Below, one piece after another: positions 1 through 64,000 of a DNA stretch of 64,000 nucleotides. The stretch is from contig CANHQZ010000002.1 in assembly GCA_947463125.1 (NCBI GenBank), positions 46,951 to 110,950 of the forward strand. Direction: 5' to 3'. The translations under genes and the position numbers were made by a program. Source of the stretch: Flavobacteriales bacterium (GTDB lineage: Bacteria; Bacteroidota; Bacteroidia; NS11-12g; UBA955). The notes beneath the pieces were generated by a model, which saw only the letters and a program-made list of their open reading frames with translations, searched no databases and had not been told where the DNA came from. Within the stretch, counting starts at the first letter, position 1, and every line of letters starts with the position of its first letter.

Positions 1-124
1 GACCCGCAATTTCTTTTTTGATCTTTTCAAGCTCTTCGCGCTTTTGCAGCACATCGCTTTTTTTTCCGCCACAGGCATGAATAAGTAATGCAGTGCCGAG
101 CAGTATGAAGGATTGTATTCTCAT
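1..124 (-). CDS. Efflux transporter periplasmic adaptor (membrane-fusion lipoprotein), N-terminal fragment truncated by the window edge
   Basis: Minus-strand ATG at 122-124 reads out of the window as MRIQSFILLGTALLIHACGGKKSDVLQKREELEKIKKEIAG. This is a signal peptide with a Cys lipobox-like site. It is co-oriented and immediately downstream of the TetR and TolC-like genes, the typical TetR-OMP-MFP-(RND) order. It is absent from the ORF track because the ORF is open-ended. Confidence 0.4.
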   Translation of the reverse strand, partial: MRIQSFILLGTALLIHACGGKKSDVLQKREELEKIKKEIAG

Positions 125-140
125 GATTTTGAATTGTTTA

Positions 141-1499
141 TTATTTTAAGATATCGTTTCCAAGGGCTTTTTTAAGTTCCAGTTTTGCCATTACCAAATC
201 GTATAGCGCATTCAGGTAGTTTGCCTGGCCGGTCTTTAAATCCGTCTCGGCTTGCAGCAATTCCAATGCACTGCCTACGCCTTCTTTGTACTTGAACACA
301 GTGCTGGCATAAATGTTATTTGCCAGCTGAACATTTTGTTTTTGAACAGCCACCATTTCCAGTTGGGTTTGATAGGTTCTCAGTGCATTTTCGTATTCCA
401 TATTCGCCGCATTCTGGAAGGTTTTAATATCGTTCATGGTTTTGGTTCGCCTGATTTTAACGTCTGCGATGGCGGCCTTGGAACGAAGTCCGTCAAACAG
501 GGACATACTAAGATTTAAACCAAAAGCAGTGCTTGGAACCCAGTTGTTGTTGGGTGTGAGGTTTGACTGAAAGAAGTTAAATTCCGGACGCTGTGTTGTT
601 TGCTGGTGCTGTAAAAAACCAACAAGGGTGGGGAATTTCCCTACTTTGTACCGTTTTTCTTCAAGGTAACTGATGGACAGGCTTTTGTTCAGCAGCTGAT
701 ATTCAAAGCGGTTTTTAATATCAAACGGTTCGTTTCCTACCGGAATGGTTTTGTCAAGTGACTCTAAGTCATCGGAGAGCGAAATGGGGTTTTGAACCGG
801 CATGCCGATTTGAATTTTCAGTAAATTCAGCGAAGCGGCAGAAGCCAGCAGCAGTTTTTCTTTTTGAACCTTCAGGTTGGTAAGGCTGAACTCAAGGCGC
901 TGCACGTCCAGCTTCTCGGCAAACCCTTCTTTGTTGAGTGCCTTCACATCGTTCAGGCTTTTTTCCAGCAAGGCAATATTGCTGTTAATCAGGGAAATGT
1001 TCTTTTGCAGTGTCAGTGTCATGAGGTATGCTTTTGAGACGTTCAGCGCAACATCGCTGCGGGTTTTACCTGCCATTGTTCTGCTAATATCCATTACCTC
1101 CCTGGCTGCTTTCAGACCCAGCAGAAAGCTGCCACTGTAAATGAGCTGGTTCATGCTTACAGTGGCGTTGGATGCAATGGGCTGCTGGAACTGCAGGAAA
1201 ACATACTCAGGTGCACCCGGACTGGGAACAAAGTTCTTTACCCAGTTTCCCGGAACCTGCGTGTATTGAAGAAAGTTGGCATTGACGGATACCTGTGGTA
1301 AACCGGAAGCGGTCACCTGGTTTACAGCCTGTCGGCTGATTTCAACATCTGCTGCCGAATTTTGAATGGCGGCGCTGTTGGTTTCAGCATATCGCAGTGC
1401 ATCGGCAAGACTCATTTTCAGGGTATCCTGCCCAAAAAGCGGACGGCTGAAACACATTGCCACAAGTGGCACAATAATTCTGTATACGTAGTTCATCAC
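141..1499 (-). CDS. TolC-family outer membrane efflux protein
   Basis: 452 aa with an N-terminal signal peptide and two OEP-type repeats. It overlaps the TetR stop by 4 nt, so the two genes form an operon. Confidence 0.8.
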   Translation of the reverse strand: MMNYVYRIIVPLVAMCFSRPLFGQDTLKMSLADALRYAETNSAAIQNSAADVEISRQAVNQVTASGLPQVSVNANFLQYTQVPGNWVKNFVPSPGAPEYVFLQFQQPIASNATVSMNQLIYSGSFLLGLKAAREVMDISRTMAGKTRSDVALNVSKAYLMTLTLQKNISLINSNIALLEKSLNDVKALNKEGFAEKLDVQRLEFSLTNLKVQKEKLLLASAASLNLLKIQIGMPVQNPISLSDDLESLDKTIPVGNEPFDIKNRFEYQLLNKSLSISYLEEKRYKVGKFPTLVGFLQHQQTTQRPEFNFFQSNLTPNNNWVPSTAFGLNLSMSLFDGLRSKAAIADVKIRRTKTMNDIKTFQNAANMEYENALRTYQTQLEMVAVQKQNVQLANNIYASTVFKYKEGVGSALELLQAETDLKTGQANYLNALYDLVMAKLELKKALGNDILK

Positions 1500-2122
1500 A
1501 AGTTTTCTTTTTCAAAGTTTAACCAGCTGATCTCTTTAAAAAGGTTTTTGCCTTTTTCTGTGGTAACAGCATGTAAGTGGTATTTTATGGTTTCAATGTA
1601 TTCTTCCCGGAAACTTCTGATTTCCTCTCCATCAAACAGCGTGTTCTGAAACATGGAAAAAATCAGACACATATATATACGTGCCACTCGGCTGCGATGC
1701 ATGTCCTCTCTGAAAAGACCGAGTTCAACGCCTTTTTGTAGATTTTGGTCAACGCTCTGCAATGCAAAGCGGTTTCGGTGTTCTGTCAGGTGCGTGTAGC
1801 TTGCAGGATAGAATTTTTGTAAATCGAACAATACGGAAGGGTGGACATTCTTGTTCATTTCCAGCACGAAATCGGCGATCTTGGCTATCTGCAACACAGG
1901 GTTTGCCTCCGATGTCATAATCTGGGTGGTGTTTTTTTCCATTTCGGCAATGTGCATTGAAATGGTGTCAAATACCAGCTGGTCTTTATCCTGATAATGT
2001 TTGTAGATGGTCTTTTTTGACATGGACAAGGCCTTGGCTACATCGTCCATAGATACACTCCTCACACCAAGTTCCATGAAAAGTTTAGCCGCCGTCCTCA
2101 AAATCCTTTCCTGCACTTCCAT
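1496..2122 (-). CDS. TetR/AcrR family transcriptional regulator
   Basis: The N-terminal HTH (ILRTAAKLFMELGVRSVSMDDVAKALSMSKKTIYKHY) is a canonical TetR_N. It is the first gene of the efflux operon. Confidence 0.85.
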   Translation of the reverse strand: MEVQERILRTAAKLFMELGVRSVSMDDVAKALSMSKKTIYKHYQDKDQLVFDTISMHIAEMEKNTTQIMTSEANPVLQIAKIADFVLEMNKNVHPSVLFDLQKFYPASYTHLTEHRNRFALQSVDQNLQKGVELGLFREDMHRSRVARIYMCLIFSMFQNTLFDGEEIRSFREEYIETIKYHLHAVTTEKGKNLFKEISWLNFEKENL

Positions 2123-2147
2123 AATGGCGCTGCAAAAGTAAGAAAAT

Positions 2148-2171
2148 AAACCAAGGAAACCAAGAAGGTTT
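2148..2171 (-). terminator. Weak candidate terminator downstream of sppA
   Basis: AAACC-aagaa-GGTTT hairpin at 2157..2171, followed on the minus strand by a T-rich tract. It is short and imperfect. Confidence 0.25.
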
Positions 2172-2206
2172 GCAAAGTTTCCTGCGGAGGTGATGCTGAT
2201 TTCTTA

Positions 2207-3967
2207 TTAGTGAATTTGAATGTCAAACGGCATGCGCATGTATACACCGCGGCTGTTCATGACCCTTTTCATCTCGGCATAGGGGAGGTGCAGCATACCC
2301 ATTTCTTTTTTGATCCACTGGTCTGTTGCTTCGGCTGTTCCGGCTTTGCCAAAAAGCAGTTCCAGGGTAGATTTTTGCTTGGGCATGCTGACAATCCGGT
2401 ATTTTTTCAGTTTTGCTTTTGCAGCCGCGCTGCTGATGGCTCTTTGAAGCCCACCGTAGGCATCTGTTAGGTTAAGGTTTTTGGCATAAATACCGGTATA
2501 AACGTGCCCTTCGGCAAGTTGTTTTACCCTGCCGGTATCCATGTGTCTGCCCTTAGCCACGATTCCGGTGAAATCTTCATAAATATCATTTACCATCCCC
2601 TGAAAATAACTGCGCATTCCCTGGCTAAGCGGTTCGTCGGGACGCCAGGTAACGGCATAATCACCGGTAAGAACGGTTTCGTAACTCAGCCCCAGTTTTT
2701 CCTTATACATCTTGGATGTATTGGGAATCATGGCAAACACACCTATGCTGCCTGTAATGGTAGTGGGTTGGGCGAAAATACTGTCTGCCAGACATGCGAT
2801 ATAATAGCCTCCGCTGGCAGCAACGCCACCGAAACTGGCAATCACCGGCTTAACCTTGCGCATCAGTTCAATTTCGCGGGCAATTATATCGCTGGCATTG
2901 CTGCTTCCTCCCGGGCTGTTTACCCTAAGCACAACGGCTTTGATATTGCTGTCAAGCCTTGCCTTCTTTAGTGTTGCGGCCAGCGATGTGCTCCCAATAC
3001 CGTCACCCGATTCATTGTTTCCCATGTTTATTTCGCCGGAGGCATAAATGACGGCAATTTTAGCATCGCCTTCACCGGTATTCCAGCTTCCCTTGGCATA
3101 TTCTTCAAAGGCATATTTGTTCAGTTTTTTACCGGGTTTGCTCTGTGATAGCTGTATCAGTTCATATTCCACCTGGTCTTCATACTTCAATCCGTCTACC
3201 AGTTTGTATTGCAGGGCAAGATTTGCATTGCGTGCCCTGAAATTATTGGCAATGTCTGCAACGGTTGCGGAATCCATATTTCGCGATGCGGCAATGTTTT
3301 TCATGCAATATCCAAACAGACTGAAAACGTAGTCGCGTACCTGTTCACGGTTAGCATCACTCATTTTATTTTGTATAAATGGCTCAACCGCACTTTTATA
3401 TTTTCCTGCCTTGAAGACCTCAAACTCAAGGCCGAGTTTGTCGAGCATTCCTTTGTAAAGTGCTGTCTGTCCGGCATATCCGTTAAACTCAAGTATCCCT
3501 TTTGGATTCAGATAAATCTTGTTACAGGCCGATGCGATGTAGTAGCCTGCGTCTGAAAAGAGCTCAGCATAGGCAATTACGAACTTGCCCGTTTTGCGGA
3601 ATTCCAGGATTTTCTGTCTGATTTCTTCGGCGGTCCCCATGCTTCCTGCATACAAATCGGTACGCAGGTAAACCCCTTTAATTTTATCGTCTTTGGCAGC
3701 CTTGTCGAGGCCGAAAAGAATTGCATTGAGACCGACCGGAGATAATTCTTCGCCGGAAACGGAAAGTTCTGATAAAGGATCGTCCGCAGCCCTGTCGGGT
3801 ATGTCGCCTGTCAAGGTTAGTTCAAGAACGGTGTTGTTTTTAACCTCCGGTTTTTCACCCATGCTTCCGGCTATGCCACCTATAACAGCGGCAAAAAAGA
3901 AAATAATCAGCACCATGCCGATGAAAAAACCGATGATGCTGGCAAATATATTTTTCAGGAATCCCAT
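2207..3967 (-). CDS. sppA: Signal peptide peptidase SppA (67K type, protease IV)
   Basis: 586 aa with an N-terminal TM segment and a duplicated ClpP/crotonase-like S49 peptidase fold. The length and architecture match the 67K SppA type. Confidence 0.85.
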   Translation of the reverse strand: MGFLKNIFASIIGFFIGMVLIIFFFAAVIGGIAGSMGEKPEVKNNTVLELTLTGDIPDRAADDPLSELSVSGEELSPVGLNAILFGLDKAAKDDKIKGVYLRTDLYAGSMGTAEEIRQKILEFRKTGKFVIAYAELFSDAGYYIASACNKIYLNPKGILEFNGYAGQTALYKGMLDKLGLEFEVFKAGKYKSAVEPFIQNKMSDANREQVRDYVFSLFGYCMKNIAASRNMDSATVADIANNFRARNANLALQYKLVDGLKYEDQVEYELIQLSQSKPGKKLNKYAFEEYAKGSWNTGEGDAKIAVIYASGEINMGNNESGDGIGSTSLAATLKKARLDSNIKAVVLRVNSPGGSSNASDIIAREIELMRKVKPVIASFGGVAASGGYYIACLADSIFAQPTTITGSIGVFAMIPNTSKMYKEKLGLSYETVLTGDYAVTWRPDEPLSQGMRSYFQGMVNDIYEDFTGIVAKGRHMDTGRVKQLAEGHVYTGIYAKNLNLTDAYGGLQRAISSAAAKAKLKKYRIVSMPKQKSTLELLFGKAGTAEATDQWIKKEMGMLHLPYAEMKRVMNSRGVYMRMPFDIQIH

Positions 3968-4220
3968 AAAATTTCAACTTTTCGTCTTACGAAGATAACC
4001 GGCAATGAAAATGTAAAACAATGTTTCATCGTTTAACATTATCAATTACGCGATTAAGGGAGTTTTTAATATTGTTTTGCAGTTTCCTTATTTACAAAGA
4101 ACTTTGGGCACAAAATTTGGCTTATTGTAGTTAATATGAATTCAAAAACATTCAATTCCCTTTAATTACGCAGTTTTAGACTGTTTGAGAAGGTGGAGTT
4201 TGTTTTAATGTACAGTTTTT

Positions 4221-7200
4221 GTGTTTATAATAATATACAAATCAGTGCTTATGAAAAACAACATTACGAAATCAATCTTACTGGCTTCTGCAGTTATTCT
4301 TACCGCAAAGCTCCATGCACAGCAGACCATCGGACTGCAAATGGGTAACCACAATGCTTCTTATGCCTATGCATTGAATCCTGCACAGACCTATTCCAGC
4401 AAAAACCGGTTTTATTTCAACTTCTGGGGCGCCGGTGCGGGATTCACTAACAATTTTCTGACCTATTCAGCCCCTTTCAGCCTTTGGCAAATGGGTGCCG
4501 GAAATTATCCAGATAAATACAAGAATGCGGCAGGCAACCTGGATTTTAATCCATCCTGGCTGAAACTCGACGGAAATACAGATAACTGGAAACTGTACTA
4601 TCTGGATGAAGCCTATGGACCGTCCATGCACTTCAGGATAACTCCGAGAACCGCCATCGGTTTTGGTATAAAGTCGGTGGCCGGAATGAGTATTACCGGC
4701 GTTAATAAAAACCTGGGCAATCTTTTCAAGTTTGGCCTGGATAGCAATGGACAGGGTTTTTCGGGCCCAAATGGTGCGCAAATTGGCGTGGATTATGACA
4801 TTTCAAGGTTCTCCATCAACACAGACAAGTGGCAAGAGTGGTTCTTTTCTCTGGCTGGTGTTACCCGTGACAAGGGACGTCATTTTACCAAATGGGGCGC
4901 TACCGGAAAAATGCTGCTGGGCATGGGTGCAGCGCATCTGGGTTCAACCGGAGGCACTTACCGTTTCAATAACTATAACCAAGTGCAGTTTAATAATTTG
5001 CAATCTACCTGGTTTCATACCGACGATGAAAGTGCAACACGCACCCTTACCAGCCCTTTTGGGATGAAATTTGATTTTCTCCAGGGTGGAGGTTTGGGCG
5101 CCGATATTGGTTTTATGTATGAAAACCGGCCGGAAAAAGGCAGAAAGCGCTATAATAATCCCTGGTTTGATTGCCTGGATGAAGATAAAAACGAATATAG
5201 ATGGCGTTTTGGATCCAGTTTGACCGACCTCGGCTTTATTGTTTATGGTGGTCAAAACAGGCTGATAAACAATAAAAACGCTACATGGAACGTGAACAGA
5301 AACCTGGTAAATACATATCAGGGTTTTGGCACGGATCCGCTGACCAATGTGAGTACCGGTTTTTACGACAGCCTGAATTCGGATGCTGCCAACAATTTTG
5401 TCACCACTACGCCTGCCGCCTTGAATGTGCAGTTTGATCGCAGTTTTGGCAATGATTTCTATCTTGGGGTAAACTGGACCCACAGTTTGAAAGGCGATTA
5501 TGCCTGGGGTGTCCGCCGTGCCTCATTCCTCAGTGCCGTTCCTCGCTGGGAAACCGAACATGCTGAAATTGGCATGCCACTGACCCTTACAAGGGATTAT
5601 GAACAATTGAATGTTGGATTATACGGACGTTTAGGCCCATTCACACTGGGAACAGACAACCTTGCAGGAATCATGAAGTATGCCTCCAAAGGTGAATATA
5701 CCGGAGCAAATGTTTATTTCGGTGTGCGTTTGAAGCTGGAAGCCTGCGGCTGGTGGTACTACAGATCAAAAGAATACAAGGATTCCGTAAGAAATACCAA
5801 AACAGAAGTTCAAAAGAACGATACTTTCTGGAAGAGGGATACTATTACAGTCATTAAGCGCGATACCATCCGCAAGACAGATACGGTTGTAAAGTATAAA
5901 AATACCGAAGTGAGGCCCGATCTCAGGAATAAAGAAGAGGAGCTGCGCAAAAAAGAGGCAGAGCTGAGGGCAAAAGAAGAAGATTTGCGCAAACGGGAAC
6001 AGAACATTACCGGTACCGGGGGCAATTGCAAAGCTTGTCAGGATGAACTGCTTTTTGTGAGACAGCAACTCACCAATACCCGTGACCAATTATCCAGGAT
6101 TCGCACCCAACTGGATGATTGCAACCGCAATAAGGCTGTAATTACCGCAGAAAATGAAGATTTGAAAAAGAGAAATGCGGCACTGGCTGCCGAGGTAGAC
6201 AAACTGAAGCGGGAGAACGCCGTATTGCGACTTAACACCAATCCCTGCGACAGACAGGTGAGGAGTCGGGATTCACTGCTGGCCGTGGAAAGAGAGAGAA
6301 ATGCCCGCATTCAGGCTGAGCTTGACAAGAAGAAGGCAGATTGTGATATAGTGCAGAAAGAATTGGATAATACCAAAAAAAGGGTATCGGTGCTGGAAGC
6401 GGAAGTGGCGGAAGGCAAAAAGAGAATTGCCGTTTTGGAAACCGAATTGTCTAATTGCAGGCTGGGCAACGCAGGAAGCAATGCTGATTGCCTAAACAGG
6501 GTGAAACAGCTGGAAGCTCAGATTGCTGCTGAAAAACAGAAAAATGCAGCCCTTGAGAAAGATCTTGCCGACACCAAAGTGAAACTGGATGCCGAAGTTA
6601 AGAAAAATGCCACACTGATGCTTGATCTCGATGCCTGCCGTAAGGCTTCTGCGCTGGATAAAAAACGGATTGCTGAACTGGAAGCCTTGCTAAAAAACAG
6701 CAACAGCGGTGATTGCGGACCGTTTAAACAAAGAATTGCAGAACTGGAGGCGGAGGTTGCAACGCTGAAAGCCAACCAGGATAAGCAAACAAAGACCATT
6801 TCCGAACTGGAAGCCAAGCTGAAAAACGGAAGTGGTTCAGAAGAGCTGAATAAGTGCAAGGCCGATCTGGAAGCTGCCAGAAAGCGTATTGCAGAGCTGG
6901 AAGCTGAATTGGTAAATATAAAAAAACAGCGAGATCAGTATCAGGCAGAACTGGAGGCCAACAAGAAGAAAGTGGCTGAACTGGAAGCTAAGCTTAAAGA
7001 CTGCGAAAGCAAGGGGAATAGCTGCACTGAATGTGAGGAAGAACTGGCTCAGATTAAAATTCAGCTGGAGCAGAAAGAAAATGCTTACAATGCGCTCAGA
7101 GAGGAACAAAAGGCTTGCATAAAAGCCCTTGAATCTACCAGAGCCAAACTGACTGAAGCAGAAAACAAGCTGAAAAATGGAGCCGGTGACAAGAGCAACA

Positions 7201-7445
7201 AGGAAAAAGAACTGCAGGCTGAAATTGACAGGCTGAATTTAATCATCCTGCAGTTGAATGCGGATGTTAAAGCGCGTCAGAATTCACTGGATGACCTAAA
7301 AGAGGCATACGAAAAACTCGAGAACAGCAATGCTGAACTGGCAGGCAGAATAAAAACCATGCAGGCCGAACTCGATTTGCTGAAGAATCAGATCAACACA
7401 CTGCGTATGCAATTAAAAGAATGTCAGGAGGCAAGCGGCAAATAA
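4221..7445 (+). CDS. Secreted hypothetical protein: putative outer-membrane beta-barrel domain fused to a long Cys-rich coiled coil
   Basis: It has a signal peptide. The first ~520 aa are Gly/aromatic-rich beta-type sequence ending ...GANVYFGVRLKL. From ~aa 540 to 1074 it is an uninterrupted heptad-type coiled coil with repeated KRIAELEAEL-like units and about 20 regularly placed Cys residues. Confidence 0.6.
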   Translation: MFIIIYKSVLMKNNITKSILLASAVILTAKLHAQQTIGLQMGNHNASYAYALNPAQTYSSKNRFYFNFWGAGAGFTNNFLTYSAPFSLWQMGAGNYPDKYKNAAGNLDFNPSWLKLDGNTDNWKLYYLDEAYGPSMHFRITPRTAIGFGIKSVAGMSITGVNKNLGNLFKFGLDSNGQGFSGPNGAQIGVDYDISRFSINTDKWQEWFFSLAGVTRDKGRHFTKWGATGKMLLGMGAAHLGSTGGTYRFNNYNQVQFNNLQSTWFHTDDESATRTLTSPFGMKFDFLQGGGLGADIGFMYENRPEKGRKRYNNPWFDCLDEDKNEYRWRFGSSLTDLGFIVYGGQNRLINNKNATWNVNRNLVNTYQGFGTDPLTNVSTGFYDSLNSDAANNFVTTTPAALNVQFDRSFGNDFYLGVNWTHSLKGDYAWGVRRASFLSAVPRWETEHAEIGMPLTLTRDYEQLNVGLYGRLGPFTLGTDNLAGIMKYASKGEYTGANVYFGVRLKLEACGWWYYRSKEYKDSVRNTKTEVQKNDTFWKRDTITVIKRDTIRKTDTVVKYKNTEVRPDLRNKEEELRKKEAELRAKEEDLRKREQNITGTGGNCKACQDELLFVRQQLTNTRDQLSRIRTQLDDCNRNKAVITAENEDLKKRNAALAAEVDKLKRENAVLRLNTNPCDRQVRSRDSLLAVERERNARIQAELDKKKADCDIVQKELDNTKKRVSVLEAEVAEGKKRIAVLETELSNCRLGNAGSNADCLNRVKQLEAQIAAEKQKNAALEKDLADTKVKLDAEVKKNATLMLDLDACRKASALDKKRIAELEALLKNSNSGDCGPFKQRIAELEAEVATLKANQDKQTKTISELEAKLKNGSGSEELNKCKADLEAARKRIAELEAELVNIKKQRDQYQAELEANKKKVAELEAKLKDCESKGNSCTECEEELAQIKIQLEQKENAYNALREEQKACIKALESTRAKLTEAENKLKNGAGDKSNKEKELQAEIDRLNLIILQLNADVKARQNSLDDLKEAYEKLENSNAELAGRIKTMQAELDLLKNQINTLRMQLKECQEASGK
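6360..7010 (+). repeat. Intragenic degenerate tandem repeats (GAACTGGAAGC core) encoding IAELEA coiled-coil units
   Basis: The core ...(att/gtg)gc(a/t)ga(a/g)ctgga(a/g)gc... recurs at ~6373, 6427, 6667, 6733, 6799, 6889 and 6973. Spacings of 54 to 240 nt give the repeated (K/R)(I/V)AELEA peptide. Confidence 0.5.
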
Positions 7446-7467
7446 ATTGGCCGTATGCAATCAACGA

Positions 7468-7494
7468 AAAGGGCGTCTTATGACGCCTTTTTTT
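7468..7494. terminator. Bidirectional rho-independent terminator between convergent genes
   Basis: GGCGTC-ttat-GACGCC hairpin flanked by an A-run 5' and a T7 run 3'. It lies in the ~50-nt gap between the stop of 4221..7445 (+) and the stop of 7496..9949 (-). Confidence 0.75.
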
Positions 7495-7495
7495 A

Positions 7496-9949
7496 TTAGA
7501 ATTCTGCCCGTAGCCGAATATTCAGCCTTCTTCCTGTAAGGTATTCGGGCACGCCGTAAACATTGTTTTCAATGTCTTTTACCCAGTTGTAGGAAATAAC
7601 ATTGTTGATTCCCAGAATATTGAAAATCTCTACGCTAATCCAGGTTTCCTGCAGTTTTCTGAGTAGGCCGGTTCTGGGTCTGTCTTTGTCATTTCGGCTC
7701 AGTATTACCTTGCTGAACCCCATATCCAGCCTGCGGTAAGGTGGAATGGTGTTGGGACGCGCCGCATATCGGCTTTGTCCATCGAGAAAATAAGGCATAC
7801 CGGTTCCTATAATCATATTCAGGTTTACACGGAATGTAGGATTACCGGGCAGCTGGTCCTGAAGCATAGCGGCAAAATTGACCCTTCTGTCCGTGGGTCT
7901 TCTCAGCCATTCGCTTTGAACCAGTTCTCCACTGTTGTTGGTGTAATTGATTCTCTCGCGGGTTTGCAGTACGCTTAGGGTAAACCAGCTTTCCAGTCCT
8001 TTGATAAATTCTCCGTTTATGCGATTGTCTACACCCCAGGCATAGCCCGAGCTGCTGTTTTCTGCATAATAACGAACGCGGATATTGTCGTATAGATAGG
8101 GAACCAGCCTGTCAAGATGTTTGTAATACGCCTCGGTGGTGAATTTGAATTTGCGGCTCCACATGTATATGAACCTGTCGGTACCCGCCACCAGGTGCCA
8201 TGCCTGCTGTGCCTGCAATTGCCTGTTTAAAACCCCTGAAAAGTTGCGCAACTCCCTGAAATAGCCCTGCTGAAAATAGCCACCCGCTGCCAGTTTGATG
8301 ATTTTATCCTTCTTTTTCAAACTGTCGGGCAAACCTGCATTTAGCTTTTTGTTGGGCTCCCAGCTGAACTGAAGCCTGGGAGTAACAAAAAATTCATTGT
8401 TTACCTGCCACCACTGCCCTCGCAACCCCACATTCAACCACATATTGCGCTGTTTGTCCAGCCTGAATTTGTTTTGTACAAACCCCTGTACCCGAAAACT
8501 TTCCAGTGTATTGCGTGAATTTACCTGGTCATCCAGAATGATACTGTCTGAAGCAAAGCCAAACGGGCGAATGTTGTACATCGCACTGTCATTATAGCGC
8601 CACTCTTTGTAGCGGTCCGATATGCGTTCATGGTTTACACGTAAGCCATATTTGAAAATATTGCGTTTATCGGGCTTGGTGAAAGTGCCAATGTGTGAGA
8701 AGTTGAGAATACGGCTCTGTAATCGGTTTCTGCCATGGTCCAGAAAATAGCCAAAGCCCAGCGTTTTGAGCGGTTTGCCGTATGTTTTGCTTCCCATGTC
8801 CCGGTCAAGCAGGCTCAGCTGGTAAGCTCCTTCAATATCAAACAATTCCTGCTCTGAGGTTCCTGTTGCGCTGAAAATCCACTTGAATTCTTTGCCTGCA
8901 TCCGGATTAAACTTGAAGGTAAGCGCTCCCATAGCATAATCATAATTCATCTGCTCGGCTCCGGCCATGCCCACATCCAGCTGATAAGCCTGAGAAACGG
9001 TTCCAAACTCGGTTCTTCTGCTTTCAGGTGTAAGGTTGTAGCGGTTCAAAGCCATATTACCCAGAAATTCTACCTTCCAGCGCCTCCACAATTTGCGGCT
9101 AATCAGCGTTTGTACATCAGCAAAATTCATGCGGTAGGCTCCCTGAAGATCCAAACTTCCGGTAAGTAATGAATTGCTAAAATGCCTCACACCCAGAATT
9201 GCTGATGTCTTTTTTGTTTTTCCTTCAATGGCAAAACTGTTCAGCAAAAGCCCGGCTGTGGCTGAAACGGAAAAAGCTGTGGGTTGCACGTATTCCACAT
9301 CCAGCACACTGCTCATTTTATCTCCATACTGGGCATCAAAACCACCGGCACTGAATTTGAGGGTTTTAACCAAATCAGGGTTGATGAAACTTAAACCTTC
9401 CTGCTGTCCGCTGCTGATAAGCTGAGGACGGTAAATTTCAATATCGTTCACATAAATCAGGTTTTCATCATAGTTGCCTCCGCGAACGCTGTATTGGGAA
9501 GACAATTCGCTGTTGCTGTTGGCACCCAGTGTTTTGATGATAGCCTCAATGCCTCCGGTGGTGGGGTTCATGCGCAAATCGCGGGGTCTGATTTCATCTA
9601 GAAACGGCGTGTATTCTTCACGGCCCGAGATTTCAATTTGAGGCAAAAAATCCAGTCCGGTTCCTTCGTAGATCACCCTTTCCACCTGTGCTGACCAATC
9701 TTTGGGCAGTCGATATCCGAAAATCTTGCGGTTTCCCTGATATCCAAAAATCAGGTTGGTTAAGGGTATAGTAAAATCACCGTTATTGTCCGTTATCGCC
9801 AGCGTTTCACCATTGCTGTTTTTAATGACAATGCCAACCGCGGGATCGCCGCTGATTAGCCTGACTTTTGCCCAAAACATGGTTTTTTGCTGTGCATGTA
9901 ACTGCCCGATAATGCATAAAAGCAGCGCGAGGCAGGATTTTTTTAGCAC
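7496..9949 (-). CDS. TonB-dependent receptor-like outer membrane protein with an N-terminal carboxypeptidase-regulatory-like domain
   Basis: It has a CarboxypepD_reg-like segment (VGIVIKNSNGETLAITDNNGDFTIP) followed by plug/barrel-like sequence. The C-terminal residue is Phe (...RLRAEF). The track ORF extends to 10048. A GTG at ~9949 gives a canonical signal peptide, MLKKSCLALLLCIIGQLHAQQ, so the start was trimmed to 9949. Confidence 0.7.
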   Translation of the reverse strand: MLKKSCLALLLCIIGQLHAQQKTMFWAKVRLISGDPAVGIVIKNSNGETLAITDNNGDFTIPLTNLIFGYQGNRKIFGYRLPKDWSAQVERVIYEGTGLDFLPQIEISGREEYTPFLDEIRPRDLRMNPTTGGIEAIIKTLGANSNSELSSQYSVRGGNYDENLIYVNDIEIYRPQLISSGQQEGLSFINPDLVKTLKFSAGGFDAQYGDKMSSVLDVEYVQPTAFSVSATAGLLLNSFAIEGKTKKTSAILGVRHFSNSLLTGSLDLQGAYRMNFADVQTLISRKLWRRWKVEFLGNMALNRYNLTPESRRTEFGTVSQAYQLDVGMAGAEQMNYDYAMGALTFKFNPDAGKEFKWIFSATGTSEQELFDIEGAYQLSLLDRDMGSKTYGKPLKTLGFGYFLDHGRNRLQSRILNFSHIGTFTKPDKRNIFKYGLRVNHERISDRYKEWRYNDSAMYNIRPFGFASDSIILDDQVNSRNTLESFRVQGFVQNKFRLDKQRNMWLNVGLRGQWWQVNNEFFVTPRLQFSWEPNKKLNAGLPDSLKKKDKIIKLAAGGYFQQGYFRELRNFSGVLNRQLQAQQAWHLVAGTDRFIYMWSRKFKFTTEAYYKHLDRLVPYLYDNIRVRYYAENSSSGYAWGVDNRINGEFIKGLESWFTLSVLQTRERINYTNNSGELVQSEWLRRPTDRRVNFAAMLQDQLPGNPTFRVNLNMIIGTGMPYFLDGQSRYAARPNTIPPYRRLDMGFSKVILSRNDKDRPRTGLLRKLQETWISVEIFNILGINNVISYNWVKDIENNVYGVPEYLTGRRLNIRLRAEF

Positions 9950-9980
9950 AGATATGAAACGAAAAAGGTTAATTTTTCTT

Positions 9981-10640
9981 TTATGAATTGGCCGTTTTGT
10001 GAAGTGCAGCAATGGTAGCCAAAGGATCCGGGGTGGCAAAAACAGCATTTCCTGCTACCAGAACATCTGCCCCGGCCTTTGCCAGGGCGAGTGCATTGGA
10101 CTCTGATACACCGCCATCCACTTCGATCAATGCCTGAGAATTGCGTTGTAAAATCATTTCTTTCAATTCGGAAACCTTGCGATAGGTGTTTTCAATAAAA
10201 GCCTGTCCGCCAAAACCGGGATTTACACTCATGATCAGCACCAGGTCGCAATCCTGAATGATGTCATGCAGCAAAGAAACCGGTGTGTGTGGATTTAAAG
10301 CCACACCTGCCTTCATGCCTTGTTTTCTTATTTCAGCAAGGCTGCGGTGCAGGTGAGTACTGGCCTCATAATGGACAGTCAGAACGTCTGCGCCGGCTTC
10401 TGCAAAACGCTGAATGTAGCGCTCGGGTTCCACAATCATCAGGTGCACATCAAGTGTTTTGGATGCGTGCTTTTTCAGCACATTCATTACGGGAAAACCA
10501 AAGGAAATGTTGGGAACAAAAACCCCGTCCATCACATCCACATGATACCAGCCGGCATCACTTTGGTTGATCATTTCACAGTCTCGCTGAAGGTTGCCGA
10601 AATCGGCAGAGAGTACTGAAGGAGCAATAATGACTGACAT
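9981..10640 (-). CDS. rpe: Ribulose-phosphate 3-epimerase
   Basis: 219 aa. Full-length RPE signature (SVLSADF...HVDVMDGVFVPNISFG...HLMI...). Confidence 0.9.
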   Translation of the reverse strand: MSVIIAPSVLSADFGNLQRDCEMINQSDAGWYHVDVMDGVFVPNISFGFPVMNVLKKHASKTLDVHLMIVEPERYIQRFAEAGADVLTVHYEASTHLHRSLAEIRKQGMKAGVALNPHTPVSLLHDIIQDCDLVLIMSVNPGFGGQAFIENTYRKVSELKEMILQRNSQALIEVDGGVSESNALALAKAGADVLVAGNAVFATPDPLATIAALHKTANS

Positions 10641-10697
10641 TATGGCAAAGGTATAATAAATATTGGTAACTGCCCCAGGCCGCTGTTTGGGCGTTTG

Positions 10698-11153
10698 TCA
10701 TTTTTTAAACGCGGATTCATACAATTGAATCCACGCATCGGCAGACATTTTACCGCACAATTTTCCAATCAGACCCAATGGGATTTCACTCCCGTACTTA
10801 AAACGAATGCAGCTCTTGCCCATATCCAGCTTCTTTGTGTTGCAGGATTTCAATTCAATTTCAAACCAATCCATTAGCTTTGGATTTGCATACAGACCCA
10901 TATGATACAATGCAATGTGGTTTTTTTGTGCCGCCATACTAATAAACGGCAACGGCGTATCGGATTTGCAGTGATAGCCGTCAGGATAGAGGGAGAGGGG
11001 CACAACCCAGGAAGGCATGTTGTACTGGATTTGTGCTTCAAAACCTTCCGGAATATTCGCTGAAACAGCCTCTGCGAGTGGCATTAGCATGGCCGCTTTC
11101 TCTTCGCCAATTCCGTTGAAGTAAGATTCAAAAACGGTCAGGTTGTGTTGCAT
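10698..11153 (-). CDS. Small conserved hypothetical protein (possibly DUF1801/YdhG-like)
   Basis: 151 aa with no signal peptide. It overlaps the folP stop by 26 nt. The family assignment is from memory only. Confidence 0.35.
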   Translation of the reverse strand: MQHNLTVFESYFNGIGEEKAAMLMPLAEAVSANIPEGFEAQIQYNMPSWVVPLSLYPDGYHCKSDTPLPFISMAAQKNHIALYHMGLYANPKLMDWFEIELKSCNTKKLDMGKSCIRFKYGSEIPLGLIGKLCGKMSADAWIQLYESAFKK

Positions 11154-11934
11154 ACATGGTTTTGTAAAGGGTTACACATTCCTTCGCTTCTTTCACATCG
11201 TGCACACGTAAAATATCTGCGCCATGGATCAAAGCCGCCATGTGCAGTGCCGTGGTGCCGTTCAGTGCCCCGGCCGCAGAGGTTTGCAGTGTTTTCCAGA
11301 TCATGCTTTTTCTGGAAATGCCTACCAGTAAAGGGTTTCCCAGTTTTTTAAATTCACCAAGGTTTCGCAGCAGCTCAAAGTTATGCGCCACTGTTTTGCC
11401 AAAACCGAATCCGGGATCAATTATCCAGTTCTTTATTCCCAGTGATTGGAACAAAGTCTGTTTTTTTTCGAAATAACCGAAAACATCCTCGGTGACATTT
11501 TGATAAAAAGGATTTTTCTGCATGTTTTGCGGATTGCCTTGCTTGTGCATGGCCACGTACGTGACCTTGCTGTCAGCGATAAAGGAAAGCATGGCTTCAT
11601 CGTCTTCCCCGGCTGAAATGTCATTGACCACGGAAGCTCCTTTTGAAACAGCAAGCCTGGCAACATGACTGTAGAAGGTGTCCACACTGATGGTAGCTTT
11701 CGGGAATGCGCTGACCAAGCTCTCAATGACCGGTAGCACCCTGTCTGCTTCCTCACCGGCTGAAACAAGAATTGCTCCCGGTCGGGTGCTTTGTCCGCCA
11801 ATATCCAGCATATCGGCGCCATCCTCCAGCATTTTACCTGCCACATCTACCGCTTTTTGATTCACAATGCGGCTACCTTCGAAGAAAGAATCCGGCGTGG
11901 CATTGAGAATGCCCATGATGGAAATGTGGCTCAT
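11128..11934 (-). CDS. folP: Dihydropteroate synthase
   Basis: 268 aa. Pterin-binding domain motifs (ILNATPDSFFEG... DIGGQSTRPGA ... VNDISAG). Confidence 0.85.
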   Translation of the reverse strand: MSHISIMGILNATPDSFFEGSRIVNQKAVDVAGKMLEDGADMLDIGGQSTRPGAILVSAGEEADRVLPVIESLVSAFPKATISVDTFYSHVARLAVSKGASVVNDISAGEDDEAMLSFIADSKVTYVAMHKQGNPQNMQKNPFYQNVTEDVFGYFEKKQTLFQSLGIKNWIIDPGFGFGKTVAHNFELLRNLGEFKKLGNPLLVGISRKSMIWKTLQTSAAGALNGTTALHMAALIHGADILRVHDVKEAKECVTLYKTMYATQPDRF

Positions 11935-11952
11935 GGGTTTTGTTTATCTGCC

Positions 11953-13365
11953 TTACTTTATGGTTTCATCGGGATTGCCTGCCATTTTCTCTGGCTTAAC
12001 CCATTCATCAAACTGTTCGCTGTTCAGTAAGCCAAGTTCTACTGCCGCCTCCCGCAGGGTTTTGTTTTCTTTGTGGGCTTTCTTGGCAATTTTGGCCGCA
12101 TTTTCATAACCAATATGGGTATTTAACGCAGTTACCAGCATCAGGCTTTGCTCTACCAATTGTTGAATTCTGGTATGGTTGGGTTCAATGCCCTGTGCAC
12201 AGTGTGTATCAAAACTCAGGCATGCCTGGCCCAGCAGGCGAGCACTCTGCAGCAAATTGGCCGCAATAACGGGTTTGTATACATTCAGTTCAAAATGCCC
12301 CTGTGAACCGGCAAACGAAACAGCCACATCATTTCCCATAATCTGAGCGCAAACCATGGTAAGTGCCTCGGGCTGTGTTGGATTTACTTTTCCGGGCATA
12401 ATGCTGCTGCCGGGCTCATTTTCAGGGATGATGATTTCACCAATGCCGCTGCGTGGACCGCTGCTGATCATGCGAATGTCATTGGCAATCTTGAAACAGC
12501 TTACCGCTGCTCTTTTAATAGCCCCATGCAGTTCCACCATGGCATCATGGGCGGCTAATGCTTCAAATTTATTGGGTGCAGAAACCATCGGCAAGCCGGT
12601 TTCTTCGGCTATGAGTCTGGCAACAAGGGTAGCATATCCTTTGGGTGCATTCAGTCCGGTTCCCACAGCGGTTCCGCCAAGCGCTATTTCTGCGGCCGGC
12701 AGCAAAGCCCTGTTGATGGCAGCTACACCGTTTTCAAGCTGGGTAACGTATCCGCTGAATTCCTGACCCAACGTGAGGGGAGTCGCATCCATGAAGTGTG
12801 TGCGGCCAATCTTTACGATATCCTTGAAATCGCGTGATTTATGTTTGAGGGTGGTTTTCAGTGCCTGAATTCCGGGAAGTGTGTAATCCACTACCTGCTT
12901 GAAAACAGCAATGCTCATAGCGGTGGGAAAAGTATCGTTGCTGCTCTGACTCTTGTTTACATCATCATTGGGGTGCAGCACCTTGTTTTCATCGGTAAGT
13001 TTACCTCCGCTCAGCACATGTGCCCGGTTGGCAATTACCTCATTCACATTCATATTGCTCTGGGTACCACTGCCGGTTTGCCATATTACAAGCGGAAATT
13101 CAGCATCCAGCTTACCCTCAATAATTTCATCACAAACCTGCACGATGAGGTTTTTCTTCTCTTCGCTGAGTACACCCAGCTGGAAGTTTGCAAGGGCTGC
13201 GCACTTTTTTAGTACGCCGAATGCCCTGATGATTTCCATCGGCATGCTGCCTTCGGGTCCTATTTTAAAATTGTTTCTGCTGCGTTCGGTTTGGGCGCCC
13301 CAGTAGCGCTCTGCGGGCACTTTTACCTCGCCCATGGTATCGTGTTCTATACGGTATGTTGTCAT
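11953..13365 (-). CDS. fumC: Class II fumarate hydratase
   Basis: 470 aa. It has the fumarase/aspartase signature [13 protein letters not shown] and the fumC-typical N-terminus ([14 protein letters not shown]). Confidence 0.95.
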
Positions 13366-13739
13366 AACAAAAGCTTAGGCTGCAAAGTTAATACCTGATT
13401 CTGTATGCCATGCCTTTTTGCGAAAAACAATAAATAGCTCAATAAAAATAAGTAAAAAACGCAATTAGGAAGAAGTTTTATTTTCAATTATATTGTATAT
13501 CAAAACTTTAAATTGTTTTTATAATGTTTCTATTTTGTGCAACAGGATGAATAGAGATAAGCTATACACCCGTTTGTTCAATTTTTTATGATTTTTACTT
13601 TTTTTGTTTAAAACAAAAAATGCAAATCAAGTGTTTTTAAAGGTGTTGTTTGTAATTAGTTCTACAATATACAAAAGATCAATTCAATGTAATGACCAAT
13701 GTCATACTTAATTTTCAAACATTTGAAAGACAGCCTGTA

Positions 13740-13747
13740 TACTTTTG
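13740..13747 (+). promoter_or_regulatory. Candidate Bacteroidota sigma-A -7 element (TACTTTTG = TAnnTTTG) for the two-component operon
   Basis: It matches the phylum-specific -7 consensus exactly, ~90 nt upstream of the HK start codon. The adjacent inverted repeats TTTCAAA-ca-TTTGAAA (~13725..13740) and CTGTAT-N16-ATACAG may be operators. Confidence 0.35.
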
Positions 13748-13837
13748 AACCGTCAAATACAGAAAGAAATTGCATTTGTTTCTATATCAAAAACTAAAAA
13801 ATAAATTAAAAAACAGTCGTTTTTGAGAGGAACCTAA

Positions 13838-15109
13838 GTGATGGAAAGAGAAGCTACACAGGATAAGGAAGTTTGGCAAAAAATGTTGCTGACGGCGTTT
13901 CAGCAATCCGGTGAGGCAATATTGTTGCTGGATTATAAAGGGAAAATAGTAACAGCCAATCCGGCGGCCAGAAAACTGTTTGGTTATAATAATACGGAAG
14001 ACGGACAGCTGAGCATTGATGATTTACTGAAAGCAGGCAAAGAGTCTGACACAAGGACAACCATTCCTGACTTAATCAAAATTACTGAGAAAAACATTCA
14101 CGGAGTAACCAGGGAGAAGCATATATTTCCGGTCTCGGTGCGAATGGTAAGCCTTAGCACATTAGGTTCGGTATATGCACTTTTGTTTATCACTGCCCTT
14201 GAAAGTCGGCTGATAAAGGATAAAACCCTTCAAAGGCGCAATGCTGAAATCACAAGGCTAAAAGAATCTTTAAATCATCTGAAGAACAACGCCGAAAGGG
14301 CCTTGAGAGACAGAACACAGATTCTGCAGGAAACAGTAGATTCTTTGGTCGAAATACAAAAACAACTGCGGCAGGCATTGGAAAAGGAAATAGAGGCCAA
14401 TGAGAAATGCTCAAAGTTTGCCTATCTCATTTCCCACGAATACAGAAATCCGCTCACTTTTATTCACACTTCCCTCGATCTTATTGAGCGTTATGGCCAA
14501 AAAGAAACACCTTTGGGCAAAGCGCAGCTGGAGCATTTGCAAAAAGCAAGAGAGCAGGTTAAACAACTGGTTTCCGTTACGGATGAATTGCTATTTTTAA
14601 ATGCAATTAGAGATGGAAGCCATAAGTTGAAAACCACAGAGGTTGAGATTACGGAATTGCTGGACAAAATCGCAAAGAGCTGGAGCCAAATCCCAAAGGA
14701 TGGGCATAATATTAATATCAGGTTGAATCTGCCGGAAAAGGTTGTCATTGAAACGAATGGTGATCTGCTAAAGCAGGCTTTGAATAACCTTGTCAGTAAC
14801 GCTGTTAAATATTCTGACGGGAACGGAGAGGTGGTCATAGAATGTGATGAGGATGAGGACGCCTGTATGATTAAAGTAAAAGATCAGGGGAGAGGAATTC
14901 CCCGCGAAGAACTGCATAAACTTAGCAACGGATTCTACAGAGCCAGCAATTCCGGAGACGTCTCCGGTAATGGGCTGGGGCTTTTTATTGTCCGTCAGTT
15001 TCTTGAGCATCTTAATGGAAAATTAGAACTTGCTAGTGAACTTAATCTTGGAACATGTGCAACCATTAGATTACCAAAGAAATATGAAGAAAAAAGTATT
15101 GCTGATTGA
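13838..15109 (+). CDS. PAS-domain sensor histidine kinase
   Basis: It has an N-terminal PAS, a HisKA H-box (LISHEYRNPLTFI) and HATPase_c N/G boxes (NLVSNAVKYS... GNGLGLFIV). Its stop overlaps the RR start. Confidence 0.85.
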   Translation: MMEREATQDKEVWQKMLLTAFQQSGEAILLLDYKGKIVTANPAARKLFGYNNTEDGQLSIDDLLKAGKESDTRTTIPDLIKITEKNIHGVTREKHIFPVSVRMVSLSTLGSVYALLFITALESRLIKDKTLQRRNAEITRLKESLNHLKNNAERALRDRTQILQETVDSLVEIQKQLRQALEKEIEANEKCSKFAYLISHEYRNPLTFIHTSLDLIERYGQKETPLGKAQLEHLQKAREQVKQLVSVTDELLFLNAIRDGSHKLKTTEVEITELLDKIAKSWSQIPKDGHNINIRLNLPEKVVIETNGDLLKQALNNLVSNAVKYSDGNGEVVIECDEDEDACMIKVKDQGRGIPREELHKLSNGFYRASNSGDVSGNGLGLFIVRQFLEHLNGKLELASELNLGTCATIRLPKKYEEKSIAD

Positions 15110-16142
15110 CGACAGCCGCGATGTGCGCGAAAACGTCGCAGAGATTTTAACCTTGTCTGATTATGAGGTTTTGACCTCCGAAAACGGGAAAGAAGGGGTA
15201 GAGGTGGCTCAGAAAAGCCTTCCGGATATCATCGTTTGTGATATTGCCATGCCCCTGCTGGATGGATTTGGAGTGATTCATTTGTTGTCGCGGTCGCCTG
15301 AAACAGCTAATATCCCTGTTATTCTGCTCACAGCCAGAACAGACAGGGATAATTACCGCAAGGGTATGGAACTTGGCGCCGATGATTTCATTACCAAACC
15401 TTTTGAGGAAGCGGAATTGCTGAGGGCTATTGAAGCCAGGCTGCAAAAGCACAATCGTGAAAAAGATGGAAGGAATGGATCAGCAGATGGGTTTTTGTCT
15501 CTGATGAACGACGCGCGTTCCCTTGAGGCATTCAAGGAAGCCGCCGGAGAAGGATTGATTTTTGATTTTCAGAAAAGAGAATATGTGTATCGGGAAGGGA
15601 ATCAGCCCCGCTATGTATACTTTATTGAGTCAGGAAAGGTGAAAACAGTGCTGCTGAGCAACGATGGCAAGGAATTGATGACGGGATTGTATGGAGAAGG
15701 AGATATTTTTGGTCATATTGCCATGCTGGAAGAGGCTGAGTACACGGAATCTGCCATTGCGGTAGAACCGGTGAGGCTTTATGCACTAAACAAAGCGGAT
15801 TTTTTCTCACTGTTGGGAACCCATCCGGGAGCTTCTGCAAAATTTATCCGAATTATGGCCAGTCAGTTGGTTGAAGCAGAAGACAAGTTGCTGCGCCTTG
15901 CCTACGATTCTGTAAGAAAAAGGGTTGCGGAAGCGCTAGTTGAAGTCTATCGCACCTACTCATTGAGCAACGGTAAAAAAGAAATTGAAATATCCCGGCA
16001 GGAACTGGCATCCTATGTGGGTACAGCTACGGAAACAGTCATAAGAACCTTAAGTTCCTTTAAACAGGAAGGCCTTATCAATATTGTGCAAAGCAATATC
16101 GTAATAAAGGATCTGGCTGGGCTAATACGAATGAAAAACTAA
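15084..16142 (+). CDS. Response regulator fused to a cNMP-binding domain and a Crp/Fnr-type HTH
   Basis: The REC domain (KVLLIDDSRDVREN...PDIIVCDIAMPLLDG...TAR) is followed by a cyclic-nucleotide-binding beta-roll (YREGNQPRYVYFIESGKVK...GEGDIFG) and a C-terminal Crp HTH (RQELASYVGTATETVIRTL). The start was trimmed to the ATG at 15084. Confidence 0.8.
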   Translation: MKKKVLLIDDSRDVRENVAEILTLSDYEVLTSENGKEGVEVAQKSLPDIIVCDIAMPLLDGFGVIHLLSRSPETANIPVILLTARTDRDNYRKGMELGADDFITKPFEEAELLRAIEARLQKHNREKDGRNGSADGFLSLMNDARSLEAFKEAAGEGLIFDFQKREYVYREGNQPRYVYFIESGKVKTVLLSNDGKELMTGLYGEGDIFGHIAMLEEAEYTESAIAVEPVRLYALNKADFFSLLGTHPGASAKFIRIMASQLVEAEDKLLRLAYDSVRKRVAEALVEVYRTYSLSNGKKEIEISRQELASYVGTATETVIRTLSSFKQEGLINIVQSNIVIKDLAGLIRMKN

Positions 16143-16161
16143 AGATTATTTTTTTAAAGCA

Positions 16162-16560
16162 GTGACAAAGGTCATTTTCACTTATGACGCTTTCACACTT
16201 AATATTGCTGCACGTATGACCTCCGTTATAGAAAATCCGCTAATTGATTTTTCTGATTACGCTGCCGACAAGGAATTTGAAAAAAAATTTCACCTAATGT
16301 TTCCGTATCTGCGAATTGTATTGCGAAAAGTTGTTAAAATTCCGCAGAGCAATATGATAGCCAATCCACGATTGATAATTACGGAAAACACAACGGTAGA
16401 ACAAGTCTGCTATAAACTTTTAATCCGGTATGGGCGGGAAGCCATGATTCAGCGTTACACGGTGAATATCTGGCTGGATATAACCCGCTCAAAGCACTGG
16501 ACATTGAAGAATCAAAACGAAGAGGCGCGAAAGTTGTCTTGCATGAATCCGGGTTTTTAA
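16162..16560 (+). CDS. Hypothetical protein
   Basis: 132-aa ORF 19 nt downstream of the response regulator. I recognise no motif. Its coding status rests only on ORF length and position. Confidence 0.35.
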   Translation: MTKVIFTYDAFTLNIAARMTSVIENPLIDFSDYAADKEFEKKFHLMFPYLRIVLRKVVKIPQSNMIANPRLIITENTTVEQVCYKLLIRYGREAMIQRYTVNIWLDITRSKHWTLKNQNEEARKLSCMNPGF

Positions 16561-16593
16561 TGTTTTTAAAGGACGTATCTTTGCTGCCTCAAT

Positions 16594-18855
16594 ATGGCAG
16601 ATAAGAAACTACTGGATGCACTCAGCTACCATGCTGATGGAAGACCCGGAAAGATAGAAGTTGTTACGACCAAACCCACCCAGACCCAGTTTGACCTGGC
16701 CCTGGCCTACAGCCCGGGCGTGGCAGAGCCCTGCCTAAAAATAGCTGAAAATACAGATGATGTATATAAGTATACAGCCAAAGGGAATCTGGTAGCTGTT
16801 ATCAGCAATGGTACTGCAGTTTTGGGTCTGGGCGATATCGGTCCTGAAGCCTCCAAGCCGGTAATGGAAGGAAAAGGTGTGCTGTTCAAAATTTTTGCCG
16901 ATATCGATGTTTTTGACATAGAACTCAACTGCAAGGATGTAGATGAATTTGTGCGCACGGTGAAAGCCATGGAACCTACTTTTGGCGGAATCAATCTTGA
17001 GGATATCAAGGCACCGGAGAGTTTTGAAATTGAAGAACGGTTAAAAGCCGAACTGAAAATTCCCATTATGCACGATGATCAGCATGGAACCGCCATTATC
17101 AGCGGAGCAGCGTTGCTGAATGCACTCCGGATTGTAAATAAGGAAATCGGAAAAATTAAAATGGTGGTAAACGGTGCCGGCGCCAGTGCTATCGCTTGCT
17201 CCAAACTCTTTGTGAGCCTTGGTGTTGACCCCAAAAACCTGGTCATGCTTGACAGCAAAGGCGTGATTCATGCGGAAAGAGCTGACCTGGATAAATACAA
17301 AAGCCAGTTTGTTACCACATCCAAAGCACGTACACTGGAGGAAGCTATGGCCGGTGCGGATGTATTCGTGGGGTTGTCCAAAGGGAATATCCTTTCACCG
17401 GAAATGATTCTGAGCATGGCTGAAAAGCCTGTGGTATTTGCCATGGCAAACCCCGATCCTGAGATTGATTACAAACTGGCCGTTTCTACCCGCCCCGATA
17501 TCCTGATGGCAACAGGCAGAAGCGATTATCCCAATCAGGTAAACAATGTGCTTGGTTTTCCATTTATTTTCCGCGGAGCACTGGATGTGCGTGCCACCGC
17601 CATCAATGAGGAAATGAAACTGGCCGCGGTGCGTGCCATTGCAGATTTGGCGCTCGAGCCGGTTCCTGAAGTGGTGATGATGGCCTACAATGATTACGAT
17701 CTGGATTTCGGCAGCAACTACATTATACCTAAACCTATGGATCCTCGACTGCTGACCACGGTGGCCCCTGCAGTGGCCAAAGCAGCCATGGATAGCGGTG
17801 TAGCCAGAAACCCCATCACCGACTGGGATGCTTATAAAGCTACCCTCAGAAAAAGACTTGGTATTGACAATGATTTTGTAAACCGCCTGGTGCAGCGCGC
17901 CAAAAAGCAACCCAAACGGGTGGTTTTTTCCGAAGCAGAAGACGTGAAAATCCTGCGTGCTGCGCAAACCTGCCTTAATGAGGGAATTGCTACACCCATA
18001 CTCCTGGGAAGGCCCCACCAGATTCGGAAAGTGATGGAGGAAAACAACATCGATCTGGGACAGGTAACCATGCTCGACCCGTGGACCGAAGATGCACTTT
18101 GTGAAGAATTTGGTGCATTGCTCTATGAAAAACGAAAGCGAAGCGGACTCACGCAGACCGAGGCGGTAAAAAATATGCGATATCGCAACTATTTCGGTGC
18201 CATGATGGTGGAAACCGGTAAATGCGATGCCCTCATCAGCGGATTAACCCGAAATTATCCCATTGCACTGCGTCCTATGCTAGAATGTATCAACGTTACA
18301 GGTGCGTCCAAACGCATTGCCGGCATGCACATTGTAATGACTAAAAATGGGCCTGTTTTCCTTTCAGATACCACGGTGAATATAGACTACAAGCCGGAAG
18401 AGCTGGTGGATCTGGTGCTGAAAGTGCACGAACGGGTTAGCAAGCTTCAGATCGATCCACGTATAGCGCTGGTTACCTACAGCAATTTTGGCAGCAGCCG
18501 CGGACCTGCACCCATGCAAATGAGAAAAGCCGTGGAAATGCTGCATGAGCATCACCCGCACATTCTGGTAGACGGTGAAATGCAAACCACTTACGCCATA
18601 GATGGAGAAGCGCGGATAAAGCAATATCCCTTCAATAAACTGGGCAACAAGCCTGCCAATACATTGATTTTTCCTGGCCTAAACAGCGGAAACGCTGCTT
18701 ATCAGCTGATGCGCGGTATGGGTATGGTAGACATCATTGGTCCAGTGCTGCTGGGCTTTGAAAAAAGCGTACACGTGCTTCATCACACCAGCAATGTGCG
18801 CGAAATTGTTAATATGGTAGCACTGGCTGTATGTGAGGCCCAGGAAAAATCATGA
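16594..18855 (+). CDS. maeB: NADP-dependent malic enzyme (malic enzyme fused to a PTA-like domain)
   Basis: 753 aa. Malic enzyme N-terminus ([14 protein letters not shown]) plus a C-terminal phosphate acetyltransferase-like domain. Confidence 0.9.
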
Positions 18856-19289
18856 TTTTGCCAAAACCGCAGCTGCTCGAATGGGGCAGTAAACTGCAAA
18901 TTCAGAGCATTGGACTCAGGTATGAGGTATTGAGAAAGCCGCTGGGATTGTGTTTTGCCCCAGAAGAATTACTGCAGGAAGAAACGCAATGGCATATAGG
19001 TATGGTAAGTGGTGAGCGTGTAGAAGGAATTTTGCTAATCAAATTCATCGGCGAAAACGTTGCCAAAATGCGCCAGGTGGCCGTGGCAGAATCTTCTCAG
19101 GGAAAAGGTATTGGAAAAGAAATGGTTCGTTATGCAGAATTGTTGTGCAGCCAGAATCACATTGAAAAAATAGAACTGCATGCACGCAAATCAGCAGTAC
19201 CTTTTTACCTGTCTTTGGGCTATCACACCGAAGGTGCTGAATTTGAAGAGGTGGGCATTCCCCATATAAAAATGTCGATTAAGCTATAA
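18852..19289 (+). CDS. GNAT family N-acetyltransferase
   Basis: Acetyl-CoA binding motif (RQVAVAESSQGKGIGKEMV). Its ATG overlaps the maeB stop (ATGA). Confidence 0.75.
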   Translation: MILPKPQLLEWGSKLQIQSIGLRYEVLRKPLGLCFAPEELLQEETQWHIGMVSGERVEGILLIKFIGENVAKMRQVAVAESSQGKGIGKEMVRYAELLCSQNHIEKIELHARKSAVPFYLSLGYHTEGAEFEEVGIPHIKMSIKL

Positions 19290-19290
19290 T

Positions 19291-20055
19291 TTAGCGGTAA
19301 CCGTGCCAGTTGCCGGTTTCTCTGCTGTATAGCCAGAAAATTCCGTTGGTGTATGCAAAATCTCCGCACAGTGGCTTGGGTCCGTTATCATCCAAAATCT
19401 GCAAAATTTTCGTGCACCTGCCGCTTCGGCTGTTATAAAGCAAAATTCGGTGTTGTCCACGGTCATACAGGCCTATCTCTGCATTCCTGATGCCCGTATA
19501 AACCACCCCCATGCTGTTTAATTCATTGTCAAAATCGTCAATATCCAGATGAAGAGGTGGTCGGTGGTGCGCATGTCTTATTTTATACCTGAATATGGCT
19601 TTATCATGATAGTACCACATTTCTTTTTTCCTTCCTGCCCACGCACCATTGCCAATAGCCACTGGGTTGTGAAGCGCATAAAACACATTTTCCGCATAGG
19701 CCGGCAAGCCTTCGCGCAAATGGATAACATACAGCCCTTCCATGCCCGAAGCATAGCTTTTAAGTATTTTTCCGGCGCCCTCCAGCCACAAGCTTCCGGG
19801 GTCAAATGGCAATAAGTAGGGTGATTTTAAGGCCTTGCCTTTTTCGTCATACATAAACAACCACCGCTCTCCATTGCCCGAAACAGCCGCATAATACCGT
19901 TTCATCCCCGGGTTCCATACAACCGAAACACCCATACCACCCGGAGCTCTGCCGGAAATAAGTTCTGTCGCAGGTTTGATTTGTCGCACCGGTTGTGCTT
20001 CCAGTTCACAGTTTATGGATAGCAGCATGCAAAACGACAGAATAGTTATTTTCAC
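19291..20055 (-). CDS. Secreted hypothetical protein
   Basis: 254 aa with a signal peptide (MKITILSFCMLLSINCELEAQ). It is Trp/Tyr/Gly-rich and may be a beta-propeller. I recognise no family. Confidence 0.5.
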   Translation of the reverse strand: MKITILSFCMLLSINCELEAQPVRQIKPATELISGRAPGGMGVSVVWNPGMKRYYAAVSGNGERWLFMYDEKGKALKSPYLLPFDPGSLWLEGAGKILKSYASGMEGLYVIHLREGLPAYAENVFYALHNPVAIGNGAWAGRKKEMWYYHDKAIFRYKIRHAHHRPPLHLDIDDFDNELNSMGVVYTGIRNAEIGLYDRGQHRILLYNSRSGRCTKILQILDDNGPKPLCGDFAYTNGIFWLYSRETGNWHGYR

Positions 20056-20190
20056 TATTGCAAGTAGGGGTATTTGCCTGTGAATAGGAATGACACCGCG
20101 TGATTACTTAACTGCTTTACATCATGAAAAACCTCATCGTATTTTAGGTGTTTTTAATCTGAATTGAGCATGTTGGCAAGTGGGAGCACG

Positions 20191-20198
20191 TATATTTG
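20191..20198 (+). promoter_or_regulatory. Candidate -7 element (TATATTTG) immediately upstream of the rseP ATG at 20206
   Basis: Exact TAnnTTTG match ending 8 nt before the ATG. This suggests a leaderless or near-leaderless rseP mRNA if the 20206 start is correct. Confidence 0.3.
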
Positions 20199-20205
20199 TA
20201 GCTTT

Positions 20206-21552
20206 ATGGGAACCCTGATTACCGTTTCACAGTTTTTACTGGCACTGTCCATTCTGATCATTCTTCACGAACTGGGGCATTTTCTCGCGGCGCGCTTTTT
20301 TGGTATTAAAGTTGAAAAATTCTATCTCTTTTTCGATGCCTGGGGAGTAAAGCTGTTTAAATTCAGAAAAGGCGACACCGAATACGGAATAGGCTGGCTG
20401 CCATTGGGCGGATATGTAAAGATTGCCGGCATGGTAGATGAAAGCCTTGATTCAGAGCAATTGAAAACAGAGCCGCAGTCCTGGGAGTTTCGCAGCAAGC
20501 CGGCCTGGCAGCGCCTGATTGTAATGATAGGCGGGGTTACCGTTAATCTGTTGCTGGGCGTTTTGATTTTCTGGATGATGATATGGACGCAGGGTGAAAA
20601 GTATGTTCCTACCTCCGCTGTCAATGAAGCTGGAGGTATTTATGCCGGCCCGCTCGGAAGAAAAATCGGATTTCAGACAGGGGATAAGATTATTGCATTT
20701 AATGGTAAGGCAAGTGAGAATTTTCTGGAAGAATTTGCCAATCCGGACTTCATTATGGGCGGGAAGCATGAAGTAAGCATTAACAGAAATGGGAAGGATA
20801 CAACACTCAGTCTTCCGGCCAATCTCGAGGAGATACTGGCTGAAAAATCAGAGTTGCCCATCATTTCTCCCCGTTTTAATTTCAAAATTGCTACTGTTGT
20901 GGACGGAACTCCTGCATCAAAAGCAGGATTGGCCAAGGAAGATATCATCATCGCAATTGACAGTCAGAAAGTGGCCGGTTTTCTGGATTTTAAAGAGCTG
21001 ATTCAGCAGAAAAAAAATAAAACCATTGTACTGACCGTACTCAAAGACAAAGCCACTGAGACTTCCAATGTAACCTTGAAGGTAGAGCCCGATGGCACCA
21101 TCGGTTTTAAGCCGCAGCTGTTTGGGTTTGAAGACAAGCAGAAGTCTATTCAGTACGGTTTCTTTGAATCTGCTGCGATGGGTACCCGGAAGGCATTTTC
21201 ATTTCTGGCCGCCAATGCCATGGGCTTTGGTAAAATTCTAAGTGGTGATGTGGATCCACGTAAATCACTGGCGGGTCCTGTTGGTATGGCACAAATGTAT
21301 GGTTCTACCTGGGACTGGGTTAACTTTTGGGGGCTCACAGCCATGATTTCACTGGGGCTTGCATTCCTGAATATCTTGCCCATACCGGCACTGGACGGGG
21401 GCCATGTAATGTTTTTGCTCTGGGAAATGATTACCCGAAAGCCTGTAAGCGAAAAAGCCCTTTACGTTGGGCAGGTTATCGGTATGGTTATTTTGGGTTC
21501 ACTCATGATTTTTATCTTCTGGGTAGATATTGCGCGCGCCCTTGGTTTTTAA
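20206..21552 (+). CDS. rseP: RIP metalloprotease RseP (site-2 protease)
   Basis: HExxH in TM1 (ILHELGHFLAARFFG), PDZ domains, and a C-terminal LDGG motif (NILPIPALDGGHV). The start was trimmed from the track's 20164. Confidence 0.85.
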   Translation: MGTLITVSQFLLALSILIILHELGHFLAARFFGIKVEKFYLFFDAWGVKLFKFRKGDTEYGIGWLPLGGYVKIAGMVDESLDSEQLKTEPQSWEFRSKPAWQRLIVMIGGVTVNLLLGVLIFWMMIWTQGEKYVPTSAVNEAGGIYAGPLGRKIGFQTGDKIIAFNGKASENFLEEFANPDFIMGGKHEVSINRNGKDTTLSLPANLEEILAEKSELPIISPRFNFKIATVVDGTPASKAGLAKEDIIIAIDSQKVAGFLDFKELIQQKKNKTIVLTVLKDKATETSNVTLKVEPDGTIGFKPQLFGFEDKQKSIQYGFFESAAMGTRKAFSFLAANAMGFGKILSGDVDPRKSLAGPVGMAQMYGSTWDWVNFWGLTAMISLGLAFLNILPIPALDGGHVMFLLWEMITRKPVSEKALYVGQVIGMVILGSLMIFIFWVDIARALGF

Positions 21553-21558
21553 AGCCGG

Positions 21559-22074
21559 ATGAACCCGTTTGCCTTTTTTGATATAGAACCATCTTTTCAG
21601 GTTGATTCAGCTGATTTACGTAAACGTTTTTTAGCCAATCAGCGAAAATGGCATCCCGATTTTCATGCAGCCAACGAGCAAATGCACCGTCAGGCGCTGG
21701 AGCAAACAGCCGCCAACAATGAGGCTTTTGCTTTGCTGTCTGATACTTACAGCAGGGTAAAATGCCTGCTTTCCATTCACGGAATAGATGCGGAGAAAGA
21801 ACAGGTACTGCCTCAGGATTTTTTAATGGAAATGATGGAATTAAGTGATCTGATTGAAGATGCAATTGCCGGAAACCAGAACAGCAGGGAAGAAGCGGAG
21901 GCCCAAATAGGTCAATACTTTCACAAAAACGATAATACACTTAATTTTCTCTCAAAAGAGGCAGATGTATCCGGTTTTTCACGGGAAATACTACTGAAAG
22001 CAGCTGCTGTATACCAGCAGCACCGCTACCTGACCCGCCTGCGCAAAAATCTTTCGGGGATTACAGAACTCTGA
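21559..22074 (+). CDS. J-domain co-chaperone, HscB-like
   Basis: 171 aa with an HPD motif (RKWHPDF) in an N-terminal J-like domain and a helical C-terminal domain. Confidence 0.5.
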   Translation: MNPFAFFDIEPSFQVDSADLRKRFLANQRKWHPDFHAANEQMHRQALEQTAANNEAFALLSDTYSRVKCLLSIHGIDAEKEQVLPQDFLMEMMELSDLIEDAIAGNQNSREEAEAQIGQYFHKNDNTLNFLSKEADVSGFSREILLKAAAVYQQHRYLTRLRKNLSGITEL

Positions 22075-22106
22075 TCATTATTCGTAAGTTTGCCGTATCA
22101 ATCGCG

Positions 22107-22601
22107 ATGACAACTGCAAAAACCAAAATTCTCAGCCACTCTGAAATCCTTACCAAGCTGGAAAGAATGGCCTGTGAGATATGCGAAAAGCACATCCAAA
22201 GTGGCGAATTGGTGATTTGTGGCTTGAATAGCAGGGGATTTGCCCTGTCCAAGCTGTTGGGCGAAAAAATAAGCGCCATTGATTCTCAGTTGAAGGTGGT
22301 GCATGTAAATGCAGTGGTGGAAAAGGATGCTGTTGAGTTTACACCTGCGGCTGAATTTACAGGTAAACATGTGCTGGTTATGGATGACGTTATAAACACA
22401 GGAAGTACGCTAATGCTGGTTTTATCGGAAATTTACCGCCAAAGACCTGTCAGTATCGGAACTGTGTTTCTGGCCAAGCGCGAACACCGCAATTTTCCCG
22501 TAAAGGCCGATTATGTGGGTGTTTCTATTGCTACTACCCTGCAGGAGCATGTGCAGTTTGATAGCACGGATTCTAACAACCTATCCGTGTATCTCGTTTA
22601 A
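22107..22601 (+). CDS. Phosphoribosyltransferase family protein (PyrR-like)
   Basis: PRPP-binding motif VLVMDDVINTGST. The size and layout resemble the PyrR/UPRTase regulator. Confidence 0.6.
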   Translation: MTTAKTKILSHSEILTKLERMACEICEKHIQSGELVICGLNSRGFALSKLLGEKISAIDSQLKVVHVNAVVEKDAVEFTPAAEFTGKHVLVMDDVINTGSTLMLVLSEIYRQRPVSIGTVFLAKREHRNFPVKADYVGVSIATTLQEHVQFDSTDSNNLSVYLV

Positions 22602-22602
22602 A

Positions 22603-23868
22603 TTATTCCTCCACGTAGTTGAGCTCCTTGTGAAAGCTCTCTTTAACCGTGTAGGTTCCCCAAAGTGACAGCAATATACAGATGGCCCCAACAATAATGG
22701 CGGCGTAGGAATTGGGCATGCCTCCTATGTTCAGTTCAGATAAAGCCGTAAAGCCCAGCGTGATAGGAACCACGCCACCGCGAACAAAGTTGGGAACCGT
22801 AGCCGTTACCGTGCTTCGGATGTTGGTGCCAAACTGCTCGCTGGCATTGGTTACGAACAAGGCCCAGTAACCGGTGGCAAGACCCAGCAGGTAACTCATG
22901 GTTTTGAGTCCTGCGGGGGAAAGATTGTGGTTGAATAAATATACGCAGGTAAGCACTGCAATGCCAAACAGATTTAGGAAAATAACCCTGCGGCGGCTCT
23001 TGAAAAGCTGAGATAGCAATCCGGAAAGCAAATCGCCGCTGCTTAGGCCCAGATAGCTCCACATTACCATTTCAGAGGTTTTAATCTGACCCACTGCACC
23101 GGGATGGTTTTCGGCAATGAATTTATGGGAGAGCGCTATCAGTACACCCACAACAAACCATACCGGCAATCCAATAACGATGCAGGCCAGGTATTTCTTA
23201 AAGGTGGGCCAGTCGCGCAACAGCATGAAGAAATTCCCCTTGACAACGTTGGTTTGCTTCAGCTCATGAAACATTGTGCTTTCAAAGGTTCCGGCACGCA
23301 AGGCAAGCAATACTAATCCCAAAACACCCCCCATGATATAGGCTGTCTGCCAGTTTTCAATTTTGGCTCCGGTAAAATCCTGTAAAATGGAACTAAGCTG
23401 ACTAAGGTTGGAAACCCAAAAGGCGAAAACAGCACCCAGAGCGCCGAAGGTCACAATAATCATGGTGCCAATGCCGCGCTTTTTGGTGGGCATGCTTTCG
23501 GCCACCAGGGTAATTGCAGCGCCCAGTTCTCCGGCCAGGCCTACACCCGCAATAAAGCGCCAGATAGAGTATTCAGTGAGGTTGGTGACAAAAGCATTGG
23601 CAATGTTGGCAATACTGTATAGCAGAATGCTTCCGAAAAGAACTGAAACACGGCCCTTTCGGTCGCCCCAGATACCCCAGAGCAAGCCGCCCACCAGCAT
23701 GCCGGTCATCTGCCAGTTAAAAAGCGTGGTTTCAAATTCCGGAGCAATGTTCAGCGATTCCATGCTCTCTTTTTTAATGATATTGAAGAGAATCAGGTCG
23801 TATATGTCCACAAAATAGCCCAAAGAGGCCACGATTATCAGTAATACAATGTTCTTTTTACCTGCCAT
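22603..23868 (-). CDS. MFS transporter
   Basis: 421 aa with ~12 predicted TM helices. MFS loop motif (GIWGDRKGRV). Confidence 0.8.
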   Translation of the reverse strand: MAGKKNIVLLIIVASLGYFVDIYDLILFNIIKKESMESLNIAPEFETTLFNWQMTGMLVGGLLWGIWGDRKGRVSVLFGSILLYSIANIANAFVTNLTEYSIWRFIAGVGLAGELGAAITLVAESMPTKKRGIGTMIIVTFGALGAVFAFWVSNLSQLSSILQDFTGAKIENWQTAYIMGGVLGLVLLALRAGTFESTMFHELKQTNVVKGNFFMLLRDWPTFKKYLACIVIGLPVWFVVGVLIALSHKFIAENHPGAVGQIKTSEMVMWSYLGLSSGDLLSGLLSQLFKSRRRVIFLNLFGIAVLTCVYLFNHNLSPAGLKTMSYLLGLATGYWALFVTNASEQFGTNIRSTVTATVPNFVRGGVVPITLGFTALSELNIGGMPNSYAAIIVGAICILLSLWGTYTVKESFHKELNYVEE

Positions 23869-23877
23869 GCCGTTTGC

Positions 23878-24351
23878 TTAAAAGAGATTTTCCAAAGTTG
23901 CACAAATTTTCTCCAGAAACAAGCGGTCCGTTTCATCAAAACAGGAAAAATGTTCGCTGTCTGCGTCCAAAACGGCCACCACAGTTCCGTTTTTTCTAAT
24001 GGGTATCACAATTTCACTGTTGCTTTCTGCGGAGCAGGCAATATGCCCGGGAAAAGCGTGTACATCCTCCACCACAATGGATTGGTTTTGCGCCCAGGAT
24101 GTGCCGCAAACTCCTTTGCCATGCGCAATGCGTGTGCAGGCTACCGGGCCCTGAAATGGTCCGAGAACCAGTTCATTGTTCTTTACCAGATAAAATCCTA
24201 CCCACCACCAGTGAAAGGTGTTCTTCAAAACCGCTGAAACATTGGCAAGTCCGGCAGTTTGGTCTTTTTCAGATTCAATCAGACCCTCAATTTGAAGTAG
24301 TGCATTTTGGTACAGGTTCTCTTTCTCGGAGTAAGTTGGGTTGTTAATCAT
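23878..24351 (-). CDS. GAF domain protein (free methionine-(R)-sulfoxide reductase-like)
   Basis: 157 aa single GAF fold with conserved Cys residues (ACTRIAHGKGVCGTS...IACSAESNSEIVIPI), as in the MsrC/YebR family. Confidence 0.6.
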   Translation of the reverse strand: MINNPTYSEKENLYQNALLQIEGLIESEKDQTAGLANVSAVLKNTFHWWWVGFYLVKNNELVLGPFQGPVACTRIAHGKGVCGTSWAQNQSIVVEDVHAFPGHIACSAESNSEIVIPIRKNGTVVAVLDADSEHFSCFDETDRLFLEKICATLENLF

Positions 24352-24443
24352 GTTTAACGTGGATAAATGGTTGCGAAAATAAGACGAAAAGGTTTGTGAG
24401 GCTGCCGTGAATGTCGTTAGTTTGAAGGTTTAACTTGTGAAGT

Positions 24444-27400
24444 ATGGCAATGGAAGTGGTGAATACCCGGCCGTTTGAGGTGGTTTTTACATTTGTAAGA
24501 CATCCGTATTTCGGTTTGCTGGTAGAGGCTAACGCCGTACAATTGCTGGCCAACGGAGATTACTCGCTTACTTTCCAGCGGGTGAGGCAGCAAACAACCG
24601 ATTATTTTAACCTGAACAACGAACAAACCGAGGTCGTTAAGATACTGGAGGAGTTTGAGGTGGATGGTATCATGAAGCGTTTTTATACAGGAAATAAACG
24701 CATCCGTTCCAATGAATTTTTACTGAAACACTACACGCCGGTACTCCATAAAATAGTTAGACCATACATTGAGAAGAAGCTGTCTAAAGTATTGGATATC
24801 ATTAAGAATTATCCAATGTACTGGGCGGGAAAAACCGGGCAGGCGCAGGGTGAAGAAATTCATTACTCAGAAGAGCCGGCCACGGTTCTCTTTCATTTCA
24901 GGAGGGATGAACAGGGAACCAATTACTTTGCAACCATCCGAAGCAACAATGAAAAGGTAGATTTTTACCACAACGACTCAGAAATCATTTCAGAAAATCC
25001 GGCGTGGCTGATTACCCCAAACAAACTGCTGTATTTTCCAAAGCACATAGACGGCAAGAAAATTCGCCCATTTTTAAGCAAGAAATATATTCATGTTGAG
25101 CCTCATCAGGAAGACAGCTACATGGACAAGTTTGTGAAACCCCTGCTCGAAAACCATGATGTTTTTGCCAAAGGTTTGCAGATCGTAACGGAGCAGCTGC
25201 CTGCAAGGCCCGTGATCAGGCTCAACAAGTTGTTTCAGGATAAGCAGTATCTGAGTCTGTATTTTCAATACGGCGGCTGGAATTTTCCTTTTCATATTCA
25301 TAAAAAAGTCAATGTATCCCTGGAAAAACAGGGTAATGATTTCATTTTCCACCGCATCCGGCGATCACTAAGCCTGGAAAGCGAAAAAATTGCCTTGCTG
25401 AAAGAGCTGGGCCTTGAAAACGTGGAGGGAAGTCTGTTTGCATTGGAAAATGCCGGTCAGTCCTATGAGCTTATTTCCTGGCTGAATACCAACGCTGAAA
25501 TGCTTCAGCGCAATGGATTTCAGGTAGATCAGGAAGCCTCGGATGTGAAGTTTTACCTTGGTTCCGTAAACCTGGAAGTGAAGCTGACAAAAGGTGCCGA
25601 CTGGTTCGATGTAATGGCAGTGGTTCGCTTTGGCACTTTTGAAGTGCCTTTCATACGTCTCAGAAAGAACATTCTTGAAAAACGCAGGGAATTTGTTTTG
25701 CCAAACGGCGAAATTGCTATTTTGCCGGATGAATGGTTTACCCGTTTTGGGAAAATAGCCCATCTGGCAGAGGTGGAAGGAGACTGCTTCCGGGTTCGCA
25801 ACATGCATTTTTCGCTGCTGGATGATTTGTCGGATTATGTGGATGTGGAAGTGGCAAAGTCCGGCTGGGAAAAGCTGCTTCAATCCGACAATATCCCTGA
25901 ATATCCGCTTCCTCAGGGAATGAATGCCGAACTCAGGCATTATCAGGCTGAAGGATACAGCTGGATTCGTTTCCTGTTTGAGCATCGCATTGGTGCACTG
26001 CTGGCAGACGATATGGGTCTGGGTAAAACACTGCAAACCCTGGCGGTTATCAAACACATTTCCGGATTGCCGGTGGCCGAATTAGAGGGAGAAAAAACCA
26101 TCATAACCGGGGAAACGCCGGTAACAGCAGAAATACCGCAACTGGATTTGTTTACACCCGCAGAAACCTTGCTTTCAGGATCAGCCACGCTCACAGATTC
26201 GGCAGAAAAGCACATGCCATGTCTTGTAATTGCGCCAAAATCATTGCTGTATAACTGGCAGGCAGAAGCCGAAAAGTTTTGTCCATCGCTGAAAACGCTT
26301 ATTTACACCGGAATTTCACGCAATAGGCTCTTGCCGAAGTTTTCGCAGAGTGACCTGATTATCATGAGTTACGGTACCATGCGCAACGACATTGAAGAAT
26401 TGCACCGCATTCCATTCAGGCTGGTTGTGATTGATGAAAGTCAGGCCATTAAAAATCCCACATCCCTCACTGCCAGAAGCTTATTGAGAATGGACGCACA
26501 ATACCGTCTGGCGCTTACAGGAACGCCCATTGAAAACACCTTGCTGGATGTGTGGAGTCAGATGAATTTTCTGAACCGTGGATTGCTTGGTTCCTACGGC
26601 TATTTTGAAAAGAATTTTATCCGTCCTATCGAGAAAAATCAGGATGCCGGTCGTACGGCAGAATTAAAGAGAATACTGGATCCTTTCGTACTACGCCGAA
26701 CCAAAAAACAGGTGGCCAAAGAACTTCCGCCCAAGATAGAGAAGGTGCATTTCTGTGAAATGACGCCCGAGCAGGCGGAATGTTACGAGAAAACGAAAAG
26801 TCAGTACAGAAACGAAATACTGGAACATGTGAGCCAGGTAGGAATGTCACGTTCCCGATTGAAGATATTCAACGGATTAATGCATTTAAGACAACTTGCT
26901 TTGAATCCGATACTGAAAGACAATGATTATGAAGGGCAATCGGGTAAAGACGATGAAATAAGGCGAATGCTTCAGCGTGCGGTGGAAGGCGGGCACAAGG
27001 TGCTGCTGTTTAGTCAGTTTGTGAGCTATCTTTCTGTTTTCGAAGACATGCTGCAGGCCGATGGAATAGAATACAGTTATCTTGACGGAAGCATGGACGA
27101 AAAGGAAAGGGCGGAGGCCATAAAACGCTTTCAGGAAAATGAAAATGTAAAAGTGTTTTTGTTGAGTTTGCGCGCCGGAAACGCCGGACTCAATCTTACG
27201 GCAGCTGATTATGTGTTTCTGGCCGATCCCTGGTGGAATCCTTTTACCATGCGCCAGGCCGAAGATAGAGCACACCGCATCGGGCAGGATAAAACAGTGT
27301 TTTCGTATAAGTTTATTACAAAAAATACCATTGAGGAGAAAATTCTCGAGCTGCAGAAAAAGAAAACCCATCTTGCAGAAAGCATTATCCCCGACGAAGA

Positions 27401-27452
27401 CAGTATACTTTCAGGCTTGAATATGCAGGAGCTGGAGGAACTACTTGCCTGA
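24444..27452 (+). CDS. SNF2-family DEAD/DEAH-box helicase with an N-terminal bacterial SNF2-associated domain
   Basis: Motif I DDMGLGKT, motif II VVIDESQAIKN, LTGTPIENTL, and helicase-C motifs (LLSLRAGNAGLNLTAAD...QAEDRAHRIGQ). The ~500-aa N-terminal region precedes the ATPase core. Confidence 0.85.
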   Translation: MAMEVVNTRPFEVVFTFVRHPYFGLLVEANAVQLLANGDYSLTFQRVRQQTTDYFNLNNEQTEVVKILEEFEVDGIMKRFYTGNKRIRSNEFLLKHYTPVLHKIVRPYIEKKLSKVLDIIKNYPMYWAGKTGQAQGEEIHYSEEPATVLFHFRRDEQGTNYFATIRSNNEKVDFYHNDSEIISENPAWLITPNKLLYFPKHIDGKKIRPFLSKKYIHVEPHQEDSYMDKFVKPLLENHDVFAKGLQIVTEQLPARPVIRLNKLFQDKQYLSLYFQYGGWNFPFHIHKKVNVSLEKQGNDFIFHRIRRSLSLESEKIALLKELGLENVEGSLFALENAGQSYELISWLNTNAEMLQRNGFQVDQEASDVKFYLGSVNLEVKLTKGADWFDVMAVVRFGTFEVPFIRLRKNILEKRREFVLPNGEIAILPDEWFTRFGKIAHLAEVEGDCFRVRNMHFSLLDDLSDYVDVEVAKSGWEKLLQSDNIPEYPLPQGMNAELRHYQAEGYSWIRFLFEHRIGALLADDMGLGKTLQTLAVIKHISGLPVAELEGEKTIITGETPVTAEIPQLDLFTPAETLLSGSATLTDSAEKHMPCLVIAPKSLLYNWQAEAEKFCPSLKTLIYTGISRNRLLPKFSQSDLIIMSYGTMRNDIEELHRIPFRLVVIDESQAIKNPTSLTARSLLRMDAQYRLALTGTPIENTLLDVWSQMNFLNRGLLGSYGYFEKNFIRPIEKNQDAGRTAELKRILDPFVLRRTKKQVAKELPPKIEKVHFCEMTPEQAECYEKTKSQYRNEILEHVSQVGMSRSRLKIFNGLMHLRQLALNPILKDNDYEGQSGKDDEIRRMLQRAVEGGHKVLLFSQFVSYLSVFEDMLQADGIEYSYLDGSMDEKERAEAIKRFQENENVKVFLLSLRAGNAGLNLTAADYVFLADPWWNPFTMRQAEDRAHRIGQDKTVFSYKFITKNTIEEKILELQKKKTHLAESIIPDEDSILSGLNMQELEELLA

Positions 27453-27540
27453 AAGCGGTAAAAAAAGCCTTTGATTTCAGCGCTATTATTAGGATATTTG
27501 CATACTTTTTTGTATATTAATTATTCTAATTATTGTAACC

Positions 27541-28245
27541 ATGGAAGCAGCAGCGAGAGCAGAAAAATCGGTTCAAATTGAAGACAGCTGGTATGAAATT
27601 TTGAAAGGGGAATTTGAAAAGCCTTATTTTCAGTATCTTAAACAATTTTTAATCAAGGAAAGACAGGCAGGATATGTGATTTATCCTCCCGGTTCACGCA
27701 TTTTTGCTGCGTTTGATTACACGCCGTTTTGGGACGTAAAATGCGTGATTGTGGGACAGGATCCATACCATGGACCGCGACAGGCCAACGGATTGTGTTT
27801 CTCGGTGAGCGATGGCCAGAAAAAGCCACCTTCGCTGGTAAATATTTTCAAAGAGCTGCACGACGACATTGGTTGTCCGATACCCTACAGCGGAAACCTG
27901 GAACCCTGGGCACATAATGGCGTCCTGCTATTGAATACGATTCTAACCGTAAGGGCAGGTCAGCCTAAATCCCACCATGGCCACGGCTGGGAGGAATTTA
28001 CTGCTGCAGCCATTGAAAAACTGAGCGACCTGCATGAACATCTGGTCTTTATTCTTTGGGGACGTGAAGCACAATTGAAGGAAGAGTTGATTGATACTAC
28101 CAAGCACCTGGTACTCAAATCACATCATCCCAGTCCGTATTCTGCAGAAAAAGGCTTTTTTGGCAATCACCATTTTAGCCGCACCAATCAATGGTTGCAG
28201 GACCACGGAATCGAGCCTATCGACTGGAATCCGGTGCAACCCTGA
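27541..28245 (+). CDS. ung: Uracil-DNA glycosylase (family 1)
   Basis: Catalytic motifs GQDPYH and HPSPYS are present. 234 aa. Confidence 0.9.
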   Translation: MEAAARAEKSVQIEDSWYEILKGEFEKPYFQYLKQFLIKERQAGYVIYPPGSRIFAAFDYTPFWDVKCVIVGQDPYHGPRQANGLCFSVSDGQKKPPSLVNIFKELHDDIGCPIPYSGNLEPWAHNGVLLLNTILTVRAGQPKSHHGHGWEEFTAAAIEKLSDLHEHLVFILWGREAQLKEELIDTTKHLVLKSHHPSPYSAEKGFFGNHHFSRTNQWLQDHGIEPIDWNPVQP

Positions 28246-28310
28246 TACATAACAGCAAGGTGTGGACATCTTGTCGCACTTTGTTTCTGAAGGTTGTGTT
28301 TCTTTGAAAG

Positions 28311-29009
28311 GTGGAATTTCCGGTAGAAATCCAGAACGCAACCATTTACCAGGGCCGAATCCCGGTGCTGAATGAGGTGAATATTCGCATCAACAAAGGC
28401 GAGTTTGCGTATCTAATTGGTAAAACGGGTTCGGGTAAGTCCAGCCTGCTTAAAACCCTTTACGGTGAACTTCCGCTAACGGAAGGAACCGGTAATGTAG
28501 CTGGAATCGGTTTGCAAGATTTAAAAAAGGCACAGATTCCTTATCTGCGCAGAAAACTGGGCATTGTTTTTCAGGATTTTCAGTTACTGACCGACCGCAG
28601 CGCCCTGGATAACCTTTTGTTCGTGCTCAAAGCTACGGGCTGGAAAGACAAACAGCAACGCATTGACAGGGCCAATGAGGTTCTTGCCAAAGTAGGGCTG
28701 GAAAACAAAGGGTACAAAATACCGGCAGAACTAAGCGGTGGTGAACAGCAACGCCTGGTTATTGCGCGTGCACTCCTGAATAACCCCGAGGTGATTCTGG
28801 CCGATGAACCCACCGGAAACCTGGATCCCGATGTCTCCGACGAGGTAATGCGCATGTTGCAGGATGTTTGTAAGGAAGGACGCTCTGTGGTTATGGCAAC
28901 CCATGATTACCGGCTCATTGAAGAGTTTGGCGGTACCATCTACCGCGTGGCAGGTGGTAAAGTCAACAAAATAGATTCTCTCAAAGAATTAGTGCCGAAT
29001 CAACAGTAA
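28311..29009 (+). CDS. ftsE: FtsE-like ABC transporter ATP-binding protein
   Basis: Intact Walker A GKTGSGKSS, signature LSGGEQQRLVIARAL, Walker B ILADEPTGNLD. The ~230-aa size is typical of FtsE/LolD-type ATPases. Confidence 0.65.
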   Translation: MEFPVEIQNATIYQGRIPVLNEVNIRINKGEFAYLIGKTGSGKSSLLKTLYGELPLTEGTGNVAGIGLQDLKKAQIPYLRRKLGIVFQDFQLLTDRSALDNLLFVLKATGWKDKQQRIDRANEVLAKVGLENKGYKIPAELSGGEQQRLVIARALLNNPEVILADEPTGNLDPDVSDEVMRMLQDVCKEGRSVVMATHDYRLIEEFGGTIYRVAGGKVNKIDSLKELVPNQQ

Positions 29010-30512
29010 GGTTCTGGCGGCATTTGCAGCATCAATCATATAGGTTCCATCTGACAAATCTGAAACGGAAATCGTTCCTGAAACCGATCTGATCGTTTTT
29101 ACCAAAGTCCCATTGATCTGGAAAATGCGTACATATTTGCCGATGAAGGCCGGCGAATAAACTTCATTTTGTGCAGGATTGGGGAACAATGCAATATTCT
29201 GCTTTTTATCAATCGTATTGCCTGCAGGATAAATCATTTGCTGCAAAGCGGTGGTTGTGCGCTCGCTGATATAGGGTTTCACACCAAAACTCACATGGTT
29301 GCCCCAGGCTTTGGTATCGGCTTGCTGCCAGTCTGCGAGCGTAAAACCATAGTCGGAAGCCCTGGCTCCCGTGAAGTAGGGATCAGCAGCCACCGCCGCT
29401 GCCACGATAGACTTGTGGTTATCAATAATGGCAAACAGGCTGTCTGCCTTGTAAGCACCGTCAATCAGGTTTCGCAATTCCTGTTCATAAGCCATTTTCC
29501 ACCGGGTCACCCCAAGTATTTTATAGGTAAGGGGAGCTTTTGAGTTAGTCAGCTTGCCCCAGGCATGAATATTTCGTTTTTGGATATCGCTAACACCCCA
29601 TTGCACACCGAATGTATTATCCATGTCGTACGGTATGTATACAAAGCGGTTATCCGACATTCTGTGGTAAAGGAAATAATTGTTTTTATTGTAAAAGTAA
29701 TTGTCCCAGTGCCCCATCAGAACCTCTGCCGCCAGCACTTTCAGATAGGCATTCACATCAAAAACCTGCTCAATCCAAGATTCAAAGGAATCTTTTGGGC
29801 TGTTGTTGATTACATTGATAAAATAAACAAGATCACTGTAATCATCGGCGACGGTATTGGTTTTCAATTCATAAGCCCGCTCATTCAGGGGAGAAGGATT
29901 GATTAGGTCTTTGTAAGGTTGCTGGAATGAACCCAGCCAGCCCAGATCTGCAGGCCAGCTGCATTTGTAGAGGTTTCCTATGCTTTCGCCAAATCGGGAT
30001 TGGAGAAATGTTTTATCGATGTATTCTGAATGGTTTCTCAATCCCTGATATGTGCCATTTACGTACAACCTGACAGGATTACTGCGCGTTGCAACAATTC
30101 CGGCCCGGGCCAGAAATCGTGCACTGAGAAATTCCCGAACCAAGGAAGGATCGTTGTGGTTGCCATTCAGGTTCATGTTTTTCAGCCCCTGATAGGTTTG
30201 GCTCTGAAATGCACCCAAATCCAGGCGGTAGCCTCTCTTCTCCGCTTCACGGGATGAATTTCCTTTCACACGCATTCCGATATTGCGCAGCGTGTCTTTT
30301 TGATCGTAAATAAACAATGAAGAAAAATAAACATTGTCCCATACGTTTTTATTCATCTTCGTCCAGCTGTCCTTGGGTAAGAAAATATCGACACGGTGGA
30401 TTTTATTGTCGTAAATAGTTCCGTTTTGCGGCCATACGGCTTGCTGCGCCTCCAGGTGCCGCGTTGGAAGCAGAAAAGTCACGGCCAAAAAGAAGCAGCG
30501 GAAGATTTTCAT
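28989..30512 (-). CDS. CotH-family (atypical kinase fold) protein with a T9SS C-terminal sorting domain
   Basis: Signal peptide, then a CotH-like core. The C-terminal ~80 aa (LFPNPAQNEVY...GTLVKTI...SDLSDGTYMI) are a type-A Por secretion tail. It overlaps the upstream membrane-protein gene by 4 nt. Confidence 0.7.
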   Translation of the reverse strand: MKIFRCFFLAVTFLLPTRHLEAQQAVWPQNGTIYDNKIHRVDIFLPKDSWTKMNKNVWDNVYFSSLFIYDQKDTLRNIGMRVKGNSSREAEKRGYRLDLGAFQSQTYQGLKNMNLNGNHNDPSLVREFLSARFLARAGIVATRSNPVRLYVNGTYQGLRNHSEYIDKTFLQSRFGESIGNLYKCSWPADLGWLGSFQQPYKDLINPSPLNERAYELKTNTVADDYSDLVYFINVINNSPKDSFESWIEQVFDVNAYLKVLAAEVLMGHWDNYFYNKNNYFLYHRMSDNRFVYIPYDMDNTFGVQWGVSDIQKRNIHAWGKLTNSKAPLTYKILGVTRWKMAYEQELRNLIDGAYKADSLFAIIDNHKSIVAAAVAADPYFTGARASDYGFTLADWQQADTKAWGNHVSFGVKPYISERTTTALQQMIYPAGNTIDKKQNIALFPNPAQNEVYSPAFIGKYVRIFQINGTLVKTIRSVSGTISVSDLSDGTYMIDAANAARTLLLIRH

Positions 30513-32017
30513 TTTGCAGAAGACAGTTTGTAAATATAGAGATTGCCGTACAATGTAGGTATTGATCCTGTCACTATTGCACTTGTTGGCTTCACCTGCT
30601 GTTGTTTATTGAGCATGCTGTTTCGGCTTACTGGCATGGGGTAGTTATATACATCCGTATACACCGGTGATTTTTGGATGGTGTTGAGTGAGTCTGCATC
30701 CATAAATGTGATTCCTTCTTCCTTGAATTTTTTTTGATAATAGGGCGTTTGTGTAGACAGGTAATTCTCCAGCATTACCCTTTCTCTCGCAATGAAGATT
30801 AGGTTTTTGGCCTTTTCTTCTTCCGCGATTTTCAATAACAAATTCAATTCAGCGCCGTACCTTATTGTTTTAATATTGGCGTTGGGAATCAAATAAACTC
30901 CCAGGTTCCAACAGAGCATGGCAGTTGCCAAAGGCAATGCTTTGTGTTGCCATTTTATTAGGAAAGCAGGGAAGGAAAGCAGCAGCAAAAACGGAATCAT
31001 GACCATGAATTCGGCGTTGCCCACAGAATATACGGCCCATAAAAACTGCAAAATCAAGGCAAAACGCAGCCAGCGAAAGCCTGAGAAGTTGTTTTGCGTT
31101 TTTTCATGGATGTTATTTTGGTTTTTTGCAAGAATTGCAACAGCAGTCAAGCCCAATGCCAGTATGGGAAAAGCCCATAACCATGTCCACGCATCGAGAA
31201 AATATGGAATGTTGCCGTGCACCTGAATCCAAGTTCGTATGCTGTTGATTGCGCTATACTTCAGGTTGTCAAATCCGGGAATTAGGGAAACGGTGCCATT
31301 CATGGCATCCGAAAAAGGATATTGCCACCAGATTTTATGCTCGTAGGTGGCAGAACCAACATAGGCAAGCAATATTATGCCCAAAGAAATTCCCGCTGCA
31401 ACCCATTTTTGTTTACCTGCCGGGAAAAATAAAACTGCCGCAAGCCACCACCAGCAATGGATTTGGTGAAACAACACCGCCAATGCCAGCAAGCCGAATC
31501 CGGCGTATAGGTTCGCATGGTTTTCTGCTTTTTGGTGTTTTAATAAATACAGCGTTCCCCACAGGCTCAGCAACAGCGGTAATAGGTAGGTTTCATTTTC
31601 CGTAGCAAAACGCATGGTGGCGAATGCACTTCCTGCAAGCATTACAGCTGCTTTGGCAGCTGACTTGTTGTCTGAAATCAATTCAAAACAACGCTTTAAC
31701 AGGTATAAAGAACCCGCAGCTGCGATGGCATTGATGGCCTGCATCCACATTAGGTAATGCGTAAAGTGCTTTCCAATAAGCCCGTAGGTAATTTGCCCGA
31801 AAGGCCCATAGAGCAGGTGGTGCGGGGAGAAAAGCCATTTCCCGGACTCGGCATTTTGCAGAAATTCACCGGCATAACCCACCGCATCGCCGGAAGGGTT
31901 AATACCCGGCAAAAGCAGGTATAAAAGCCCAAATCCAAGCCATGCGAGAGACAATATCCGGTTTTTAACCGCCTGCATACAGGCAAAGGTAAGATACAGG
32001 GCGTATCTTTGCCGCAT
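30509..32017 (-). CDS. Polytopic membrane protein, putative GT-C-fold glycosyltransferase
   Basis: 502 aa with ≥10 hydrophobic helices and a C-terminal soluble domain. Its layout resembles PMT/ArnT-like GT-C enzymes. The family assignment is tentative. Confidence 0.45.
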   Translation of the reverse strand: MRQRYALYLTFACMQAVKNRILSLAWLGFGLLYLLLPGINPSGDAVGYAGEFLQNAESGKWLFSPHHLLYGPFGQITYGLIGKHFTHYLMWMQAINAIAAAGSLYLLKRCFELISDNKSAAKAAVMLAGSAFATMRFATENETYLLPLLLSLWGTLYLLKHQKAENHANLYAGFGLLALAVLFHQIHCWWWLAAVLFFPAGKQKWVAAGISLGIILLAYVGSATYEHKIWWQYPFSDAMNGTVSLIPGFDNLKYSAINSIRTWIQVHGNIPYFLDAWTWLWAFPILALGLTAVAILAKNQNNIHEKTQNNFSGFRWLRFALILQFLWAVYSVGNAEFMVMIPFLLLLSFPAFLIKWQHKALPLATAMLCWNLGVYLIPNANIKTIRYGAELNLLLKIAEEEKAKNLIFIARERVMLENYLSTQTPYYQKKFKEEGITFMDADSLNTIQKSPVYTDVYNYPMPVSRNSMLNKQQQVKPTSAIVTGSIPTLYGNLYIYKLSSAK

Positions 32018-33425
32018 GCATCAGGCACTGCAAACCGAGGAGTTTGAAATCATCGCCGGGGTGGCTGCCCAAACGGGCATTCAGGCCTGGGTGGTGGGCG
32101 GTTTTGTGCGCGATCTGATGCTGGGTGTGCCTACCAAAGATATCGATGTCGTTGTGCTGGGCTCCGGCGTGGATTTTGCCGAAAAAGTGGCTAAAAAACT
32201 GCCGGGTGAGACCCATGTGGCCTACTTTAAAAACTTTGGCACAGCACAAATAAAAACCCGTGATTACATCATAGAGTTTATCGGTGCCCGCAAGGAAAGT
32301 TACGACCGTCAAAGCCGCAAACCCGCGGTAGAGGACGGTTCACTGGCCGATGACCAGAACCGCCGCGATTTTACCATCAATTCCATGTACCTGAGCCTGA
32401 ACAAGGCCGATTTCGGAGAATTGATGGATCCGTTTAACGGCGTGCAGGACTTGCAGGATAAAATCATTCGAACACCTATGGATCCGGATGTGACGTTCAG
32501 CGATGATCCCCTGCGCATGCTCCGCGCCGTGCGCTTTGCAACCCGACTTGGTTTCACCATTCATCCGGAAACCATGGAAGCACTTGCCAAAAACGCAGAG
32601 CGCATTTCCATTGTTTCGCAGGAGCGGATTACCGACGAATTGAACGGCATTATCATGTGCAAACAGCCGGGCAAGGGTTTAGAGATTTTGTTTGATACGG
32701 GAATTCTGCACCTCATCTTTCCCGAATTTACTGCATTGCATGGTATAGAAACCCGGAATGGGAAGAGCCATAAAGACAATTTTTACCATACGCTCAAGGT
32801 GCTCGACAATTTGTGTGAGCTCAGTGAAAACCTATGGTTGCGCTGGTCGGCCATCCTCCACGACATTGCCAAGCCTGCCACCAAAAGGTTTGATCCGGCT
32901 GTAGGCTGGACCTTTCACGGACACGAAGACCGGGGAGCCCGCATGGTTAAAGGCATCTTCCGCAAAATGCGCCTGCCACTGGACGACAAAATGCGCTACG
33001 TGGAGAAAATGGTGGCTCTGCACCTGCGTCCCATTGTGCTGAGTAAAGAGATTGTTACAGACAGCGCGGTGCGCCGCCTGATTGTGGATGCCGGCGAAGA
33101 TGTGATGGATCTGCTGAATCTGTGCAGGGCTGATATTACCAGTAAAAACGAAATTAAGGTGGCCCGTCACCTGGCCAATCTTGAAAAAGTAGCCGAAAAG
33201 ATAAAGGACGTAACCGAGCGCGACGCCATGCGCAACTGGCAGCCTGTGGTTTCCGGAAACCACATTCTGGAAATGTTCGATATCCGTGATCCCAAACTCA
33301 TCGGCGTACTCAAAAACACAGTAAGGGATGCCATTCTGGATGGCGAAATTCCCAATGAAGAAGAGGCCGCGCTCGCGTTTACCCGCCAAAAAGGTCTGGA
33401 AATGGGGCTGCAGGCACGAAACTGA
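32016..33425 (+). CDS. cca: CCA tRNA nucleotidyltransferase with HD domain
   Basis: PolyA-polymerase head-domain motif (AWVVGGFVRDLMLGVPTKDIDVVV), followed by an HD domain (HD...HDIAKP). Confidence 0.85.
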   Translation: MHQALQTEEFEIIAGVAAQTGIQAWVVGGFVRDLMLGVPTKDIDVVVLGSGVDFAEKVAKKLPGETHVAYFKNFGTAQIKTRDYIIEFIGARKESYDRQSRKPAVEDGSLADDQNRRDFTINSMYLSLNKADFGELMDPFNGVQDLQDKIIRTPMDPDVTFSDDPLRMLRAVRFATRLGFTIHPETMEALAKNAERISIVSQERITDELNGIIMCKQPGKGLEILFDTGILHLIFPEFTALHGIETRNGKSHKDNFYHTLKVLDNLCELSENLWLRWSAILHDIAKPATKRFDPAVGWTFHGHEDRGARMVKGIFRKMRLPLDDKMRYVEKMVALHLRPIVLSKEIVTDSAVRRLIVDAGEDVMDLLNLCRADITSKNEIKVARHLANLEKVAEKIKDVTERDAMRNWQPVVSGNHILEMFDIRDPKLIGVLKNTVRDAILDGEIPNEEEAALAFTRQKGLEMGLQARN

Positions 33426-33478
33426 AAACTTTATCGGTTTTTTAGCAAGGCTACTTTGTATTTTTGCATCCAGCAAAC

Positions 33479-34750
33479 ATGATACAGCTCGCCTACATTC
33501 GTTCCAATGCCGATGAAGTAATCAAACGCCTTTCGCTCCGCGGTATAGATGCCGCCGAAACCGTTAAGGAAATTCTGGATACCGACAAAAAAGCCCGCGA
33601 TTGCCGCTCCGAAATGGAGCAAAATCAGGCCCGTGGCAACCAGATTGCCCGTGAAATCGGGGAGCTGATGAAGTCGGGCAAAAGGGAAGAGGCCGAGCAG
33701 AAAAAAAGCGAAACCGCTGCCATCAAGGAAAGGCTGAAAACGCTGGAAACCGATGTGGAAACACTGGAAGCCCGTGTGAAAGAACTTATCATTTCTTTGC
33801 CCAATACACCCCATGAATCTGTGCCGCATGGCAAATCAGCCGATGATAACCACACTGTGCTTACCTGGGGTTCGGTACCCGCTTTGCCTGAAAACGCCCT
33901 TCCACACTGGGAGCTGGCCGCCAAGTATGATATCATCGATTTTGAACTGGGCGTAAAAATTGCCGGTGCCGGTTTTCCGGTATACAAAGGCAAAGGTGCC
34001 ATTCTGCAGCGCGCACTCATTCAGTTTTTTCTGAACGAAGCCAATAAAGCCGGCTTCACGGAAATTCAGCCACCCATTGTGGTGAATGCTGACAGCGGTT
34101 TTGGCACCGGACAGCTGCCCGACAAGGAAGGACAGATGTATTACGCACCGCTGGATGATTTGTACCTCATTCCTACAGCTGAAGTGCCCATTACCAATAT
34201 GTACCGAGATGTGATTCTGGAGGAAAGTGCTCTTCCCATAAAGAATGCGGGTTATACGCCTTGTTTTCGCCGTGAGGCAGGCAGTTATGGAGCCCACGTG
34301 CGTGGCCTGAACCGCCTGCACCAGTTTGATAAAGTGGAAATTGTGCAGATTGTGAAGCCTGAAAACAGCTATCAGGTGCTGGAAGATATGAGCGCTTATG
34401 TGCAAGGTTTGTTGCAGAAACTGGGACTTCACTACCGTGTGTTGCTGCTCTGCGGCGGCGATATGGGATTTGCATCGGCAAAAACCTATGATATGGAAGT
34501 GTGGAGCGCAGCCCAGAATCGATGGCTGGAGTGCAGTTCTGTGAGCAATTTTGAAACCTTCCAGACGCATCGCCTGAAATGCCGTTACCGCAATGCTGCC
34601 GGTAAAACCGAACAGGCCCATAGCCTGAATGGCAGTGCGCTCGCGCTTCCGCGTATTGTGGCAGCCTTGCTGGAAAATAACCAGACAGCCGATGGAATCC
34701 GCGTTCCTGAAGTGCTCGTCCCGTATACCGGATTTGATATCATCGCTTAA
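33479..34750 (+). CDS. serS: Serine--tRNA ligase
   Basis: N-terminal coiled-coil arm, then class II aaRS motifs (FRREAGS...GLNRLHQFDKVE). The start was trimmed to MIQLAYIR. Confidence 0.95.
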   Translation: MIQLAYIRSNADEVIKRLSLRGIDAAETVKEILDTDKKARDCRSEMEQNQARGNQIAREIGELMKSGKREEAEQKKSETAAIKERLKTLETDVETLEARVKELIISLPNTPHESVPHGKSADDNHTVLTWGSVPALPENALPHWELAAKYDIIDFELGVKIAGAGFPVYKGKGAILQRALIQFFLNEANKAGFTEIQPPIVVNADSGFGTGQLPDKEGQMYYAPLDDLYLIPTAEVPITNMYRDVILEESALPIKNAGYTPCFRREAGSYGAHVRGLNRLHQFDKVEIVQIVKPENSYQVLEDMSAYVQGLLQKLGLHYRVLLLCGGDMGFASAKTYDMEVWSAAQNRWLECSSVSNFETFQTHRLKCRYRNAAGKTEQAHSLNGSALALPRIVAALLENNQTADGIRVPEVLVPYTGFDIIA

Positions 34751-34759
34751 TGCCGATTT

Positions 34760-35284
34760 ATGGAACATTTAAAATATCCTATCGGTAAATTTGATTTAGA
34801 AAAAACGGATTATCAGCTGGAAGAACTGCTGGAATGCGTGCTTCAGATTCAAGCGCTGCCAAATGAACTGAGCAAATTGCTGAACGGAATCTCCGCAGAA
34901 AATGCGGAGAATACATACAGGCCCGGCGGCTGGAATGTACGTCAGATTATACACCACATAGCCGACTCCCACTTGAATGCCTGGGTTAGAACAAAGCTAT
35001 TGCTCACCGAAGATAATCCCACTGTAAAGCCATATGATGAAAATGCATGGGCTGCGGGAAAGGATTACGGTTTTGCGTTTGAAGCTTCTTACCTCATGCT
35101 GGTGGGAATTCATCAACGCTGGAGTTTGCTGCTGTTGGAAACCTTAAAAACACCGGAACTGCTCTCGCGCACCTTCTTTCATCCTGAACACAACAAATCG
35201 TTTTCGCTTGCGCAACTGATTGCCATGTATGCATGGCATGGAAATACCCATTTGGCTCACATTCGCATTGCAATAGGCAAGTAG
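34760..35284 (+). CDS. DinB/YfiT-like putative metal-dependent hydrolase
   Basis: 174 aa four-helix-bundle protein with His residues in the conserved positions (HHIADSHLNAW...HGNTHLAHI). Confidence 0.6.
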   Translation: MEHLKYPIGKFDLEKTDYQLEELLECVLQIQALPNELSKLLNGISAENAENTYRPGGWNVRQIIHHIADSHLNAWVRTKLLLTEDNPTVKPYDENAWAAGKDYGFAFEASYLMLVGIHQRWSLLLLETLKTPELLSRTFFHPEHNKSFSLAQLIAMYAWHGNTHLAHIRIAIGK

Positions 35285-35288
35285 TTAA

Positions 35289-37421
35289 TTACCAGTCTGA
35301 GAGCTGAAAATCAATCTGCCGTGTCTGGGGATTGGCATTTTTCACCTTGATGGTGATGATATCGCCCAAAGAATAGGTTTTACGGGTTCTGCGCCCCATG
35401 ACTTTTCTCTCCGCTTCAAAATATTCATAGCGGTCGCCTTTTATATCACTAAGGCGAATCATGCCTTCGCAGTGATTTTCAATAATTTCGGCATAAATCC
35501 CCCACTCGGTCAGTCCGCTTACCACGGCTTCAAAATATTGTCCAACACGGGCTTCAAGGTATTCGGCCATTTTGTATTTGGTGCTGGCGCGTTCTGCCTC
35601 TGCAGCCTTTTGTTCCATATTGCTGCTGTGTTTGGCCATTTCTTCAATTTTATCAGCTGAAATAACTTCCTTGCGGCTGTGCAGGTAATGCTGCAGCAGG
35701 CGATGGGCAATCAAATCGGGATAGCGGCGTATGGGAGAGGTGAAGTGGGTATAATAATCAAATGCCAGTCCAAAATGGGTGCTTTTTTGCGATGTGTAAA
35801 CCGCTTTGGCCATGGATCTTAGGGCCATTTGCTGCAATACATCCTGTTCGGGTTTCCCTTCAATGTCTTTCAGCAGTTTGTTCATGCTGGCCCTTAGGTT
35901 GGCTTCGGTGCTTAGGTCTATCCTGTAACCAAATAATTTGCAAAATTTGGAAAACTCGACCAGTCTGTCGGTAGGAGGCGCATCGTGGGTTCGGTAAATG
36001 TATGGCAGCTCAGGCTTTTGAAGGGTTTTGATATAGTGCGCCACTTCCCGGTTGGCCAGCAGCATAAATTCCTCAATGAGCTTGTGCGCTTCGAAGCGTT
36101 TTTTAACCATCACTTCAAGGGGCTTACCCTTGCTGTCCAGTTTGAATCTTATTTCATCGCTTTCAAACGATATGGCGCCTGCCTTGAATCGTTTGCGCTG
36201 AAAGGTTTCGGCCAGTGCATTGAGTTCGCCCAGTTCCCGGGCCCAGTCGCCCTCACCGGTTTTGATTCTTTCCTGCGCCTCTTCGTATGAGAAACGGCGG
36301 ATGCTGTGAATGACGGTTTTCCCAAACCACCGCTCTTTCACTTCGCCCTGCCCATTCATAATGAAAACCGCCGAAAAGGCCAGCCTGTCTTCATTGGGTC
36401 GCAGACTGCAAAGGTTATTGCTCAGTTTTTCAGGCAACATGGGAATGGTGCGGTCTGCCAGATACACACTGGTTCCGCGATGCAGTGCTTCCTGATCTAA
36501 CCGGCTGCCTTCGGTCACAAAATGACTCACATCGGCAATGTGGACCCCCAGTTCTATCAATCCGTTGTCGAGTTTGCGGTAGGAAATGGCATCGTCAAAA
36601 TCTTTGGCATCCACAGGATCGATGGTGCAGGTAGGAATATTCCTGAAATCGCGCCTTTCCTTGAGAACAGCTGCGGGTATCTGCTCGCTGTAGCTTTCGG
36701 CTTCTTTCTCCACATCGGCAGGAAAGGAAACGGCAAATCCGAATTCAGCCACAATGGCGTGCATTTCGGCATCGTTGGTGCCCGGTTTGCCCAATATCTC
36801 CACCAATCTGCCCAGCGGATTCTGTTTTTTCTCCGGAAAATCAAATACTTCAACCACCGCCTTCATGCCATCCAGGTCTGAATCGACCCTGCCATCAATC
36901 TTGATGTCGGTTTTAAATGGAGCCTTGTCTGCAATCAGATAGCCATTTCCCTCAAATACATCCAGGTTGCCCGTATAGCGCCGCTTGCTGCGGCTCACAA
37001 CCCGCAAAACCCTGCCTGTGGGCCGGTTGCCACGCCCGAGCACATCCACCTCCACGGTGTCTCCGGGCAAAGCGCGGTTCAGCCATTCTGCTGGCACATA
37101 AATATCAGCGGTATCCGGACCGGCATTTTCAGGCGTTACGAATCCGTCGCCGCTGCGCACAAATTCAATAATACCCCGTATTTGAAGTGCAGGATGCTTT
37201 ACACGGAATTGTCCTTTGCTGGGCTGTTCGGCTTTGTTTAGGTGGGTAAGGCGGAGCAGTGCTTTATATACAAGGTCCGTGGTTAGCCTTGCCTCACGCG
37301 GGATGCGACTCAATATTCTGTTTGAATTCATTGTGCCTTTGGGGTTGTCCTCCAAAACAGCCAGCACCAGTTTTTCTGCGAATGATAATTTTTCCCCGCC
37401 CACCTCTACAAATATACTCAT
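35289..37421 (-). CDS. rnr: Ribonuclease R
   Basis: 710 aa with cold-shock-like domains, an RNB catalytic domain (FSYEEAQ..., DxxxxD) and a C-terminal S1 domain. Confidence 0.9.
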   Translation of the reverse strand: MSIFVEVGGEKLSFAEKLVLAVLEDNPKGTMNSNRILSRIPREARLTTDLVYKALLRLTHLNKAEQPSKGQFRVKHPALQIRGIIEFVRSGDGFVTPENAGPDTADIYVPAEWLNRALPGDTVEVDVLGRGNRPTGRVLRVVSRSKRRYTGNLDVFEGNGYLIADKAPFKTDIKIDGRVDSDLDGMKAVVEVFDFPEKKQNPLGRLVEILGKPGTNDAEMHAIVAEFGFAVSFPADVEKEAESYSEQIPAAVLKERRDFRNIPTCTIDPVDAKDFDDAISYRKLDNGLIELGVHIADVSHFVTEGSRLDQEALHRGTSVYLADRTIPMLPEKLSNNLCSLRPNEDRLAFSAVFIMNGQGEVKERWFGKTVIHSIRRFSYEEAQERIKTGEGDWARELGELNALAETFQRKRFKAGAISFESDEIRFKLDSKGKPLEVMVKKRFEAHKLIEEFMLLANREVAHYIKTLQKPELPYIYRTHDAPPTDRLVEFSKFCKLFGYRIDLSTEANLRASMNKLLKDIEGKPEQDVLQQMALRSMAKAVYTSQKSTHFGLAFDYYTHFTSPIRRYPDLIAHRLLQHYLHSRKEVISADKIEEMAKHSSNMEQKAAEAERASTKYKMAEYLEARVGQYFEAVVSGLTEWGIYAEIIENHCEGMIRLSDIKGDRYEYFEAERKVMGRRTRKTYSLGDIITIKVKNANPQTRQIDFQLSDW

Positions 37422-37444
37422 TCAAAAGGGTTTAATGAAAGGGA

Positions 37445-38530
37445 ATGGGAACTTACACAAAGGATGATTTTGGTAAGGTGCATTATGCTTACTTTCGCGT
37501 TATGTCTTTGCGAAATATTTCTTACTTAGCGTCTGTTATTCCTGGCTTGCTTGCTATAGTGGGCAACGTAAAAGGCGGATACTGGACGCTGTCTGCAGCG
37601 GCCTTTGCACTGGTGATTCTCGGTTTGGTGGAATGGTTTGCCGGTAAAGACAGAAAAAACAACCATACTGAAAACCGCGATCCGTTTCCGGAGTTTATTT
37701 TATTTCTGCATGTAGCCGTGCAAACGGGCGTACTAATCACATTTTTCTTGGGTATTTATAATCAAACCCTGCAGGATGCATGGGTTTTCTGGGCCGCATT
37801 TTCAACCGGTGTTGCCGCGGGAATTGGTGGAATTGTCCCTGCGCATGAGCTTATCCACAAAGCCAATCCTGTAAAGCAGTTTTTGGGCAAGTATCTATTG
37901 ATGAGTTGCGGAAATGTATATTTTTTCACTCATCACTTGCGTATCCACCATCGCTATGTAGCCACCGACCACGATTCTGCCACGGCCCGAAAAGGGGAGA
38001 GTCTGTACGCCTTTATGTGGCGCACCATTCCCGGTCAGTACCGCGAAGCCTGGCAATCCGAATCAGAGATGCTGGGTAAAAAAGGCAAAAGTGCTTTTTC
38101 CTTTGGCAATGTTCTGTGGGTTCAAACCCTTATACAGCTTGTGTTTTTAACCGTTGTATACCTTGTTCTTGGGCCTGTGGGACTGGCTGCGTGGCTGCTC
38201 TACGTGCTGGTGGCACATGTGCTGCTGGAATATGTGAATTATATAGAGCATTACGGTTTGTACCGCGAAAACGATGAACGTGTTTCGGAGCTGCACAGCT
38301 GGAACAGCGACAGCCGTGTGAGCCGCTATCTGCTGGTGGATTTGAGCCGCCATGCCGATCATCATTTTTACGCCAGCAAGCCTTACCATACGTTGCAAAC
38401 CTTTGACAATGCTCCTGAACTGCCGGGCGGATATGCTGCATTGCTGGTCCCTGCACTGGTTCCGCCTCTGTGGAAAGCCCTGGTGCATCCGCGTTTGGCA
38501 GCGTGGGAAGAAAATCGCAAGGGGGCTTAA
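37445..38530 (+). CDS. Membrane fatty-acid desaturase / alkane hydroxylase (AlkB-like) family protein
   Basis: Three His boxes (HELIHK, HHLRIHHRY, HADHH) in an integral-membrane protein. The true start may be the internal Met at ~37502. Confidence 0.7.
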   Translation: MGTYTKDDFGKVHYAYFRVMSLRNISYLASVIPGLLAIVGNVKGGYWTLSAAAFALVILGLVEWFAGKDRKNNHTENRDPFPEFILFLHVAVQTGVLITFFLGIYNQTLQDAWVFWAAFSTGVAAGIGGIVPAHELIHKANPVKQFLGKYLLMSCGNVYFFTHHLRIHHRYVATDHDSATARKGESLYAFMWRTIPGQYREAWQSESEMLGKKGKSAFSFGNVLWVQTLIQLVFLTVVYLVLGPVGLAAWLLYVLVAHVLLEYVNYIEHYGLYRENDERVSELHSWNSDSRVSRYLLVDLSRHADHHFYASKPYHTLQTFDNAPELPGGYAALLVPALVPPLWKALVHPRLAAWEENRKGA

Positions 38531-38573
38531 ACCTGGGCGCGATTTTTGCGTCTAAAAGGGAAAGGCGCTTACG

Positions 38574-39143
38574 TTGAATCTCGAATCTCACTTTCAATCT
38601 ATCCAAGAAGCAACCGATAACCAGTTGGTGCTGCTGTTTAGGAGGGAAGACCGTCGTGAGATAGCGTTTACCGAGATTATGAATCGCTACAGCCGGAAAG
38701 TGTATTTCCACGTAAGAAACATGCTGCCGAGCCATGAAGATGCCGATGATGCAGCCCAGAATACGTTTGTGAAGGTTTGGGGGAATCTGGAAAAATTTAA
38801 GGGTGACAGCCAGTTATACAGTTGGATTTACCGCATTGCCACCAACGAGGCCCTTACAATTTTGCGCAAGCAAAAACCCAATGTTTCGCTGGAGGATGTT
38901 TTGCCTGAAACCATGGTTTCATCACAGGGAGGTGCTGAAACACTGGAATCCATCAGTCTGAAACTCCGCGAAGCCATGTCAGCGCTGCCACTGAAGCAGA
39001 AAATGGTGTTTTATCTTAAGTATTTTGAAGAACTTTCCTACGACCAGATTTCCGAAATTACAGAAACTTCTGTAGGCGCCCTCAAAGCCTCATATTTTCA
39101 CGCAGTGAAGAAAATTGAACAACATATCGAACGTAGTATTTAA
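38574..39143 (+). CDS. ECF-type RNA polymerase sigma-70 factor
   Basis: Sigma region 2 (FTEIMNRYSRKVYFHVRNML... YSWIYRIATNEAL) and region 4 (LSYDQISEITETSVGALKA). Confidence 0.8.
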   Translation: MNLESHFQSIQEATDNQLVLLFRREDRREIAFTEIMNRYSRKVYFHVRNMLPSHEDADDAAQNTFVKVWGNLEKFKGDSQLYSWIYRIATNEALTILRKQKPNVSLEDVLPETMVSSQGGAETLESISLKLREAMSALPLKQKMVFYLKYFEELSYDQISEITETSVGALKASYFHAVKKIEQHIERSI

Positions 39144-39174
39144 ACCTTTTATAAATTAAAACATCTTACCTACA

Positions 39175-39648
39175 ATGAAACAGGAAAAACCCATAAAGCA
39201 GCCCTTTGAAGCACCAGAAAATTATTTCGTGGACTTCAATCCCAGGGTTATGCAGAAAATAGAGGCTGAAAAGCAGGTGAAATCGCGGGTTTCATTCATT
39301 TTCAGACGTTCTTATGCATATGCAGCGGCCGCAGCCGCGATTATTATATTGATTGGAATAGGCCTTTACAAGGGTATGAATACCACCGAAGATCCCGGCA
39401 AAATGATGGTTGAAACAGTGAAAGCAGAACCTAAATCCGATACCGTTTTGGCAAAAACCAACGTAACCCATGAAGATGCTGTCATACAGGAATGGGTTGA
39501 GAGTGCAGAAGAAAAACCGGTGGTTGCTGTCAATGAATCACAGAAAAGCAAAGAGGAATTAAGTGTTGAACAAGAACTGGAAGCCGAAGGCCTGATTGTG
39601 ATGGATGTGGAAACCGCCTGGCTCGATGAAAACGAAATTTTACCATGA
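39175..39648 (+). CDS. Putative anti-sigma factor-like membrane protein
   Basis: 157 aa with a single TM (AAAAAAIIILIGIGL) and an acidic C-terminal tail. It is directly downstream of the ECF sigma gene. Confidence 0.4.
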   Translation: MKQEKPIKQPFEAPENYFVDFNPRVMQKIEAEKQVKSRVSFIFRRSYAYAAAAAAIIILIGIGLYKGMNTTEDPGKMMVETVKAEPKSDTVLAKTNVTHEDAVIQEWVESAEEKPVVAVNESQKSKEELSVEQELEAEGLIVMDVETAWLDENEILP

Positions 39649-40181
39649 GACATATATTATTTTTATCGTTTTTAGTGAGTCTGGGAAGTGTGTTTGCCCA
39701 GCCGTCAGATTCAGCAAGAAAAGCCAAAGTGGAGGCTATGAAGAAGATTCGCAGGGAATTGTACGTGCAGAAATTATCGCTGAGCGATGAGCAGGCACAG
39801 AAGTTCTTTCCGGTAATGAATGAATTTGAACAAAAGCAACGTGAACTGAAGAAACCGTTTCGCGATAAGTGGGGAACCAAGAAGCCCGAGGAACTTTCTG
39901 ATGCTGAAGCGGAAGTGTATCTCACCGAAGCTCATAAAATGAGGGAAGACGAGCTGAAACTGGCCAAAACATACGGCGATAAACTCAAACCGATTATCGG
40001 AGCTAAAAAGGTGCTGATGCTAAAGCGAGTGCAGCGCGAAGTGCAGGTTGAAATGGTACGTAAATTTCGTGAAATGCGCGGACAGGGAAGACCCGGTGGT
40101 CCCAAAGGCCCCGGCGGGCGCGGAGGTCATCGTCCCGGCGGCAAACACGGCCCGCCACCGCCTCCGCCCGATGATTATTGA
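39645..40181 (+). CDS. Periplasmic LTXXQ/Spy-CpxP-like helical protein with a Gly/Pro-rich C-terminal tail
   Basis: Signal peptide, then helical repeats with LSDEQAQKF-type motifs, ending in [33 protein letters not shown]. It overlaps both neighbours by 4 nt. Confidence 0.45.
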   Translation: MRHILFLSFLVSLGSVFAQPSDSARKAKVEAMKKIRRELYVQKLSLSDEQAQKFFPVMNEFEQKQRELKKPFRDKWGTKKPEELSDAEAEVYLTEAHKMREDELKLAKTYGDKLKPIIGAKKVLMLKRVQREVQVEMVRKFREMRGQGRPGGPKGPGGRGGHRPGGKHGPPPPPPDDY

Positions 40182-41437
40182 TTAACCAACAAAATGAATG
40201 TATCGCTTGTTTCTTTTGTGTGAAACCTGAAGTGATAATCGTAGGCGGCGGCATCTCAGGATTGTCCGCCGCCCGGCTTTTAAGCAGGAGAGGTGTCCCT
40301 TTTTTGTTGCTGGAATCTGAATTGCAGCCGGGGGGCAGGATTCAATCGGAAAATTACGATGGTTACATTCTGGACAAAGGTTTTCAGATTTTAAATACCG
40401 CTTACCCTGAATGGGAAAACCAACAGATTAACCTCAACGCGCTTTCCTTGAAATCGTTTGCCTCCGGTGCCAGAATTTTTCAGCATGGAAAGGTGCATAC
40501 GCTGGCAGATCCCTTCAGGGAAGGGCTTGTAGCCATAGAAGCGTTCTTCTCAAAGTCGGTATCCATTAAAGATATGTTTTTGGTGCTTAAGCTCCAAAGA
40601 CAATTGGAAAAATTGGGTCATCAGCAAATTTTCAGTTCAACGGAAATAACAACCCTGCAGTATTTGCAGGATTATGGCTTCAGCAAAACCTTTATAGAGA
40701 CTTTTTTCAAACCTTTTTATGCCGGAATATTTCTGGAACCGGAATTGAATACCCCGGCTGCTATGTTTGCTTTTGTTTTCAAAGCCTTTGCAGAAGGAAC
40801 GGCCGCATTGCCTGAAAAAGGCATGCAGCAATTGATAAAATTGATTTCATCGGAAATTAACCCTGATTGTATTCTAACATCAACACGGGTGAAACAGGTG
40901 CAGTCCGGATCGGTAACCCTGGAAGATGGTTCCGTGATTTCGGCACAGCATATCTGGATAACTTCGGGTTTATCTAAATTTCAAGGTGTTCAGCGAAATG
41001 CATGGAAAGGCAATCACAGCACTTCGGTATTGTATTTCTCCTCGGATATTGCCCCGAAATGGGGTAAATTCATAGGACTGAATGCCTCAGAAAACAGGCT
41101 GGTCAATCATTTCTGCATGCCATCTGCGGTCCAGCCGTCCTACAGTCCGGAAGGGAAGCATCTGTTAAGCGTGACCTTAAAGCCGGGTACCTCATACAGA
41201 GAAGGCATGGAAACGGAGGTGCAGGAAGAACTCAGGCAGATAAAAGCATTGGAACACCCAATAACTTTCCTCAAAGCCATTTCGGTGACCAATGCCTTGC
41301 CCAATTTAAGTTCCATGCGCTTTGAGCCGGAATTGATTCAGCTGCATGAAGGTGTGCTTGCCACCGGTGACTTTGCTGCATATCCTTCGGCCAATGCCGC
41401 CCTGCACGCAGGCCGCCTGCTCGTGGAAACCCTGTAA
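40178..41437 (+). CDS. NAD(P)/FAD-dependent amine-oxidase-like oxidoreductase
   Basis: Rossmann dinucleotide motif [17 protein letters not shown]...[12 protein letters not shown] at the N-terminus. 419 aa. Confidence 0.7.
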
Positions 41438-41480
41438 GTCAATTACGGAAAATCAGCGGCATACCCTTATTTTTGCCGTA

Positions 41481-43022
41481 ATGTCTAAAGCTCGCCAGAT
41501 CTTAGAGGCCAAACGCGCCGAATCACTGCAGGGTGGTGGTGAAAAACGCATCGCTTCTCAGCACGCCAAAGGAAAACTTACTGCCCGCGAACGTCTAAAC
41601 CTGCTCCTTGATGAAGGCAGTTTCTGCGAAATCGGGGCTTTTGTTACCCACCGCAGCAAGGACTTTGGCATGGAAAGCCAGCAGTTTTTGGGCGATGGCG
41701 TAGTAACAGGCTATGGCAAGGTAAACGGTCGTCTGGTATATGTTTTCTCCCAGGATTTCACAGTTTTTGGCGGTTCGCTCTCCGAAACCCATGCCGAAAA
41801 AATCTGCAAGATCATGGATATGGCCATGGAAAACGGAGCCCCGGTAATTGGCCTCAACGACAGTGGTGGTGCGCGCATTCAGGAGGGGGTGGTTTCTCTG
41901 GGCGGCTACGCCGATATTTTTTACCGCAATGTAATGAGCAGCGGGGTAGTGCCACAAATCAGCGCCATCATGGGCCCTTGCGCCGGCGGCGCGGTGTATT
42001 CTCCCGCACTTACGGATTTTATCATGATGGTGGAAAATACCTCCTACATGTTTGTTACCGGTCCGAATGTGGTAAAAACCGTTACCAATGAGGATGTGAG
42101 CAGTGAACAGCTGGGCGGAGCCTCCGTTCATGGCAGCAAAAGCGGCGTAGCCCATTTTACAGCCGCCAATGAAGTGGAAGCGATACTCAATATTAAACAG
42201 TTGCTAAGCTATTTGCCCCAAAACTGCGAGGAGAAACCGGCAGCACTGAGTTACCATGCCGGCAATGAAACCCGCGATGGTCTTAAAGGAATTGTACCTG
42301 AAAACCCCAATCAGCCGTATGACATGCGCGAAGTGATTGAAAATATTGTGGATGAAGCCAGTTTCTTCGAGGTGCATAAAGCATATGCCGAAAATATTAT
42401 CGTAGGATTTGCCCGCCTTGCAGGCAAGAGCATCGGCATTGTTGCCAACCAGCCTGCCCACTTGGCTGGTGTATTGGATGTGCACAGCAGCCAGAAAGGG
42501 GCTCGTTTTGTGCGTTTTTGCGATGCTTTCAATATTCCGTTGCTGGTGCTGGAAGATGTACCCGGTTTTCTGCCCGGTACAGACCAGGAGTGGAATGCCA
42601 TCATTACCAATGGAGCCAAATTGTTGTATGCATTTAGCGAAGCAACGGTCCCCAGAATTACGGTTATAACGCGCAAAGCCTATGGTGGAGCCTACGACGT
42701 GATGAACAGCAAGCATATTGGCGCAGACATGAATTTTGCCTGGCCCACGGCAGAAATCGCCGTAATGGGTGCCAAAGGTGCTGCTGAGATTATTTTCAAA
42801 AAAGAAATCGATGTTTCCGTTGATTCTCAGCAGGCCTTGAAAGATAAAGAAGCCGAATATGCCGGTATTTTCGCCAATCCTTACCGCGCTGCCGAGCGCG
42901 GGTTTGTAGATGAGGTGATTTTCCCGGAAGAAACCCGGCACAGGCTTATCATGGCTTTTGAAATGCTGGAGAATAAGGTTCGCAACCTTCCACGCAAAAA
43001 ACACGGAAACATACCTCTTTGA
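41481..43022 (+). CDS. Acyl-CoA carboxylase carboxyltransferase subunit (propionyl-CoA carboxylase beta / methylmalonyl-CoA carboxyltransferase family)
   Basis: 513 aa with a duplicated crotonase fold. The N-terminus [12 protein letters not shown]...[21 protein letters not shown] is canonical for PccB/MmdA. The track ORF starts at 41346 and was trimmed to 41481. Confidence 0.9.
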
Positions 43023-43702
43023 TGAAATTTAAAATTCTCAGCATTGCCATTGCTTTATTGGGTGCCGGTAAGCTTTCGGGACAGGAATTTGCCAGGGCTG
43101 AAGTGGATTATTCGGCTTTTACCAAGGGTAAAACCTTTGTCAGTGGCGGTTATGGGCTGATAAATGCCAATTTCATACTGGCAAGAACCCTGGAGAAATC
43201 TTTGCTGAGCGGTTGGGATGAAGTAAATTTCTCAAAGGTTCCCAATATTTATGTAAAAGGGGAGTATGCGCTTTCCAACCACGTTGGTGTAGGATTAAAT
43301 ATTGCCACCGGCGGATTGATTGCACATGTGTTTTTAGACAGTCTAAATAACCAGAATTTGCGCATAGCCGGCGATCTTACCTACAAGAGCTGGAGTGCGC
43401 TTGCACGAATCAATTACCATGTTTTAAATGATGGTCAGTGGGATTTATATGTGGGGCTTGGTTTGGGGCTCAGAATGAATACAGTTAAGGTTACTTCAAA
43501 TGATCCTTTGACAGATCGATGGAATTTTCCCGTAAAACTGGGAATAATCGAAAGGCAGATACCCAATTCCATTTCTTTTCCCTCCGTGGGAGCAGATCTT
43601 ACGCTTGGATTGTCTTACAATGTAACCCCGGGTGTAGCCATATACTCAGAACTGGGGATGGCTAAGAGTGCTTTACAGGCGGGTTTAAGGGTAGGATTCT
43701 GA
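43019..43702 (+). CDS. Small outer-membrane beta-barrel protein (OmpW/OmpA-beta-barrel-like)
   Basis: Signal peptide, alternating amphipathic beta-strands and a C-terminal Phe (…GLRVGF). It overlaps the carboxyltransferase stop by 4 nt. Confidence 0.55.
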
Positions 43703-43836
43703 TAAGAGTGCTATTCCGATTTTTCTTGTTTTTTTGCTAAAAATTGCATATATTCATAAAAAAATGGCCCTTTTTGGGTCTTTTTTGCCTGTTTTTTTGA
43801 ATTTTGCCGTTTCTTTGCCTACTCAAAATTCTCAAT

Positions 43837-44301
43837 ATGGATTTAAAAGAAATTCAGGCTCTGATCAAATTTGTATCAACCGCCGGCGTAGATGAAGTTG
43901 AAATCAACCGCAAAGATTTTAAACTGGTTATCAAAAAGAACGCTGTTCAAGTAACAGCCGTTTCTCCTGTTGCTATACCTCAGCAGATTGCTGTACCCTC
44001 AGCAATGCCTGCACCTGCAGTTGCCGCCGCACCTGCAGCGCCTGCATCTAAAACCGATAATCTTATCACCATTAAATCGCCTATGGTTGGTACTTTCTAC
44101 CGTTCCTCAAATCCCGACACACCTGCATTTGTGAATGTGGGCGATGAGGTTAAATCAGGAAAAGTAGTTTGTATCATTGAAGCCATGAAGCTGTTCAATG
44201 AGATTGAAAGCGAAGTAAGTGGCCGTATTGTAAAGGTTTTGGTTGAAAATGCCACACCGGTGGAATACGACCAGCCCTTGTTTCTGGTTGAGCCCGCATA
44301 A
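43837..44301 (+). CDS. accB: Acetyl/acyl-CoA carboxylase biotin carboxyl carrier protein
   Basis: Biotinyl-lysine motif [17 protein letters not shown] and an Ala/Pro-rich linker. The start was trimmed to the ATG at 43837. Confidence 0.85.
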
Positions 44302-44323
44302 CCTTCTGTAAAAACAGATTCTT

Positions 44324-45661
44324 ATGTTTAAAAAAATCTTAATTGCCAACCGTGGCGAAATAGCCTTGCGTATTATTCGCACCTGTCGCGAGATGGGGAT
44401 AAAAACGGTAGCGGTTTATTCCACAGCCGATAAGGAAAGCCTCCATGTTCGTTTTGCCGATGAGGCCGTTTGTATTGGTCCGCCTGCCAGCAAAGACAGC
44501 TACCTGAATATGCCCCGAATTCTGGCAGCAGCTGAAGTTACCAATGCAGACGCTATCCATCCAGGTTATGGATTTTTGAGTGAAAACTCGAAATTCAGCG
44601 CTCTGTGCCGGGATCACGGTATTAAATTCATCGGAGCTACCCCCGAACAGATCGACTCTATGGGGGATAAGTCCAATGCCAAAGACACCATGAAAAAGGC
44701 CGGTGTGCCTACCATTCCCGGCAGTGACGGCTTGTTGGAAAGCATAGAGCAGGGGATGAAAATTGCCAAGAAGATTGGTTATCCCGTTATCATTAAAGCT
44801 ACAGCCGGTGGCGGAGGACGTGGCATGCGCATAGTATGGTCTGAAGATGAACTGGAAAACGCCTGGAATAGCGCCAAACAGGAGGCAGGAGCCGCGTTCG
44901 GAAACGACGGGCTCTACATGGAAAAATACATTGAGGAACCCCGCCATATCGAAATCCAGATTGCAGGAGACCAGTATGGTAAGGTTTGTCACCTCAGCGA
45001 GCGAGACTGTTCTATTCAGCGCCGCCACCAAAAACTGATTGAGGAAACCCCCAGTCCGTTTATGACACCTGAACTGCGCAAGAAGATGGGTAAGGCGGCC
45101 AAGGCAGCTGCCGAAATCATCAAATATGAAGGCGTAGGTACTGTGGAGTTTCTGGTGGATAAGCACCGCAATTTCTATTTCATGGAAATGAACACCCGTA
45201 TTCAGGTGGAGCATCCCGTAACCGAGGAAGTAATTAATTACGACCTGGTGAAAGAGCAAATCCTCATTGCGGCGGGAGTGCCCATCAGCGGTAAGGATTA
45301 TGAACCCACCAAATGCGCCATTGAGTGCAGGGTAAATGCGGAAGATATTTACAACAATTTCCGTCCCAGCCCCGGAACCATCACCTCCATGCACAAGCCT
45401 GGCGGCCATGGTACACGGGTAGATTCGCACATTTATGCAGGTTACAGCATTCCTCCGTTTTATGACAGCATGATTGCCAAACTGATTGTGTCTGCCCAAA
45501 CCCGGGAAGAAGCAATTGTGAAGATGGAGCGTGCTTTAAGCGAATTCGTGATTGAGGGTGTAAAAACCACTATACCGCTGCACCAGCAGATTATGCAGAA
45601 TGAAGATTTCCGGAAAGGAAACTTCACTACGGCTTTCATGAACTCATTCGAGATCAAGTAA
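44324..45661 (+). CDS. accC: Biotin carboxylase
   Basis: 445 aa. Full ATP-grasp biotin carboxylase with the canonical N-terminus [26 protein letters not shown]. Confidence 0.95.
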
Positions 45662-45798
45662 AGTCCCCTTTATGTAGGGATAACCGGTAATATTCAGCGA
45701 TCGGAATTCCATTGAAGACCACAGAATAACAGGGTGAAAGCAATTTTTATAATTGCGGTACTTTTTATTGCACTTCTTAAAAGCTATTGGTTTAGCCC

Positions 45799-46224
45799 TC
45801 AACGCACCACAATTCCCACCGCCGAAAACTTTACTGAAACTTTCGGTGCTGTGATTTTAGCAGCTTCTGCTCCGCTAAGCCCTTCGCGCTGAGATTCAAT
45901 ACTCTGAGTATCCATATAAAAACGTCCTGCAGCGATACTGTGCATGCCTGCCACATCTTTGGGAATCGAGAATTTTTCAAATCCCACAAACTGCTCCACG
46001 GTGTCATGCTTTAGCACATACCAGCATCCTTCGCCGGTGCACAAGCGGCTGATTTTTCCTTTTATTACAGCTTCTGATTGGCCACTGCTCTTAAATTCTT
46101 CCAAAGCTTCAACTATGGTTGTTGCTTTTGCAGTATCAAATTTCTCACCATAGGAAGTAACGTTGCTTTTGCTGCCGCAAGCAAACAAGCCCAATACAAT
46201 CATGCTTAAAATTATCGGTTTCAT
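45799..46224 (-). CDS. Small lipoprotein of unknown function
   Basis: Lipobox LGLFAC after the Met at 46224. It contains a CTGEGCWY motif. 141 aa after trimming. Confidence 0.45.
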   Translation of the reverse strand: MKPIILSMIVLGLFACGSKSNVTSYGEKFDTAKATTIVEALEEFKSSGQSEAVIKGKISRLCTGEGCWYVLKHDTVEQFVGFEKFSIPKDVAGMHSIAAGRFYMDTQSIESQREGLSGAEAAKITAPKVSVKFSAVGIVVR

Positions 46225-46251
46225 ATTGCAAATAAAACAAAGAAACTGCAC

Positions 46252-47427
46252 TTATGGTTTTAATTGCCCAACGCCGGGAATGAAAGGATAAAGCAGGTAG
46301 CGGCTGCGCTGGTATTCAAACCGGTACAAATCTTCTTTCCATGAATCGCGTATTTTTTTTATAGAAGTTCCATTTAAAATGGCAGTGCGCAATTCGGTTC
46401 CTCCGGCCAGTTTATCAAAGAAAGGATTGAAGAATTTTTGTTTGTCAGGACATGCATTCAGCAGCATTTCATACCACTCAATGTACAGCTGCCGGCTACC
46501 GGTAATATAATTTCTTGCAAAATCCGTGAGAAGAAATCCACGGCAGGTATCACCCAGAAATGGCGGATTGACAGCTTTTCCGGGAATGTTTCTGGGCACA
46601 AACATGTAGTGCCCGTCTTTGAGCCAGGGTGCGCCAAAACACTCAAAAGGCTTATCTGTGCCCCGTCCCATACTCATTATAGTTCCTTCCATGAGGCCCA
46701 GCGTAGGGTAGAGCATGATACTTTCCTGGGTTGGTAAATTCGGTGAAGGCGGAACGGGCAGAATGTAAGCGGTGTTGTGGTCCCAGTTTTGAACCGGTAT
46801 TACTGTTAAAAGACATGTGTCTGCAGTTCTTAACCATTTTTCGCCATTAATCATGCGAGCCAGTTCTCCCAATGTCATACCATGCACCAGCGGTATAGGG
46901 TGCAGGCCTACCATGCTTTCAAATCCGGGCTTTAGCACAGGGCCATCCATGTAGTGTCCGTTGGGATTGGGCCTGTCCAGAACCAGCAATGGTTTTCCAT
47001 TTTCTGCGCAGGCCTGCATTACGTAATGCAAGGTGGTGAGATAGGTATAAAAACGAACTCCCACATCCTGAATGTCAAAAACCACCATATCAATTCCTTT
47101 CAGGTCTTTTTTGGTTGGTTTTACGTGTTTGCCATACAATGAAATAATGGGCAGTTTGGTTACAGGGTCTATGCCAGAAGCTACTTTTTCGCCATTGGCC
47201 GCATGTCCGCGAAACCCGTGTTCTGGCGCAAAAACTTTCTTCACCCTGATTTTTGAAGCCAGCAAGGTGTCTATGAGATGCCTGTTTCCCACTATAGAAG
47301 TCTGGTTGGCAACCACCGCAATGCGCTTCTTTTTGAGCAAAGGGAAGTACATATCGGTGCGATTAGCACCGGTAATTACAGGTTGTGAATTTGCGATAAA
47401 AGCAAATCCCAAGACAAAAACCATGAA
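46252..47427 (-). CDS. DUF1343-family protein (putative exo-beta-N-acetylmuramidase NamZ-like)
   Basis: ~390 aa after trimming to the Met before the signal peptide (MVFVLGFAFIANSQ). Without trimming, the track's long ORF would overlap the divergent permease gene. The family call is from memory of the DUF1343 architecture. Confidence 0.5.
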   Translation of the reverse strand, partial: FMVFVLGFAFIANSQPVITGANRTDMYFPLLKKKRIAVVANQTSIVGNRHLIDTLLASKIRVKKVFAPEHGFRGHAANGEKVASGIDPVTKLPIISLYGKHVKPTKKDLKGIDMVVFDIQDVGVRFYTYLTTLHYVMQACAENGKPLLVLDRPNPNGHYMDGPVLKPGFESMVGLHPIPLVHGMTLGELARMINGEKWLRTADTCLLTVIPVQNWDHNTAYILPVPPSPNLPTQESIMLYPTLGLMEGTIMSMGRGTDKPFECFGAPWLKDGHYMFVPRNIPGKAVNPPFLGDTCRGFLLTDFARNYITGSRQLYIEWYEMLLNACPDKQKFFNPFFDKLAGGTELRTAILNGTSIKKIRDSWKEDLYRFEYQRSRYLLYPFIPGVGQLKP

Positions 47428-47464
47428 TGCAGTTAACCACTTTTGCTGTACTTTTGAGGCAGCA

Positions 47465-48697
47465 ATGAACTGGCCTTTTTTTCTGGCGCGCCGCTTGTCT
47501 GCTTCCGGGCAGGGTTCCTTTTCCAGATCTATTGTGCGTTTGGCTATTGTGGCTGTAGGTCTCAGTTCTGCTGTAATGATCATTGCACTCTCTACGGTTT
47601 CAGGTTTTCAATCCGGTATCAAAAATAAGGTTATTGGCATAAACGGCGACCTTGTTATTGACGATATTTCCAACACCGAAGGCTCAGAACCCATTCCAAT
47701 GGGAGAAAAGCTATTGGCATTTACACCGGATATACAGGCTGTGAAAGGGATACGGTCGGTTTCTGTATGTGCGGTCCGACCTTGTATTGTGAAGGGAGAA
47801 AGCGAGATTGAAGGCATGATTGCAAAAGGGGTTTCAGGTAGCTATGATTTTACGTTTTTAAAAAATCATCTTAAACGTGGCGTTGTTCCTGAGTTTTCGG
47901 AAGACACGGCAACAGCCATGATTTCAGAAATCACTGCAAACAGGCTTGGTTTGGATACAGGCATGTATATGCAGGCTATCTTTTTTAAGGAAGATAGCAG
48001 TGGTAACCGACGTCCGCGCGCCATCCGACCGCGTATTGTAGGAGTTTTTGCCACCGGGCTCGATGATTACGACAAGGTACATTTTATTACCCATATTGGT
48101 TTGGTGCGTAAGGTTTTACCGGCATCTGCCCGGTTCACCCAATGGGAACTGAGATTGCATGAAAATGTTTCAGCGACAGAAGCTGTTGACAAACTCAGCA
48201 GTAAACTGCCACCCGGAGTTTTTAATGTTCAGTCGGCGGAACGTTATAACCGTCAGATTTTCGACTGGCTGGCATTGCTGGATACCAATGTGGTTATCAT
48301 TTTAAGCCTCATGTTGCTGGTGGCTGTTATTGGCATGTGTACCACATTGCTCATTCTCATCACCGAGCGAACGCACATGATCGGTACCCTGAAAGCCATT
48401 GGTGCAAAAGAGGCAGGTATTCGCAGTATTTTTCAGTATCAGGTGTTGTTTATCACAGGCTTCGGACTTTTACTGGGTAACGCTGTGGGGCTGGGCCTTT
48501 GCTGGCTGCAATATCACTATGGGTTTATTACCCTGAACACAGAAACCTATTATGTAAACAAGGTGCTGATAGAATTTAATCCCATGCACCTGGTTTTGGT
48601 AAATACAGGAACCATCTTTACATGCTGGCTGGTATTGTACCTGCCCTCAAGAGTAGTAGGGCGGTTAAGCCCCATCAAATCCATTAAGTTTCAGTAA
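47465..48697 (+). CDS. LolC/LolE-FtsX family ABC transporter permease
   Basis: N-terminal TM (FSRSIVRLAIVAVGLSSAVMIIALSTVSGF), a large periplasmic loop, and three C-terminal TMs (FtsX fold). The start was trimmed from the track's 47072. Confidence 0.75.
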   Translation: MNWPFFLARRLSASGQGSFSRSIVRLAIVAVGLSSAVMIIALSTVSGFQSGIKNKVIGINGDLVIDDISNTEGSEPIPMGEKLLAFTPDIQAVKGIRSVSVCAVRPCIVKGESEIEGMIAKGVSGSYDFTFLKNHLKRGVVPEFSEDTATAMISEITANRLGLDTGMYMQAIFFKEDSSGNRRPRAIRPRIVGVFATGLDDYDKVHFITHIGLVRKVLPASARFTQWELRLHENVSATEAVDKLSSKLPPGVFNVQSAERYNRQIFDWLALLDTNVVIILSLMLLVAVIGMCTTLLILITERTHMIGTLKAIGAKEAGIRSIFQYQVLFITGFGLLLGNAVGLGLCWLQYHYGFITLNTETYYVNKVLIEFNPMHLVLVNTGTIFTCWLVLYLPSRVVGRLSPIKSIKFQ

Positions 48698-48703
48698 AAA
48701 TCG

Positions 48704-50659
<1,956 letters not shown>

Positions 50660-50805
50660 TTAACGTAAAAGGTCGTTTTTTAATTGTTTGTAAAAATACA
50701 ACCTAAACAGGGGAGGTGCTTGCCTCTTAAATGCCTAATTTTCCACAATTTGAACACTTTTAAGGCAGTTTTACTGCTAAATACATCAAACGGATAGTTT
50801 GCCTG

Positions 50806-50827
50806 GCAAAAAAGGGATTTTATCCCA
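50806..50827 (-). terminator. Rho-independent terminator after the exporter operon (upstream of the gyrB promoter)
   Basis: Plus strand reads A7-GGGAT-ttt-ATCCC. On the minus strand this is a GGGAT/ATCCC hairpin followed by U7, 3 nt downstream of the TolC-like stop codon. Confidence 0.55.
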
Positions 50828-50829
50828 AA

Positions 50830-52239
50830 TTAGAAGATTCTGCCGATTACACCTGCCAATTCGAGGTAACGGGCAGCGCTGTGAACCTGTTTTTGTCTGT
50901 AATCATTCAGTTTTATGCGGGTTTCAATCCAGCGGGTTTCCCGCATGTTTACCATGAAAACAGTGGCATCACCGGCAATAAAACGGGTTTTTTCGTTTTC
51001 GTACAATTGTTTGTACTGTCCGCTTACAATGGCATAATCGCGGCTTAGCGAGGCATAGGTAAGTGCTTCTTGATACAGTCCATCCACCTTTTGTTCGGTT
51101 TCACGGACTTTCTGTTTGAGTTTAAATCCGGATTCCTGCCATGCCAGTCTGGAAAGTTCAAATTCCCCACGTTCTTTTCTTAAAAACAATGAGCTGCTGA
51201 AACCAAGACCAAATGTGGAATTCATGCCCATGGAACTACCTGCCGGAAATTCAAAATATCCCGGACTCAATGCCCTGTACTTCAGGTTGATTTCAGGCAA
51301 CATGGCCTGTCTTTTTAGGCGCATTTCCAGCTGGTTTTTCTGCACGTACAAATCCATCACTTTCAGTGCCGGTTGCAGGTTCTGAATTCCGGCGGTTACC
51401 AGTGTATTTGGAAATGACTGCAGCATGCTGTCCAGAAATTCCATACCGGTATAATCCGGGATGGTTCCGGCTTTGATATACACCGGTTGCTCCGATTCAT
51501 TCCAAAGATGAGCGGAAAGCATCAGGCGACTTTTGATTTCCCTGATGCCTGCATCCCTAAACATCAAGCTGAAAATACCCAGTTGCGCGGCAGTCTCTAT
51601 GGTATCGGCGGCAGATTTACCACCGGCCTGAAATTCGGATCGTATGGCATTCATCCGCTCGGTAAGGAGCGAAACGGCCTGGCGGCATATCTCTTTTTCC
51701 TGCCAGGAAAAATACCAGTCGGCATAATCCTGTATCACCTGTTGCGCCAGTTCGTTCAATAATTGTGCGCGCATGGCTTCGGATTGCTCCCTAAAAAGCT
51801 GCGCCTGTCTTACCCCGGTTCTGCGGGCATCGGTAACCAGGTTTCGCAAAAGCGGTACATCAACTCCTGCGTAGGATAACCCGTTTGAAGGTGTCTTTAA
51901 ATCCGGACTTAAATATACGCCGCTGTTGTTTTCGTAGCCTGCCTTCAAATCCAGCCCTAACCAGGTAGGAACACTGATTCCGGCTGCAGTTTCTGTATAG
52001 TAATTTTCAGATTTGAAGGTTTTTTCCCGTTGTTCAAAAAAAATCTTGGGATCAAACCCGCCACGTGCATAGCGCAAATAGGATTCGCCCTGTTTTGGCA
52101 GTAGTTCTGCCTGCTTCAGGGTTGGGTGATACGCTTTTATCTGTTTTAGAATCAATCCCAGGTTAATGGATGCGCTATCCCGGGAAACCAAATGAGTAAA
52201 ACTGCCGGTCAGAAGGAGTATTGTGACAAAAATCCTCAT
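50830..52239 (-). CDS. TolC-family outer membrane protein
   Basis: 469 aa with a signal peptide and two OEP repeats. It overlaps the HlyD-family gene by 4 nt. Confidence 0.8.
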   Translation of the reverse strand: MRIFVTILLLTGSFTHLVSRDSASINLGLILKQIKAYHPTLKQAELLPKQGESYLRYARGGFDPKIFFEQREKTFKSENYYTETAAGISVPTWLGLDLKAGYENNSGVYLSPDLKTPSNGLSYAGVDVPLLRNLVTDARRTGVRQAQLFREQSEAMRAQLLNELAQQVIQDYADWYFSWQEKEICRQAVSLLTERMNAIRSEFQAGGKSAADTIETAAQLGIFSLMFRDAGIREIKSRLMLSAHLWNESEQPVYIKAGTIPDYTGMEFLDSMLQSFPNTLVTAGIQNLQPALKVMDLYVQKNQLEMRLKRQAMLPEINLKYRALSPGYFEFPAGSSMGMNSTFGLGFSSSLFLRKERGEFELSRLAWQESGFKLKQKVRETEQKVDGLYQEALTYASLSRDYAIVSGQYKQLYENEKTRFIAGDATVFMVNMRETRWIETRIKLNDYRQKQVHSAARYLELAGVIGRIF

Positions 52240-53567
52240 TTTTTTGGTTTGGTTGGGCCGGTTTCGGCTTTGTAATAGTCAGGAGGGAATCCATTCAGCT
52301 GTCTCCAGATTTCATACCACACACGAACCCGATTCAATAAAAGGTATCCATTGGATCCGGTTCCAACGCGCAGCTGAGATGGCCACTGTTTACCACCAGC
52401 CTCCGGTGCCACAAGGAGTCGGTATTTGCCATTTACCGAAGGGATGTTGTCAATAGCAAAAACACGCCCGGGAAAAGTACCATAAGTATAATTAGGCCAG
52501 CCTGAAAATACAATCGTCGGCCAACCATCAAACACGAAGTTTACATGCTGACCCTTTTTAACCAAGGGCATATCCATGGGATCAACATACATTTCTACCG
52601 CAAGGTGCACGGAAGACGGCATAACAGTACAAATGGCCTGACCCTCTTTTACAGTTTCTCCTATTCCACTAGCCAACGTCTTAGTAACATAACCGTCCTG
52701 CGGTGCAAGAATGATGTAAAAACCACTGCGTATGCTGTAGTTACTGAATTGGTTTCGTAATTTACTAACCTCTGCTTCGGTCTCCATTTGATTGCTTATG
52801 GCGCTGAATCTTTCACTTTCAGCTTTTGCCATTTTTTCACCGTATTCAGCTGTGACGTTCCGAAGTTCAAATTTTGCGTTTTCCAGCGATGCTTTTGCTG
52901 CTACAAGCTTGTTTTCAGCAGAAATACGTTTTGCAAGACTTTCCTGCCATTTAACCCGCCTGTTTTCAACGTCAAGCGGGCTTTTAATTCCTTTCTTCTC
53001 CAAAGCACTGTCTCGTTGAAACTGCTGACGGGCAATTCTTTCACCGGTTTTGGCAGCTTCTACTTCCGCAGCTTCGCTGTTTACTTTCATCTGCTCCTGT
53101 TCTACTTTGTTTTTCGCCTGCCTTAATTTGAAATCCTGATTGATTTCTAGTTGGGTTATCTGACGGTTAATGGCGTCAATCTTAGAACTGTAGCTGGTAA
53201 TGCTGTTTTCCTTTGCTCTGATCTGCGTCTCAGTTTGCTCAAGCAACTTTGGATCCAGGTAGCTCTCCTTTACTTCGCTGATGCGAACAATGGTGTCACC
53301 TTTTCTTACATAATCCCCTTCAATTACATGCCATTTTTCAATTCTTCCTCCAATGATAGTTTGAATTTCCTGAGGTCGCTGATTAGGCAACAGTGTGGTT
53401 ACAATGCCCTTTGTTTGTATATTCTGTGTCCATGGCAGAAACATGAAAAGAACAAACAGCAGCGATAGCCAGATTAGTACTTTGCTCATCCGTCTTTGCG
53501 TCCAGGGACTCTCTGTCAGCAATAATTCACTCTGGTAAGTTCCGTTTTTTTCTTTCATTAATGCCAT
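52236..53567 (-). CDS. HlyD-family membrane fusion (type I secretion periplasmic adaptor) protein
   Basis: N-terminal TM, a long coiled-coil hairpin, and a C-terminal beta-barrel/lipoyl fold (…GQHVNFVFDGWP…). Confidence 0.85.
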   Translation of the reverse strand: MALMKEKNGTYQSELLLTESPWTQRRMSKVLIWLSLLFVLFMFLPWTQNIQTKGIVTTLLPNQRPQEIQTIIGGRIEKWHVIEGDYVRKGDTIVRISEVKESYLDPKLLEQTETQIRAKENSITSYSSKIDAINRQITQLEINQDFKLRQAKNKVEQEQMKVNSEAAEVEAAKTGERIARQQFQRDSALEKKGIKSPLDVENRRVKWQESLAKRISAENKLVAAKASLENAKFELRNVTAEYGEKMAKAESERFSAISNQMETEAEVSKLRNQFSNYSIRSGFYIILAPQDGYVTKTLASGIGETVKEGQAICTVMPSSVHLAVEMYVDPMDMPLVKKGQHVNFVFDGWPTIVFSGWPNYTYGTFPGRVFAIDNIPSVNGKYRLLVAPEAGGKQWPSQLRVGTGSNGYLLLNRVRVWYEIWRQLNGFPPDYYKAETGPTKPKK

Positions 53568-55243
53568 GTGATATCCTGAATTAACTGTGGAACATTGTTA
53601 GCTGTTATTTTGCCAAGCTCAGTAAAGCCGTTTTCATCCAAAAATAAACAGGAATCTGCTTGTGACAAAACAGGTATCTGATTGCTGATAAAAATGACGG
53701 TGGAGTTTATGTTTCTAATGTGACTCCAAATTGCTTCAAGTTCTTTTTTGGTGAATGCACTCCACACATCATCAATCAAAACAAGCGGGGGAGTATGATA
53801 CAACGCTCGAGCCAGTGGTATTTTTCGCGCAATATTGTTAGGTATGCCGCTTTCAGACTCAAATTCATAGTTAAAACCTCCGGGAAGCGAAGAAACAAAA
53901 GTGTGTAAGTTGAGTGCTTTGCTAAGGTTGGTAAGTTCCGTCAAATCTGGCTCATTTCCGAGCACAATGTTCTGCGCAAGTGTACCTTCAAAGATGTGGC
54001 TTCCCTGAAGACAGATACCGGTAATGCTGCCAAGTCCCTTTCCTGATATGTTTTCAACAGGAACGTTATTCAGCTGCGAAGCGAACTCGGTTTCCATGTC
54101 GCCAATAATGGTTTTTAGTATTCGGGTTCTTCCGGTACCTGGCATTCCGCATATCCCAACTTTCTGGCCGGCTTTAATCACAGCAACAGGTTTACCGCTT
54201 TTCCGATCTACCAGAGTAACCGAGGGCGCTTCTGAAATTATATTGGTTTTAGGGGTGTGTTCAGTTCGGTCGTCTATACTCACATCGGTAACGGAGCCCA
54301 ATTTTTCAAGGGCTATCCCGGCATCATAAACAGATTCTACCGAAATGACAAGTTTTCCCACCGCATCAACCAGCGAAATAATCAAGATTTCTGAAGCCAG
54401 AAACTGCCCAAGACTTATGTCTTCCCGAACCAGTAAAAAGCTTCCAAGAAAGAGCATGGCCATGGTCAAAATAACTTTCATGCCTATAGCTATGGCTGCC
54501 TGATTGTATAAAACTCGGAAATGAGCCTGTCGGCTGTTTACATACCCTTTTAGATATTCGTCTGTTTTCTTCAGATGGAAATTTTGTTCCTGTTTGAGGT
54601 TAAAGGTTACCCTGTTCTGTGCAATTTCGGTAAGCCAAAAAGCAGTTTTAAATTTGTAGTTACTTTCAGCACGAGCAGATTGTACTCCTCTGTTGTAGGT
54701 AGCTCTCAAAACAATGGCAACCAAAATGAGCAATGTAAAGCCAAATAGAAGAAATGCAGGGTGATAGATTGCCAGCAGGATAACGCCAAATAAGATCTCA
54801 AGCAGGGAAGTGGTAAAGCTGAGAAGAATTTTACTAAAACTTTTTTGAACGGTGATAATGTCCAGAAATTTTTCAGACAGCTCCAGAAGACTGTTGTATT
54901 TCTTGAGCAGTTTGGTGGCAGATGCGAGTTTTTGAGAGAAATCGAAGGCAGTGCGAACAAATAATTTACTCTGTATCGATTCTAAAATACTCAACTGTGC
55001 GAGTCCAGTGAGGCCGGAAAGTAAAATGGCCAGAGTGATGAGTACTATCAGGATAAACCAGCTGCTACTAAGTTTTCCTGCCAGAACCAAACCGATGATG
55101 GCCTGAATCCCTAAAGGCACAATCAGGCTGATGGCACCAGCCAGAACGGCATATATGTATAGAAACCGAATGTTTCTTTTTTCAGTTCCCACAAGGCTCC
55201 AGATTCTCTTAAACGGGCTGAGGGTCTCGGGGTATGATTTCAT
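53558..55243 (-). CDS. T1SS-type ABC exporter (fused TMD-NBD) with degenerate catalytic motifs in the nucleotide-binding domain
   Basis: Six-TM exporter domain, then an NBD in which Walker A is GMPGTGRT (Lys to Arg), the signature reads ESGIP instead of LSGGQ, Walker B is LVLIDD (Glu to Asp) and the H-loop His is replaced (FISNQI). It lacks an N-terminal C39 peptidase domain. Confidence 0.8.
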   Translation of the reverse strand: MKSYPETLSPFKRIWSLVGTEKRNIRFLYIYAVLAGAISLIVPLGIQAIIGLVLAGKLSSSWFILIVLITLAILLSGLTGLAQLSILESIQSKLFVRTAFDFSQKLASATKLLKKYNSLLELSEKFLDIITVQKSFSKILLSFTTSLLEILFGVILLAIYHPAFLLFGFTLLILVAIVLRATYNRGVQSARAESNYKFKTAFWLTEIAQNRVTFNLKQEQNFHLKKTDEYLKGYVNSRQAHFRVLYNQAAIAIGMKVILTMAMLFLGSFLLVREDISLGQFLASEILIISLVDAVGKLVISVESVYDAGIALEKLGSVTDVSIDDRTEHTPKTNIISEAPSVTLVDRKSGKPVAVIKAGQKVGICGMPGTGRTRILKTIIGDMETEFASQLNNVPVENISGKGLGSITGICLQGSHIFEGTLAQNIVLGNEPDLTELTNLSKALNLHTFVSSLPGGFNYEFESESGIPNNIARKIPLARALYHTPPLVLIDDVWSAFTKKELEAIWSHIRNINSTVIFISNQIPVLSQADSCLFLDENGFTELGKITANNVPQLIQDITWH

Positions 55244-55368
55244 TGTCTGTTATATTCTTGCAAAATAAGTTGTTTTGGGGCTGTTTTGTTTTATCTGTTG
55301 ATAATCAAAAAAAATTCCATTATTGATAGATTGCTATTTATATGGAAAAAAGTGATATTTCAAAGTGT

Positions 55369-56781
55369 TTATTTCCCCCGGCCCTGAATCATGATCATGG
55401 CAGTGTAAATCATGATTTTTATGTCAAGTCCAAGACTCATGTTTTCCAGGTAAAGAATATCGTATTTCATACGCTCCACCATCTGTTCAACATTTTCGGC
55501 ATAACCAAATTTAACCTGTCCCCAGCTGGTTATACCCGGTTTTATGCGGTGAAGTCTAACATAGTAAGGCGCCTTTTTTACAATCTGCTCAATGAAAAAT
55601 CTCCTTTCCGGCCTGGGTCCTACGATGCTCATTTCTCCCATTAGCACGTTTATAAACTGAGGTAATTCATCAAGCCTCGATTTTCTGAGAAATGAGCCAA
55701 CCCGTGTTCTTCTGGGGTCTTTTTCACTGCTAAGCTGTGGCCCGTTGCTTTCAGCATCCGTGCGCATACTTCTGAATTTGAAAATCTGAAATGTTTTTCC
55801 CTTAAATCCAATTCTTTCCTGTCTGAAGAAAACAGGACCTGCACTGTCTAATTTAATTGCTATGCCGATCAGTAAAAAAACAGGCAGTCCCACTAACAAT
55901 GCCAGCAAACTAATCGAGATGTCAAAAAACCGTTTTGCCGTTTTCTGCCATTGTGGCATTACCTCAAAATCAACCTCCACCAGCATCGCTCCCAATATGT
56001 TGTTCATTTTGACCATTCCCAAAACCATACCGTAGCTGTCAGGAAGGATTTTTAAATGTACTTTCTCATTTTGTATCTGATCGACAAGGCCCGGAACCCA
56101 ATCGTGTTCTTCGTCATCAAGACATATAATAACATCTTCAATACGATATTCCTCAATGACAGCTGAGATTTCATCTTTGGTGCCCAGGCAGGGGAGGTTG
56201 CCCATGTTGGAGCGGGTATGGTCTTTCCCGCTGATATATCCCTGAATAAAAAATCCTTCAGATTTTCTGGCAATAGAAAGTTCATGAAACAACTTCTCTG
56301 CATTGTTGCCATTTCCCACCAGCAGTGTTCGGTATCCCCACTTTCGATGCTGTATCAAATAAATGGTTCTGCTTACCACGACCAGCCTGAGCATTAATGT
56401 TATACCAGTATGCAGTGAAAAATAAACCAGCAGAGACTTGTAATAATCCCGGTAATTGCCAACACTGTCGTCCAAAATAAGCAAAAAGAATATGATAAGG
56501 CTTCCTACAATCCCTGAAATGAAGGTCCTTTCCACTTCACGCAGGCGACTTCGTCTGAAAATATTTTTGTAGTAACCGCTGCCTGCATAAATCAGCAGCC
56601 ACATGGCAGGAATAGCCAGTAAACCTACATACAGCTTCAAATCATTATTTACCGGGATATCATAACCATGCTTACCTGCTTCCACAATGTGCTTTCTGTA
56701 AAGAAAAAAGAGAAGCCAGGCTGAACCTGCTGATATTAAATCGGTGATGACATGCAGTACGATTTGGAATCTGCGGTTCAT
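55369..56781 (-). CDS. Undecaprenyl-phosphate hexose-1-phosphate transferase (WbaP/exopolysaccharide polyprenyl glycosylphosphotransferase family)
   Basis: N-terminal TMs, then a C-terminal bacterial sugar-transferase domain (LDELPQFINVLMGEMSIVGPRPE...KPGITSWGQV). Confidence 0.85.
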   Translation of the reverse strand: MNRRFQIVLHVITDLISAGSAWLLFFLYRKHIVEAGKHGYDIPVNNDLKLYVGLLAIPAMWLLIYAGSGYYKNIFRRSRLREVERTFISGIVGSLIIFFLLILDDSVGNYRDYYKSLLVYFSLHTGITLMLRLVVVSRTIYLIQHRKWGYRTLLVGNGNNAEKLFHELSIARKSEGFFIQGYISGKDHTRSNMGNLPCLGTKDEISAVIEEYRIEDVIICLDDEEHDWVPGLVDQIQNEKVHLKILPDSYGMVLGMVKMNNILGAMLVEVDFEVMPQWQKTAKRFFDISISLLALLVGLPVFLLIGIAIKLDSAGPVFFRQERIGFKGKTFQIFKFRSMRTDAESNGPQLSSEKDPRRTRVGSFLRKSRLDELPQFINVLMGEMSIVGPRPERRFFIEQIVKKAPYYVRLHRIKPGITSWGQVKFGYAENVEQMVERMKYDILYLENMSLGLDIKIMIYTAMIMIQGRGK

Positions 56782-57698
56782 TTTGGATAGCTGAATCTTA
56801 TATTGTCAATAAAAATTTCCTGAGCGGTTTTCAGCTCTGCAGGTTTCATAGGGCTTATCATTAGCTGTATCTCTGTATCGCCGGGCTGGTTGTAAAGCTC
56901 ATAGATAAGGTTAATGTAAAAACGTTTCCAGGTATTTCCGGTCTCAAAAATGTAAACGTAGGGAAGATAGAGTTTTCCTGAACTGTTTTTGCGAATCATG
57001 GCCATTTGAACAGGAACCGGAGTCTTTATGTCAAATTCAAACATGATATCTGTTCCCAAAAACGGAAGATTACCGAAATATTTAAAAGAGGCCATGTCGA
57101 TGACTTTGGCCGTGTCTGCTGCCGCCATCACAACCTTCATGCATCGTGTGTTGCCCAAATATCGGCCTTTTAGAGAAAACGGCTCTGTAACGATATAAGA
57201 AGTGTCGCCGGTTCCCGAAAATAATCGTATGAGACTGCTGTTGTTGTCCTCAAAATCTTCCAGCCAGGGAAACTCTACGTTGTTTTTATAGGTCAGCCTA
57301 ATGTTTCCGGCATGGGTTATTTTACCTTCCTCTAAATCGATGAATGTATCGGTTCTGTTGAACAGCCTGTGAATTACGTGCTGATTTTGAGCTCCATTCA
57401 GACGCACCGAAGGAATGATGGAGAGTTTTCGTCTGCCGGAAAAAAGAACTGGTATGGTAGAGGGAATCTCAAACAGGCCTATAAACTGCTCATCCACGTA
57501 CACATTTACTGCCGAAATTTCATGAATATTGTTTCCCTGAGCCAATGTGGTGCTAACGCTGACCGAGTCAATCCTGATATATGACGGTATTGTTTCTGAC
57601 TCACGGTCACACCCCGATAAAAGAGTAAACATGAGAGTTAGCGCCGGCAATAAAATTCGGAGGCCCATGCTGCGAAAATACAACACTCTTGTCCGCAA
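56778..57698 (-). CDS. Hypothetical lipoprotein
   Basis: Lipoprotein signal (LTLMFTLLSGC). 306 aa, no recognised family. It overlaps the glycosylphosphotransferase start by 4 nt. Confidence 0.5.
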   Translation of the reverse strand: MRTRVLYFRSMGLRILLPALTLMFTLLSGCDRESETIPSYIRIDSVSVSTTLAQGNNIHEISAVNVYVDEQFIGLFEIPSTIPVLFSGRRKLSIIPSVRLNGAQNQHVIHRLFNRTDTFIDLEEGKITHAGNIRLTYKNNVEFPWLEDFEDNNSSLIRLFSGTGDTSYIVTEPFSLKGRYLGNTRCMKVVMAAADTAKVIDMASFKYFGNLPFLGTDIMFEFDIKTPVPVQMAMIRKNSSGKLYLPYVYIFETGNTWKRFYINLIYELYNQPGDTEIQLMISPMKPAELKTAQEIFIDNIRFSYPK

Positions 57699-57721
57699 CT
57701 CAAAAGTTATTTGGGATACAC

Positions 57722-58684
57722 CTACACTTCGTGATACCGTCTTTGAACCTTTTCGGTAATCAATGTAGCCAGTCTGTTCACTTCCAGCATGTTTTCCAGT
57801 GATGAGAGAGGAGTAAGACCTTTGGAAATGTTTTCTTCAAAATTTCTGAATTCCATTTTCCAGGCATCAAAAGGAATAACAGGCCGCTGAATGAGCGTTA
57901 GCTCCTGCTGCTGCTGGGCTTCCGTTTCTTCTAGAAAAGTAAGCTGATCTTTGTTTTCCGTCTGCCTGTATTCATTGAGTGTGTTTTCTGTAAAATCCAG
58001 CGAAAACAATTTGTCCTGCTGGTAAATCTTTAAACGGTGTGTTCCGGGTTCTATAGCCCGTCCTGCGGAAATATGGCAAACTGAGTCGTTATCAAATTCA
58101 ATGTGAATATTGAGTAAATCCGGGTTTTTACCGAATAAAAACAGTGGTCGTGCCGATACGTCCCTGATTCCACACTGGGCAGTTCTGATCACCAGATCAA
58201 GATCCTGGGCAAGTTCTTTAAAAAGCCAGGTTTCAAAACCACCGGGAGCAGGGGGTCTGCACTCCTTTTCCAATTTAATGAAACGTGGCTTTCGCACAAA
58301 CTGGGATGCTGTTGTATACAGTGGTTTATTATATAATGTGTTGGCTATATGGAAACAATTGCCACTTTCTGCGTGCAAACGCATGAGCTGTTCGGTGAAT
58401 CCAATGTTGTTGATTAAAAATCCATCAAGCAGAATATGTTTGCCAAGTCGTGTAAGATTTTCAATCATGGCAGTGTCTATGTGTCTCACATGCCTGTCGA
58501 TGATGAAGACGTCCGCCTGGTCGGCCAACTCAAATACATAAAGCAGGTTCCCCGCAGAATCCGCATTCATATCATGGTCGGGATCATAATATCCGCTGAA
58601 TTGAAAGACCATGCTGTCTTGCAGCAGATGAGCAAAAATTTCAGCTTTACGTTGTGTACCTAGAATGACAGTTTTCAGTTTCAT
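57722..58684 (-). CDS. Hypothetical protein, possibly a Gfo/Idh/MocA-like oxidoreductase fold
   Basis: Trimmed to MKLKTVILGTQRKAEIF..., a Rossmann-like start. The rest is unassigned. It is the first gene of the co-directional cluster. Confidence 0.35.
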   Translation of the reverse strand: MKLKTVILGTQRKAEIFAHLLQDSMVFQFSGYYDPDHDMNADSAGNLLYVFELADQADVFIIDRHVRHIDTAMIENLTRLGKHILLDGFLINNIGFTEQLMRLHAESGNCFHIANTLYNKPLYTTASQFVRKPRFIKLEKECRPPAPGGFETWLFKELAQDLDLVIRTAQCGIRDVSARPLFLFGKNPDLLNIHIEFDNDSVCHISAGRAIEPGTHRLKIYQQDKLFSLDFTENTLNEYRQTENKDQLTFLEETEAQQQQELTLIQRPVIPFDAWKMEFRNFEENISKGLTPLSSLENMLEVNRLATLITEKVQRRYHEV

Positions 58685-58809
58685 GCAAATTTTTGGAGAC
58701 GCCTCTCTTATTTTTGTAACCTGCAGCAAATTTGCAGGACATTAATAAAATTATTTTTTTCGGTTTCTCACACATGTTCACAACCCCACCCATATCTGAA
58801 AGTCCTGTA

Positions 58810-59442
58810 ATGGCGGGCAGGCGAAATCAGCTCGTAGCCGAGCTAAGGCAGAAAGGCATTGTCGATGAGCAGGTTCTGCAGGCGATTGGACGTGTGCCCA
58901 GGCAACTGTTTTTCCCGAAAGATTTTGAACAATTCGTATACCGTGACGCACCGTTTCCTATTGGTCACGGACAAACCATTTCACAGCCCTACACTGTTGC
59001 TTTTCAAAGTCAGTTGCTGCAAATAAAGTCCGGCGAAAAAGTGCTGGAAATCGGTACAGGCAGTGGTTATCAGGCTGCTGTGCTGTCGGCGATGGGCGCG
59101 CATGTTTTTACCATTGAAACCGTGCTTCCTTTGCTGAAAGAAGCACTCAAAGTGCTTAAAATTTTGGACAACCAGATTCAGTGTTTTCATGGAGACGGAA
59201 CGCTGGGTCTTCCTGCTTCTGCTCCCTATGATGCCATTATTGTAACGGCAGGTGCTCCGGAAGTTCCCAAAAACCTCATAGATCAGTTGAAAGTTGGTGG
59301 CAAGCTCGTTATTCCTATTGGTGATAAGCCTGATTCTCAAACCATGTATCGTTTAACCAAAAATAGCGATGGTTCGGTAAACAAAGAATCTTTTGGCCCT
59401 TTCCGTTTTGTGCCGTTGAAGGGCAAAGAGGGCTGGAATTGA
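58810..59442 (+). CDS. pcm: Protein-L-isoaspartate O-methyltransferase
   Basis: SAM-binding motif VLEIGTGSGYQAAVL, plus QTISQPY and the canonical N-terminal RRNQLVAELRQKGI. The start was trimmed from 58732 to the Met at 58810. Confidence 0.8.
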   Translation: MAGRRNQLVAELRQKGIVDEQVLQAIGRVPRQLFFPKDFEQFVYRDAPFPIGHGQTISQPYTVAFQSQLLQIKSGEKVLEIGTGSGYQAAVLSAMGAHVFTIETVLPLLKEALKVLKILDNQIQCFHGDGTLGLPASAPYDAIIVTAGAPEVPKNLIDQLKVGGKLVIPIGDKPDSQTMYRLTKNSDGSVNKESFGPFRFVPLKGKEGWN

Positions 59443-59446
59443 AGCT

Positions 59447-60727
59447 TTAACGGTTCATCAGATCCTCAATCTCTTCTGCTTCAATTGGCAATCCTGCCAT
59501 AAAGTCATGAATGCCGTCGGCTTTTAGAAGTACATCATTCTCAATCCTAACGCCAATTCCTTCCTCAGGAACATAAATTCCGGGCTCAATGGTAAGCACA
59601 TTTCCTACCTGCAGTTCTTCAAAACGGTGCATGGTATCGTGCACATCCAGGCCAAGGTGGTGGCTTGTGCCGTGCATAAAGTAACGTGCAAATGCGCGCT
59701 TGTCTTTTTTAACATCTTCCATACTTAACAAGCCGAGATTGACCAGTTGTTCTGTCATCACTTCGCAAACTTCTTGGTGGTATTCTGGTAGTTTTTTTCC
59801 GGGCTTGAGAAGGCCTGCAGCTGCCCTGTGAACGTGAAGCACTGCATTGTAAATGGCTTTTTGTCTGGGTGAAAACTTTCCGCTTACCGGCAGGCACCTT
59901 GTTAGGTCACCATTGTAGTTGGCATATTCAGCCCCGAAATCCAGCAGCAGCAAATCTCCGTCTTTGCATATTTTGTTGTTCTCAATGTAGTGCAGTACGC
60001 AAGCGCTGGAACCGCTTCCAATAATGGGGTCGAAGGCAAAGCCTGAGGAACGGCGCCGGATAAATTCATGTATCAGTTCAGCTTCAATCTCATACTCCCA
60101 TACACCTGGCTTAACGAATGTGAGCAAACGCTCAAAGCCTGCACGGGTAATGTTTACTGCTTCTGTGATTAGGTCTATTTCTTCCTGTTCTTTTACCATA
60201 CGGCACTGTGCCAAAATGGGGGCACTACGGGCAATTTTGTGAGCAGGGTAGCGGTACTTGATTTCATGCGCAAACCGAAACTGATTTGCAGGCACTGTAT
60301 CTACAGAACGGTCGTTTTCATTGAGATTAAGATAGATTGTTTCTGCCAGTAAAAAAGCCGCATGAATGGTTTTTTTGAAATCATGATACCAGAAAACCCT
60401 TTCTATCCCGCTGACTGCGGAAGCTTCTGCCGGCATAAGCCTTGCACCATCCCAAACTGCAATTTGTTCGGATGTCTCTTTAATGAAAAGCATCTCTTTA
60501 AACAGCGGATTTGGACTGTCAGGGAACAATACCAGAATGGTGTCCTCCTGATCGATTCCCGTGAGGTAAAATAAATCGGAGTTTTGCTTGAATTTATAGT
60601 ATGCATCTCCATTTTTCGGCACTTCATCATTGCTGTGAAAAACAGCGATGGAGCCGGGTTTCATCGATGCGGTGAATTTTTTCCTGTTCTTGATAAATAG
60701 CGATGAAGGAATAGAGTTGTATTTCAT
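59447..60727 (-). CDS. Xaa-Pro aminopeptidase (M24B family)
   Basis: AMP_N domain plus a pita-bread fold with metal ligands (HGTSHHLGLDVHD, LTIEPGIY, ENDVLL). Confidence 0.85.
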   Translation of the reverse strand: MKYNSIPSSLFIKNRKKFTASMKPGSIAVFHSNDEVPKNGDAYYKFKQNSDLFYLTGIDQEDTILVLFPDSPNPLFKEMLFIKETSEQIAVWDGARLMPAEASAVSGIERVFWYHDFKKTIHAAFLLAETIYLNLNENDRSVDTVPANQFRFAHEIKYRYPAHKIARSAPILAQCRMVKEQEEIDLITEAVNITRAGFERLLTFVKPGVWEYEIEAELIHEFIRRRSSGFAFDPIIGSGSSACVLHYIENNKICKDGDLLLLDFGAEYANYNGDLTRCLPVSGKFSPRQKAIYNAVLHVHRAAAGLLKPGKKLPEYHQEVCEVMTEQLVNLGLLSMEDVKKDKRAFARYFMHGTSHHLGLDVHDTMHRFEELQVGNVLTIEPGIYVPEEGIGVRIENDVLLKADGIHDFMAGLPIEAEEIEDLMNR

Positions 60728-60876
60728 GATATTGTTAGCAAAAATAGCTCTTTTGCATCAATATGCCTGCCTTAATTTGCACTTGAAAACTTGTTAATAT
60801 TCTACAAAAAATATTTTAAGCTGCTGCGTTCAGTTATCGATTTGGTCAATACTTTGGTTGAATAATAAAAAATTCA

Positions 60877-60884
60877 TAATTTTG
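60877..60884 (+). promoter_or_regulatory. Candidate -7 element (TAATTTTG) for the giant adhesin gene
   Basis: Exact TAnnTTTG match ~64 nt upstream of the ATG at 60948, with TTG triplets ~20 nt further upstream. Confidence 0.3.
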
Positions 60885-60947
60885 AGGCAACGATGGGTTG
60901 TGTTGTATTGTCAATCACAACATCAATCCTTTAAGATTGAATCGCTT

Positions 60948-63900
60948 ATGATGAGAAAAATACTGTTTGCTATGGCCCTGTTCATGGGTCTTTCCGACAA
61001 TTTGAATGCTACCCACATGATGGGTGCAGATGTTTCCTATCGTTGTTTAGGCAACGGAAGGTACCGCATTATTGCCAAGGTTTACCGGGATTGCAAGGGG
61101 ATTAGCTTCAACAGCCCATCCTTTCAGGCTTTTGCCGGTCTGAACGGCGGGAATACCTGTGGCAGTGTTGGGTTATCAATCAGCCGCACAGGAATCCGCG
61201 ATGTTACGCCCCGCTGTTCAACCGCCGCTCAGCCCTGTAATCCGCAAAATACAAATTTTACAGGTCAGGGTGTTGAGGAGCATACTTTCGAAACTACTGT
61301 AGATTTTAACGTCGCTCCGCTAAGGAATTTCCGAAATAATCCCAATTGCTGCGAAGTTACTTTTGCTATAGGTCAGTGCTGCCGAAATGATCAGATTACG
61401 ACTCTCAACGGTCCTGGTGGAACGGACTTTTGGGCGACTTGTATGATTAACATATGTAACATTCCTAAGACTACAAATAAATGTAATTCAAGCCCGATTC
61501 TTTCCAATCAGCCTGTGGGTTACCTGTGTTGCAACCAGACATATTACTTCAATAACGGGGCCATTGATACCATCGATTTTGACTCGCTGTCATACAAGTT
61601 AATAAACGGAATTAATACACTGCCCAATAACAGTGTAAGTTACAAAAATCCTTTTACGTTCAGGTTCCCAATGACGCCTTTCTGCATTCCTATCGGAAGC
61701 GTTAGTTGCACGCCCAATCCAAATACCAATCCGCCCCGAGGATTCTTCTTCGATGAAGGTACAGGTGATATAGTGTTTACGCCTACCAAGTGTGATGAAA
61801 TAGGAGTAGTGGTTATTGAGATATCGGAATTTCGAAGAGATAGTGCCACCGGAGTCTGGCTCAACATTGGTCGAACGCGACGGGATATGCAATTAATTGT
61901 TCTCGCCGATTGCGGATACAACAATGCCCCAAAACTTTTAGGCCCCACCAGTGTGAAAGTCTGCGAAGGTGACCGTATTTGCTTCAAGATTGACGGCAAG
62001 GACGAGACCTTTGTGCCTAACCAGACCATTCCGGATACTGTGCAGATGAAATGGAACCGCGGTATTCCCGGAGCTACCTTTACCATATTAAATCCTACAG
62101 CCAGAGAGAAGACAGCAGAGTTTTGCTGGCAGACCAAAATAGGACAGGCCAGTGAAGTTTCCTATTCATTTACTGTTACCGCTACTGATGATCATTGCCC
62201 AAGACCTTCAACAGCTGTCCGCGGTTTCAAGGTAAAAGTAAATCCCCGTGCTTTCAGCACCCGTAAATATACTATTTTAAAATGCGGCCGCTTTGCCTGG
62301 GATGCCAATGTGCCCCCCGGATTCAAGGGTATTCCTACCTATCGCTGGAGTCTTCGCGACAGCAACGGGTCCAAGGAACTGCTGTTCTCCACCAAAAAGA
62401 CAGATACACTAACCTACAAGCGCGGTGGTAAGTACATTATGGTTCACACGGTAAACAACCCTGACAACTGTCCGACGATATACCGTGATACGATTATTGT
62501 ACCCAACCCGCCAACAGCCGTGCTGGCGACCAAGGATACGTTTGCGTGTTTTAACAGCTCCATCAGCCTTCAGCCAAACATATTGTTTGCAAAAGCGCCA
62601 TACCGTTACCGCTGGACACGCCCGATTACCCATATTTCTGGGGATACGAACAGCATGCTGACGATTCCGAAAATCGTTAGTGATTCAACGCTGGTGGTTC
62701 GGATTACCGATGGAGACGGCTGCCGTTTCTTCGATACGGTAACTGTGTTTAAGAAGTCGTTGCCGGTGGTAAGCCTGGGCCCTGACAAGCGGATATGTAC
62801 GTATGACAGCATGAAGTTTGATGCGGGTCATTCTGATACGGTATTCTATAGCTGGAACAGCGGTGACACAACCCGCGAGATCACCAAGCATGTGAAAGGG
62901 TTGTATATCGTAACGATCACAGACACCACCTGGTTATGCCAGCAAAAGGATACGGTAGAGTTGTTTGTGAACGATACGGTGGTGAGCATAGCGGGAGCGG
63001 ATAAGGAGATATGCCATCAGGATACGATGCTGCTGGCAGCACAGCACCGCCCGCCAAGTATTTCGGCAAACTACCGCTGGACAAACATAACCACCAGTAC
63101 CCTGCTTGGCACAAGCTTCTCGTACAAGGTATCTCCGCGTAACCCCACCTCACCCGGCGGCACGCCTGCGTTCTTCAACTACGAGTTGTTTACAAGGGTA
63201 ACGCAGGGAGGCGTGACGTGTGAGGATTATGATACGGTTCGGGTGCGTGTGAATGTACTTCCCCGCGTGTGGTGGGATCCGAAGCCACTGAAGAGCCAGT
63301 GTCACGCATTCGGCGATATACCGCTGTATCCGTTTGTAAATCCGAAGGCGGGCAACAACATCAGTGTATGGGCAGGAACGCGCAGGGTTCGCAACAACAT
63401 GGTAGACAGCCTTGCTCCGAACCAGTTCGTATACCGCACCACGCGATTAAATAACAGCACCCTTCAGAACGGGGTATTCCGTCAGGACAGGGTATACCTT
63501 CGATTCCGCGATACCAATGGATGTGTCAACATAGACAGTACAACCCAGCGTATCAATGGTACGCCTGTGGTTCAGTTGCAGAAGCGCACCTACTGCCAGG
63601 ATGCAGGTAAAGCGCCACTGGCCAACAGCATCATCCGCCCCCAGCCGGGTATAACGGTAAATGTGGCGTGGAAGGTGCTGGAAGTACCCAGTGGTATTGA
63701 TCCGACGAGCATACTGTATGAAGATCCTGTAGGAACCCAGCGTTTCTGGATGCGCTTTGGAGATCCGACAGAAGATAAGTATGCAGGTACATACAAGCTT
63801 GAGTACTGTGTTGAAGACAGGCTGACGGGCTGTAGGAAGTGCGATACCACCACCGTTGATATTATTACCGAACCGACGGTAAAGGTAACATCTCCCAATC

Positions 63901-64000
63901 CGCTGTGCGTAAACTGGGATACGATAGACCTGAACGACTATGTATTGCTGAACGGCAACCGCCCGAAGGAAGGTGATGGCTGGTTCACGGTGCTGGAATA
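60948..64000 (+). CDS. Giant secreted Cys-rich cell-surface protein with SprB-type repeats (gliding-motility/T9SS adhesin-like), 3'-truncated by the window edge
   Basis: I translated 60948..64000 by hand and found no in-frame stop, giving ≥1017 aa. It starts MMRKILFAMALFMGLSDNLNATHMMGADVSYRCLGNGRYRIIAKVYRDCKGI..., the conserved N-terminal module of large Bacteroidota SprB-like proteins. The first ~400 aa are very Cys-rich. From ~62300 there are 75 to 90-aa repeats of the SprB type (PTYRWSL.., PYRYRWT..GDTNSMLTI.., VFYSWNSGDTTREI...GLYIVTITD, SANYRWTN..). The in-frame stop upstream is at 60795 and 60948 is the first ATG. It is absent from the ORF track because the ORF is open-ended. Confidence 0.75.
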   Translation, partial: MMRKILFAMALFMGLSDNLNATHMMGADVSYRCLGNGRYRIIAKVYRDCKGISFNSPSFQAFAGLNGGNTCGSVGLSISRTGIRDVTPRCSTAAQPCNPQNTNFTGQGVEEHTFETTVDFNVAPLRNFRNNPNCCEVTFAIGQCCRNDQITTLNGPGGTDFWATCMINICNIPKTTNKCNSSPILSNQPVGYLCCNQTYYFNNGAIDTIDFDSLSYKLINGINTLPNNSVSYKNPFTFRFPMTPFCIPIGSVSCTPNPNTNPPRGFFFDEGTGDIVFTPTKCDEIGVVVIEISEFRRDSATGVWLNIGRTRRDMQLIVLADCGYNNAPKLLGPTSVKVCEGDRICFKIDGKDETFVPNQTIPDTVQMKWNRGIPGATFTILNPTAREKTAEFCWQTKIGQASEVSYSFTVTATDDHCPRPSTAVRGFKVKVNPRAFSTRKYTILKCGRFAWDANVPPGFKGIPTYRWSLRDSNGSKELLFSTKKTDTLTYKRGGKYIMVHTVNNPDNCPTIYRDTIIVPNPPTAVLATKDTFACFNSSISLQPNILFAKAPYRYRWTRPITHISGDTNSMLTIPKIVSDSTLVVRITDGDGCRFFDTVTVFKKSLPVVSLGPDKRICTYDSMKFDAGHSDTVFYSWNSGDTTREITKHVKGLYIVTITDTTWLCQQKDTVELFVNDTVVSIAGADKEICHQDTMLLAAQHRPPSISANYRWTNITTSTLLGTSFSYKVSPRNPTSPGGTPAFFNYELFTRVTQGGVTCEDYDTVRVRVNVLPRVWWDPKPLKSQCHAFGDIPLYPFVNPKAGNNISVWAGTRRVRNNMVDSLAPNQFVYRTTRLNNSTLQNGVFRQDRVYLRFRDTNGCVNIDSTTQRINGTPVVQLQKRTYCQDAGKAPLANSIIRPQPGITVNVAWKVLEVPSGIDPTSILYEDPVGTQRFWMRFGDPTEDKYAGTYKLEYCVEDRLTGCRKCDTTTVDIITEPTVKVTSPNPLCVNWDTIDLNDYVLLNGNRPKEGDGWFTVLE

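What the first reader, a model, noticed from the sequence alone, without database searches (positions are those of the whole stretch)
4221..7445. Outer-membrane-barrel-like domain fused to a ~550-aa cysteine-studded coiled coil
The N-terminal ~520 aa after the signal peptide look like an outer-membrane beta-barrel or FadL/PorP-like domain. They are Gly/Tyr/Trp/Asn-rich and end in an aromatic beta-strand, ...YFGVRLKL. This is fused to an uninterrupted heptad coiled coil of ~550 aa. About 20 Cys residues are spaced along the helix, including CxxC pairs (GNCKACQDE, NSCTECEEE) and singles roughly every 25 to 40 residues. Coiled coils exported past the inner membrane with this many Cys would be expected to form inter-chain disulfides, giving a covalently stapled rod anchored in the outer membrane. 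A fully extended 550-aa coiled coil would be ~80 nm, far longer than the periplasm is wide. It is therefore either a hairpin periplasmic spanner or envelope ruler, or a surface fibril. I know of no characterised Bacteroidota protein with this combination. The gene is monocistronic, with a promoter region at 3968..4220 and a strong terminator at 7468..7494.
Basis: seen in the sequence. Interest (0 to 1): 0.75.

Follow-up and report, generated by a model that had tools for sequence, protein, structure and literature searches.

The report
FadL-like barrel with cysteine-stapled rod
This gene encodes an outer-membrane barrel of the FadL type fused to a very long helical rod whose conserved cysteines sit where two parallel chains touch. 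It represents an uncharacterised but widespread Bacteroidota protein family that probably forms a covalently locked strut inside the cell envelope.

Summary
The ORF is real. Its start is probably ATG 4251, giving 1064 aa, and a public MAG record already calls it a 'DUF5723 family protein'.

- **Rod.** It is not one uninterrupted coiled coil. There are eight helices (556-1061) separated by seven short Gly/Asn/Ser breaks. It carries 15 Cys, not about 20.
- **Cysteines.** All window Cys are conserved in the orthologues that cover them. In 28 divergent homologues, 88% of 429 Cys lie at heptad a or d, and 73% at d. Charge pairs between g and e' are attractive 5:1, and Cys counts are odd in half the homologues. 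Together these point to a parallel, in-register oligomer, probably a dimer, with homotypic interchain disulfides.
- **Linker.** Residues 500-555 are packed with the Bacteroidota O-glycosylation sequon.
- **Location.** Paralogues carry OmpA_C peptidoglycan-binding domains at the same C-terminal position, so the rod is most likely periplasmic, not a surface fibril.
- **Distribution.** At least 28 clusters at 50% identity share the architecture. All named ones come from MAGs and none is characterised.
- **Function.** A role as an envelope strut or spacer is inferred, not shown.

The parts
3968..4250 (+). Intergenic region upstream of the gene, shared with the divergent S49 peptidase gene. The promoter is not located.
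   Evidence: Sequence read. There is no TAnnTTTG motif, and sigma-70-like matches occur at background frequency.
4251..7445 (+). Coding sequence, 1064 aa plus stop. The ORF opens at GTG 4221, but ATG 4251 is the likely start.
   Evidence: Orthologues align from MKN... onward. The identical 1064-aa product is in public collections.
4251..4319 (+). Signal peptide, residues 1-23, of signal peptidase I type. Cleavage is ...KLHA|QQ. Gln24 at +1 is invariant or nearly so in the family.
   Evidence: Sequence. Q24 is invariant and nearly invariant. There is no lipobox Cys.
4320..4406 (+). N-terminal hatch-like segment, residues 24-52, with short helices and the FadL-type NPA motif (N43-P44-A45, nt 4377-4385).
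   Evidence: DSSP and pLDDT above 90. N43 and P44 are nearly invariant. The role of NPA in FadL is described in PMC8407342.
4407..5744 (+). DUF5723 / FadL-like transmembrane beta-barrel, residues 53-498. I count 14 strands from the DSSP string.
5172..5174 (+). Cys308, in the long turn 293-317 that I infer to be periplasmic. It is the predicted disulfide partner of Cys499.
   Evidence: Cys308 and Cys499 co-occur in 31 sequences, are both absent in 57, and are discordant in 2. The 31 are exactly the Cys-coil subfamily.
5745..5747 (+). Cys499, immediately after the last barrel strand. It is invariant in the long subfamily.
5748..5915 (+). Linker, residues 500-555. It is predicted non-helical with low confidence and carries four D(S/T)(AILVMT) O-glycosylation sequons: DSV511, DTI530, DTI538, DTV544.
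   Evidence: pLDDT below 50. Four sequons are observed against 0.31 expected. The family density is 5.1 per 100 aa against 0.17 in the barrel. The motif is defined in PMC8550257 and PMC12871550.
5916..6008 (+). Helix 1, residues 556-586. It is highly charged, with Leu at heptad a only and Lys/Arg at d.
6030..6224 (+). Helix 2, residues 594-658, preceded by C593-x-x-C596 at heptad a and d. It holds C624 at d and Asn at a positions 635, 642 and 656.
6255..6467 (+). Helix 3, residues 669-739. It starts after the conserved break motif P-C666-xxQxKxxDSLLAxE and holds C698 (a) and C736 (d of this helix).
6486..6689 (+). Helix 4, residues 746-813, with C747 (d in this helix's register) and C796 (d).
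6717..6824 (+). Helix 5, residues 823-858, preceded by C822 (a).
6837..7013 (+). Helix 6, residues 863-921, with C869 (d) and C918 (d). Orthologues have an extra Cys at position 860.
7026..7178 (+). Helix 7, residues 926-976, preceded by C925-x-x-C928 at a and d, with C956 (d). Orthologues have extra Cys at 970 and 977.
7194..7433 (+). Helix 8, residues 982-1061. Its occupancy in the family alignment is the highest of the eight helices (0.99). It ends in the invariant L1055-x-x-C1058 (d), then the tail QEASGK.
7466..7493 (.). Bidirectional intrinsic-terminator hairpin (AAAAGGGCGTC-TTAT-GACGCCTTTTTT) between the two convergent genes.
   Evidence: RNAfold gives dG -17.0 kcal/mol.

Best explanation
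The gene encodes a Sec-exported outer-membrane protein of Bacteroidota with four parts.

1. A FadL-like, DUF5723-family beta-barrel. Its N-terminal NPA-bearing segment is hatch-like, and I infer that it plugs the barrel.
2. A short linker that leaves the barrel on the periplasmic side. It is probably pinned to a periplasmic turn by a C308-C499 disulfide and is probably O-glycosylated at three or four D-T/S-I/V sequons.
3. A rod of about 505 residues made of eight alpha-helices joined by short Gly/Asn/Ser hinges.
4. A short C-terminal tail.

Two chains, or less likely more, pair in parallel and in register along the rod. The 15 conserved cysteines lie at core positions, mostly heptad d. Each therefore faces its own copy in the partner chain and forms a homotypic interchain disulfide in the oxidising periplasm. 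The result would be a covalently locked, hinged rod up to about 70 nm long, hanging from a pair of outer-membrane barrels.

Shown here: the fold of the barrel, family membership, helix segmentation, Cys conservation and register, the g-e' charge signature, sequon enrichment and the domain swap with OmpA_C in paralogues.

Inferred: periplasmic location, dimer state, actual disulfide formation, glycosylation, and the function. I take the function to be mechanical: an envelope strut, spacer or sub-outer-membrane lattice element. This would be analogous in principle to the coiled-coil stalks of OmpM/SlpA and to Lpp, which I understand Bacteroidota lack (own knowledge, not tested).
For: **Barrel**
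- Pfam PF18990 at E 4.6e-26, 92.8 bits, covering profile positions 5-376 of 376.
- AlphaFold pLDDT 86, pTM 0.77.
- N43 and P44 of the NPA motif are nearly invariant. The motif is functionally essential in FadL (PMC8407342).

**Periplasmic C-terminus**
- 36 of the best 150 family representatives carry TSP3 repeats and/or an OmpA_C-type C-terminus after the same barrel. Pfam confirmed the OmpA family domain in four I scanned: P0035, P0047, P0109 and P0114.
- P0114 and P0109 have barrel, then helical spacer, then RDT repeats, then OmpA_C.
- The C-tail of the FadL-like BamG touches periplasmic BamD (PMC12611786).
- T. pallidum FadL-likes are modelled with C-terminal three-helix-bundle domains (PMC8407342). 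That gives a precedent for helical C-terminal extensions on FadL barrels.

**Rod**
- Eight helices.
- With Cys scored neutrally, 13 of 15 window Cys fall at a or d (P = 5e-6). The other two are at d in the register of the adjacent helix.
- In 28 homologues, 429 Cys are 73% at d and 15% at a, against 14% of Ser/Thr at a or d.
- g-to-e'(+5) charge pairs are 27 attractive to 4 repulsive in the window and 739 to 146 in the family. All other i-to-i+5 registers have ratios of 0.7-1.6.
- Asn is four times commoner at a than at d.
- Neighbouring d positions are the disulfide-competent positions of parallel coiled coils. A natural d-position Cys forms a homotypic disulfide in a two-stranded parallel coil (PMC6146289).
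- The Cys count is odd in 15 of 28 homologues. The window has lost three Cys that its orthologues keep, including C860 while keeping the neighbouring C869. This is expected for self-pairing, not for intrachain pairs.

**Cys conservation**
- All 17 window Cys are conserved in every orthologue that covers the position. These orthologues are 65-72% identical in the rod, and 87% for the partial L003. C596, C666, C918, C925 and C1058 are kept in all four more distant homologues aligned, whose rods are 28-36% identical.

**Clamp**
- C308 and C499 co-occur 31 / 57 / 2 and mark exactly this subfamily.

**Linker**
- Sequon density is 5.1 per 100 aa against 0.17 in the barrel and 0.39 in the rest.
Against: - No coordinates were available, so neither Cys-Cys distances nor the side of the membrane on which the C-terminus emerges could be measured. 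Topology rests on strand parity read from DSSP and on paralogue domain content.
- No multimer prediction was possible. The monomer model of the rod has pTM 0.27, so the spatial arrangement of the eight helices is unknown.
- Oligomer number is not determined. g-e' pairing also occurs in parallel trimers and tetramers.
- A fully extended rod of about 70 nm is longer than a periplasm is wide, so 'spacer' cannot mean a simple perpendicular strut.
- The Cys-coil subfamily has no recognisable peptidoglycan- or membrane-binding domain at its distal end.
- No conserved neighbouring gene hints at a partner.
- No member has experimental data.
Confidence: 0.55

Rival explanations
1. The rod folds back on itself at the hinges into a compact antiparallel helical bundle in the periplasm, like spectrin repeats. 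The cysteines then form intrachain disulfides across the loops, for example C736-C747 and C918-C925, rather than linking chains.
For: - Cys flank most breaks: 736/747, 918/925, 860/869 in orthologues and 970/977 in orthologues.
- Helices 2, 3 and 4 have similar lengths of 65, 71 and 68 aa.
- OmpM's stalk can crystallise as helical hairpins instead of an extended coil (PMC10628300).
Against: - The g-to-e'(+5) attractive bias (5:1) is the signature of parallel packing.
- Cys is overwhelmingly at d. An antiparallel pair would need a-d' partners (PMC6146289).
- Cys counts are odd in 15 of 28 homologues.
- The window lost C860 but keeps C869.
- The mid-helix Cys 624, 698, 796 and 956 have no symmetrically placed partner.
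Confidence: 0.15
2. The rod is displayed on the cell surface as a fibril or adhesin. It would be exported through or beside its own N-terminal barrel, as in inverse autotransporters such as intimin and invasin.
For: - The domain order, N-terminal barrel then C-terminal extension, is that of type Ve autotransporters.
- Extracellular sequons are occasionally O-glycosylated as well (PMC12871550).
Against: - The confidently modelled N-terminal segment with the NPA motif corresponds to the FadL hatch, which in FadL fills the lumen (PMC8407342). I infer that this leaves no channel for a passenger linker.
- Paralogues place the periplasmic OmpA_C domain at the same position.
- The rod has no Ig-like, lectin or other adhesin domains.
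Confidence: 0.08
3. It is an Lpp-like covalent tether between outer membrane and peptidoglycan. The rod ends in ...C-Q-E-A-S-G-K, and the C-terminal lysine would be cross-linked to peptidoglycan by an L,D-transpeptidase. Salmonella LppB likewise combines a C-terminal Cys disulfide with a terminal Lys.
For: - A terminal Lys is present in the window and in all complete close orthologues, which end ...GK. P0010 and P0015 also end in Lys.
- LppB forms disulfide-linked dimers through a C-terminal Cys and cross-links to peptidoglycan through its terminal Lys (bioRxiv 10.1101/2025.11.13.688167).
Against: - Most distant family members end differently. About 12 end in ...GGN or GN, about 9 in ...RR or R, and others in G, P, Q or T.
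- The rod is far longer than the distance from outer membrane to peptidoglycan.
- No L,D-transpeptidase is linked to the gene.
Confidence: 0.1
4. The protein is primarily a FadL-type channel for hydrophobic substrates. The rod would be a docking scaffold for periplasmic or inner-membrane partners rather than a mechanical element.
For: - The fold is FadL-like and the NPA hatch motif, essential for FadL gating, is retained.
Against: - There is no profile match to PF03349 (Toluene_X) or to any solved FadL sequence.
- Other Bacteroidota FadL-like barrels, PorV and BamG, are structural subunits rather than fatty-acid channels.
- No lipid-metabolism genes are conserved nearby.
Confidence: 0.1
5. The core cysteines are metal-binding or redox-sensing thiolate layers in a three-stranded coil rather than structural disulfides.
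For: - From my own knowledge, not tested here: designed three-stranded coils with Cys at a or d bind heavy metals.
- JGI auto-annotation calls several members 'Zn-ribbon protein'.
Against: - The Zn-ribbon label has no Pfam support.
- The compartment is presumably the oxidising periplasm.
- Asn at a and single d-layer Cys fit a dimer better.
Confidence: 0.04

Closest known systems
FadL / TodX / TbuX outer-membrane channels (14-stranded, N-terminal hatch, NPA motif)
   Same: - The N-terminal hatch-like segment carries a conserved N-P-A.
- I count 14 strands from the DSSP string.
   Different: - No sequence-profile relationship is detectable to solved FadL proteins or to Pfam Toluene_X.
- It carries a 565-aa C-terminal extension.
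- Its substrate, if any, is unknown.
PorV (T9SS shuttle) and BamG (Bacteroidota BAM subunit), the FadL-like barrels of Bacteroidota
   Same: - They show that FadL-like barrels in this phylum are used as structural or adaptor subunits.
- BamG is O-glycosylated on a periplasmic segment, and its C-tail is periplasmic (PMC12611786).
   Different: - Neither has a coiled-coil extension.
- Neither shows a sequence-level relationship.
DUF5723-TSP3-OmpA_C paralogues (e.g. P0035, P0047) and DUF5723-coil-OmpA_C (P0114, P0109)
   Same: - The barrel family is the same: 25-32% identity, E 1e-24 to 1e-50.
- The C-terminal module follows the barrel at the same point.
   Different: - Those modules end in a peptidoglycan-binding OmpA_C domain and lack the d-position cysteines.
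- They also lack the C308/C499 pair.
OmpM (Veillonella) and SlpA (Deinococcus): porin barrels with a periplasmic coiled-coil stalk
   Same: - The design principle is the same: an outer-membrane barrel is covalently continuous with a periplasmic parallel coiled coil that serves envelope architecture (PMC10628300; PMC9388160).
   Different: - The order is reversed. There the SLH domain and coil are N-terminal and the barrel C-terminal.
- Those proteins are trimeric, with 16-stranded (OmpM) or larger (SlpA) barrels.
- Their SLH domain binds peptidoglycan.
- OmpM's stalk is only about 85 residues (construct 22-107).
- I found no report of disulfide staples in the passages read.
Braun's lipoprotein Lpp and Salmonella LppB
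   Same: - It is a periplasmic parallel coiled coil attached to the outer membrane.
- LppB adds a C-terminal Cys disulfide and a terminal Lys. The window protein ends ...C-QEASG-K.
   Different: - Lpp is a short, lipid-anchored trimer (length and lipid anchor from own knowledge). Here the anchor is a barrel and the rod is about nine times longer.
- The terminal Lys is not conserved across the family.
Treponema pallidum FadL-like proteins TP0548, TP0859 and TP0865
   Same: - They are FadL-type barrels with a hatch carrying NPA (TP0548) or an NAA variant (TP0859, TP0865), and an extra C-terminal alpha-helical domain joined by a short linker (PMC8407342).
   Different: - That domain is a small three-helix TPR-like bundle, not a long Cys-punctuated coiled coil.
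Disulfide-stapled parallel coiled coils of eukaryotes
   Same: - Cys lies at core heptad positions and forms homotypic interchain disulfides that lock a marginally stable parallel coil. CEP135 Cys110 at heptad d is the example read here (PMC6146289).
- From my own knowledge, tetherin/BST-2 and the CxxC rings of COMP and matrilins are comparable.
   Different: - These are unrelated proteins in a different compartment, each with one to three staples. Here there are 15-21 staples along one rod.

Membership tests
Pfam PF18990 (DUF5723) | Profile match above the curated gathering score (26.8 bits) | tested here: met
   Window residues 25-500 score 92.8 bits, E 4.6e-26, over profile positions 5-376 of 376. 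Scans of the protein with its signal peptide and tail attached missed this, which I take to be a HMMER filter artefact. NCBI labels the identical protein 'DUF5723 family protein'.
Pfam PF18990 (DUF5723) | Outer-membrane location and beta-barrel fold | tested here: met
   Confident barrel model. A DUF5723 protein was modelled as a barrel in Brachyspira (bioRxiv 10.1101/2025.01.03.631275). Another was detected in P. gingivalis outer-membrane vesicles (PMC12937337). Location was not tested directly for this protein.
FadL family (Toluene_X, PF03349) | 14-stranded barrel fold superimposable on FadL | tested here: met
   [not shown]
FadL family (Toluene_X, PF03349) | N-terminal hatch with a conserved NPA motif | tested here: met
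   N43-P44-A45 is present. N43 and P44 are nearly invariant in 90 family sequences. The segment is modelled at pLDDT above 90.
FadL family (Toluene_X, PF03349) | Sequence-profile match to the family or to solved members | tested here: not met
   No PF03349 hit at E up to 10. No PDB sequence hit with the family profile.
FadL family (Toluene_X, PF03349) | Kink in strand S3 giving a lateral opening, and transport of hydrophobic substrates | not testable with these tools
OmpM / SlpA-type stalked porins | N-terminal SLH domain that binds peptidoglycan | tested here: not met
   No SLH hit in Pfam or NCBIfam.
OmpM / SlpA-type stalked porins | Order SLH, coiled coil, C-terminal barrel, as a trimer | tested here: not met
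   The order here is barrel then coil. Oligomer number is undetermined, but the sequence features favour a dimer.
Braun lipoprotein (Lpp) | Lipobox and N-terminal lipidated Cys | tested here: not met
   The signal peptide ends ...KLHA|QQ with no Cys.
Braun lipoprotein (Lpp) | C-terminal Lys used for the peptidoglycan cross-link | tested here: inconclusive
   K1064 is present and kept in close orthologues but absent from most distant members. The cross-link itself is not testable here.
OmpA-like peptidoglycan tethers | C-terminal OmpA_C (PF00691) domain | tested here: not met
   It is absent from the window protein and present in paralogues.
Inverse autotransporters (type Ve: intimin, invasin) | 12-stranded barrel with the linker in the pore, and a surface passenger of Ig-like or lectin domains | tested here: not met
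   [not shown]
Parallel in-register coiled coil | Heptad a/d hydrophobic core with complementary g-e' charges | tested here: met
   Positions a and d are dominated by Leu, Ile and Val. g-to-e'(+5) pairs are 27 attractive to 4 repulsive in the window and 739 to 146 in the family, with other registers near 1:1.
Bacteroidota general O-glycosylation substrates | D(S/T)(A/I/L/V/M/T) sequon in an exposed non-cytoplasmic segment | tested here: met
   Four sequons lie in the 56-aa low-confidence linker against 0.31 expected. The enrichment holds across 28 homologues. Actual glycosylation is not testable here.

The most novel reading that the evidence does not exclude
The family forms a covalently cross-linked protein lattice in the periplasm. 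Hinged, disulfide-locked rods of 70-120 nm would hang from FadL-like barrels and lie along the inner face of the outer membrane. They might also be disulfide-linked to one another out of register through their repeated Cys-bearing modules. Such a lattice would give Bacteroidota, which I understand lack Lpp, a distinct way to stiffen the outer membrane and set its spacing. It could even be the still-unidentified periplasmic track used in gliding motility.
Probability: 0.15. Interest if true: 0.85.

Novelty: new variant of a known kind. Interest (0 to 1): 0.62.

Why it matters
How the outer membrane is held, spaced and stiffened is known for Proteobacteria (Lpp, Pal, OmpA) and was recently worked out for Terrabacteria (OmpM, SlpA). 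For Bacteroidota, beyond OmpA-like proteins, it is largely open.

This family gives a concrete, testable candidate. It couples a barrel fold that Bacteroidota also use for structural roles (PorV, BamG) to a very long parallel coiled coil. The staples in that coil are conserved over deep divergence.

The protein is also an unusually clean natural example of systematic d-position disulfide stapling, with 15-21 staples per chain. That makes it of interest to coiled-coil design.

Public annotations such as 'chromosome segregation ATPase', 'SbcCD ATPase subunit' and 'Zn-ribbon protein' are wrong and should be replaced.

Tried and rejected
- **Pfam and NCBIfam on the full protein.** Only compositional coiled-coil hits appeared (SMC, Rad50, crescentin, ATG16), all far below their cut-offs. 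I rejected them as noise. The first two Pfam scans also missed DUF5723, and removing the signal peptide and tail recovered it.
- **The search for homologous proteins, twice.** Only six proteins were returned even with a family profile. The exhaustive representative search was needed to see the family.
- **Family profile against PDB sequences.** No meaningful hit.
- **Foldseek of the rod model against PDB.** Only generic long-helix proteins came back, with E above 0.001 and TM at most 0.21. This was uninformative.
- **afdb50 fold search.** The library was unavailable.
- **Conserved gene neighbours.** Synteny holds only among close relatives (S49 peptidase, TetR, efflux genes). P0015 sits beside BamD instead. 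No partner gene emerged.
- **DNA tandem repeats in the rod.** None, so the RIAELEA-type repeats are not recent duplications.
- **Rfam and tRNA scans of the window.** Nothing found.
- **Promoter search.** No convincing promoter.
- **Taxon names for the long homologues.** Those that carry a name are all from MAGs; the rest are unnamed metagenome records. No cultured organism was identified.
- **Intrachain Cys pairing across hinges.** Considered and judged less likely; see the rival explanations.

Full report
**1. The observation**

The window holds one long ORF at 4221..7445 on the + strand. The first in-frame ATG is at 4251 and gives MKNNITKSILLASAVILTAKLHA|QQ..., 1064 aa.
- Orthologues align from this Met onward.
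- The identical 1064-aa product is on record in public assemblies.
- I therefore take 4251 as the start.

Composition splits the protein sharply.
- Residues 1-510 are rich in Gly, Asn, Tyr and Trp.
- Residues 511-1064 are rich in Glu, Lys, Leu and Ala, with 2.7% Cys.
- There are 17 Cys in all, 15 of them in the C-terminal half.

The gene stands alone.
- The upstream S49 peptidase gene is divergent and the downstream TonB-receptor-like gene is convergent.
- A hairpin of -17 kcal/mol with flanking A and T runs lies between the convergent stops.
- I found no promoter motif in the 283-nt intergenic region.
- GC content matches the neighbouring genes.

**2. The barrel**

Homologues found with the N-terminal 540 aa carry Pfam DUF5723. 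The window protein scores 92.8 bits (E 4.6e-26) once the signal peptide and tail are trimmed. The earlier negative scans were a filter artefact.

All are 14-stranded FadL-family barrels. No sequence-level link to any solved structure is detectable.

The N-terminal segment is modelled as short helices. It carries N43-P44-A45, of which N43 and P44 are nearly invariant in the family. [quoted passage not shown] Reading strand parity from the DSSP string, I count 14 strands. The 25-residue turn 293-317 and the C-terminus then fall on the periplasmic side.

**3. The family**

An exhaustive HMMER search found 1159 relatives at E up to 1e-3. The best 150 cluster representatives divide as follows.

| Class | Count |
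|---|---|
| Barrel only | 63 |
| Barrel plus thrombospondin-type-3 repeats and/or an OmpA_C-type C-terminus | 36 |
| Barrel plus long Cys-rich helical extension | 28 |
| Other extensions | 10 |
| Fragments | 13 |

- Pfam confirmed the OmpA family domain in the four members I scanned for it: P0035, P0047, P0109 and P0114.
- The Cys-rich extensions give proteins of 900-1360 aa whose barrels are 29-52% identical to the window's.
- The window's architecture therefore defines a deep, conserved subfamily and is not a one-off fusion.
- Nine orthologous loci (68-89% identical best segments) come from MAGs labelled Flavobacteriaceae, Flavobacteriales, Bacteroidia, Bacteroidota/Bacteroidetes and, in one case, Sphingomonadales.
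- Homologues that carry a name are all from MAGs, and the rest are unnamed metagenome records. Labels include 'hypothetical', 'DUF5723 family protein', 'chromosome segregation ATPase' and 'Zn-ribbon protein'.
- Literature on DUF5723 amounts to a modelled barrel in Brachyspira and a detection in P. gingivalis vesicles.

**4. Which side of the membrane**

OmpA_C is a periplasmic peptidoglycan-binding domain. Its presence after the same barrel in many paralogues places the barrel's C-terminus in the periplasm. Two members, P0114 and P0109, even have barrel, helical spacer, RDT repeats and then OmpA_C.

Three further points agree.
- BamG's C-tail contacts periplasmic BamD (PMC12611786).
- Treponemal FadL-likes are modelled with C-terminal helical domains, so a helical C-terminal extension on a FadL barrel has a precedent.
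- If the hatch-like segment fills the lumen as it does in FadL, no room is left for a passenger linker.

I therefore regard surface display as unlikely.

**5. The linker**

Residues 500-555 are modelled with low confidence. They contain the conserved (K/R)DT(I/V) repeats. These match the Bacteroidota general O-glycosylation sequon D(S/T)(A/I/L/V/M/T) (PMC8550257; PMC12871550).
- The window has four sequons in 56 aa against 0.31 expected.
- Across 28 homologues the density is 5.1 per 100 aa in the linker, 0.17 in the barrel and 0.39 in the rest.
- Glycosylation of this stalk is thus a well-founded prediction.

Two further Cys, C308 and C499, co-occur in 31 sequences, are jointly absent in 57 and are discordant in only 2. 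The 31 are exactly the Cys-coil subfamily. This covariation suggests a disulfide that clamps the exit of the extension to the periplasmic turn.

**6. The rod**

AlphaFold/DSSP gives eight helices, at 556-586, 594-658, 669-739, 746-813, 823-858, 863-921, 926-976 and 982-1061. Seven breaks of 4-10 residues, rich in Gly, Asn and Ser, separate them. The coil is therefore segmented, not uninterrupted.

I traced heptads with a Viterbi scheme in which Cys scores zero in every position, so that its register is not circular. Four results follow.
- **Register.** In the window, 13 of 15 Cys fall at a or d (binomial P = 5e-6). The other two are at d in the register of the adjoining helix. In 28 divergent homologues, 313 of 429 Cys are at d and 64 at a, 88% in total. 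Only 14% of Ser/Thr fall there.
- **Conservation.** All window Cys are conserved in every orthologue that covers them. Those orthologues are 65-72% identical in the rod (87% for the partial L003). Several Cys persist in homologues whose rods are only 28-36% identical. Together with the linker sequon residues, core Leu and a few charged or polar residues, they are among the few rod positions kept in at least 75% of distant homologues.
- **Charge pairing.** Opposite charges at g and at e five residues later outnumber like charges 27 to 4 in the window and 739 to 146 in the family. Every other i-to-i+5 register has a ratio of 0.7-1.6. This is the classical signature of parallel, in-register packing.
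- **Parity.** Cys counts are odd in 15 of 28 homologues. The window has lost three Cys that its orthologues retain, including C860 while keeping the neighbouring C869.

Neighbouring d positions are the disulfide-competent sites of parallel coiled coils. A natural d-position Cys forms a homotypic disulfide in a two-stranded parallel coil (PMC6146289).

The simplest reading is a parallel homo-oligomer in which each Cys bonds its own copy in the partner chain. A dimer fits best, for two reasons. A single d layer pairs completely only in a dimer. Asn is also four times commoner at a than at d, and from my own knowledge Asn at a favours dimers.

**7. What it does**

This part is inference.
- Fully extended, the eight helices (461 residues at 0.148 nm each) plus loops span about 70 nm. 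Homologues with extensions of up to about 850 aa would be longer still.
- That exceeds any plausible periplasmic width. The rod must therefore bend at its hinges, run obliquely, or lie along the membrane.
- The distal end has an invariant L-x-x-C and a short tail but no recognisable binding domain.
- No conserved neighbouring gene suggests a partner.

I propose a mechanical role in the envelope: a covalently locked, hinged strut or lattice element hung from the outer membrane. In principle it resembles the coiled-coil stalks of OmpM and SlpA and Lpp or LppB. It differs in barrel family, domain order, length and the disulfide staples.

An Lpp-like peptidoglycan link through the terminal Lys is possible for the window's clade. 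It cannot be general, because most distant members end in GGN, RR or other residues.

**8. Verdict**

The barrel and stapled-rod interpretations are supported and sharpened to FadL-like, periplasmic, parallel, d-position staples and a glycosylated linker. The 'uninterrupted', 'surface fibril' and 'unique' elements are not supported.

The protein belongs to the known but uncharacterised DUF5723 family. Its Cys-coil subfamily is an undescribed variant of the theme 'outer-membrane barrel with periplasmic coiled coil'.

Noticed in passing
window 4251-7445 (protein scans): Pfam hmmscan misses DUF5723 when the protein is submitted with its signal peptide and tail. It finds the family at E 4.6e-26 when residues 25-500 are submitted alone. 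P0015 and P0021 show the same false negative. Automated annotation of this subfamily is therefore unreliable.
   Followed up: yes
window 6243-6290 (residues 665-680): The most conserved non-Cys motif of the rod sits at the break between helices 2 and 3: P-C-x-x-Q-x-(K/R)-x-x-D-S-L-L-A-x-E. It includes another O-glycosylation sequon (DSL674). Its role, whether hinge, partner site or glycan site, is unknown.
   Followed up: partly
window residues 860, 970, 977 (nt 6828-6830, 7158-7160, 7179-7181): The window protein has Gly, Ala and Gly where almost all orthologues have Cys. It therefore carries 15 rod cysteines instead of 18.
   Followed up: partly
window 7434-7442 and the C-termini of homologues: C-terminal residues fall into recurrent classes. 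The window clade, P0010 and P0015 end in Lys (...GK...QEK...QVK). About 12 clusters end in ...GGN or GN, and about 9 end in ...RR or R after long Ser/Thr/Asn/Gly-rich tails. No known sorting signal matches. This is unexplained.
   Followed up: partly
window 5916-6008 (helix 1, residues 556-586): The first helix, LRNKEEELRKKEAELRAKEEDLRKREQNI, has Leu only at heptad a and Lys/Arg at every d. This looks like a half zipper or a single-alpha-helix-like segment, and may be a weak or dynamic part of the rod.
   Followed up: no
L009 and the cluster of the window protein: Two public MAG records that hold this gene or an orthologue are labelled 'Sphingomonadales bacterium'. The gene content points to Bacteroidota: a DUF5723 protein, a T9SS C-terminal sorting domain, Gln at +1 of the signal peptide and O-glycosylation sequons. 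This suggests mis-binning or mislabelling.
   Followed up: no
window 28989-30512 (-): A CotH-kinase-domain protein carries a C-terminal Por_Secre_tail (T9SS sorting domain). The organism therefore has a type 9 secretion system.
   Followed up: no
window 7496-10048 (-): The convergent downstream gene (850-aa ORF) gives only a weak Plug-domain hit and no TonB-dependent receptor barrel hit. Its ORF overlaps the end of the rpe gene (9981-10640) and its orthologue is 816 aa, so the true start is probably further downstream.
   Followed up: no
P0114 and P0109: Some DUF5723 proteins have a Cys-free helical spacer and RDT[IV] repeats placed just before an OmpA_C domain. They form an apparent evolutionary bridge between the OmpA-type and coil-type architectures.
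   Followed up: partly
window 53558-55243 (-) and 30509-32017 (-): Two sizeable ORFs (561 and 502 aa) have no Pfam hit at E up to 1e-5.
   Followed up: no
window 1-64000: No tRNA gene and no Rfam family at gathering threshold in the whole 64 kb.
   Followed up: yes

Follow-up and report, generated by a model that had tools for sequence, protein, structure and literature searches.

On the reverse strand of the window (the whole stretch of 64,000 nucleotides analysed here), three overlapping genes encode an ABC-fold half-transporter, a HlyD-type periplasmic adaptor and a TolC-type outer-membrane factor (Table 1), forming the intact ABC-HlyD-TolC operon described in the original prediction. The adaptor gene overlaps the stop of the ABC gene by 10 nt, and the two are translationally coupled; against TIGR01843 the adaptor scores 95.6 bits, under the cutoff of 208. 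This copy of the operon is without a TetR gene. No second ABC exporter was found in the window, the only other ABC component there being an FtsE-like soluble nucleotide-binding domain (NBD).

Table 1 Features of the tripartite operon, listed by position in the window.
Feature	Position	Strand	Basis
Terminator-like hairpin GGGATAAAATCCC followed by TTTTTT, directly after the outer-membrane factor (OEP) stop	50814..50826	(-)	Consensus match only; weak stem, 5 pairs
TolC-type outer-membrane factor, 469 aa, 4-nt overlap with adaptor gene	50830..52239	(-)	Pfam OEP 72.5 bits, two repeats
HlyD-type periplasmic adaptor, 443 aa, N-terminal TM helix	52236..53567	(-)	Pfam HlyD_D23, HlyD_3, Biotin_lipoyl_2
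ABC-fold half-transporter gene (TMD-NBD, degenerate NBD), 561 aa, ATG start	53558..55243	(-)	ORF list, Pfam, AF2, Foldseek
Degenerate NBD, residues 351-545	53609..54193	(-)	P-gp NBD alignments, AF2
Asn521 at the H-loop His position	53681..53683	(-)	P-gp alignment
Walker B remnant LVLIDD (vs LLLDE); Asp491 kept, Asp492 at the catalytic Glu position	53768..53785	(-)	P-gp alignment
IPNNI (I467-I471) in place of the ABC signature LSGGQ	53831..53845	(-)	P-gp alignment
Q-loop Gln413, kept	54005..54007	(-)	Aligned to P-gp Q-loop Gln
Walker A remnant GMPGTGRT, Arg372 for Lys	54125..54148	(-)	Alignment to GSSGCGKS
TMD, residues 1-320, six long helices and elbow helix, most conserved part	54284..55243	(-)	DSSP, conservation
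Glu285 codon in TM6 motif GQFLASEI; membrane-embedded, acidic, family-specific	54389..54391	(-)	Alignment

Against Pfam, the half-transporter reaches 25.5 bits with ABC_tran (PF00005), marginal at a cutoff of 25, and 18.9 bits with ABC_membrane (PF00664, cutoff 28), where its relatives score 37-52 bits. Its AF2 model (pLDDT 83.7; 77-92 in the NBD) has the complete type IV ABC exporter fold: six long helices (residues 22-54, 60-108, 119-160, 163-209, 222-272 and 278-319 by DSSP) and short coupling helices at 112-115 and 211-216. Foldseek aligns the model over its full length, roughly 550 columns, to PCAT1, HlyB, TmrAB, MsbA and PrtD with TM-scores of 0.80-0.87. The protein has no additional N-terminal domain, be it C39 or CLD, and the N-terminal extensions of its long relatives gave no match in Pfam or the PDB. 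An identical protein sequence, P0001, is found on two independent contigs, which rules out a sequencing artefact.

The best-matching NCBIfam models are PrtD, NHLM and bacteriocin_ABC, with scores of 98.1 bits for PrtD (TIGR01842, cutoff 510) and 76.8 bits for HlyB (TIGR01846, cutoff 725). In hundreds of Bacteroidota genomes the relatives carry the annotation 'ABC transporter ATP-binding protein' or 'bacteriocin exporter with peptidase domain'.

The gene order is shared across the family. In all 84 loci the HlyD-type adaptor gene follows the ABC gene, and the OEP gene was detected in 79, in the order ABC-HlyD-OEP; of the remaining five loci (L010, L031, L039, L069 and L077), at least four end within the adaptor gene or shortly behind it. 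A TetR gene lies directly upstream in 43 of the 84 loci; in 9 it is found at another place in the locus. Besides TetR, HlyD and OEP, no neighbour recurs across the 84 loci, and a conserved cargo gene is absent from them. With this TetR linkage and no conserved cargo gene, the loci resemble efflux modules more than protein secretion systems. The system had been called a canonical type I secretion system (T1SS): this holds for the HlyD/TolC-type operon, but not for the family score, the cargo or the regulator. Automated pipelines would count the family as T1SS or ATP-driven pumps, probably wrongly.

Motif loss in the nucleotide-binding domain

What defines an ABC transporter is the hydrolysis of ATP at composite sites. 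We set the motif equivalences by residue-by-residue HMMER alignment to NBD1 and NBD2 of P-glycoprotein (P-gp). The strings on which the original prediction was built were re-found in the 561-aa ORF, with GMPGTGRT at residues 366-373, CLQGS at 411-415, LIDDVW at 489-494 and ISNQ at 519-522; the signature-region string ESGIPNNIARKIPLARAL starts at residue 464. The alignment bears out the predicted loss of the catalytic motifs, namely GMPGTGRT, IPNNI, DD and Asn521, as well as the intact Q-loop Gln. With Arg372 the Walker A pattern GxxGxGK[ST] is broken, and its glycine scaffold and Thr are retained; at the D-loop, SAFT aligns to SALD. To these losses we add one that had not been noted before: the beta-strand bearing the A-loop aromatic residue is deleted in the clade of the window protein. 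As an internal control, the motifs are fully canonical in the other NBD of the window, the FtsE-like soluble one (28311-29009).

The family comprises at least 590 family-motif loci in species-representative Bacteroidota genomes, and about 1,050 clusters at 50% identity (E<=1e-30). The best 150 of these 1,050 clusters score at least 268 bits, against at most 87 bits for the best canonical PDB chain. Not one of 203 members carries S-G-G in the signature, where Pro replaces Ser in 166, and none has the H-loop His, which is present in 11 of 146 representatives at 50% identity. The full motif set occurs in 0 of 147 sequences, these representatives and the window protein taken together. The basic residue of Walker A is Lys in 137 of the 203 members and Arg in 65. 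At the catalytic Glu position Asp is found 145 times, Glu 30 times and Asn 17 times, so that it is acidic in 175 members; the preceding position, 491, is Asp or Glu in 173.

The Walker A scaffold, with either Lys or Arg, and the acidic pair at Walker B persist in most members; most likewise retain G366 and G371, with a basic side chain at position 372 and Ser/Thr at 373. In some representatives the P-loop is absent, as in P0127 (SDSSLSSSM) and P0160 (GDDYPALMR). Within the Arg clade, to which the window protein belongs, the R/Q/DD/N pattern is fixed in 59 sequences. Gln413 is kept in this clade and absent from most of the Lys clade. The only changes specific to the clade of the window protein are the A-loop strand deletion and the Lys-to-Arg substitution.

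Motif loss is therefore ancient and family-wide. The suggestion of a recently inactivated enzyme does not stand, the loss of signature and H-loop being common to a phylum-wide family. On the other hand, in the survey of orthologues proposed with the original prediction the substitutions turned out to be conserved, and the prediction of a catalytically degenerate NBD survived it.

Conservation is concentrated in the transmembrane domain (TMD). Among the 203 members, 46 of 300 TMD positions are at least 95% conserved, against 8 of 195 in the NBD, where F418, G420, N425 and R479 are nearly invariant. With pS saturated (0.72-0.84), pN is 0.03-0.10 for the TMD and 0.07-0.18 for the NBD: the NBD evolves faster than the TMD, yet it is under purifying selection. 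Position 285 is Glu in 143 of the 146 representatives and Asp in 2 more; the surrounding GQFLASEI aligns to GQLLAFN of PCAT1, which has Asn in place of E285. The invariant, family-specific ionisable residues of the TMD comprise E285 in TM6, K256 in TM5 and a set in the cytoplasmic helix extensions (E88, K134, K138, E193, K197, R238, H241, K297, D307 and K314).

Sister lineages without the NBD

Three orthologues, P0107, P0117 and P0196, consist of the TMD only (318-327 aa), lacking both the NBD and the coupling helices. Their adaptor and outer-membrane genes are intact and occupy the same syntenic locus; one such locus, L087, is fully syntenic with the window, and the start of its HlyD gene lies 8 nt ahead of the TMD-only gene's stop. 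These proteins are 50-69% identical to each other, with pN of 0.25-0.36 versus pS of about 0.77, and they keep the invariant TMD residues, including E285. The AF2 model of an NBD-less orthologue has no coupling helices and reaches TM-scores of 0.78-0.84 to the TMDs of ABC exporters. In a neighbour-joining tree of about 310 columns, built without support values, they group with the Arg clade of the window protein, their branching relative to P0056 being left open.

Deletion of the NBD in sister lineages that retain the same operon moves the likeliest reading away from an ATP-binding gate, towards a pump whose energy does not come from ATP hydrolysis at all. An NBD encoded by a separate gene may serve the NBD-less clade, though the coupling helices of this clade are gone.

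Proposed mechanism and competing explanations

The best explanation, to which we assign a probability of roughly 0.6, is a tripartite exporter that is built on an ABC fold but has abandoned canonical ATP hydrolysis. Judging from the sequences, the pump is probably not run on ATP hydrolysis, because the motifs have been lost across hundreds of Bacteroidota species and the ATPase domain itself is deleted in close relatives. The ABC-fold gene product would be the inner-membrane part of an exporter that spans the envelope and is specific to Bacteroidota; the other two parts would be the HlyD-type adaptor and the TolC-type channel, and in most relatives a TetR regulator goes with them. Its vestigial NBD would be incapable of the canonical ATP-sandwich hydrolysis cycle, because the signature, catalytic Glu, H-loop His and D-loop are missing and, in this clade, the Walker A Lys and the A-loop as well. 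The TMD dimer would then be the conserved functional core, passing the substrate to the adaptor and the channel; given the TetR linkage and the lack of a conserved cargo gene, this substrate is probably a small molecule.

The NBD may be retained in a structural or regulatory role, as an appendage that docks onto the coupling helices. Purifying selection and its contact with these helices suggest that it does something, possibly energetic. In the clade of the window protein it may still bind Mg-nucleotide or phosphate, since the G-x-x-G-x-G-R-T scaffold, Thr373, Gln413 and Asp491 are kept.

We infer that ATP hydrolysis at the ABC-fold protein does not power transport. The most plausible alternative would be coupling to the proton-motive force via the invariant ionisable residues of the TMD, a proposal drawn solely from the conservation of these residues and from analogy to SbmA/BacA. 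A broader reading is more tentative, and we place it somewhat short of even odds: throughout the phylum, these ABC-fold exporters would have abandoned ATP hydrolysis, with another source of energy, most plausibly the proton-motive force working via a network of the invariant ionisable TMD residues, driving the tripartite pump, in a second independent conversion of an ABC exporter to a secondary transporter. Its putative stages would survive as the Lys clade, with a P-loop and neither signature nor H-loop; the Arg clade of the window protein, with the added Lys-to-Arg change and A-loop deletion; and the NBD-less clade, devoid of coupling helices. We found no earlier description of such an exporter.

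Other explanations keep a role for ATP. In a non-hydrolytic, ATP-gated exporter, one of the options of the original prediction, binding and release of Mg-ATP would set the conformation of the TMD, making the NBD a nucleotide-sensing gate for the HlyD/TolC duct. The conservation of G366, G371, the basic residue 372 and Ser/Thr373 in most members, purifying selection on the NBD and the fixed R/Q/DD/N pattern of the 59 Arg-clade sequences, by which all three Mg ligands are kept, are what such a gate would need, and the degenerate sites of CFTR and ABCC1 hold ATP for minutes (PMC7756269). Nevertheless we find it unlikely: adenine stacking is lost with the A-loop strand in this clade, none of the 203 members has the signature by which ATP is clamped across the dimer, the P-loop is wholly absent from some representatives, and a sister clade lives without any NBD. 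Besides, gating alone does not supply the energy for uphill export. A slow or unorthodox ATPase, with Asp492 or another residue as general base and a low rate of hydrolysis in the homodimer being physiologically sufficient, seems quite improbable. Positions 492 and 491 are indeed acidic in 175 and 173 of the 203 members, and Glu-to-Asp variants of ABCB1 keep residual ATPase activity (PMC7756269). However, the window protein lacks the Lys, signature, H-loop, D-loop and A-loop simultaneously, the motif residues drift freely across the family as would not be expected of a selected catalytic site, and again NBD-less orthologues exist.

An obligate heterodimer, in which a canonical half-transporter encoded elsewhere would provide one active site, had been offered as an explanation in the original prediction; we judge it very improbable. 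Bacteroidota genomes do carry other ABCB-type genes, and in one locus, L004, a fully canonical ABC exporter gene of 602 aa lies 113 nt upstream. But this is the only one of 84 loci with such a neighbour, and the window contains no other ABC exporter. The genes for the two chains of a bacterial heterodimeric exporter normally lie side by side. The chain carries defects on the Walker side as well as on the signature side, so that by the established architecture of ABC transporters neither composite site would be canonical with any partner, and the NBD-less orthologues argue against a need for NBD pairing. Finally, a decaying pseudogene or a strain-specific defective allele is barely conceivable. 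Beyond the motif loss itself nothing speaks for it: the ORF of 561 codons is intact, more than 50 relatives with 43% to 92% identity have the same substitutions, pN is far under pS, the operon is translationally coupled and the AF2 model is confident. The conserved substitutions and the low pN refute it, in line with the earlier argument against simple decay: the gene is under purifying selection.

Relation to known transporters

In sequence and fold, the closest systems are PCAT1, HlyB and PrtD, likewise half-transporters found beside genes for a HlyD-type adaptor and a TolC-type protein, and sharing the TM6 motif GQ[LF]xA. The window protein differs from them in scoring far under the family cutoffs (98 vs 510 bits), in having lost all catalytic NBD motifs, in its Glu for the TM6 Asn, and in the absence of a C39 or CLD domain and of a nearby conserved cargo gene; TetR is common in its relatives.

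In the heterodimeric exporters TM287/288, TmrAB, BmrCD and MsRv1273c/72c, as well as in CFTR, TAP and ABCC1, the degenerate site binds ATP and does not hydrolyse it (PMC7756269). Like the window protein, these exporters have the catalytic Glu (often to Asp) and the H-loop His substituted in one NBD. They always keep one consensus site, though, and their chains are co-encoded or fused, whereas the window protein has lost Walker-side and signature-side residues in one and the same chain, a chain without a conserved partner gene. As a result, any composite site that it could form is degenerate. The consensus signature that a degenerate chain contributes to the active site of its partner is likewise absent (S-G-G in 0 of 203).

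SbmA is proton-driven; its ancestors were full ABC transporters resembling YddA, from which the NBD and the coupling helices were lost (PMC13316013). SbmA/BacA, of the SLiPT family, have a type IV ABC-exporter-like TMD with conserved acidic residues (PMC13316013), and P0107, P0117 and P0196 have lost the same elements. In contrast, SbmA works alone as an importer and has extra TM0 helices; the present family belongs to an operon with an adaptor and an outer-membrane channel, and most of its members, including the window protein, still have an NBD. Moreover, the putative stages of conversion would all be alive in extant lineages here, which is not so for SbmA. The origin would be independent of SbmA/BacA, since sequence and fold matches point to PCAT/T1SS-type exporters; SbmA is absent from the 50 best Foldseek matches listed for the NBD-less model, which resembles the TMDs of PCAT and TM287/288.

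The same module of inner-membrane transporter, membrane-fusion protein and outer-membrane factor is found in MacAB-TolC, EmrAB-TolC and AcrAB-TolC, and a local TetR-family repressor is common to tripartite efflux pumps and most relatives of the window operon. The inner-membrane component here is not a MacB-type ABC, MFS or RND protein: it has the type IV ABC-exporter fold with a non-catalytic NBD.

To our knowledge, degenerate ABC sites are always paired with a competent one. If our reading is true, the family is an abundant natural counter-example, with both sites of the presumed homodimer dead. A comparative series that ends in NBD loss would bear on what the NBD does besides hydrolysis, on how the type IV ABC fold re-couples to another energy source, and on how an envelope-spanning tripartite pump is energised without ATP, RND or MFS. 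Flavobacterium, Algoriphagus, Pontibacter and Nonlabens are among the cultivable genera in which the family occurs, which makes experiments feasible.

Motifs and fold of the degenerate exporter

The ORF under study encodes a TMD-NBD half-transporter of 561 aa, in which all motif strings quoted by the original prediction were found: GMPGTGRT at position 366, CLQGS at 411, ESGIPNNIARKIPLARAL at 464, LIDDVW at 489 and ISNQ at 519. Motif equivalences were set by HMMER alignments to both P-glycoprotein NBDs. Arg372 takes the place of the Walker A Lys, Asp492 that of the catalytic Glu and Asn521 that of the H-loop His; the LSGGQ signature reads I467-P-N-N-I471, and the D-loop SAFT instead of SALD. 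Only the Q-loop Gln (Gln413) and the Walker B Asp (Asp491) are kept among the compared positions. In the Arg clade, which comprises this protein and the relatives sharing its Walker A Lys-to-Arg change, the strand bearing the A-loop aromatic residue is deleted with respect to both a canonical exporter and the rest of the family.

Sequence models barely recognise the protein: it scores 25.5 bits with Pfam ABC_tran (cutoff 25) and 18.9 with ABC_membrane (cutoff 28), and no curated NCBIfam model attains its cutoff, the best being PrtD with 98 bits against 510. Despite these weak scores, the fold is complete in the AF2 monomer model (pLDDT 83.7), which contains an elbow helix, six long TM helices, two short coupling helices and the NBD. 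Foldseek matches the model to PCAT1, HlyB, TmrAB, MsbA and PrtD with TM-scores of 0.80-0.87, at 14-19% identity. Composition or assembly problems do not explain the degeneracy, as the stand-alone FtsE-like soluble ABC ATPase of the same window carries canonical motifs (GKTGSGKSS, LSGGEQQR, ILADEPTGNLD and MATHD).

Coordinates of the exporter operon, its surroundings and relevant genes at the loci of relatives
Sequence	Positions	Strand	Feature	Remarks
Window	28311-29009	+	FtsE-like soluble ABC ATPase	232 aa
Window	28989-30512	-	CotH-kinase-like protein	T9SS C-terminal sorting domain
Window	46252-47583	-	NamZ exo-muramidase gene	
Window	47072-48697	+	ORF with FtsX-type permease	541 aa; permease in C-terminal ~440 aa only
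Window	50830-52239		OEP/TolC-type gene	overlaps adaptor gene by 4 nt; followed by terminator-like hairpin
Window	52236-53567		HlyD-type adaptor gene	overlaps stop codon of exporter gene by 10 nt
Window	53558-55243	-	Degenerate exporter gene	
Window	55244-55368		Gap upstream of exporter gene	126 nt
Window	55369-56781	-	Bac_transf sugar phosphotransferase gene	directly upstream of exporter gene
Window	56778-57698	-	Gene without Pfam match	
Window	57722-58729	-	Gene without Pfam match	
L003	7321-8004		TetR gene	
L004	6080-7888		Canonical ABC exporter gene	602 aa
L087	6001-6957		NBD-less orthologue	
L088			NBD-less orthologue	
L089			NBD-less orthologue	
L090	1227-2189		NBD-less orthologue	
L091	884-1867		NBD-less orthologue	
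L092			NBD-less orthologue	

The family as a whole lacks the canonical hydrolysis machinery

Among 5.8 billion proteins searched, 233 homologues were retrieved. The substitutions noted in the original prediction prove to be conserved in orthologues: G-x-P-G-x-G-R-T, x-P-N-[NH]-I, D-D and S-N are found in every sequence at 43-92% identity. Below 40% identity lies a far larger set from Flavobacteriales, Cytophagales, Chitinophagales and Saprospirales (the Lys clade), which keeps the Walker A Lys and has lost both signature and H-loop.

Neither the H-loop His nor an S-G-G signature occurs in any aligned family member (0/203 for each), the signature Ser being changed to Pro in 166 of them. The position of the catalytic Glu is occupied by Asp in 145 members, Glu in 30 and Asn in 17, and the Walker A residue is Lys in 137 and Arg in 65; the Q-loop Gln is kept in 65/203, essentially the Arg clade. 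By exhaustive HMMER search, the full motif set was found in none of 146 representatives at 50% identity, and in some of these the P-loop is wholly gone (e.g. SDSSLSSSM, GDDYPALMR). At E≤1e-30, this search delivered 1,050 clusters; scores are ≥268 bits throughout the top 150, versus 87 bits for the best solved canonical exporter.

With one genome per GTDB species and two family-specific peptide patterns, we located at least 590 family loci, almost all labelled Bacteroidota; a handful of deviating labels (Akkermansia, Bordetella, Glaciecola, Sphingomonadales MAGs) are probably due to misbinning. The same probably holds for P0001, a protein identical to the window's exporter and labelled 'Sphingomonadales bacterium' in NCBI. 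The T9SS-sorted CotH-kinase-like protein in the window is consistent with a Bacteroidota host.

Between the exporter and three close relatives (92%, 85% and 78% identity), pN amounts to 0.03-0.10 (TMD) and 0.07-0.18 (NBD), with pS at 0.72-0.84; the two are given separately because saturation of synonymous sites, present already at 92% amino-acid identity, makes ratios untrustworthy. These values indicate that the NBD is under constraint, though only about half as tightly as the TMD. A pseudogene or strain-specific allele is excluded by the homologues sharing the substitutions and by pN well under pS. Across the family, 46 of 300 TMD positions are at least 95% conserved and only 8 of 195 in the NBD, the inverse of the usual ABC pattern. 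Those in the NBD comprise the P-loop glycines together with F418, G420, N425, R479 and P485, near the coupling-helix groove and the structural core.

An N-terminal extension of 135-195 aa precedes the TMD in 53/146 representatives (e.g. P0070, P0125, P0149, P0156, P0207). It has no match in Pfam or among PDB sequences, and possibly represents a C39-like domain that has diverged, or a regulatory one.

The NBD is dispensable in a sister lineage with an undisturbed operon

Three orthologues of 318-327 aa, P0107, P0117 and P0196, consist of the TMD only and terminate right past the cytoplasmic extension of TM6; the next genes downstream encode HlyD and OEP. P0107 is found on four independent contigs, one of them 107 kb long, and the gene order of its locus matches that of the window gene by gene: M24 peptidase, PCMT, two unknown genes, sugar transferase, TMD-only protein, HlyD, OEP, gyrB and FtsX-type permease. 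There, the start of the adaptor gene lies 8 nt ahead of the TMD-only stop codon, leaving no space for an NBD remnant. The P0196 locus is arranged in the same way.

The NBD-less proteins form three diverged lineages with 50-69% identity among themselves, pN of 0.25-0.36 and pS of about 0.77; this divergence, with pN below pS, shows the NBD-less state to be old and kept by selection. They retain the invariant TMD residues, E88 being conservatively changed to Asp, and their ICL2 is shortened. In the AF2 monomer model (pLDDT 88.9), turns of 3-5 residues join TM2 to TM3 and TM4 to TM5, without coupling helices, and the model still matches ABC-exporter TMDs at TM-scores of 0.78-0.84.

In a neighbour-joining tree of the TMD, built without support values and indicative at most, the NBD-less proteins make up one clade, grouped with the Arg clade on a long branch from the Lys clade; the branching among the NBD-less clade, the Arg clade and P0056 is left unsplit. 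The family thus presents a graded series: the Lys clade, having lost signature and H-loop; the Arg clade, with the Lys-to-Arg change and A-loop deletion in addition; and the NBD-less clade, where both NBD and coupling helices are gone.

Operon context, partner search and energy source

An HlyD-type adaptor gene lies directly after the ABC gene in 84/84 related loci. An OEP gene was identified in 79; of the five remaining loci, at least four break off within the adaptor gene or shortly after it. Of the 84 loci, 43 have a TetR gene next to the ABC gene, upstream and in the same orientation, and 9 have one at another place; it is missing at the window and its closest relatives (L005, L085, L086, L087), and at the syntenic locus L003 it stands between the sugar-transferase gene and the ABC gene. 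All-versus-all clustering of ORFs from the 84 loci showed only HlyD, OEP and TetR to recur, other recurrent 'families' being antisense ORFs, and no cargo protein or bacteriocin precursor appeared among the clustered flanking ORFs. An ABC-HlyD-OEP set with local TetR and no cargo points to a self-contained, locally regulated efflux module and not a protein-secreting T1SS. Of the T1SS operon initially proposed, the ABC-HlyD-TolC layout stands, but the T1SS identity is put in doubt by the sub-threshold PrtD score, the lack of a cargo gene and the TetR linkage. In the gap upstream of the exporter gene, TTATTTTG lies 18-25 nt before the ATG; it is only a near-match to TAnnTTTG, the Bacteroidetes -7 promoter element.

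In a composite ABC site, one NBD provides Walker A, Walker B and the H-loop, and its counterpart the signature. The chain studied here is defective in both halves, so it can form no consensus site with itself or any partner. There is also no conserved partner ABC gene across the 84 loci. In the window, phmmer over all six-frame ORFs gave only the exporter itself and the FtsE-like NBD, which is not plausible as its partner. A second ABC exporter gene occurs in a single locus, L004, where its motifs are all canonical and 113 nt separate it from P0070, a degenerate family member of 735 aa located downstream; its proximity may be fortuitous, or it may serve as a partner in that lineage only. From this architecture and from the contents of the window and the 84 loci, we regard a heterodimer with an unlinked half-transporter as very improbable.

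Export by the module would then not be powered by ATP hydrolysis at this protein, its NBD being a putative structural or regulatory appendage. As Thr373, Gln413 and Asp491 are fixed, the Arg-clade NBD may still bind Mg-phosphate or nucleotide; an ATP-binding, non-hydrolytic gate is nevertheless rather unlikely, and a slow, unorthodox ATPase quite unlikely. For the energy source we favour proton coupling via a conserved ionisable network in the TMD. Family-specific E88, K134, K197, K297 and K314 are each present in 146/146 representatives, followed by R238 (145), E285 (143), H241 (139) and K256 (135, plus 8 Arg); E285 falls in the TM6 motif GQFLASEI, the PCAT1 counterpart of which is GQLLAFN. 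Proton coupling is suggested by these residues being more strictly conserved than any NBD motif and kept in the NBD-less proteins, and by the precedent of SbmA/BacA, whose type IV ABC fold performs alternating access on the proton gradient after loss of NBD and coupling helices (PMC13316013). SbmA would be a functional parallel; the family described here arose independently and sits in a tripartite operon.

The exporter descends from PCAT/T1SS-type exporters as a divergent branch; its scores do not reach the curated cutoffs of that group, whose catalytic motifs and linked cargo genes are missing here. Its E-to-D and H-to-X changes recall the degenerate chains of heterodimeric exporters, from which it is set apart by the additional loss of the signature and the lack of a partner gene. 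Full-text searches of a literature collection lacking many subscription papers yielded no account of the family, nor of any homodimeric ABC exporter whose two sites are both dead, and reviews of degenerate sites, tripartite systems and T1SS do not mention the family; novelty is not proven by this negative.

The three genes upstream of the exporter, from the sugar phosphotransferase gene through the two without Pfam match, are syntenic in the Arg and NBD-less clades, and a functional link to the exporter, e.g. in glycoconjugate export, is possible. On the other side of the operon, the N-terminal part of the ORF with the FtsX-type permease overlaps the convergently listed NamZ gene, which places the true start of the permease probably near 47372.

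Follow-up and report, generated by a model that had tools for sequence, protein, structure and literature searches.

The closest described counterparts of the locus analyzed here are T9SS cargo proteins, which PMC10202324 and PMC12618676 describe as being either tethered at the cell surface or set free. GhpA of Aureispira sp. CCB-QB1 (PDB 9flp, 9fly, 9flw, and others) is a T9SS substrate whose stem of Ig-like repeats is braced by disulfides and decorated with O-glycans; seven chains of Ig repeats run in parallel in each of its stems, which serve to catch prey, and its authors likened it to SprB, a protein of 6497 aa (bioRxiv 10.1101/2024.01.29.577165). In Flavobacterium johnsoniae, sprF lies immediately downstream of sprB. 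Surface anchoring by way of a PorP-like protein and the existence of orphan type B substrates have both been described (PMC9143113, PMC12618676), the former for PG1035 of Porphyromonas gingivalis (PMC9143113) and the latter for Fjoh_1123, Fjoh_1720, as well as Fjoh_4934 of F. johnsoniae, for which the shuttle is Fjoh_1677, itself an orphan (PMC12618676). Here we describe a gene that runs off the end of a 64-kb stretch of DNA (the window) and that, in the reading we favor with moderate confidence, encodes a ~1525-aa cell-surface fibril protein, exported as T9SS cargo, in which a GhpA-like Ig stalk is combined with a conserved head.

The gene was recovered from a frame on the + strand that opens at ATG 60948 and continues for 1017 codons to the window edge (60948..64000); translation confirmed the claim of the initial annotation that this frame is open over at least 1017 aa, with no in-frame stop having been overlooked. 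The nearest in-frame stop 5' of the ATG lies at 60795, and the choice of start is backed by the homolog P0001, whose N-terminus is MIRKILFAMALFMGLS. Since the available list of open reading frames omits frames that run off the window end, the real gene is absent from it, and the list holds here, as had been observed, only three short antisense frames (61599-61892, 61640-62137, and 63590-63898 on the - strand), which are shadow ORFs rather than genes because they lie wholly inside the homolog-supported + strand gene. With 441 homologs, the closest of which is 79% identical over 100% of the 1017-aa fragment, the unlisted frame is a real, conserved gene for a Bacteroidota surface protein, and the protein is presumably secreted. 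Its size is a different matter, the initial annotation having expected a protein of several thousand amino acids with most of the gene beyond the window. Because full-length homologs measure 1460-1580 aa and syntenic full-length orthologs 1496-1618 aa (P0001 and the syntenic ortholog L053:7001-11578 being 1525 aa each), about 1017 of ~1525 residues, the N-terminal two thirds of the protein, lie inside the window.

The gene occupies the same chromosomal position in about 40 uncultured Bacteroidota genomes, mostly freshwater, and these loci share a divergent upstream block consisting of an M24 aminopeptidase, PCMT, two unknown genes, and a sugar transferase. Downstream, in 14 syntenic loci, it is met by convergent housekeeping genes, namely an ATG22/MFS transporter, ClpX, a Mur-ligase-like protein, and a PfkB kinase. 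This lineage is represented by metagenome bins only, mostly from lake water, whereas work on type B substrates has to date drawn on cultured species that glide or are associated with hosts, a difference that counts against the reading we favor. Within the 220-bp divergent intergenic region (60728-60947), 64 bp 5' of the ATG, a candidate Bacteroidota-type promoter can be drawn on the + strand at 60853..60884, composed of a -33-like TTTG (60853-60856), a 20-bp spacer, and the -7-like TAATTTTG (60877-60884). The promoter-like sequence proposed for 60877..60884 is therefore present as described, but such motifs are no commoner in the window than chance would have it, with 44 occurrences of the -7-like element against 55 expected and 2 of the composite -33/-7 motif against 3 expected, and the assignment is plausible rather than demonstrated. 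The first 21 residues, MMRKILFAMALFMGLSDNLNA (60948..61010, + strand), resemble a signal peptide on inspection (MMRK, a hydrophobic core, and then NLNA ahead of TH), AlphaFold2 models a helix (residues 2-15) and, after it, a linker of low confidence (residues 16-20), and homologs have the same feature, all in agreement with the signal peptide first proposed.

The stalk, which carries the comparison with known fibers, comprises residues 433-1017 (62244..63998, + strand), where AlphaFold2 (mean pLDDT 88.0, pTM 0.52), Foldseek, and the family profile together delineate a tandem array of about seven beta-sandwich (Ig-like) domains, each 60-100 aa long and most with a conserved Cys close to either end. 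At least four repeats of 75 to 90 aa with the core Y-x-W-x-x-G-D-T had been proposed; the spacing holds, at 89, 80, and 75 aa between motifs, but the exact core occurs once, at residue 634, accompanied by looser Y-R-W variants at residues 465, 554, and 709. The repeats are too divergent to be detected by BLAST self-comparison and were weakly seen by windowed phmmer. Among Pfam families, only PKD_4 registers in the fragment, at 26.1 bits and thus just below its cut-off of 27, and Ig_7 (PF19081) gives no match at E<=10. Both Ig_7, the Ig-like domain termed CHU_C associated, and PKD (PF18911, PF00801) are beta-sandwich repeats of the same type as those of the stalk, and true PKD domains are found in the C-terminal third of the orthologs, beyond the window, with PKD_4 scoring 69-72 bits and PKD 28-34 bits at residues ~1250-1325.

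The structural search places these repeats beside the GhpA stem. The best Foldseek matches of the stalk are the GhpA fragments 9fly, 9flp, and 9flw (E 1e-23 to 1e-21, TM 0.43-0.48 over ~600 columns), whereas generic Ig arrays reach a TM of only ~0.2. The family profile recovers GhpA (E=8.9e-115), with about 20 matching stretches, the sorting domain among them: GhpA residues 1200-5640 repeatedly match profile positions ~457-775, and profile positions 1435-1505 align to GhpA 5816-5885, which is the sorting domain. The repeats of the stalk are homologous to those of the GhpA stem, and the latter belong to Pfam Ig_7. GhpA goes undetected in a single-sequence phmmer search, and the relationship is therefore distant; GhpA repeats match Ig_7 at E=1e-20, whereas those of the window protein remain below every Pfam threshold. 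The two proteins are alike in their tandem Ig-like repeats, which contain Cys and share the Y-x-W core; a Sec signal peptide, predicted here, a sorting domain homologous to that of GhpA, as seen in the family profile, and export as a Bacteroidota T9SS substrate would be further points in common.

In the three full-length homologs examined (P0001, P0002, and P0010), the C-terminus matches TIGR04131 at 43.8-45.9 bits (cut-off 35) and PF13585 (CHU_C) at 56 bits (cut-off 27), and the type A model TIGR04183 stays at 14.5-17.3 bits, below its cut-off of 23. The prediction of a type B T9SS C-terminal domain was thus correct for the orthologs (TIGR04131 up to 45.9 bits, PF13585 56 bits), and the window gene, to which these are at most 80% identical, would be expected to encode the same domain past base 64000. 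Indirect support for the view that the organism uses a T9SS comes from a member of the CotH family encoded at 28989-30512, whose C-terminal domain is of type A (27.6 bits against a cut-off of 27), and no core T9SS component was shown within the 64-kb window.

A type B domain would place the protein in the class that includes SprB, and the initial annotation had gone further in reading the stalk as SprB repeats. That assignment failed the Pfam search proposed for it, as PF13573 (SprB repeat) has no match in the fragment, whether at E<=1 or at E<=10, in the full-length homologs P0001, P0002, and P0010 at E<=0.1, among the precomputed domains of the 120 homologs listed of 441, in 49 distant members of the head family described below at E<=1e-4, or in GhpA. 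Membership of the SprB-repeat family was accordingly rejected on the searches run, and what survives is a resemblance to SprB/GhpA-type fibers, because the authors of GhpA liken it to SprB. A strict SprB-type gliding adhesin, loaded onto the moving gliding track and driving movement over substrata, is in our estimate unlikely. It would account for the type B domain, given that the one in F. johnsoniae SprB targets cargo to the gliding machinery and that Fjoh_4750 also moves helically, for the annotation of homologs as "gliding motility-associated", and for the homology of the stalk to GhpA, itself likened to SprB. Against this, besides the missing repeats, some type B substrates do not move, the annotation name concerns the C-terminal domain alone, the carriers, being mostly lake-water bins, have no documented gliding, no sprF-like gene lies adjacent or downstream, and the protein is about one quarter the size of SprB (~1525 versus 6497 aa). 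As taken from the description of SprB, the likeness extends to the type B sorting domain, seen here in the orthologs, and to the class of filamentous surface proteins with Ig-like repeats.

The nearer relationship to GhpA suggests another possibility, namely a scaled-down appendage of the same kind, in which chains lying side by side form a rigid multimeric rod and the heads capture prey, particles, or flagella. The profile and fold homology to the GhpA stem, the profile homology to its sorting domain, the prey-catching heptamers that GhpA stems form, the predicted rigidity of the head (pTM 0.85), and a stalk with conserved Cys residues and O-glycosylation sequons would all suit this arrangement, and we nevertheless regard it as quite improbable. 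GhpA has 5898 aa and 52 stem repeats, whereas the window protein has ~1525 aa and about 12 stalk domains; GhpB and GhpC (PorP/PorE homologs) are encoded downstream of GhpA, whereas the loci of the window gene have no such genes downstream; and the relationship is remote enough for phmmer to miss it. The head, moreover, resembles GhpA nowhere in sequence: none of the GhpA stretches aligns below profile position 396, a head-only profile finds nothing at E<0.5 among PDB sequences, the full 5898-residue GhpA included, and the N-terminal hook module of GhpA (residues 26-1402) has no sequence match in the window protein or the profile.

How the protein would be held at the surface has to be judged from the gene arrangement and from studied relatives. 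No PorP/SprF gene is adjacent, and the unannotated neighbors in the syntenic loci have no match at E<=1, which makes the protein an "orphan" among type B substrates, as PMC12618676 uses the term. [quoted passage not shown] PG1035 offers a model for anchoring, although it is far smaller, the putative PorP-PG1035 pair being ~80 kDa and PorP ~33 kDa (PMC9143113). That the protein is instead released into the medium, as a soluble binding or matrix protein, would agree with the absence of an anchoring partner encoded nearby and with the two fates of T9SS cargo set out in PMC10202324 and PMC12618676, but the studied type B substrates SprB and PG1035 stay on PorP-like surface proteins and a long stalk with a distal head fits tethering best, so that we assign release a low probability.

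Both GhpA and the window protein invite attention to glycans, O-glycosylation having been observed in the former and its sequon being abundant in the latter. The motif D-[ST]-[AILVMT], as reviewed in PMC12871550, occurs at 20 sites against 3.8 +/- 1.8 expected, a number reached in 0/5000 shuffles, and seven of the sites are kept in 90% or more of the homologs. It may be, however, that the conserved D-T pairs belong to the structure of the repeat and do not mark sites of glycosylation.

Preceding the stalk, the head module spans residues 22-432 (61011..62243, + strand) and was delineated by AlphaFold2 and the family profile as an all-beta unit (mean pLDDT 87.9, pTM 0.85) of three beta-sandwich domains at residues ~23-175, 176-322, and 323-432. 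It carries the N-terminal motif that had been singled out as conserved, and rightly so, since a consensus can be written for both close homologs (AxHMMGADMSYxCLGNGKYKIxAKVYRDCRG) and distant ones (AxHxxGxDIxYxxLGxxKYxIxxKxYRDCxG); H23, G108, E110, H112, D119, and most Cys residues are invariant. The Cys content had been overstated, more than 30 in a domain of ~400 aa having been claimed: there are 22 in residues 24-430 and 37 in the whole fragment. The head has no Pfam, NCBIfam, or PDB sequence match, and Foldseek returns generic Ig/cadherin arrays only, with TM values of 0.15-0.23. It nevertheless belongs to a large family, with 4489 cluster representatives (50% identity) at E<=1e-3, and is N-terminal in every one of the 150 family members listed of these 4489. 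In 49 distant members it is fused only to PKD/Ig spacers and sorting domains, the latter being type A in 21 and type B in eight, and Ig_7 is present in three. The head is thus a large, uncurated domain family carried on T9SS cargo of either type, A or B. Its conservation exceeds that of the stalk in 35 of 41 homologs (mean identity 60% versus 46%), and it has fewer indels. No ligand, binding pocket, or functional homolog of the head was found; it is the more conserved part of the protein and would be the likely ligand-binding tip, and the architecture of the protein suggests an adhesive role.

The core fold of lytic polysaccharide monooxygenases is a beta-sandwich as well. A head acting as an enzyme or metal-binding domain that the stalk merely displays, for example with a histidine-brace copper site as in those enzymes, could draw on its beta-sandwich fold, on an invariant H23 adjoining the predicted signal-peptide cleavage site, and on the invariant G108-x-E110-E111-H112, D119, and many Asp, Asn, and Glu residues, yet we hold it to be highly improbable, because the canonical -3/-1 cleavage rule leaves a single residue (T, S, or D) ahead of the His in the protein of the window as well as in P0002 and P0010, which would deny the His the first position that a histidine brace calls for, no enzyme fold and no LPMO occurs among the top 50 matches in either of two fold searches, no catalytic Pfam or NCBIfam family is matched, and the conserved acidic residues fit equally well the Ca2+ sites that stiffen cadherin-like arrays, cadherins and protocadherins being among the fold matches of the head.

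Returning to the surface fibril that we favor, its path can be laid out in steps for which we infer secretion, disulfide bonding, glycosylation, and surface anchoring alike. The Sec signal peptide would direct the chain to the periplasm, where the conserved Cys residues would be oxidized, probably into ~11 disulfide bonds within the head and roughly one pair for each domain of the stalk. The general Bacteroidota system would probably attach O-glycans to the ~20 D-[ST]-[AILVMT] sequons. The type B sorting domain seen at the C-terminus of the orthologs would then direct export through the SprA translocon, followed by hand-over to a PorP/SprF-type outer-membrane shuttle that keeps the protein on the cell surface. 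Outside the cell, about 12 tandem Ig-like domains would form a stiff, glycosylated stalk roughly 50-60 nm long, as scaled from GhpA, which would hold the rigid, disulfide-rich, three-domain beta-sandwich head off the cell.

What the window gene encodes is a surface protein of moderate length, probably T9SS type B cargo and of an ordinary kind, rather than a giant homolog of SprB. It would be worth defining the head formally as a family and looking for the ligand that it binds. A more speculative view, to which we give little credence, is that the head is an undescribed, widespread tip module and that the GhpA-like stalk together with it makes a miniature capture appendage, possibly oligomeric, for particles, algae, or prey; if true, the GhpA principle would extend from rare filamentous predators to abundant planktonic Bacteroidota. 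Homology of the stalk to GhpA, the only T9SS fiber with a solved structure, provides a structural template for the very common proteins with a "gliding motility-associated C-terminal domain". Given the conserved position of the gene across an uncultured freshwater lineage of Bacteroidota, the protein could be a surface structure typical of that lineage, and as such it could matter for attachment to particles or algae.

The open reading frame that begins at window position 60948 on the + strand and runs to the window edge at 64000 is free of stops throughout its 1017 codons, as a scripted translation confirmed, and the nearest in-frame stop upstream of its ATG lies at position 60795. The only entries of the ORF list in this region are three antisense ORFs on the - strand (61599-61892, 61640-62137, and 63590-63898); because the listing leaves out ORFs that run past the end of the sequence, the "unannotated" status given to the gene in the initial annotation is an artefact of the listing and not biology. 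The start codon is likely ATG 60948 or the adjacent ATG 60951, and the closest homolog starts MIRKILFAMALFMGLS at the same position as ATG 60948. The proposed signal peptide is plausible, with residues 1-21 being Sec-signal-like in shape and modeled by AlphaFold2 as a helix (residues 2-15) followed by a low-confidence linker, and the proposed N-terminal motif is real, being conserved in both close and distant homologs. Bacteroidota promoters follow a -33/-7 pattern, which is fitted by TAATTTTG at 60877-60884 (+) together with a TTTG 20 bp upstream; the promoter-like motif is present as described but is not enriched in the window, where the single motif is found 44 times against 55 expected, which is not above chance, and the composite -33/-7 motif twice against three expected. 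The G+C content is 45.8% for the window and 49.0% for the fragment ORF. At the level of RNA, no Rfam family reached its gathering score in a cmscan of window positions 1-64000, which returned no tRNA, rRNA, or riboswitch, and among the other protein-coding frames the ORF at 4221-7445 (+; 1074 aa), which matches only the crescentin rod domain and does so below threshold (35.6 bits vs a cut-off of 100), may encode a long coiled-coil protein.

At E<=1e-3, 441 homologs of the encoded fragment are found, led by P0001 with 79% identity across the entire fragment; homologs at full length measure 1460-1580 aa. When each GTDB species was represented by one genome, 294 relatives were recovered, the best 80 of which all derive from uncultured Bacteroidota metagenome bins, many of them from lakes. 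About 40 loci among these best 80 carry the same upstream block as the window in the same divergent orientation, comprising an M24 aminopeptidase (whose identity at the protein level spans 55-92% across the syntenic loci), PCMT (a protein-isoaspartate methyltransferase), two genes of unknown function, and a sugar transferase, and this is therefore an orthologous locus held in place across a lineage. Two ORFs lying between the sugar transferase and PCMT genes, 56778-57698 (-) and 57722-58729 (-), encode 306 and 335 aa, keep their synteny in ~37 loci at 35-85% identity, and match nothing in Pfam or NCBIfam, even with the threshold relaxed to E<=1. Where the sequence extends far enough, in 14 of the syntenic loci, the gene encodes 1496-1618 aa, and 1525 aa in the closest syntenic ortholog (locus L053, 7001-11578), which refutes the earlier expectation of a protein several thousand residues long and places approximately two thirds of the gene inside the window. 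The contigs carrying the homolog P0002 (L001 and L002) were rejected as the orthologous locus in view of their different neighborhood, the true locus having been found in GTDB genomes, and P0002 therefore represents a paralog or a rearranged locus. Several genomes hold more than one copy of the gene, with two or three paralogs in each (L014/L029, both on contig JAIYAW010000009.1; L007/L022; L030/L031; and L028/L038/L075), and in such genomes only one copy occupies the conserved M24-PCMT locus. Short variants of ~710 aa (P0117) retain the head module (residues 22-432 of the fragment) and terminate with a sorting domain of type A. The public record titles of the contigs carrying loci L003, L008, L009, L013, L023, and L058 read Sphingomonadales, Rhizobium, or Bifidobacterium despite the Bacteroidota-type T9SS cargo, and the bins are probably mislabeled.

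In the remainder of the fragment, the stalk (residues 433-1017), at least four repeats had been likened to those of SprB, the gliding adhesin of Flavobacterium johnsoniae. This assignment fails, as the SprB repeat (Pfam PF13573) is detected neither in the fragment nor in the full-length homologs scanned, the precomputed domains of 120 homologs, or 49 distant relatives. The reported Y-x-W-x-x-G-D-T core survives in its period, with Y-x-W motifs spaced by 89, 80, and 75 residues, but the exact string occurs only once, at residue 634, the motifs at 465, 554, and 709 being Y-R-W variants. Pfam and NCBIfam yield only sub-threshold PKD matches on the fragment, the best Pfam match being PKD_4 at 26.1 bits vs a cut-off of 27, and nothing on the head; BLAST self-comparison of P0001 finds no internal repeats, and windowed phmmer gives only weak reciprocal matches. 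The AlphaFold2 model of the stalk, built from a 56-sequence alignment, is a confident all-beta structure (pLDDT 88.0) of approximately seven beta-sandwich domains of 60-100 residues each, and its top three Foldseek matches in the PDB are cryo-EM fragments of GhpA, the grappling hook protein A of Aureispira sp. CCB-QB1, a predatory member of the Bacteroidota (E 1e-23 to 1e-21; TM 0.43-0.48 over ~600 aligned columns, vs ~0.2 for generic eukaryotic Ig arrays). Single-sequence phmmer of the fragment against PDB sequences gives no matches, and the relationship is visible only by family profile and fold: the profile matches the full 5898-residue GhpA with E=8.9e-115, GhpA residues ~1200-5640 align over and over to profile positions ~457-775, and the sorting domains align as well (profile 1435-1505 with GhpA 5816-5885, 33 bits). 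A stretch of 299 residues from the GhpA stem matches Pfam Ig_7 ("Ig-like domain CHU_C associated"; E=1e-20) and has no SprB score, which places the repeats of the fragment in the Ig_7/PKD-like group as divergent members. The GhpA stem is built from 52 Ig-like repeats, which bear O-glycans and are stabilized by intramolecular disulfides, with the pair Cys2988-Cys3140 joining neighboring domains, and the protein carries a T9SS sorting domain, with PorP/PorE homologs encoded downstream (bioRxiv 10.1101/2024.01.29.577165). Since the authors of that work explicitly liken GhpA to SprB (bioRxiv 10.1101/2024.01.29.577165), "SprB-like fibre" is fair as a functional analogy. A true gliding adhesin and an oligomeric miniature of the grappling hook are less probable readings, neither of which has specific support.

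The predicted type B C-terminal domain is borne out in the orthologs, the C-terminus of the fragment's own protein lying beyond the window. In the homologs P0001, P0002, and P0010, PKD domains at residues ~1250-1325 are accompanied at the extreme C-terminus by a type B T9SS sorting domain scoring 43.8-45.9 bits with TIGR04131 (cut-off 35) and 56 bits with PF13585 (cut-off 27), the type A model remaining under its cut-off in all three. The window holds a second T9SS cargo, a CotH kinase-family protein (28989-30512, -; PF08757, E=7e-57) with a type A sorting domain (27.6 bits), and the organism therefore evidently uses a T9SS; the 502-aa ORF adjoining the CotH gene (30509-32017, -) has no family match. 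The gene stands alone, its upstream neighbor being divergent and its downstream neighbors in orthologous loci being housekeeping genes in convergent orientation, which encode an ATG22/MFS transporter, ClpX, a Mur-ligase-like protein, and a PfkB kinase. No PorP/SprF shuttle gene is found in the window flank or in the flanks of the orthologous loci, and lenient scans of the unannotated neighbors give no such signal even at E<=1. In F. johnsoniae, an sprF-like shuttle gene adjoins nine of the 12 genes for type B substrates, and three orphan substrates share the shuttle Fjoh_1677, encoded elsewhere (PMC12618676); the present gene fits this orphan pattern. PorP-like barrels bind type B cargo and keep it at the surface (PMC9143113). 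A released protein is a less probable reading, with no specific support. At locus L018, a second type B cargo gene (11644-15192, +; 1182 aa; CHU_C, E=3.5e-9) lies directly 3' of the ortholog, whose stop codon overlaps its start codon.

The fragment is also rich in the O-glycosylation sequon of the Bacteroidota, D-[ST]-[AILVMT] (PMC12871550), with 20 sites between residues 207 and 991, 16 of them in the stalk. Shuffling of the residues gives an expectation of 3.8 +/- 1.8 and never reached 20 in 5000 trials, so that the enrichment is approximately five-fold. Per 100 residues this amounts to 2.0 sites, vs 0.1-0.8 in cytoplasmic proteins of the window, and seven sites are kept in at least 90% of homologs. 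The D-T pair could instead be a structural feature of the repeat; taken together with the glycans seen on each GhpA Ig domain (bioRxiv 10.1101/2024.01.29.577165), the enrichment suggests a heavily glycosylated stalk.

The head had been described as containing more than 30 Cys, whereas 22 are counted in residues 24-430. It has no match among Pfam, NCBIfam, or PDB sequences, and a head-only profile likewise finds nothing among PDB sequences; among 1.84 billion cluster representatives searched exhaustively with HMMER, 4489 are related to it at E<=1e-3, of which 768 reach E<=1e-30. In all 150 relatives listed of the 4489, the head is N-terminal, in host proteins of 281-1746 aa, and in 49 diverse family members it is accompanied only by spacers of the PKD/Ig type and by sorting domains of the T9SS (type A in 21/49, type B in 8/49). 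The AlphaFold2 model is compact and confident (pLDDT 87.9, pTM 0.85), with three beta-sandwich domains, for which fold searches of the PDB and a viral library return only generic tandem Ig/cadherin arrays (TM 0.15-0.23) and no functional lead. The head is better conserved than the stalk in 35/41 homologs (mean identity 60% vs 46%), with far fewer indels, and its invariant positions include most Cys, H23, G108, E110, H112, and D119, along with several Asp and Asn. A histidine-brace copper site of the LPMO type was considered and rejected, as canonical signal-peptide cleavage puts the His second in the mature chain of most homologs inspected and the fold matches include no monooxygenase; the conserved acidic residues, if located at domain junctions, would fit cadherin-type Ca2+ sites equally well. 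An enzymatic head more generally is a less probable reading, with no specific support. The 49 diverse members carry no enzyme domains.

The best-supported reading is that the protein would be exported by the T9SS and tethered at the surface as a fibril, with a disulfide-rich, probably glycosylated stalk of ~12 Ig-like domains related to GhpA bearing the conserved three-domain head as its likely binding tip, in keeping with a presumed role in adhesion. Scaled from GhpA, which spans 240 nm for 5898 aa (bioRxiv 10.1101/2024.01.29.577165), such a fibril would be roughly 50-60 nm long. This kind of protein is already known, source annotations naming the homologs as gliding motility-associated proteins, and the gene is an added member; its interest lies in a stalk whose homology to the GhpA stem can be demonstrated and in the size of the uncurated head family.
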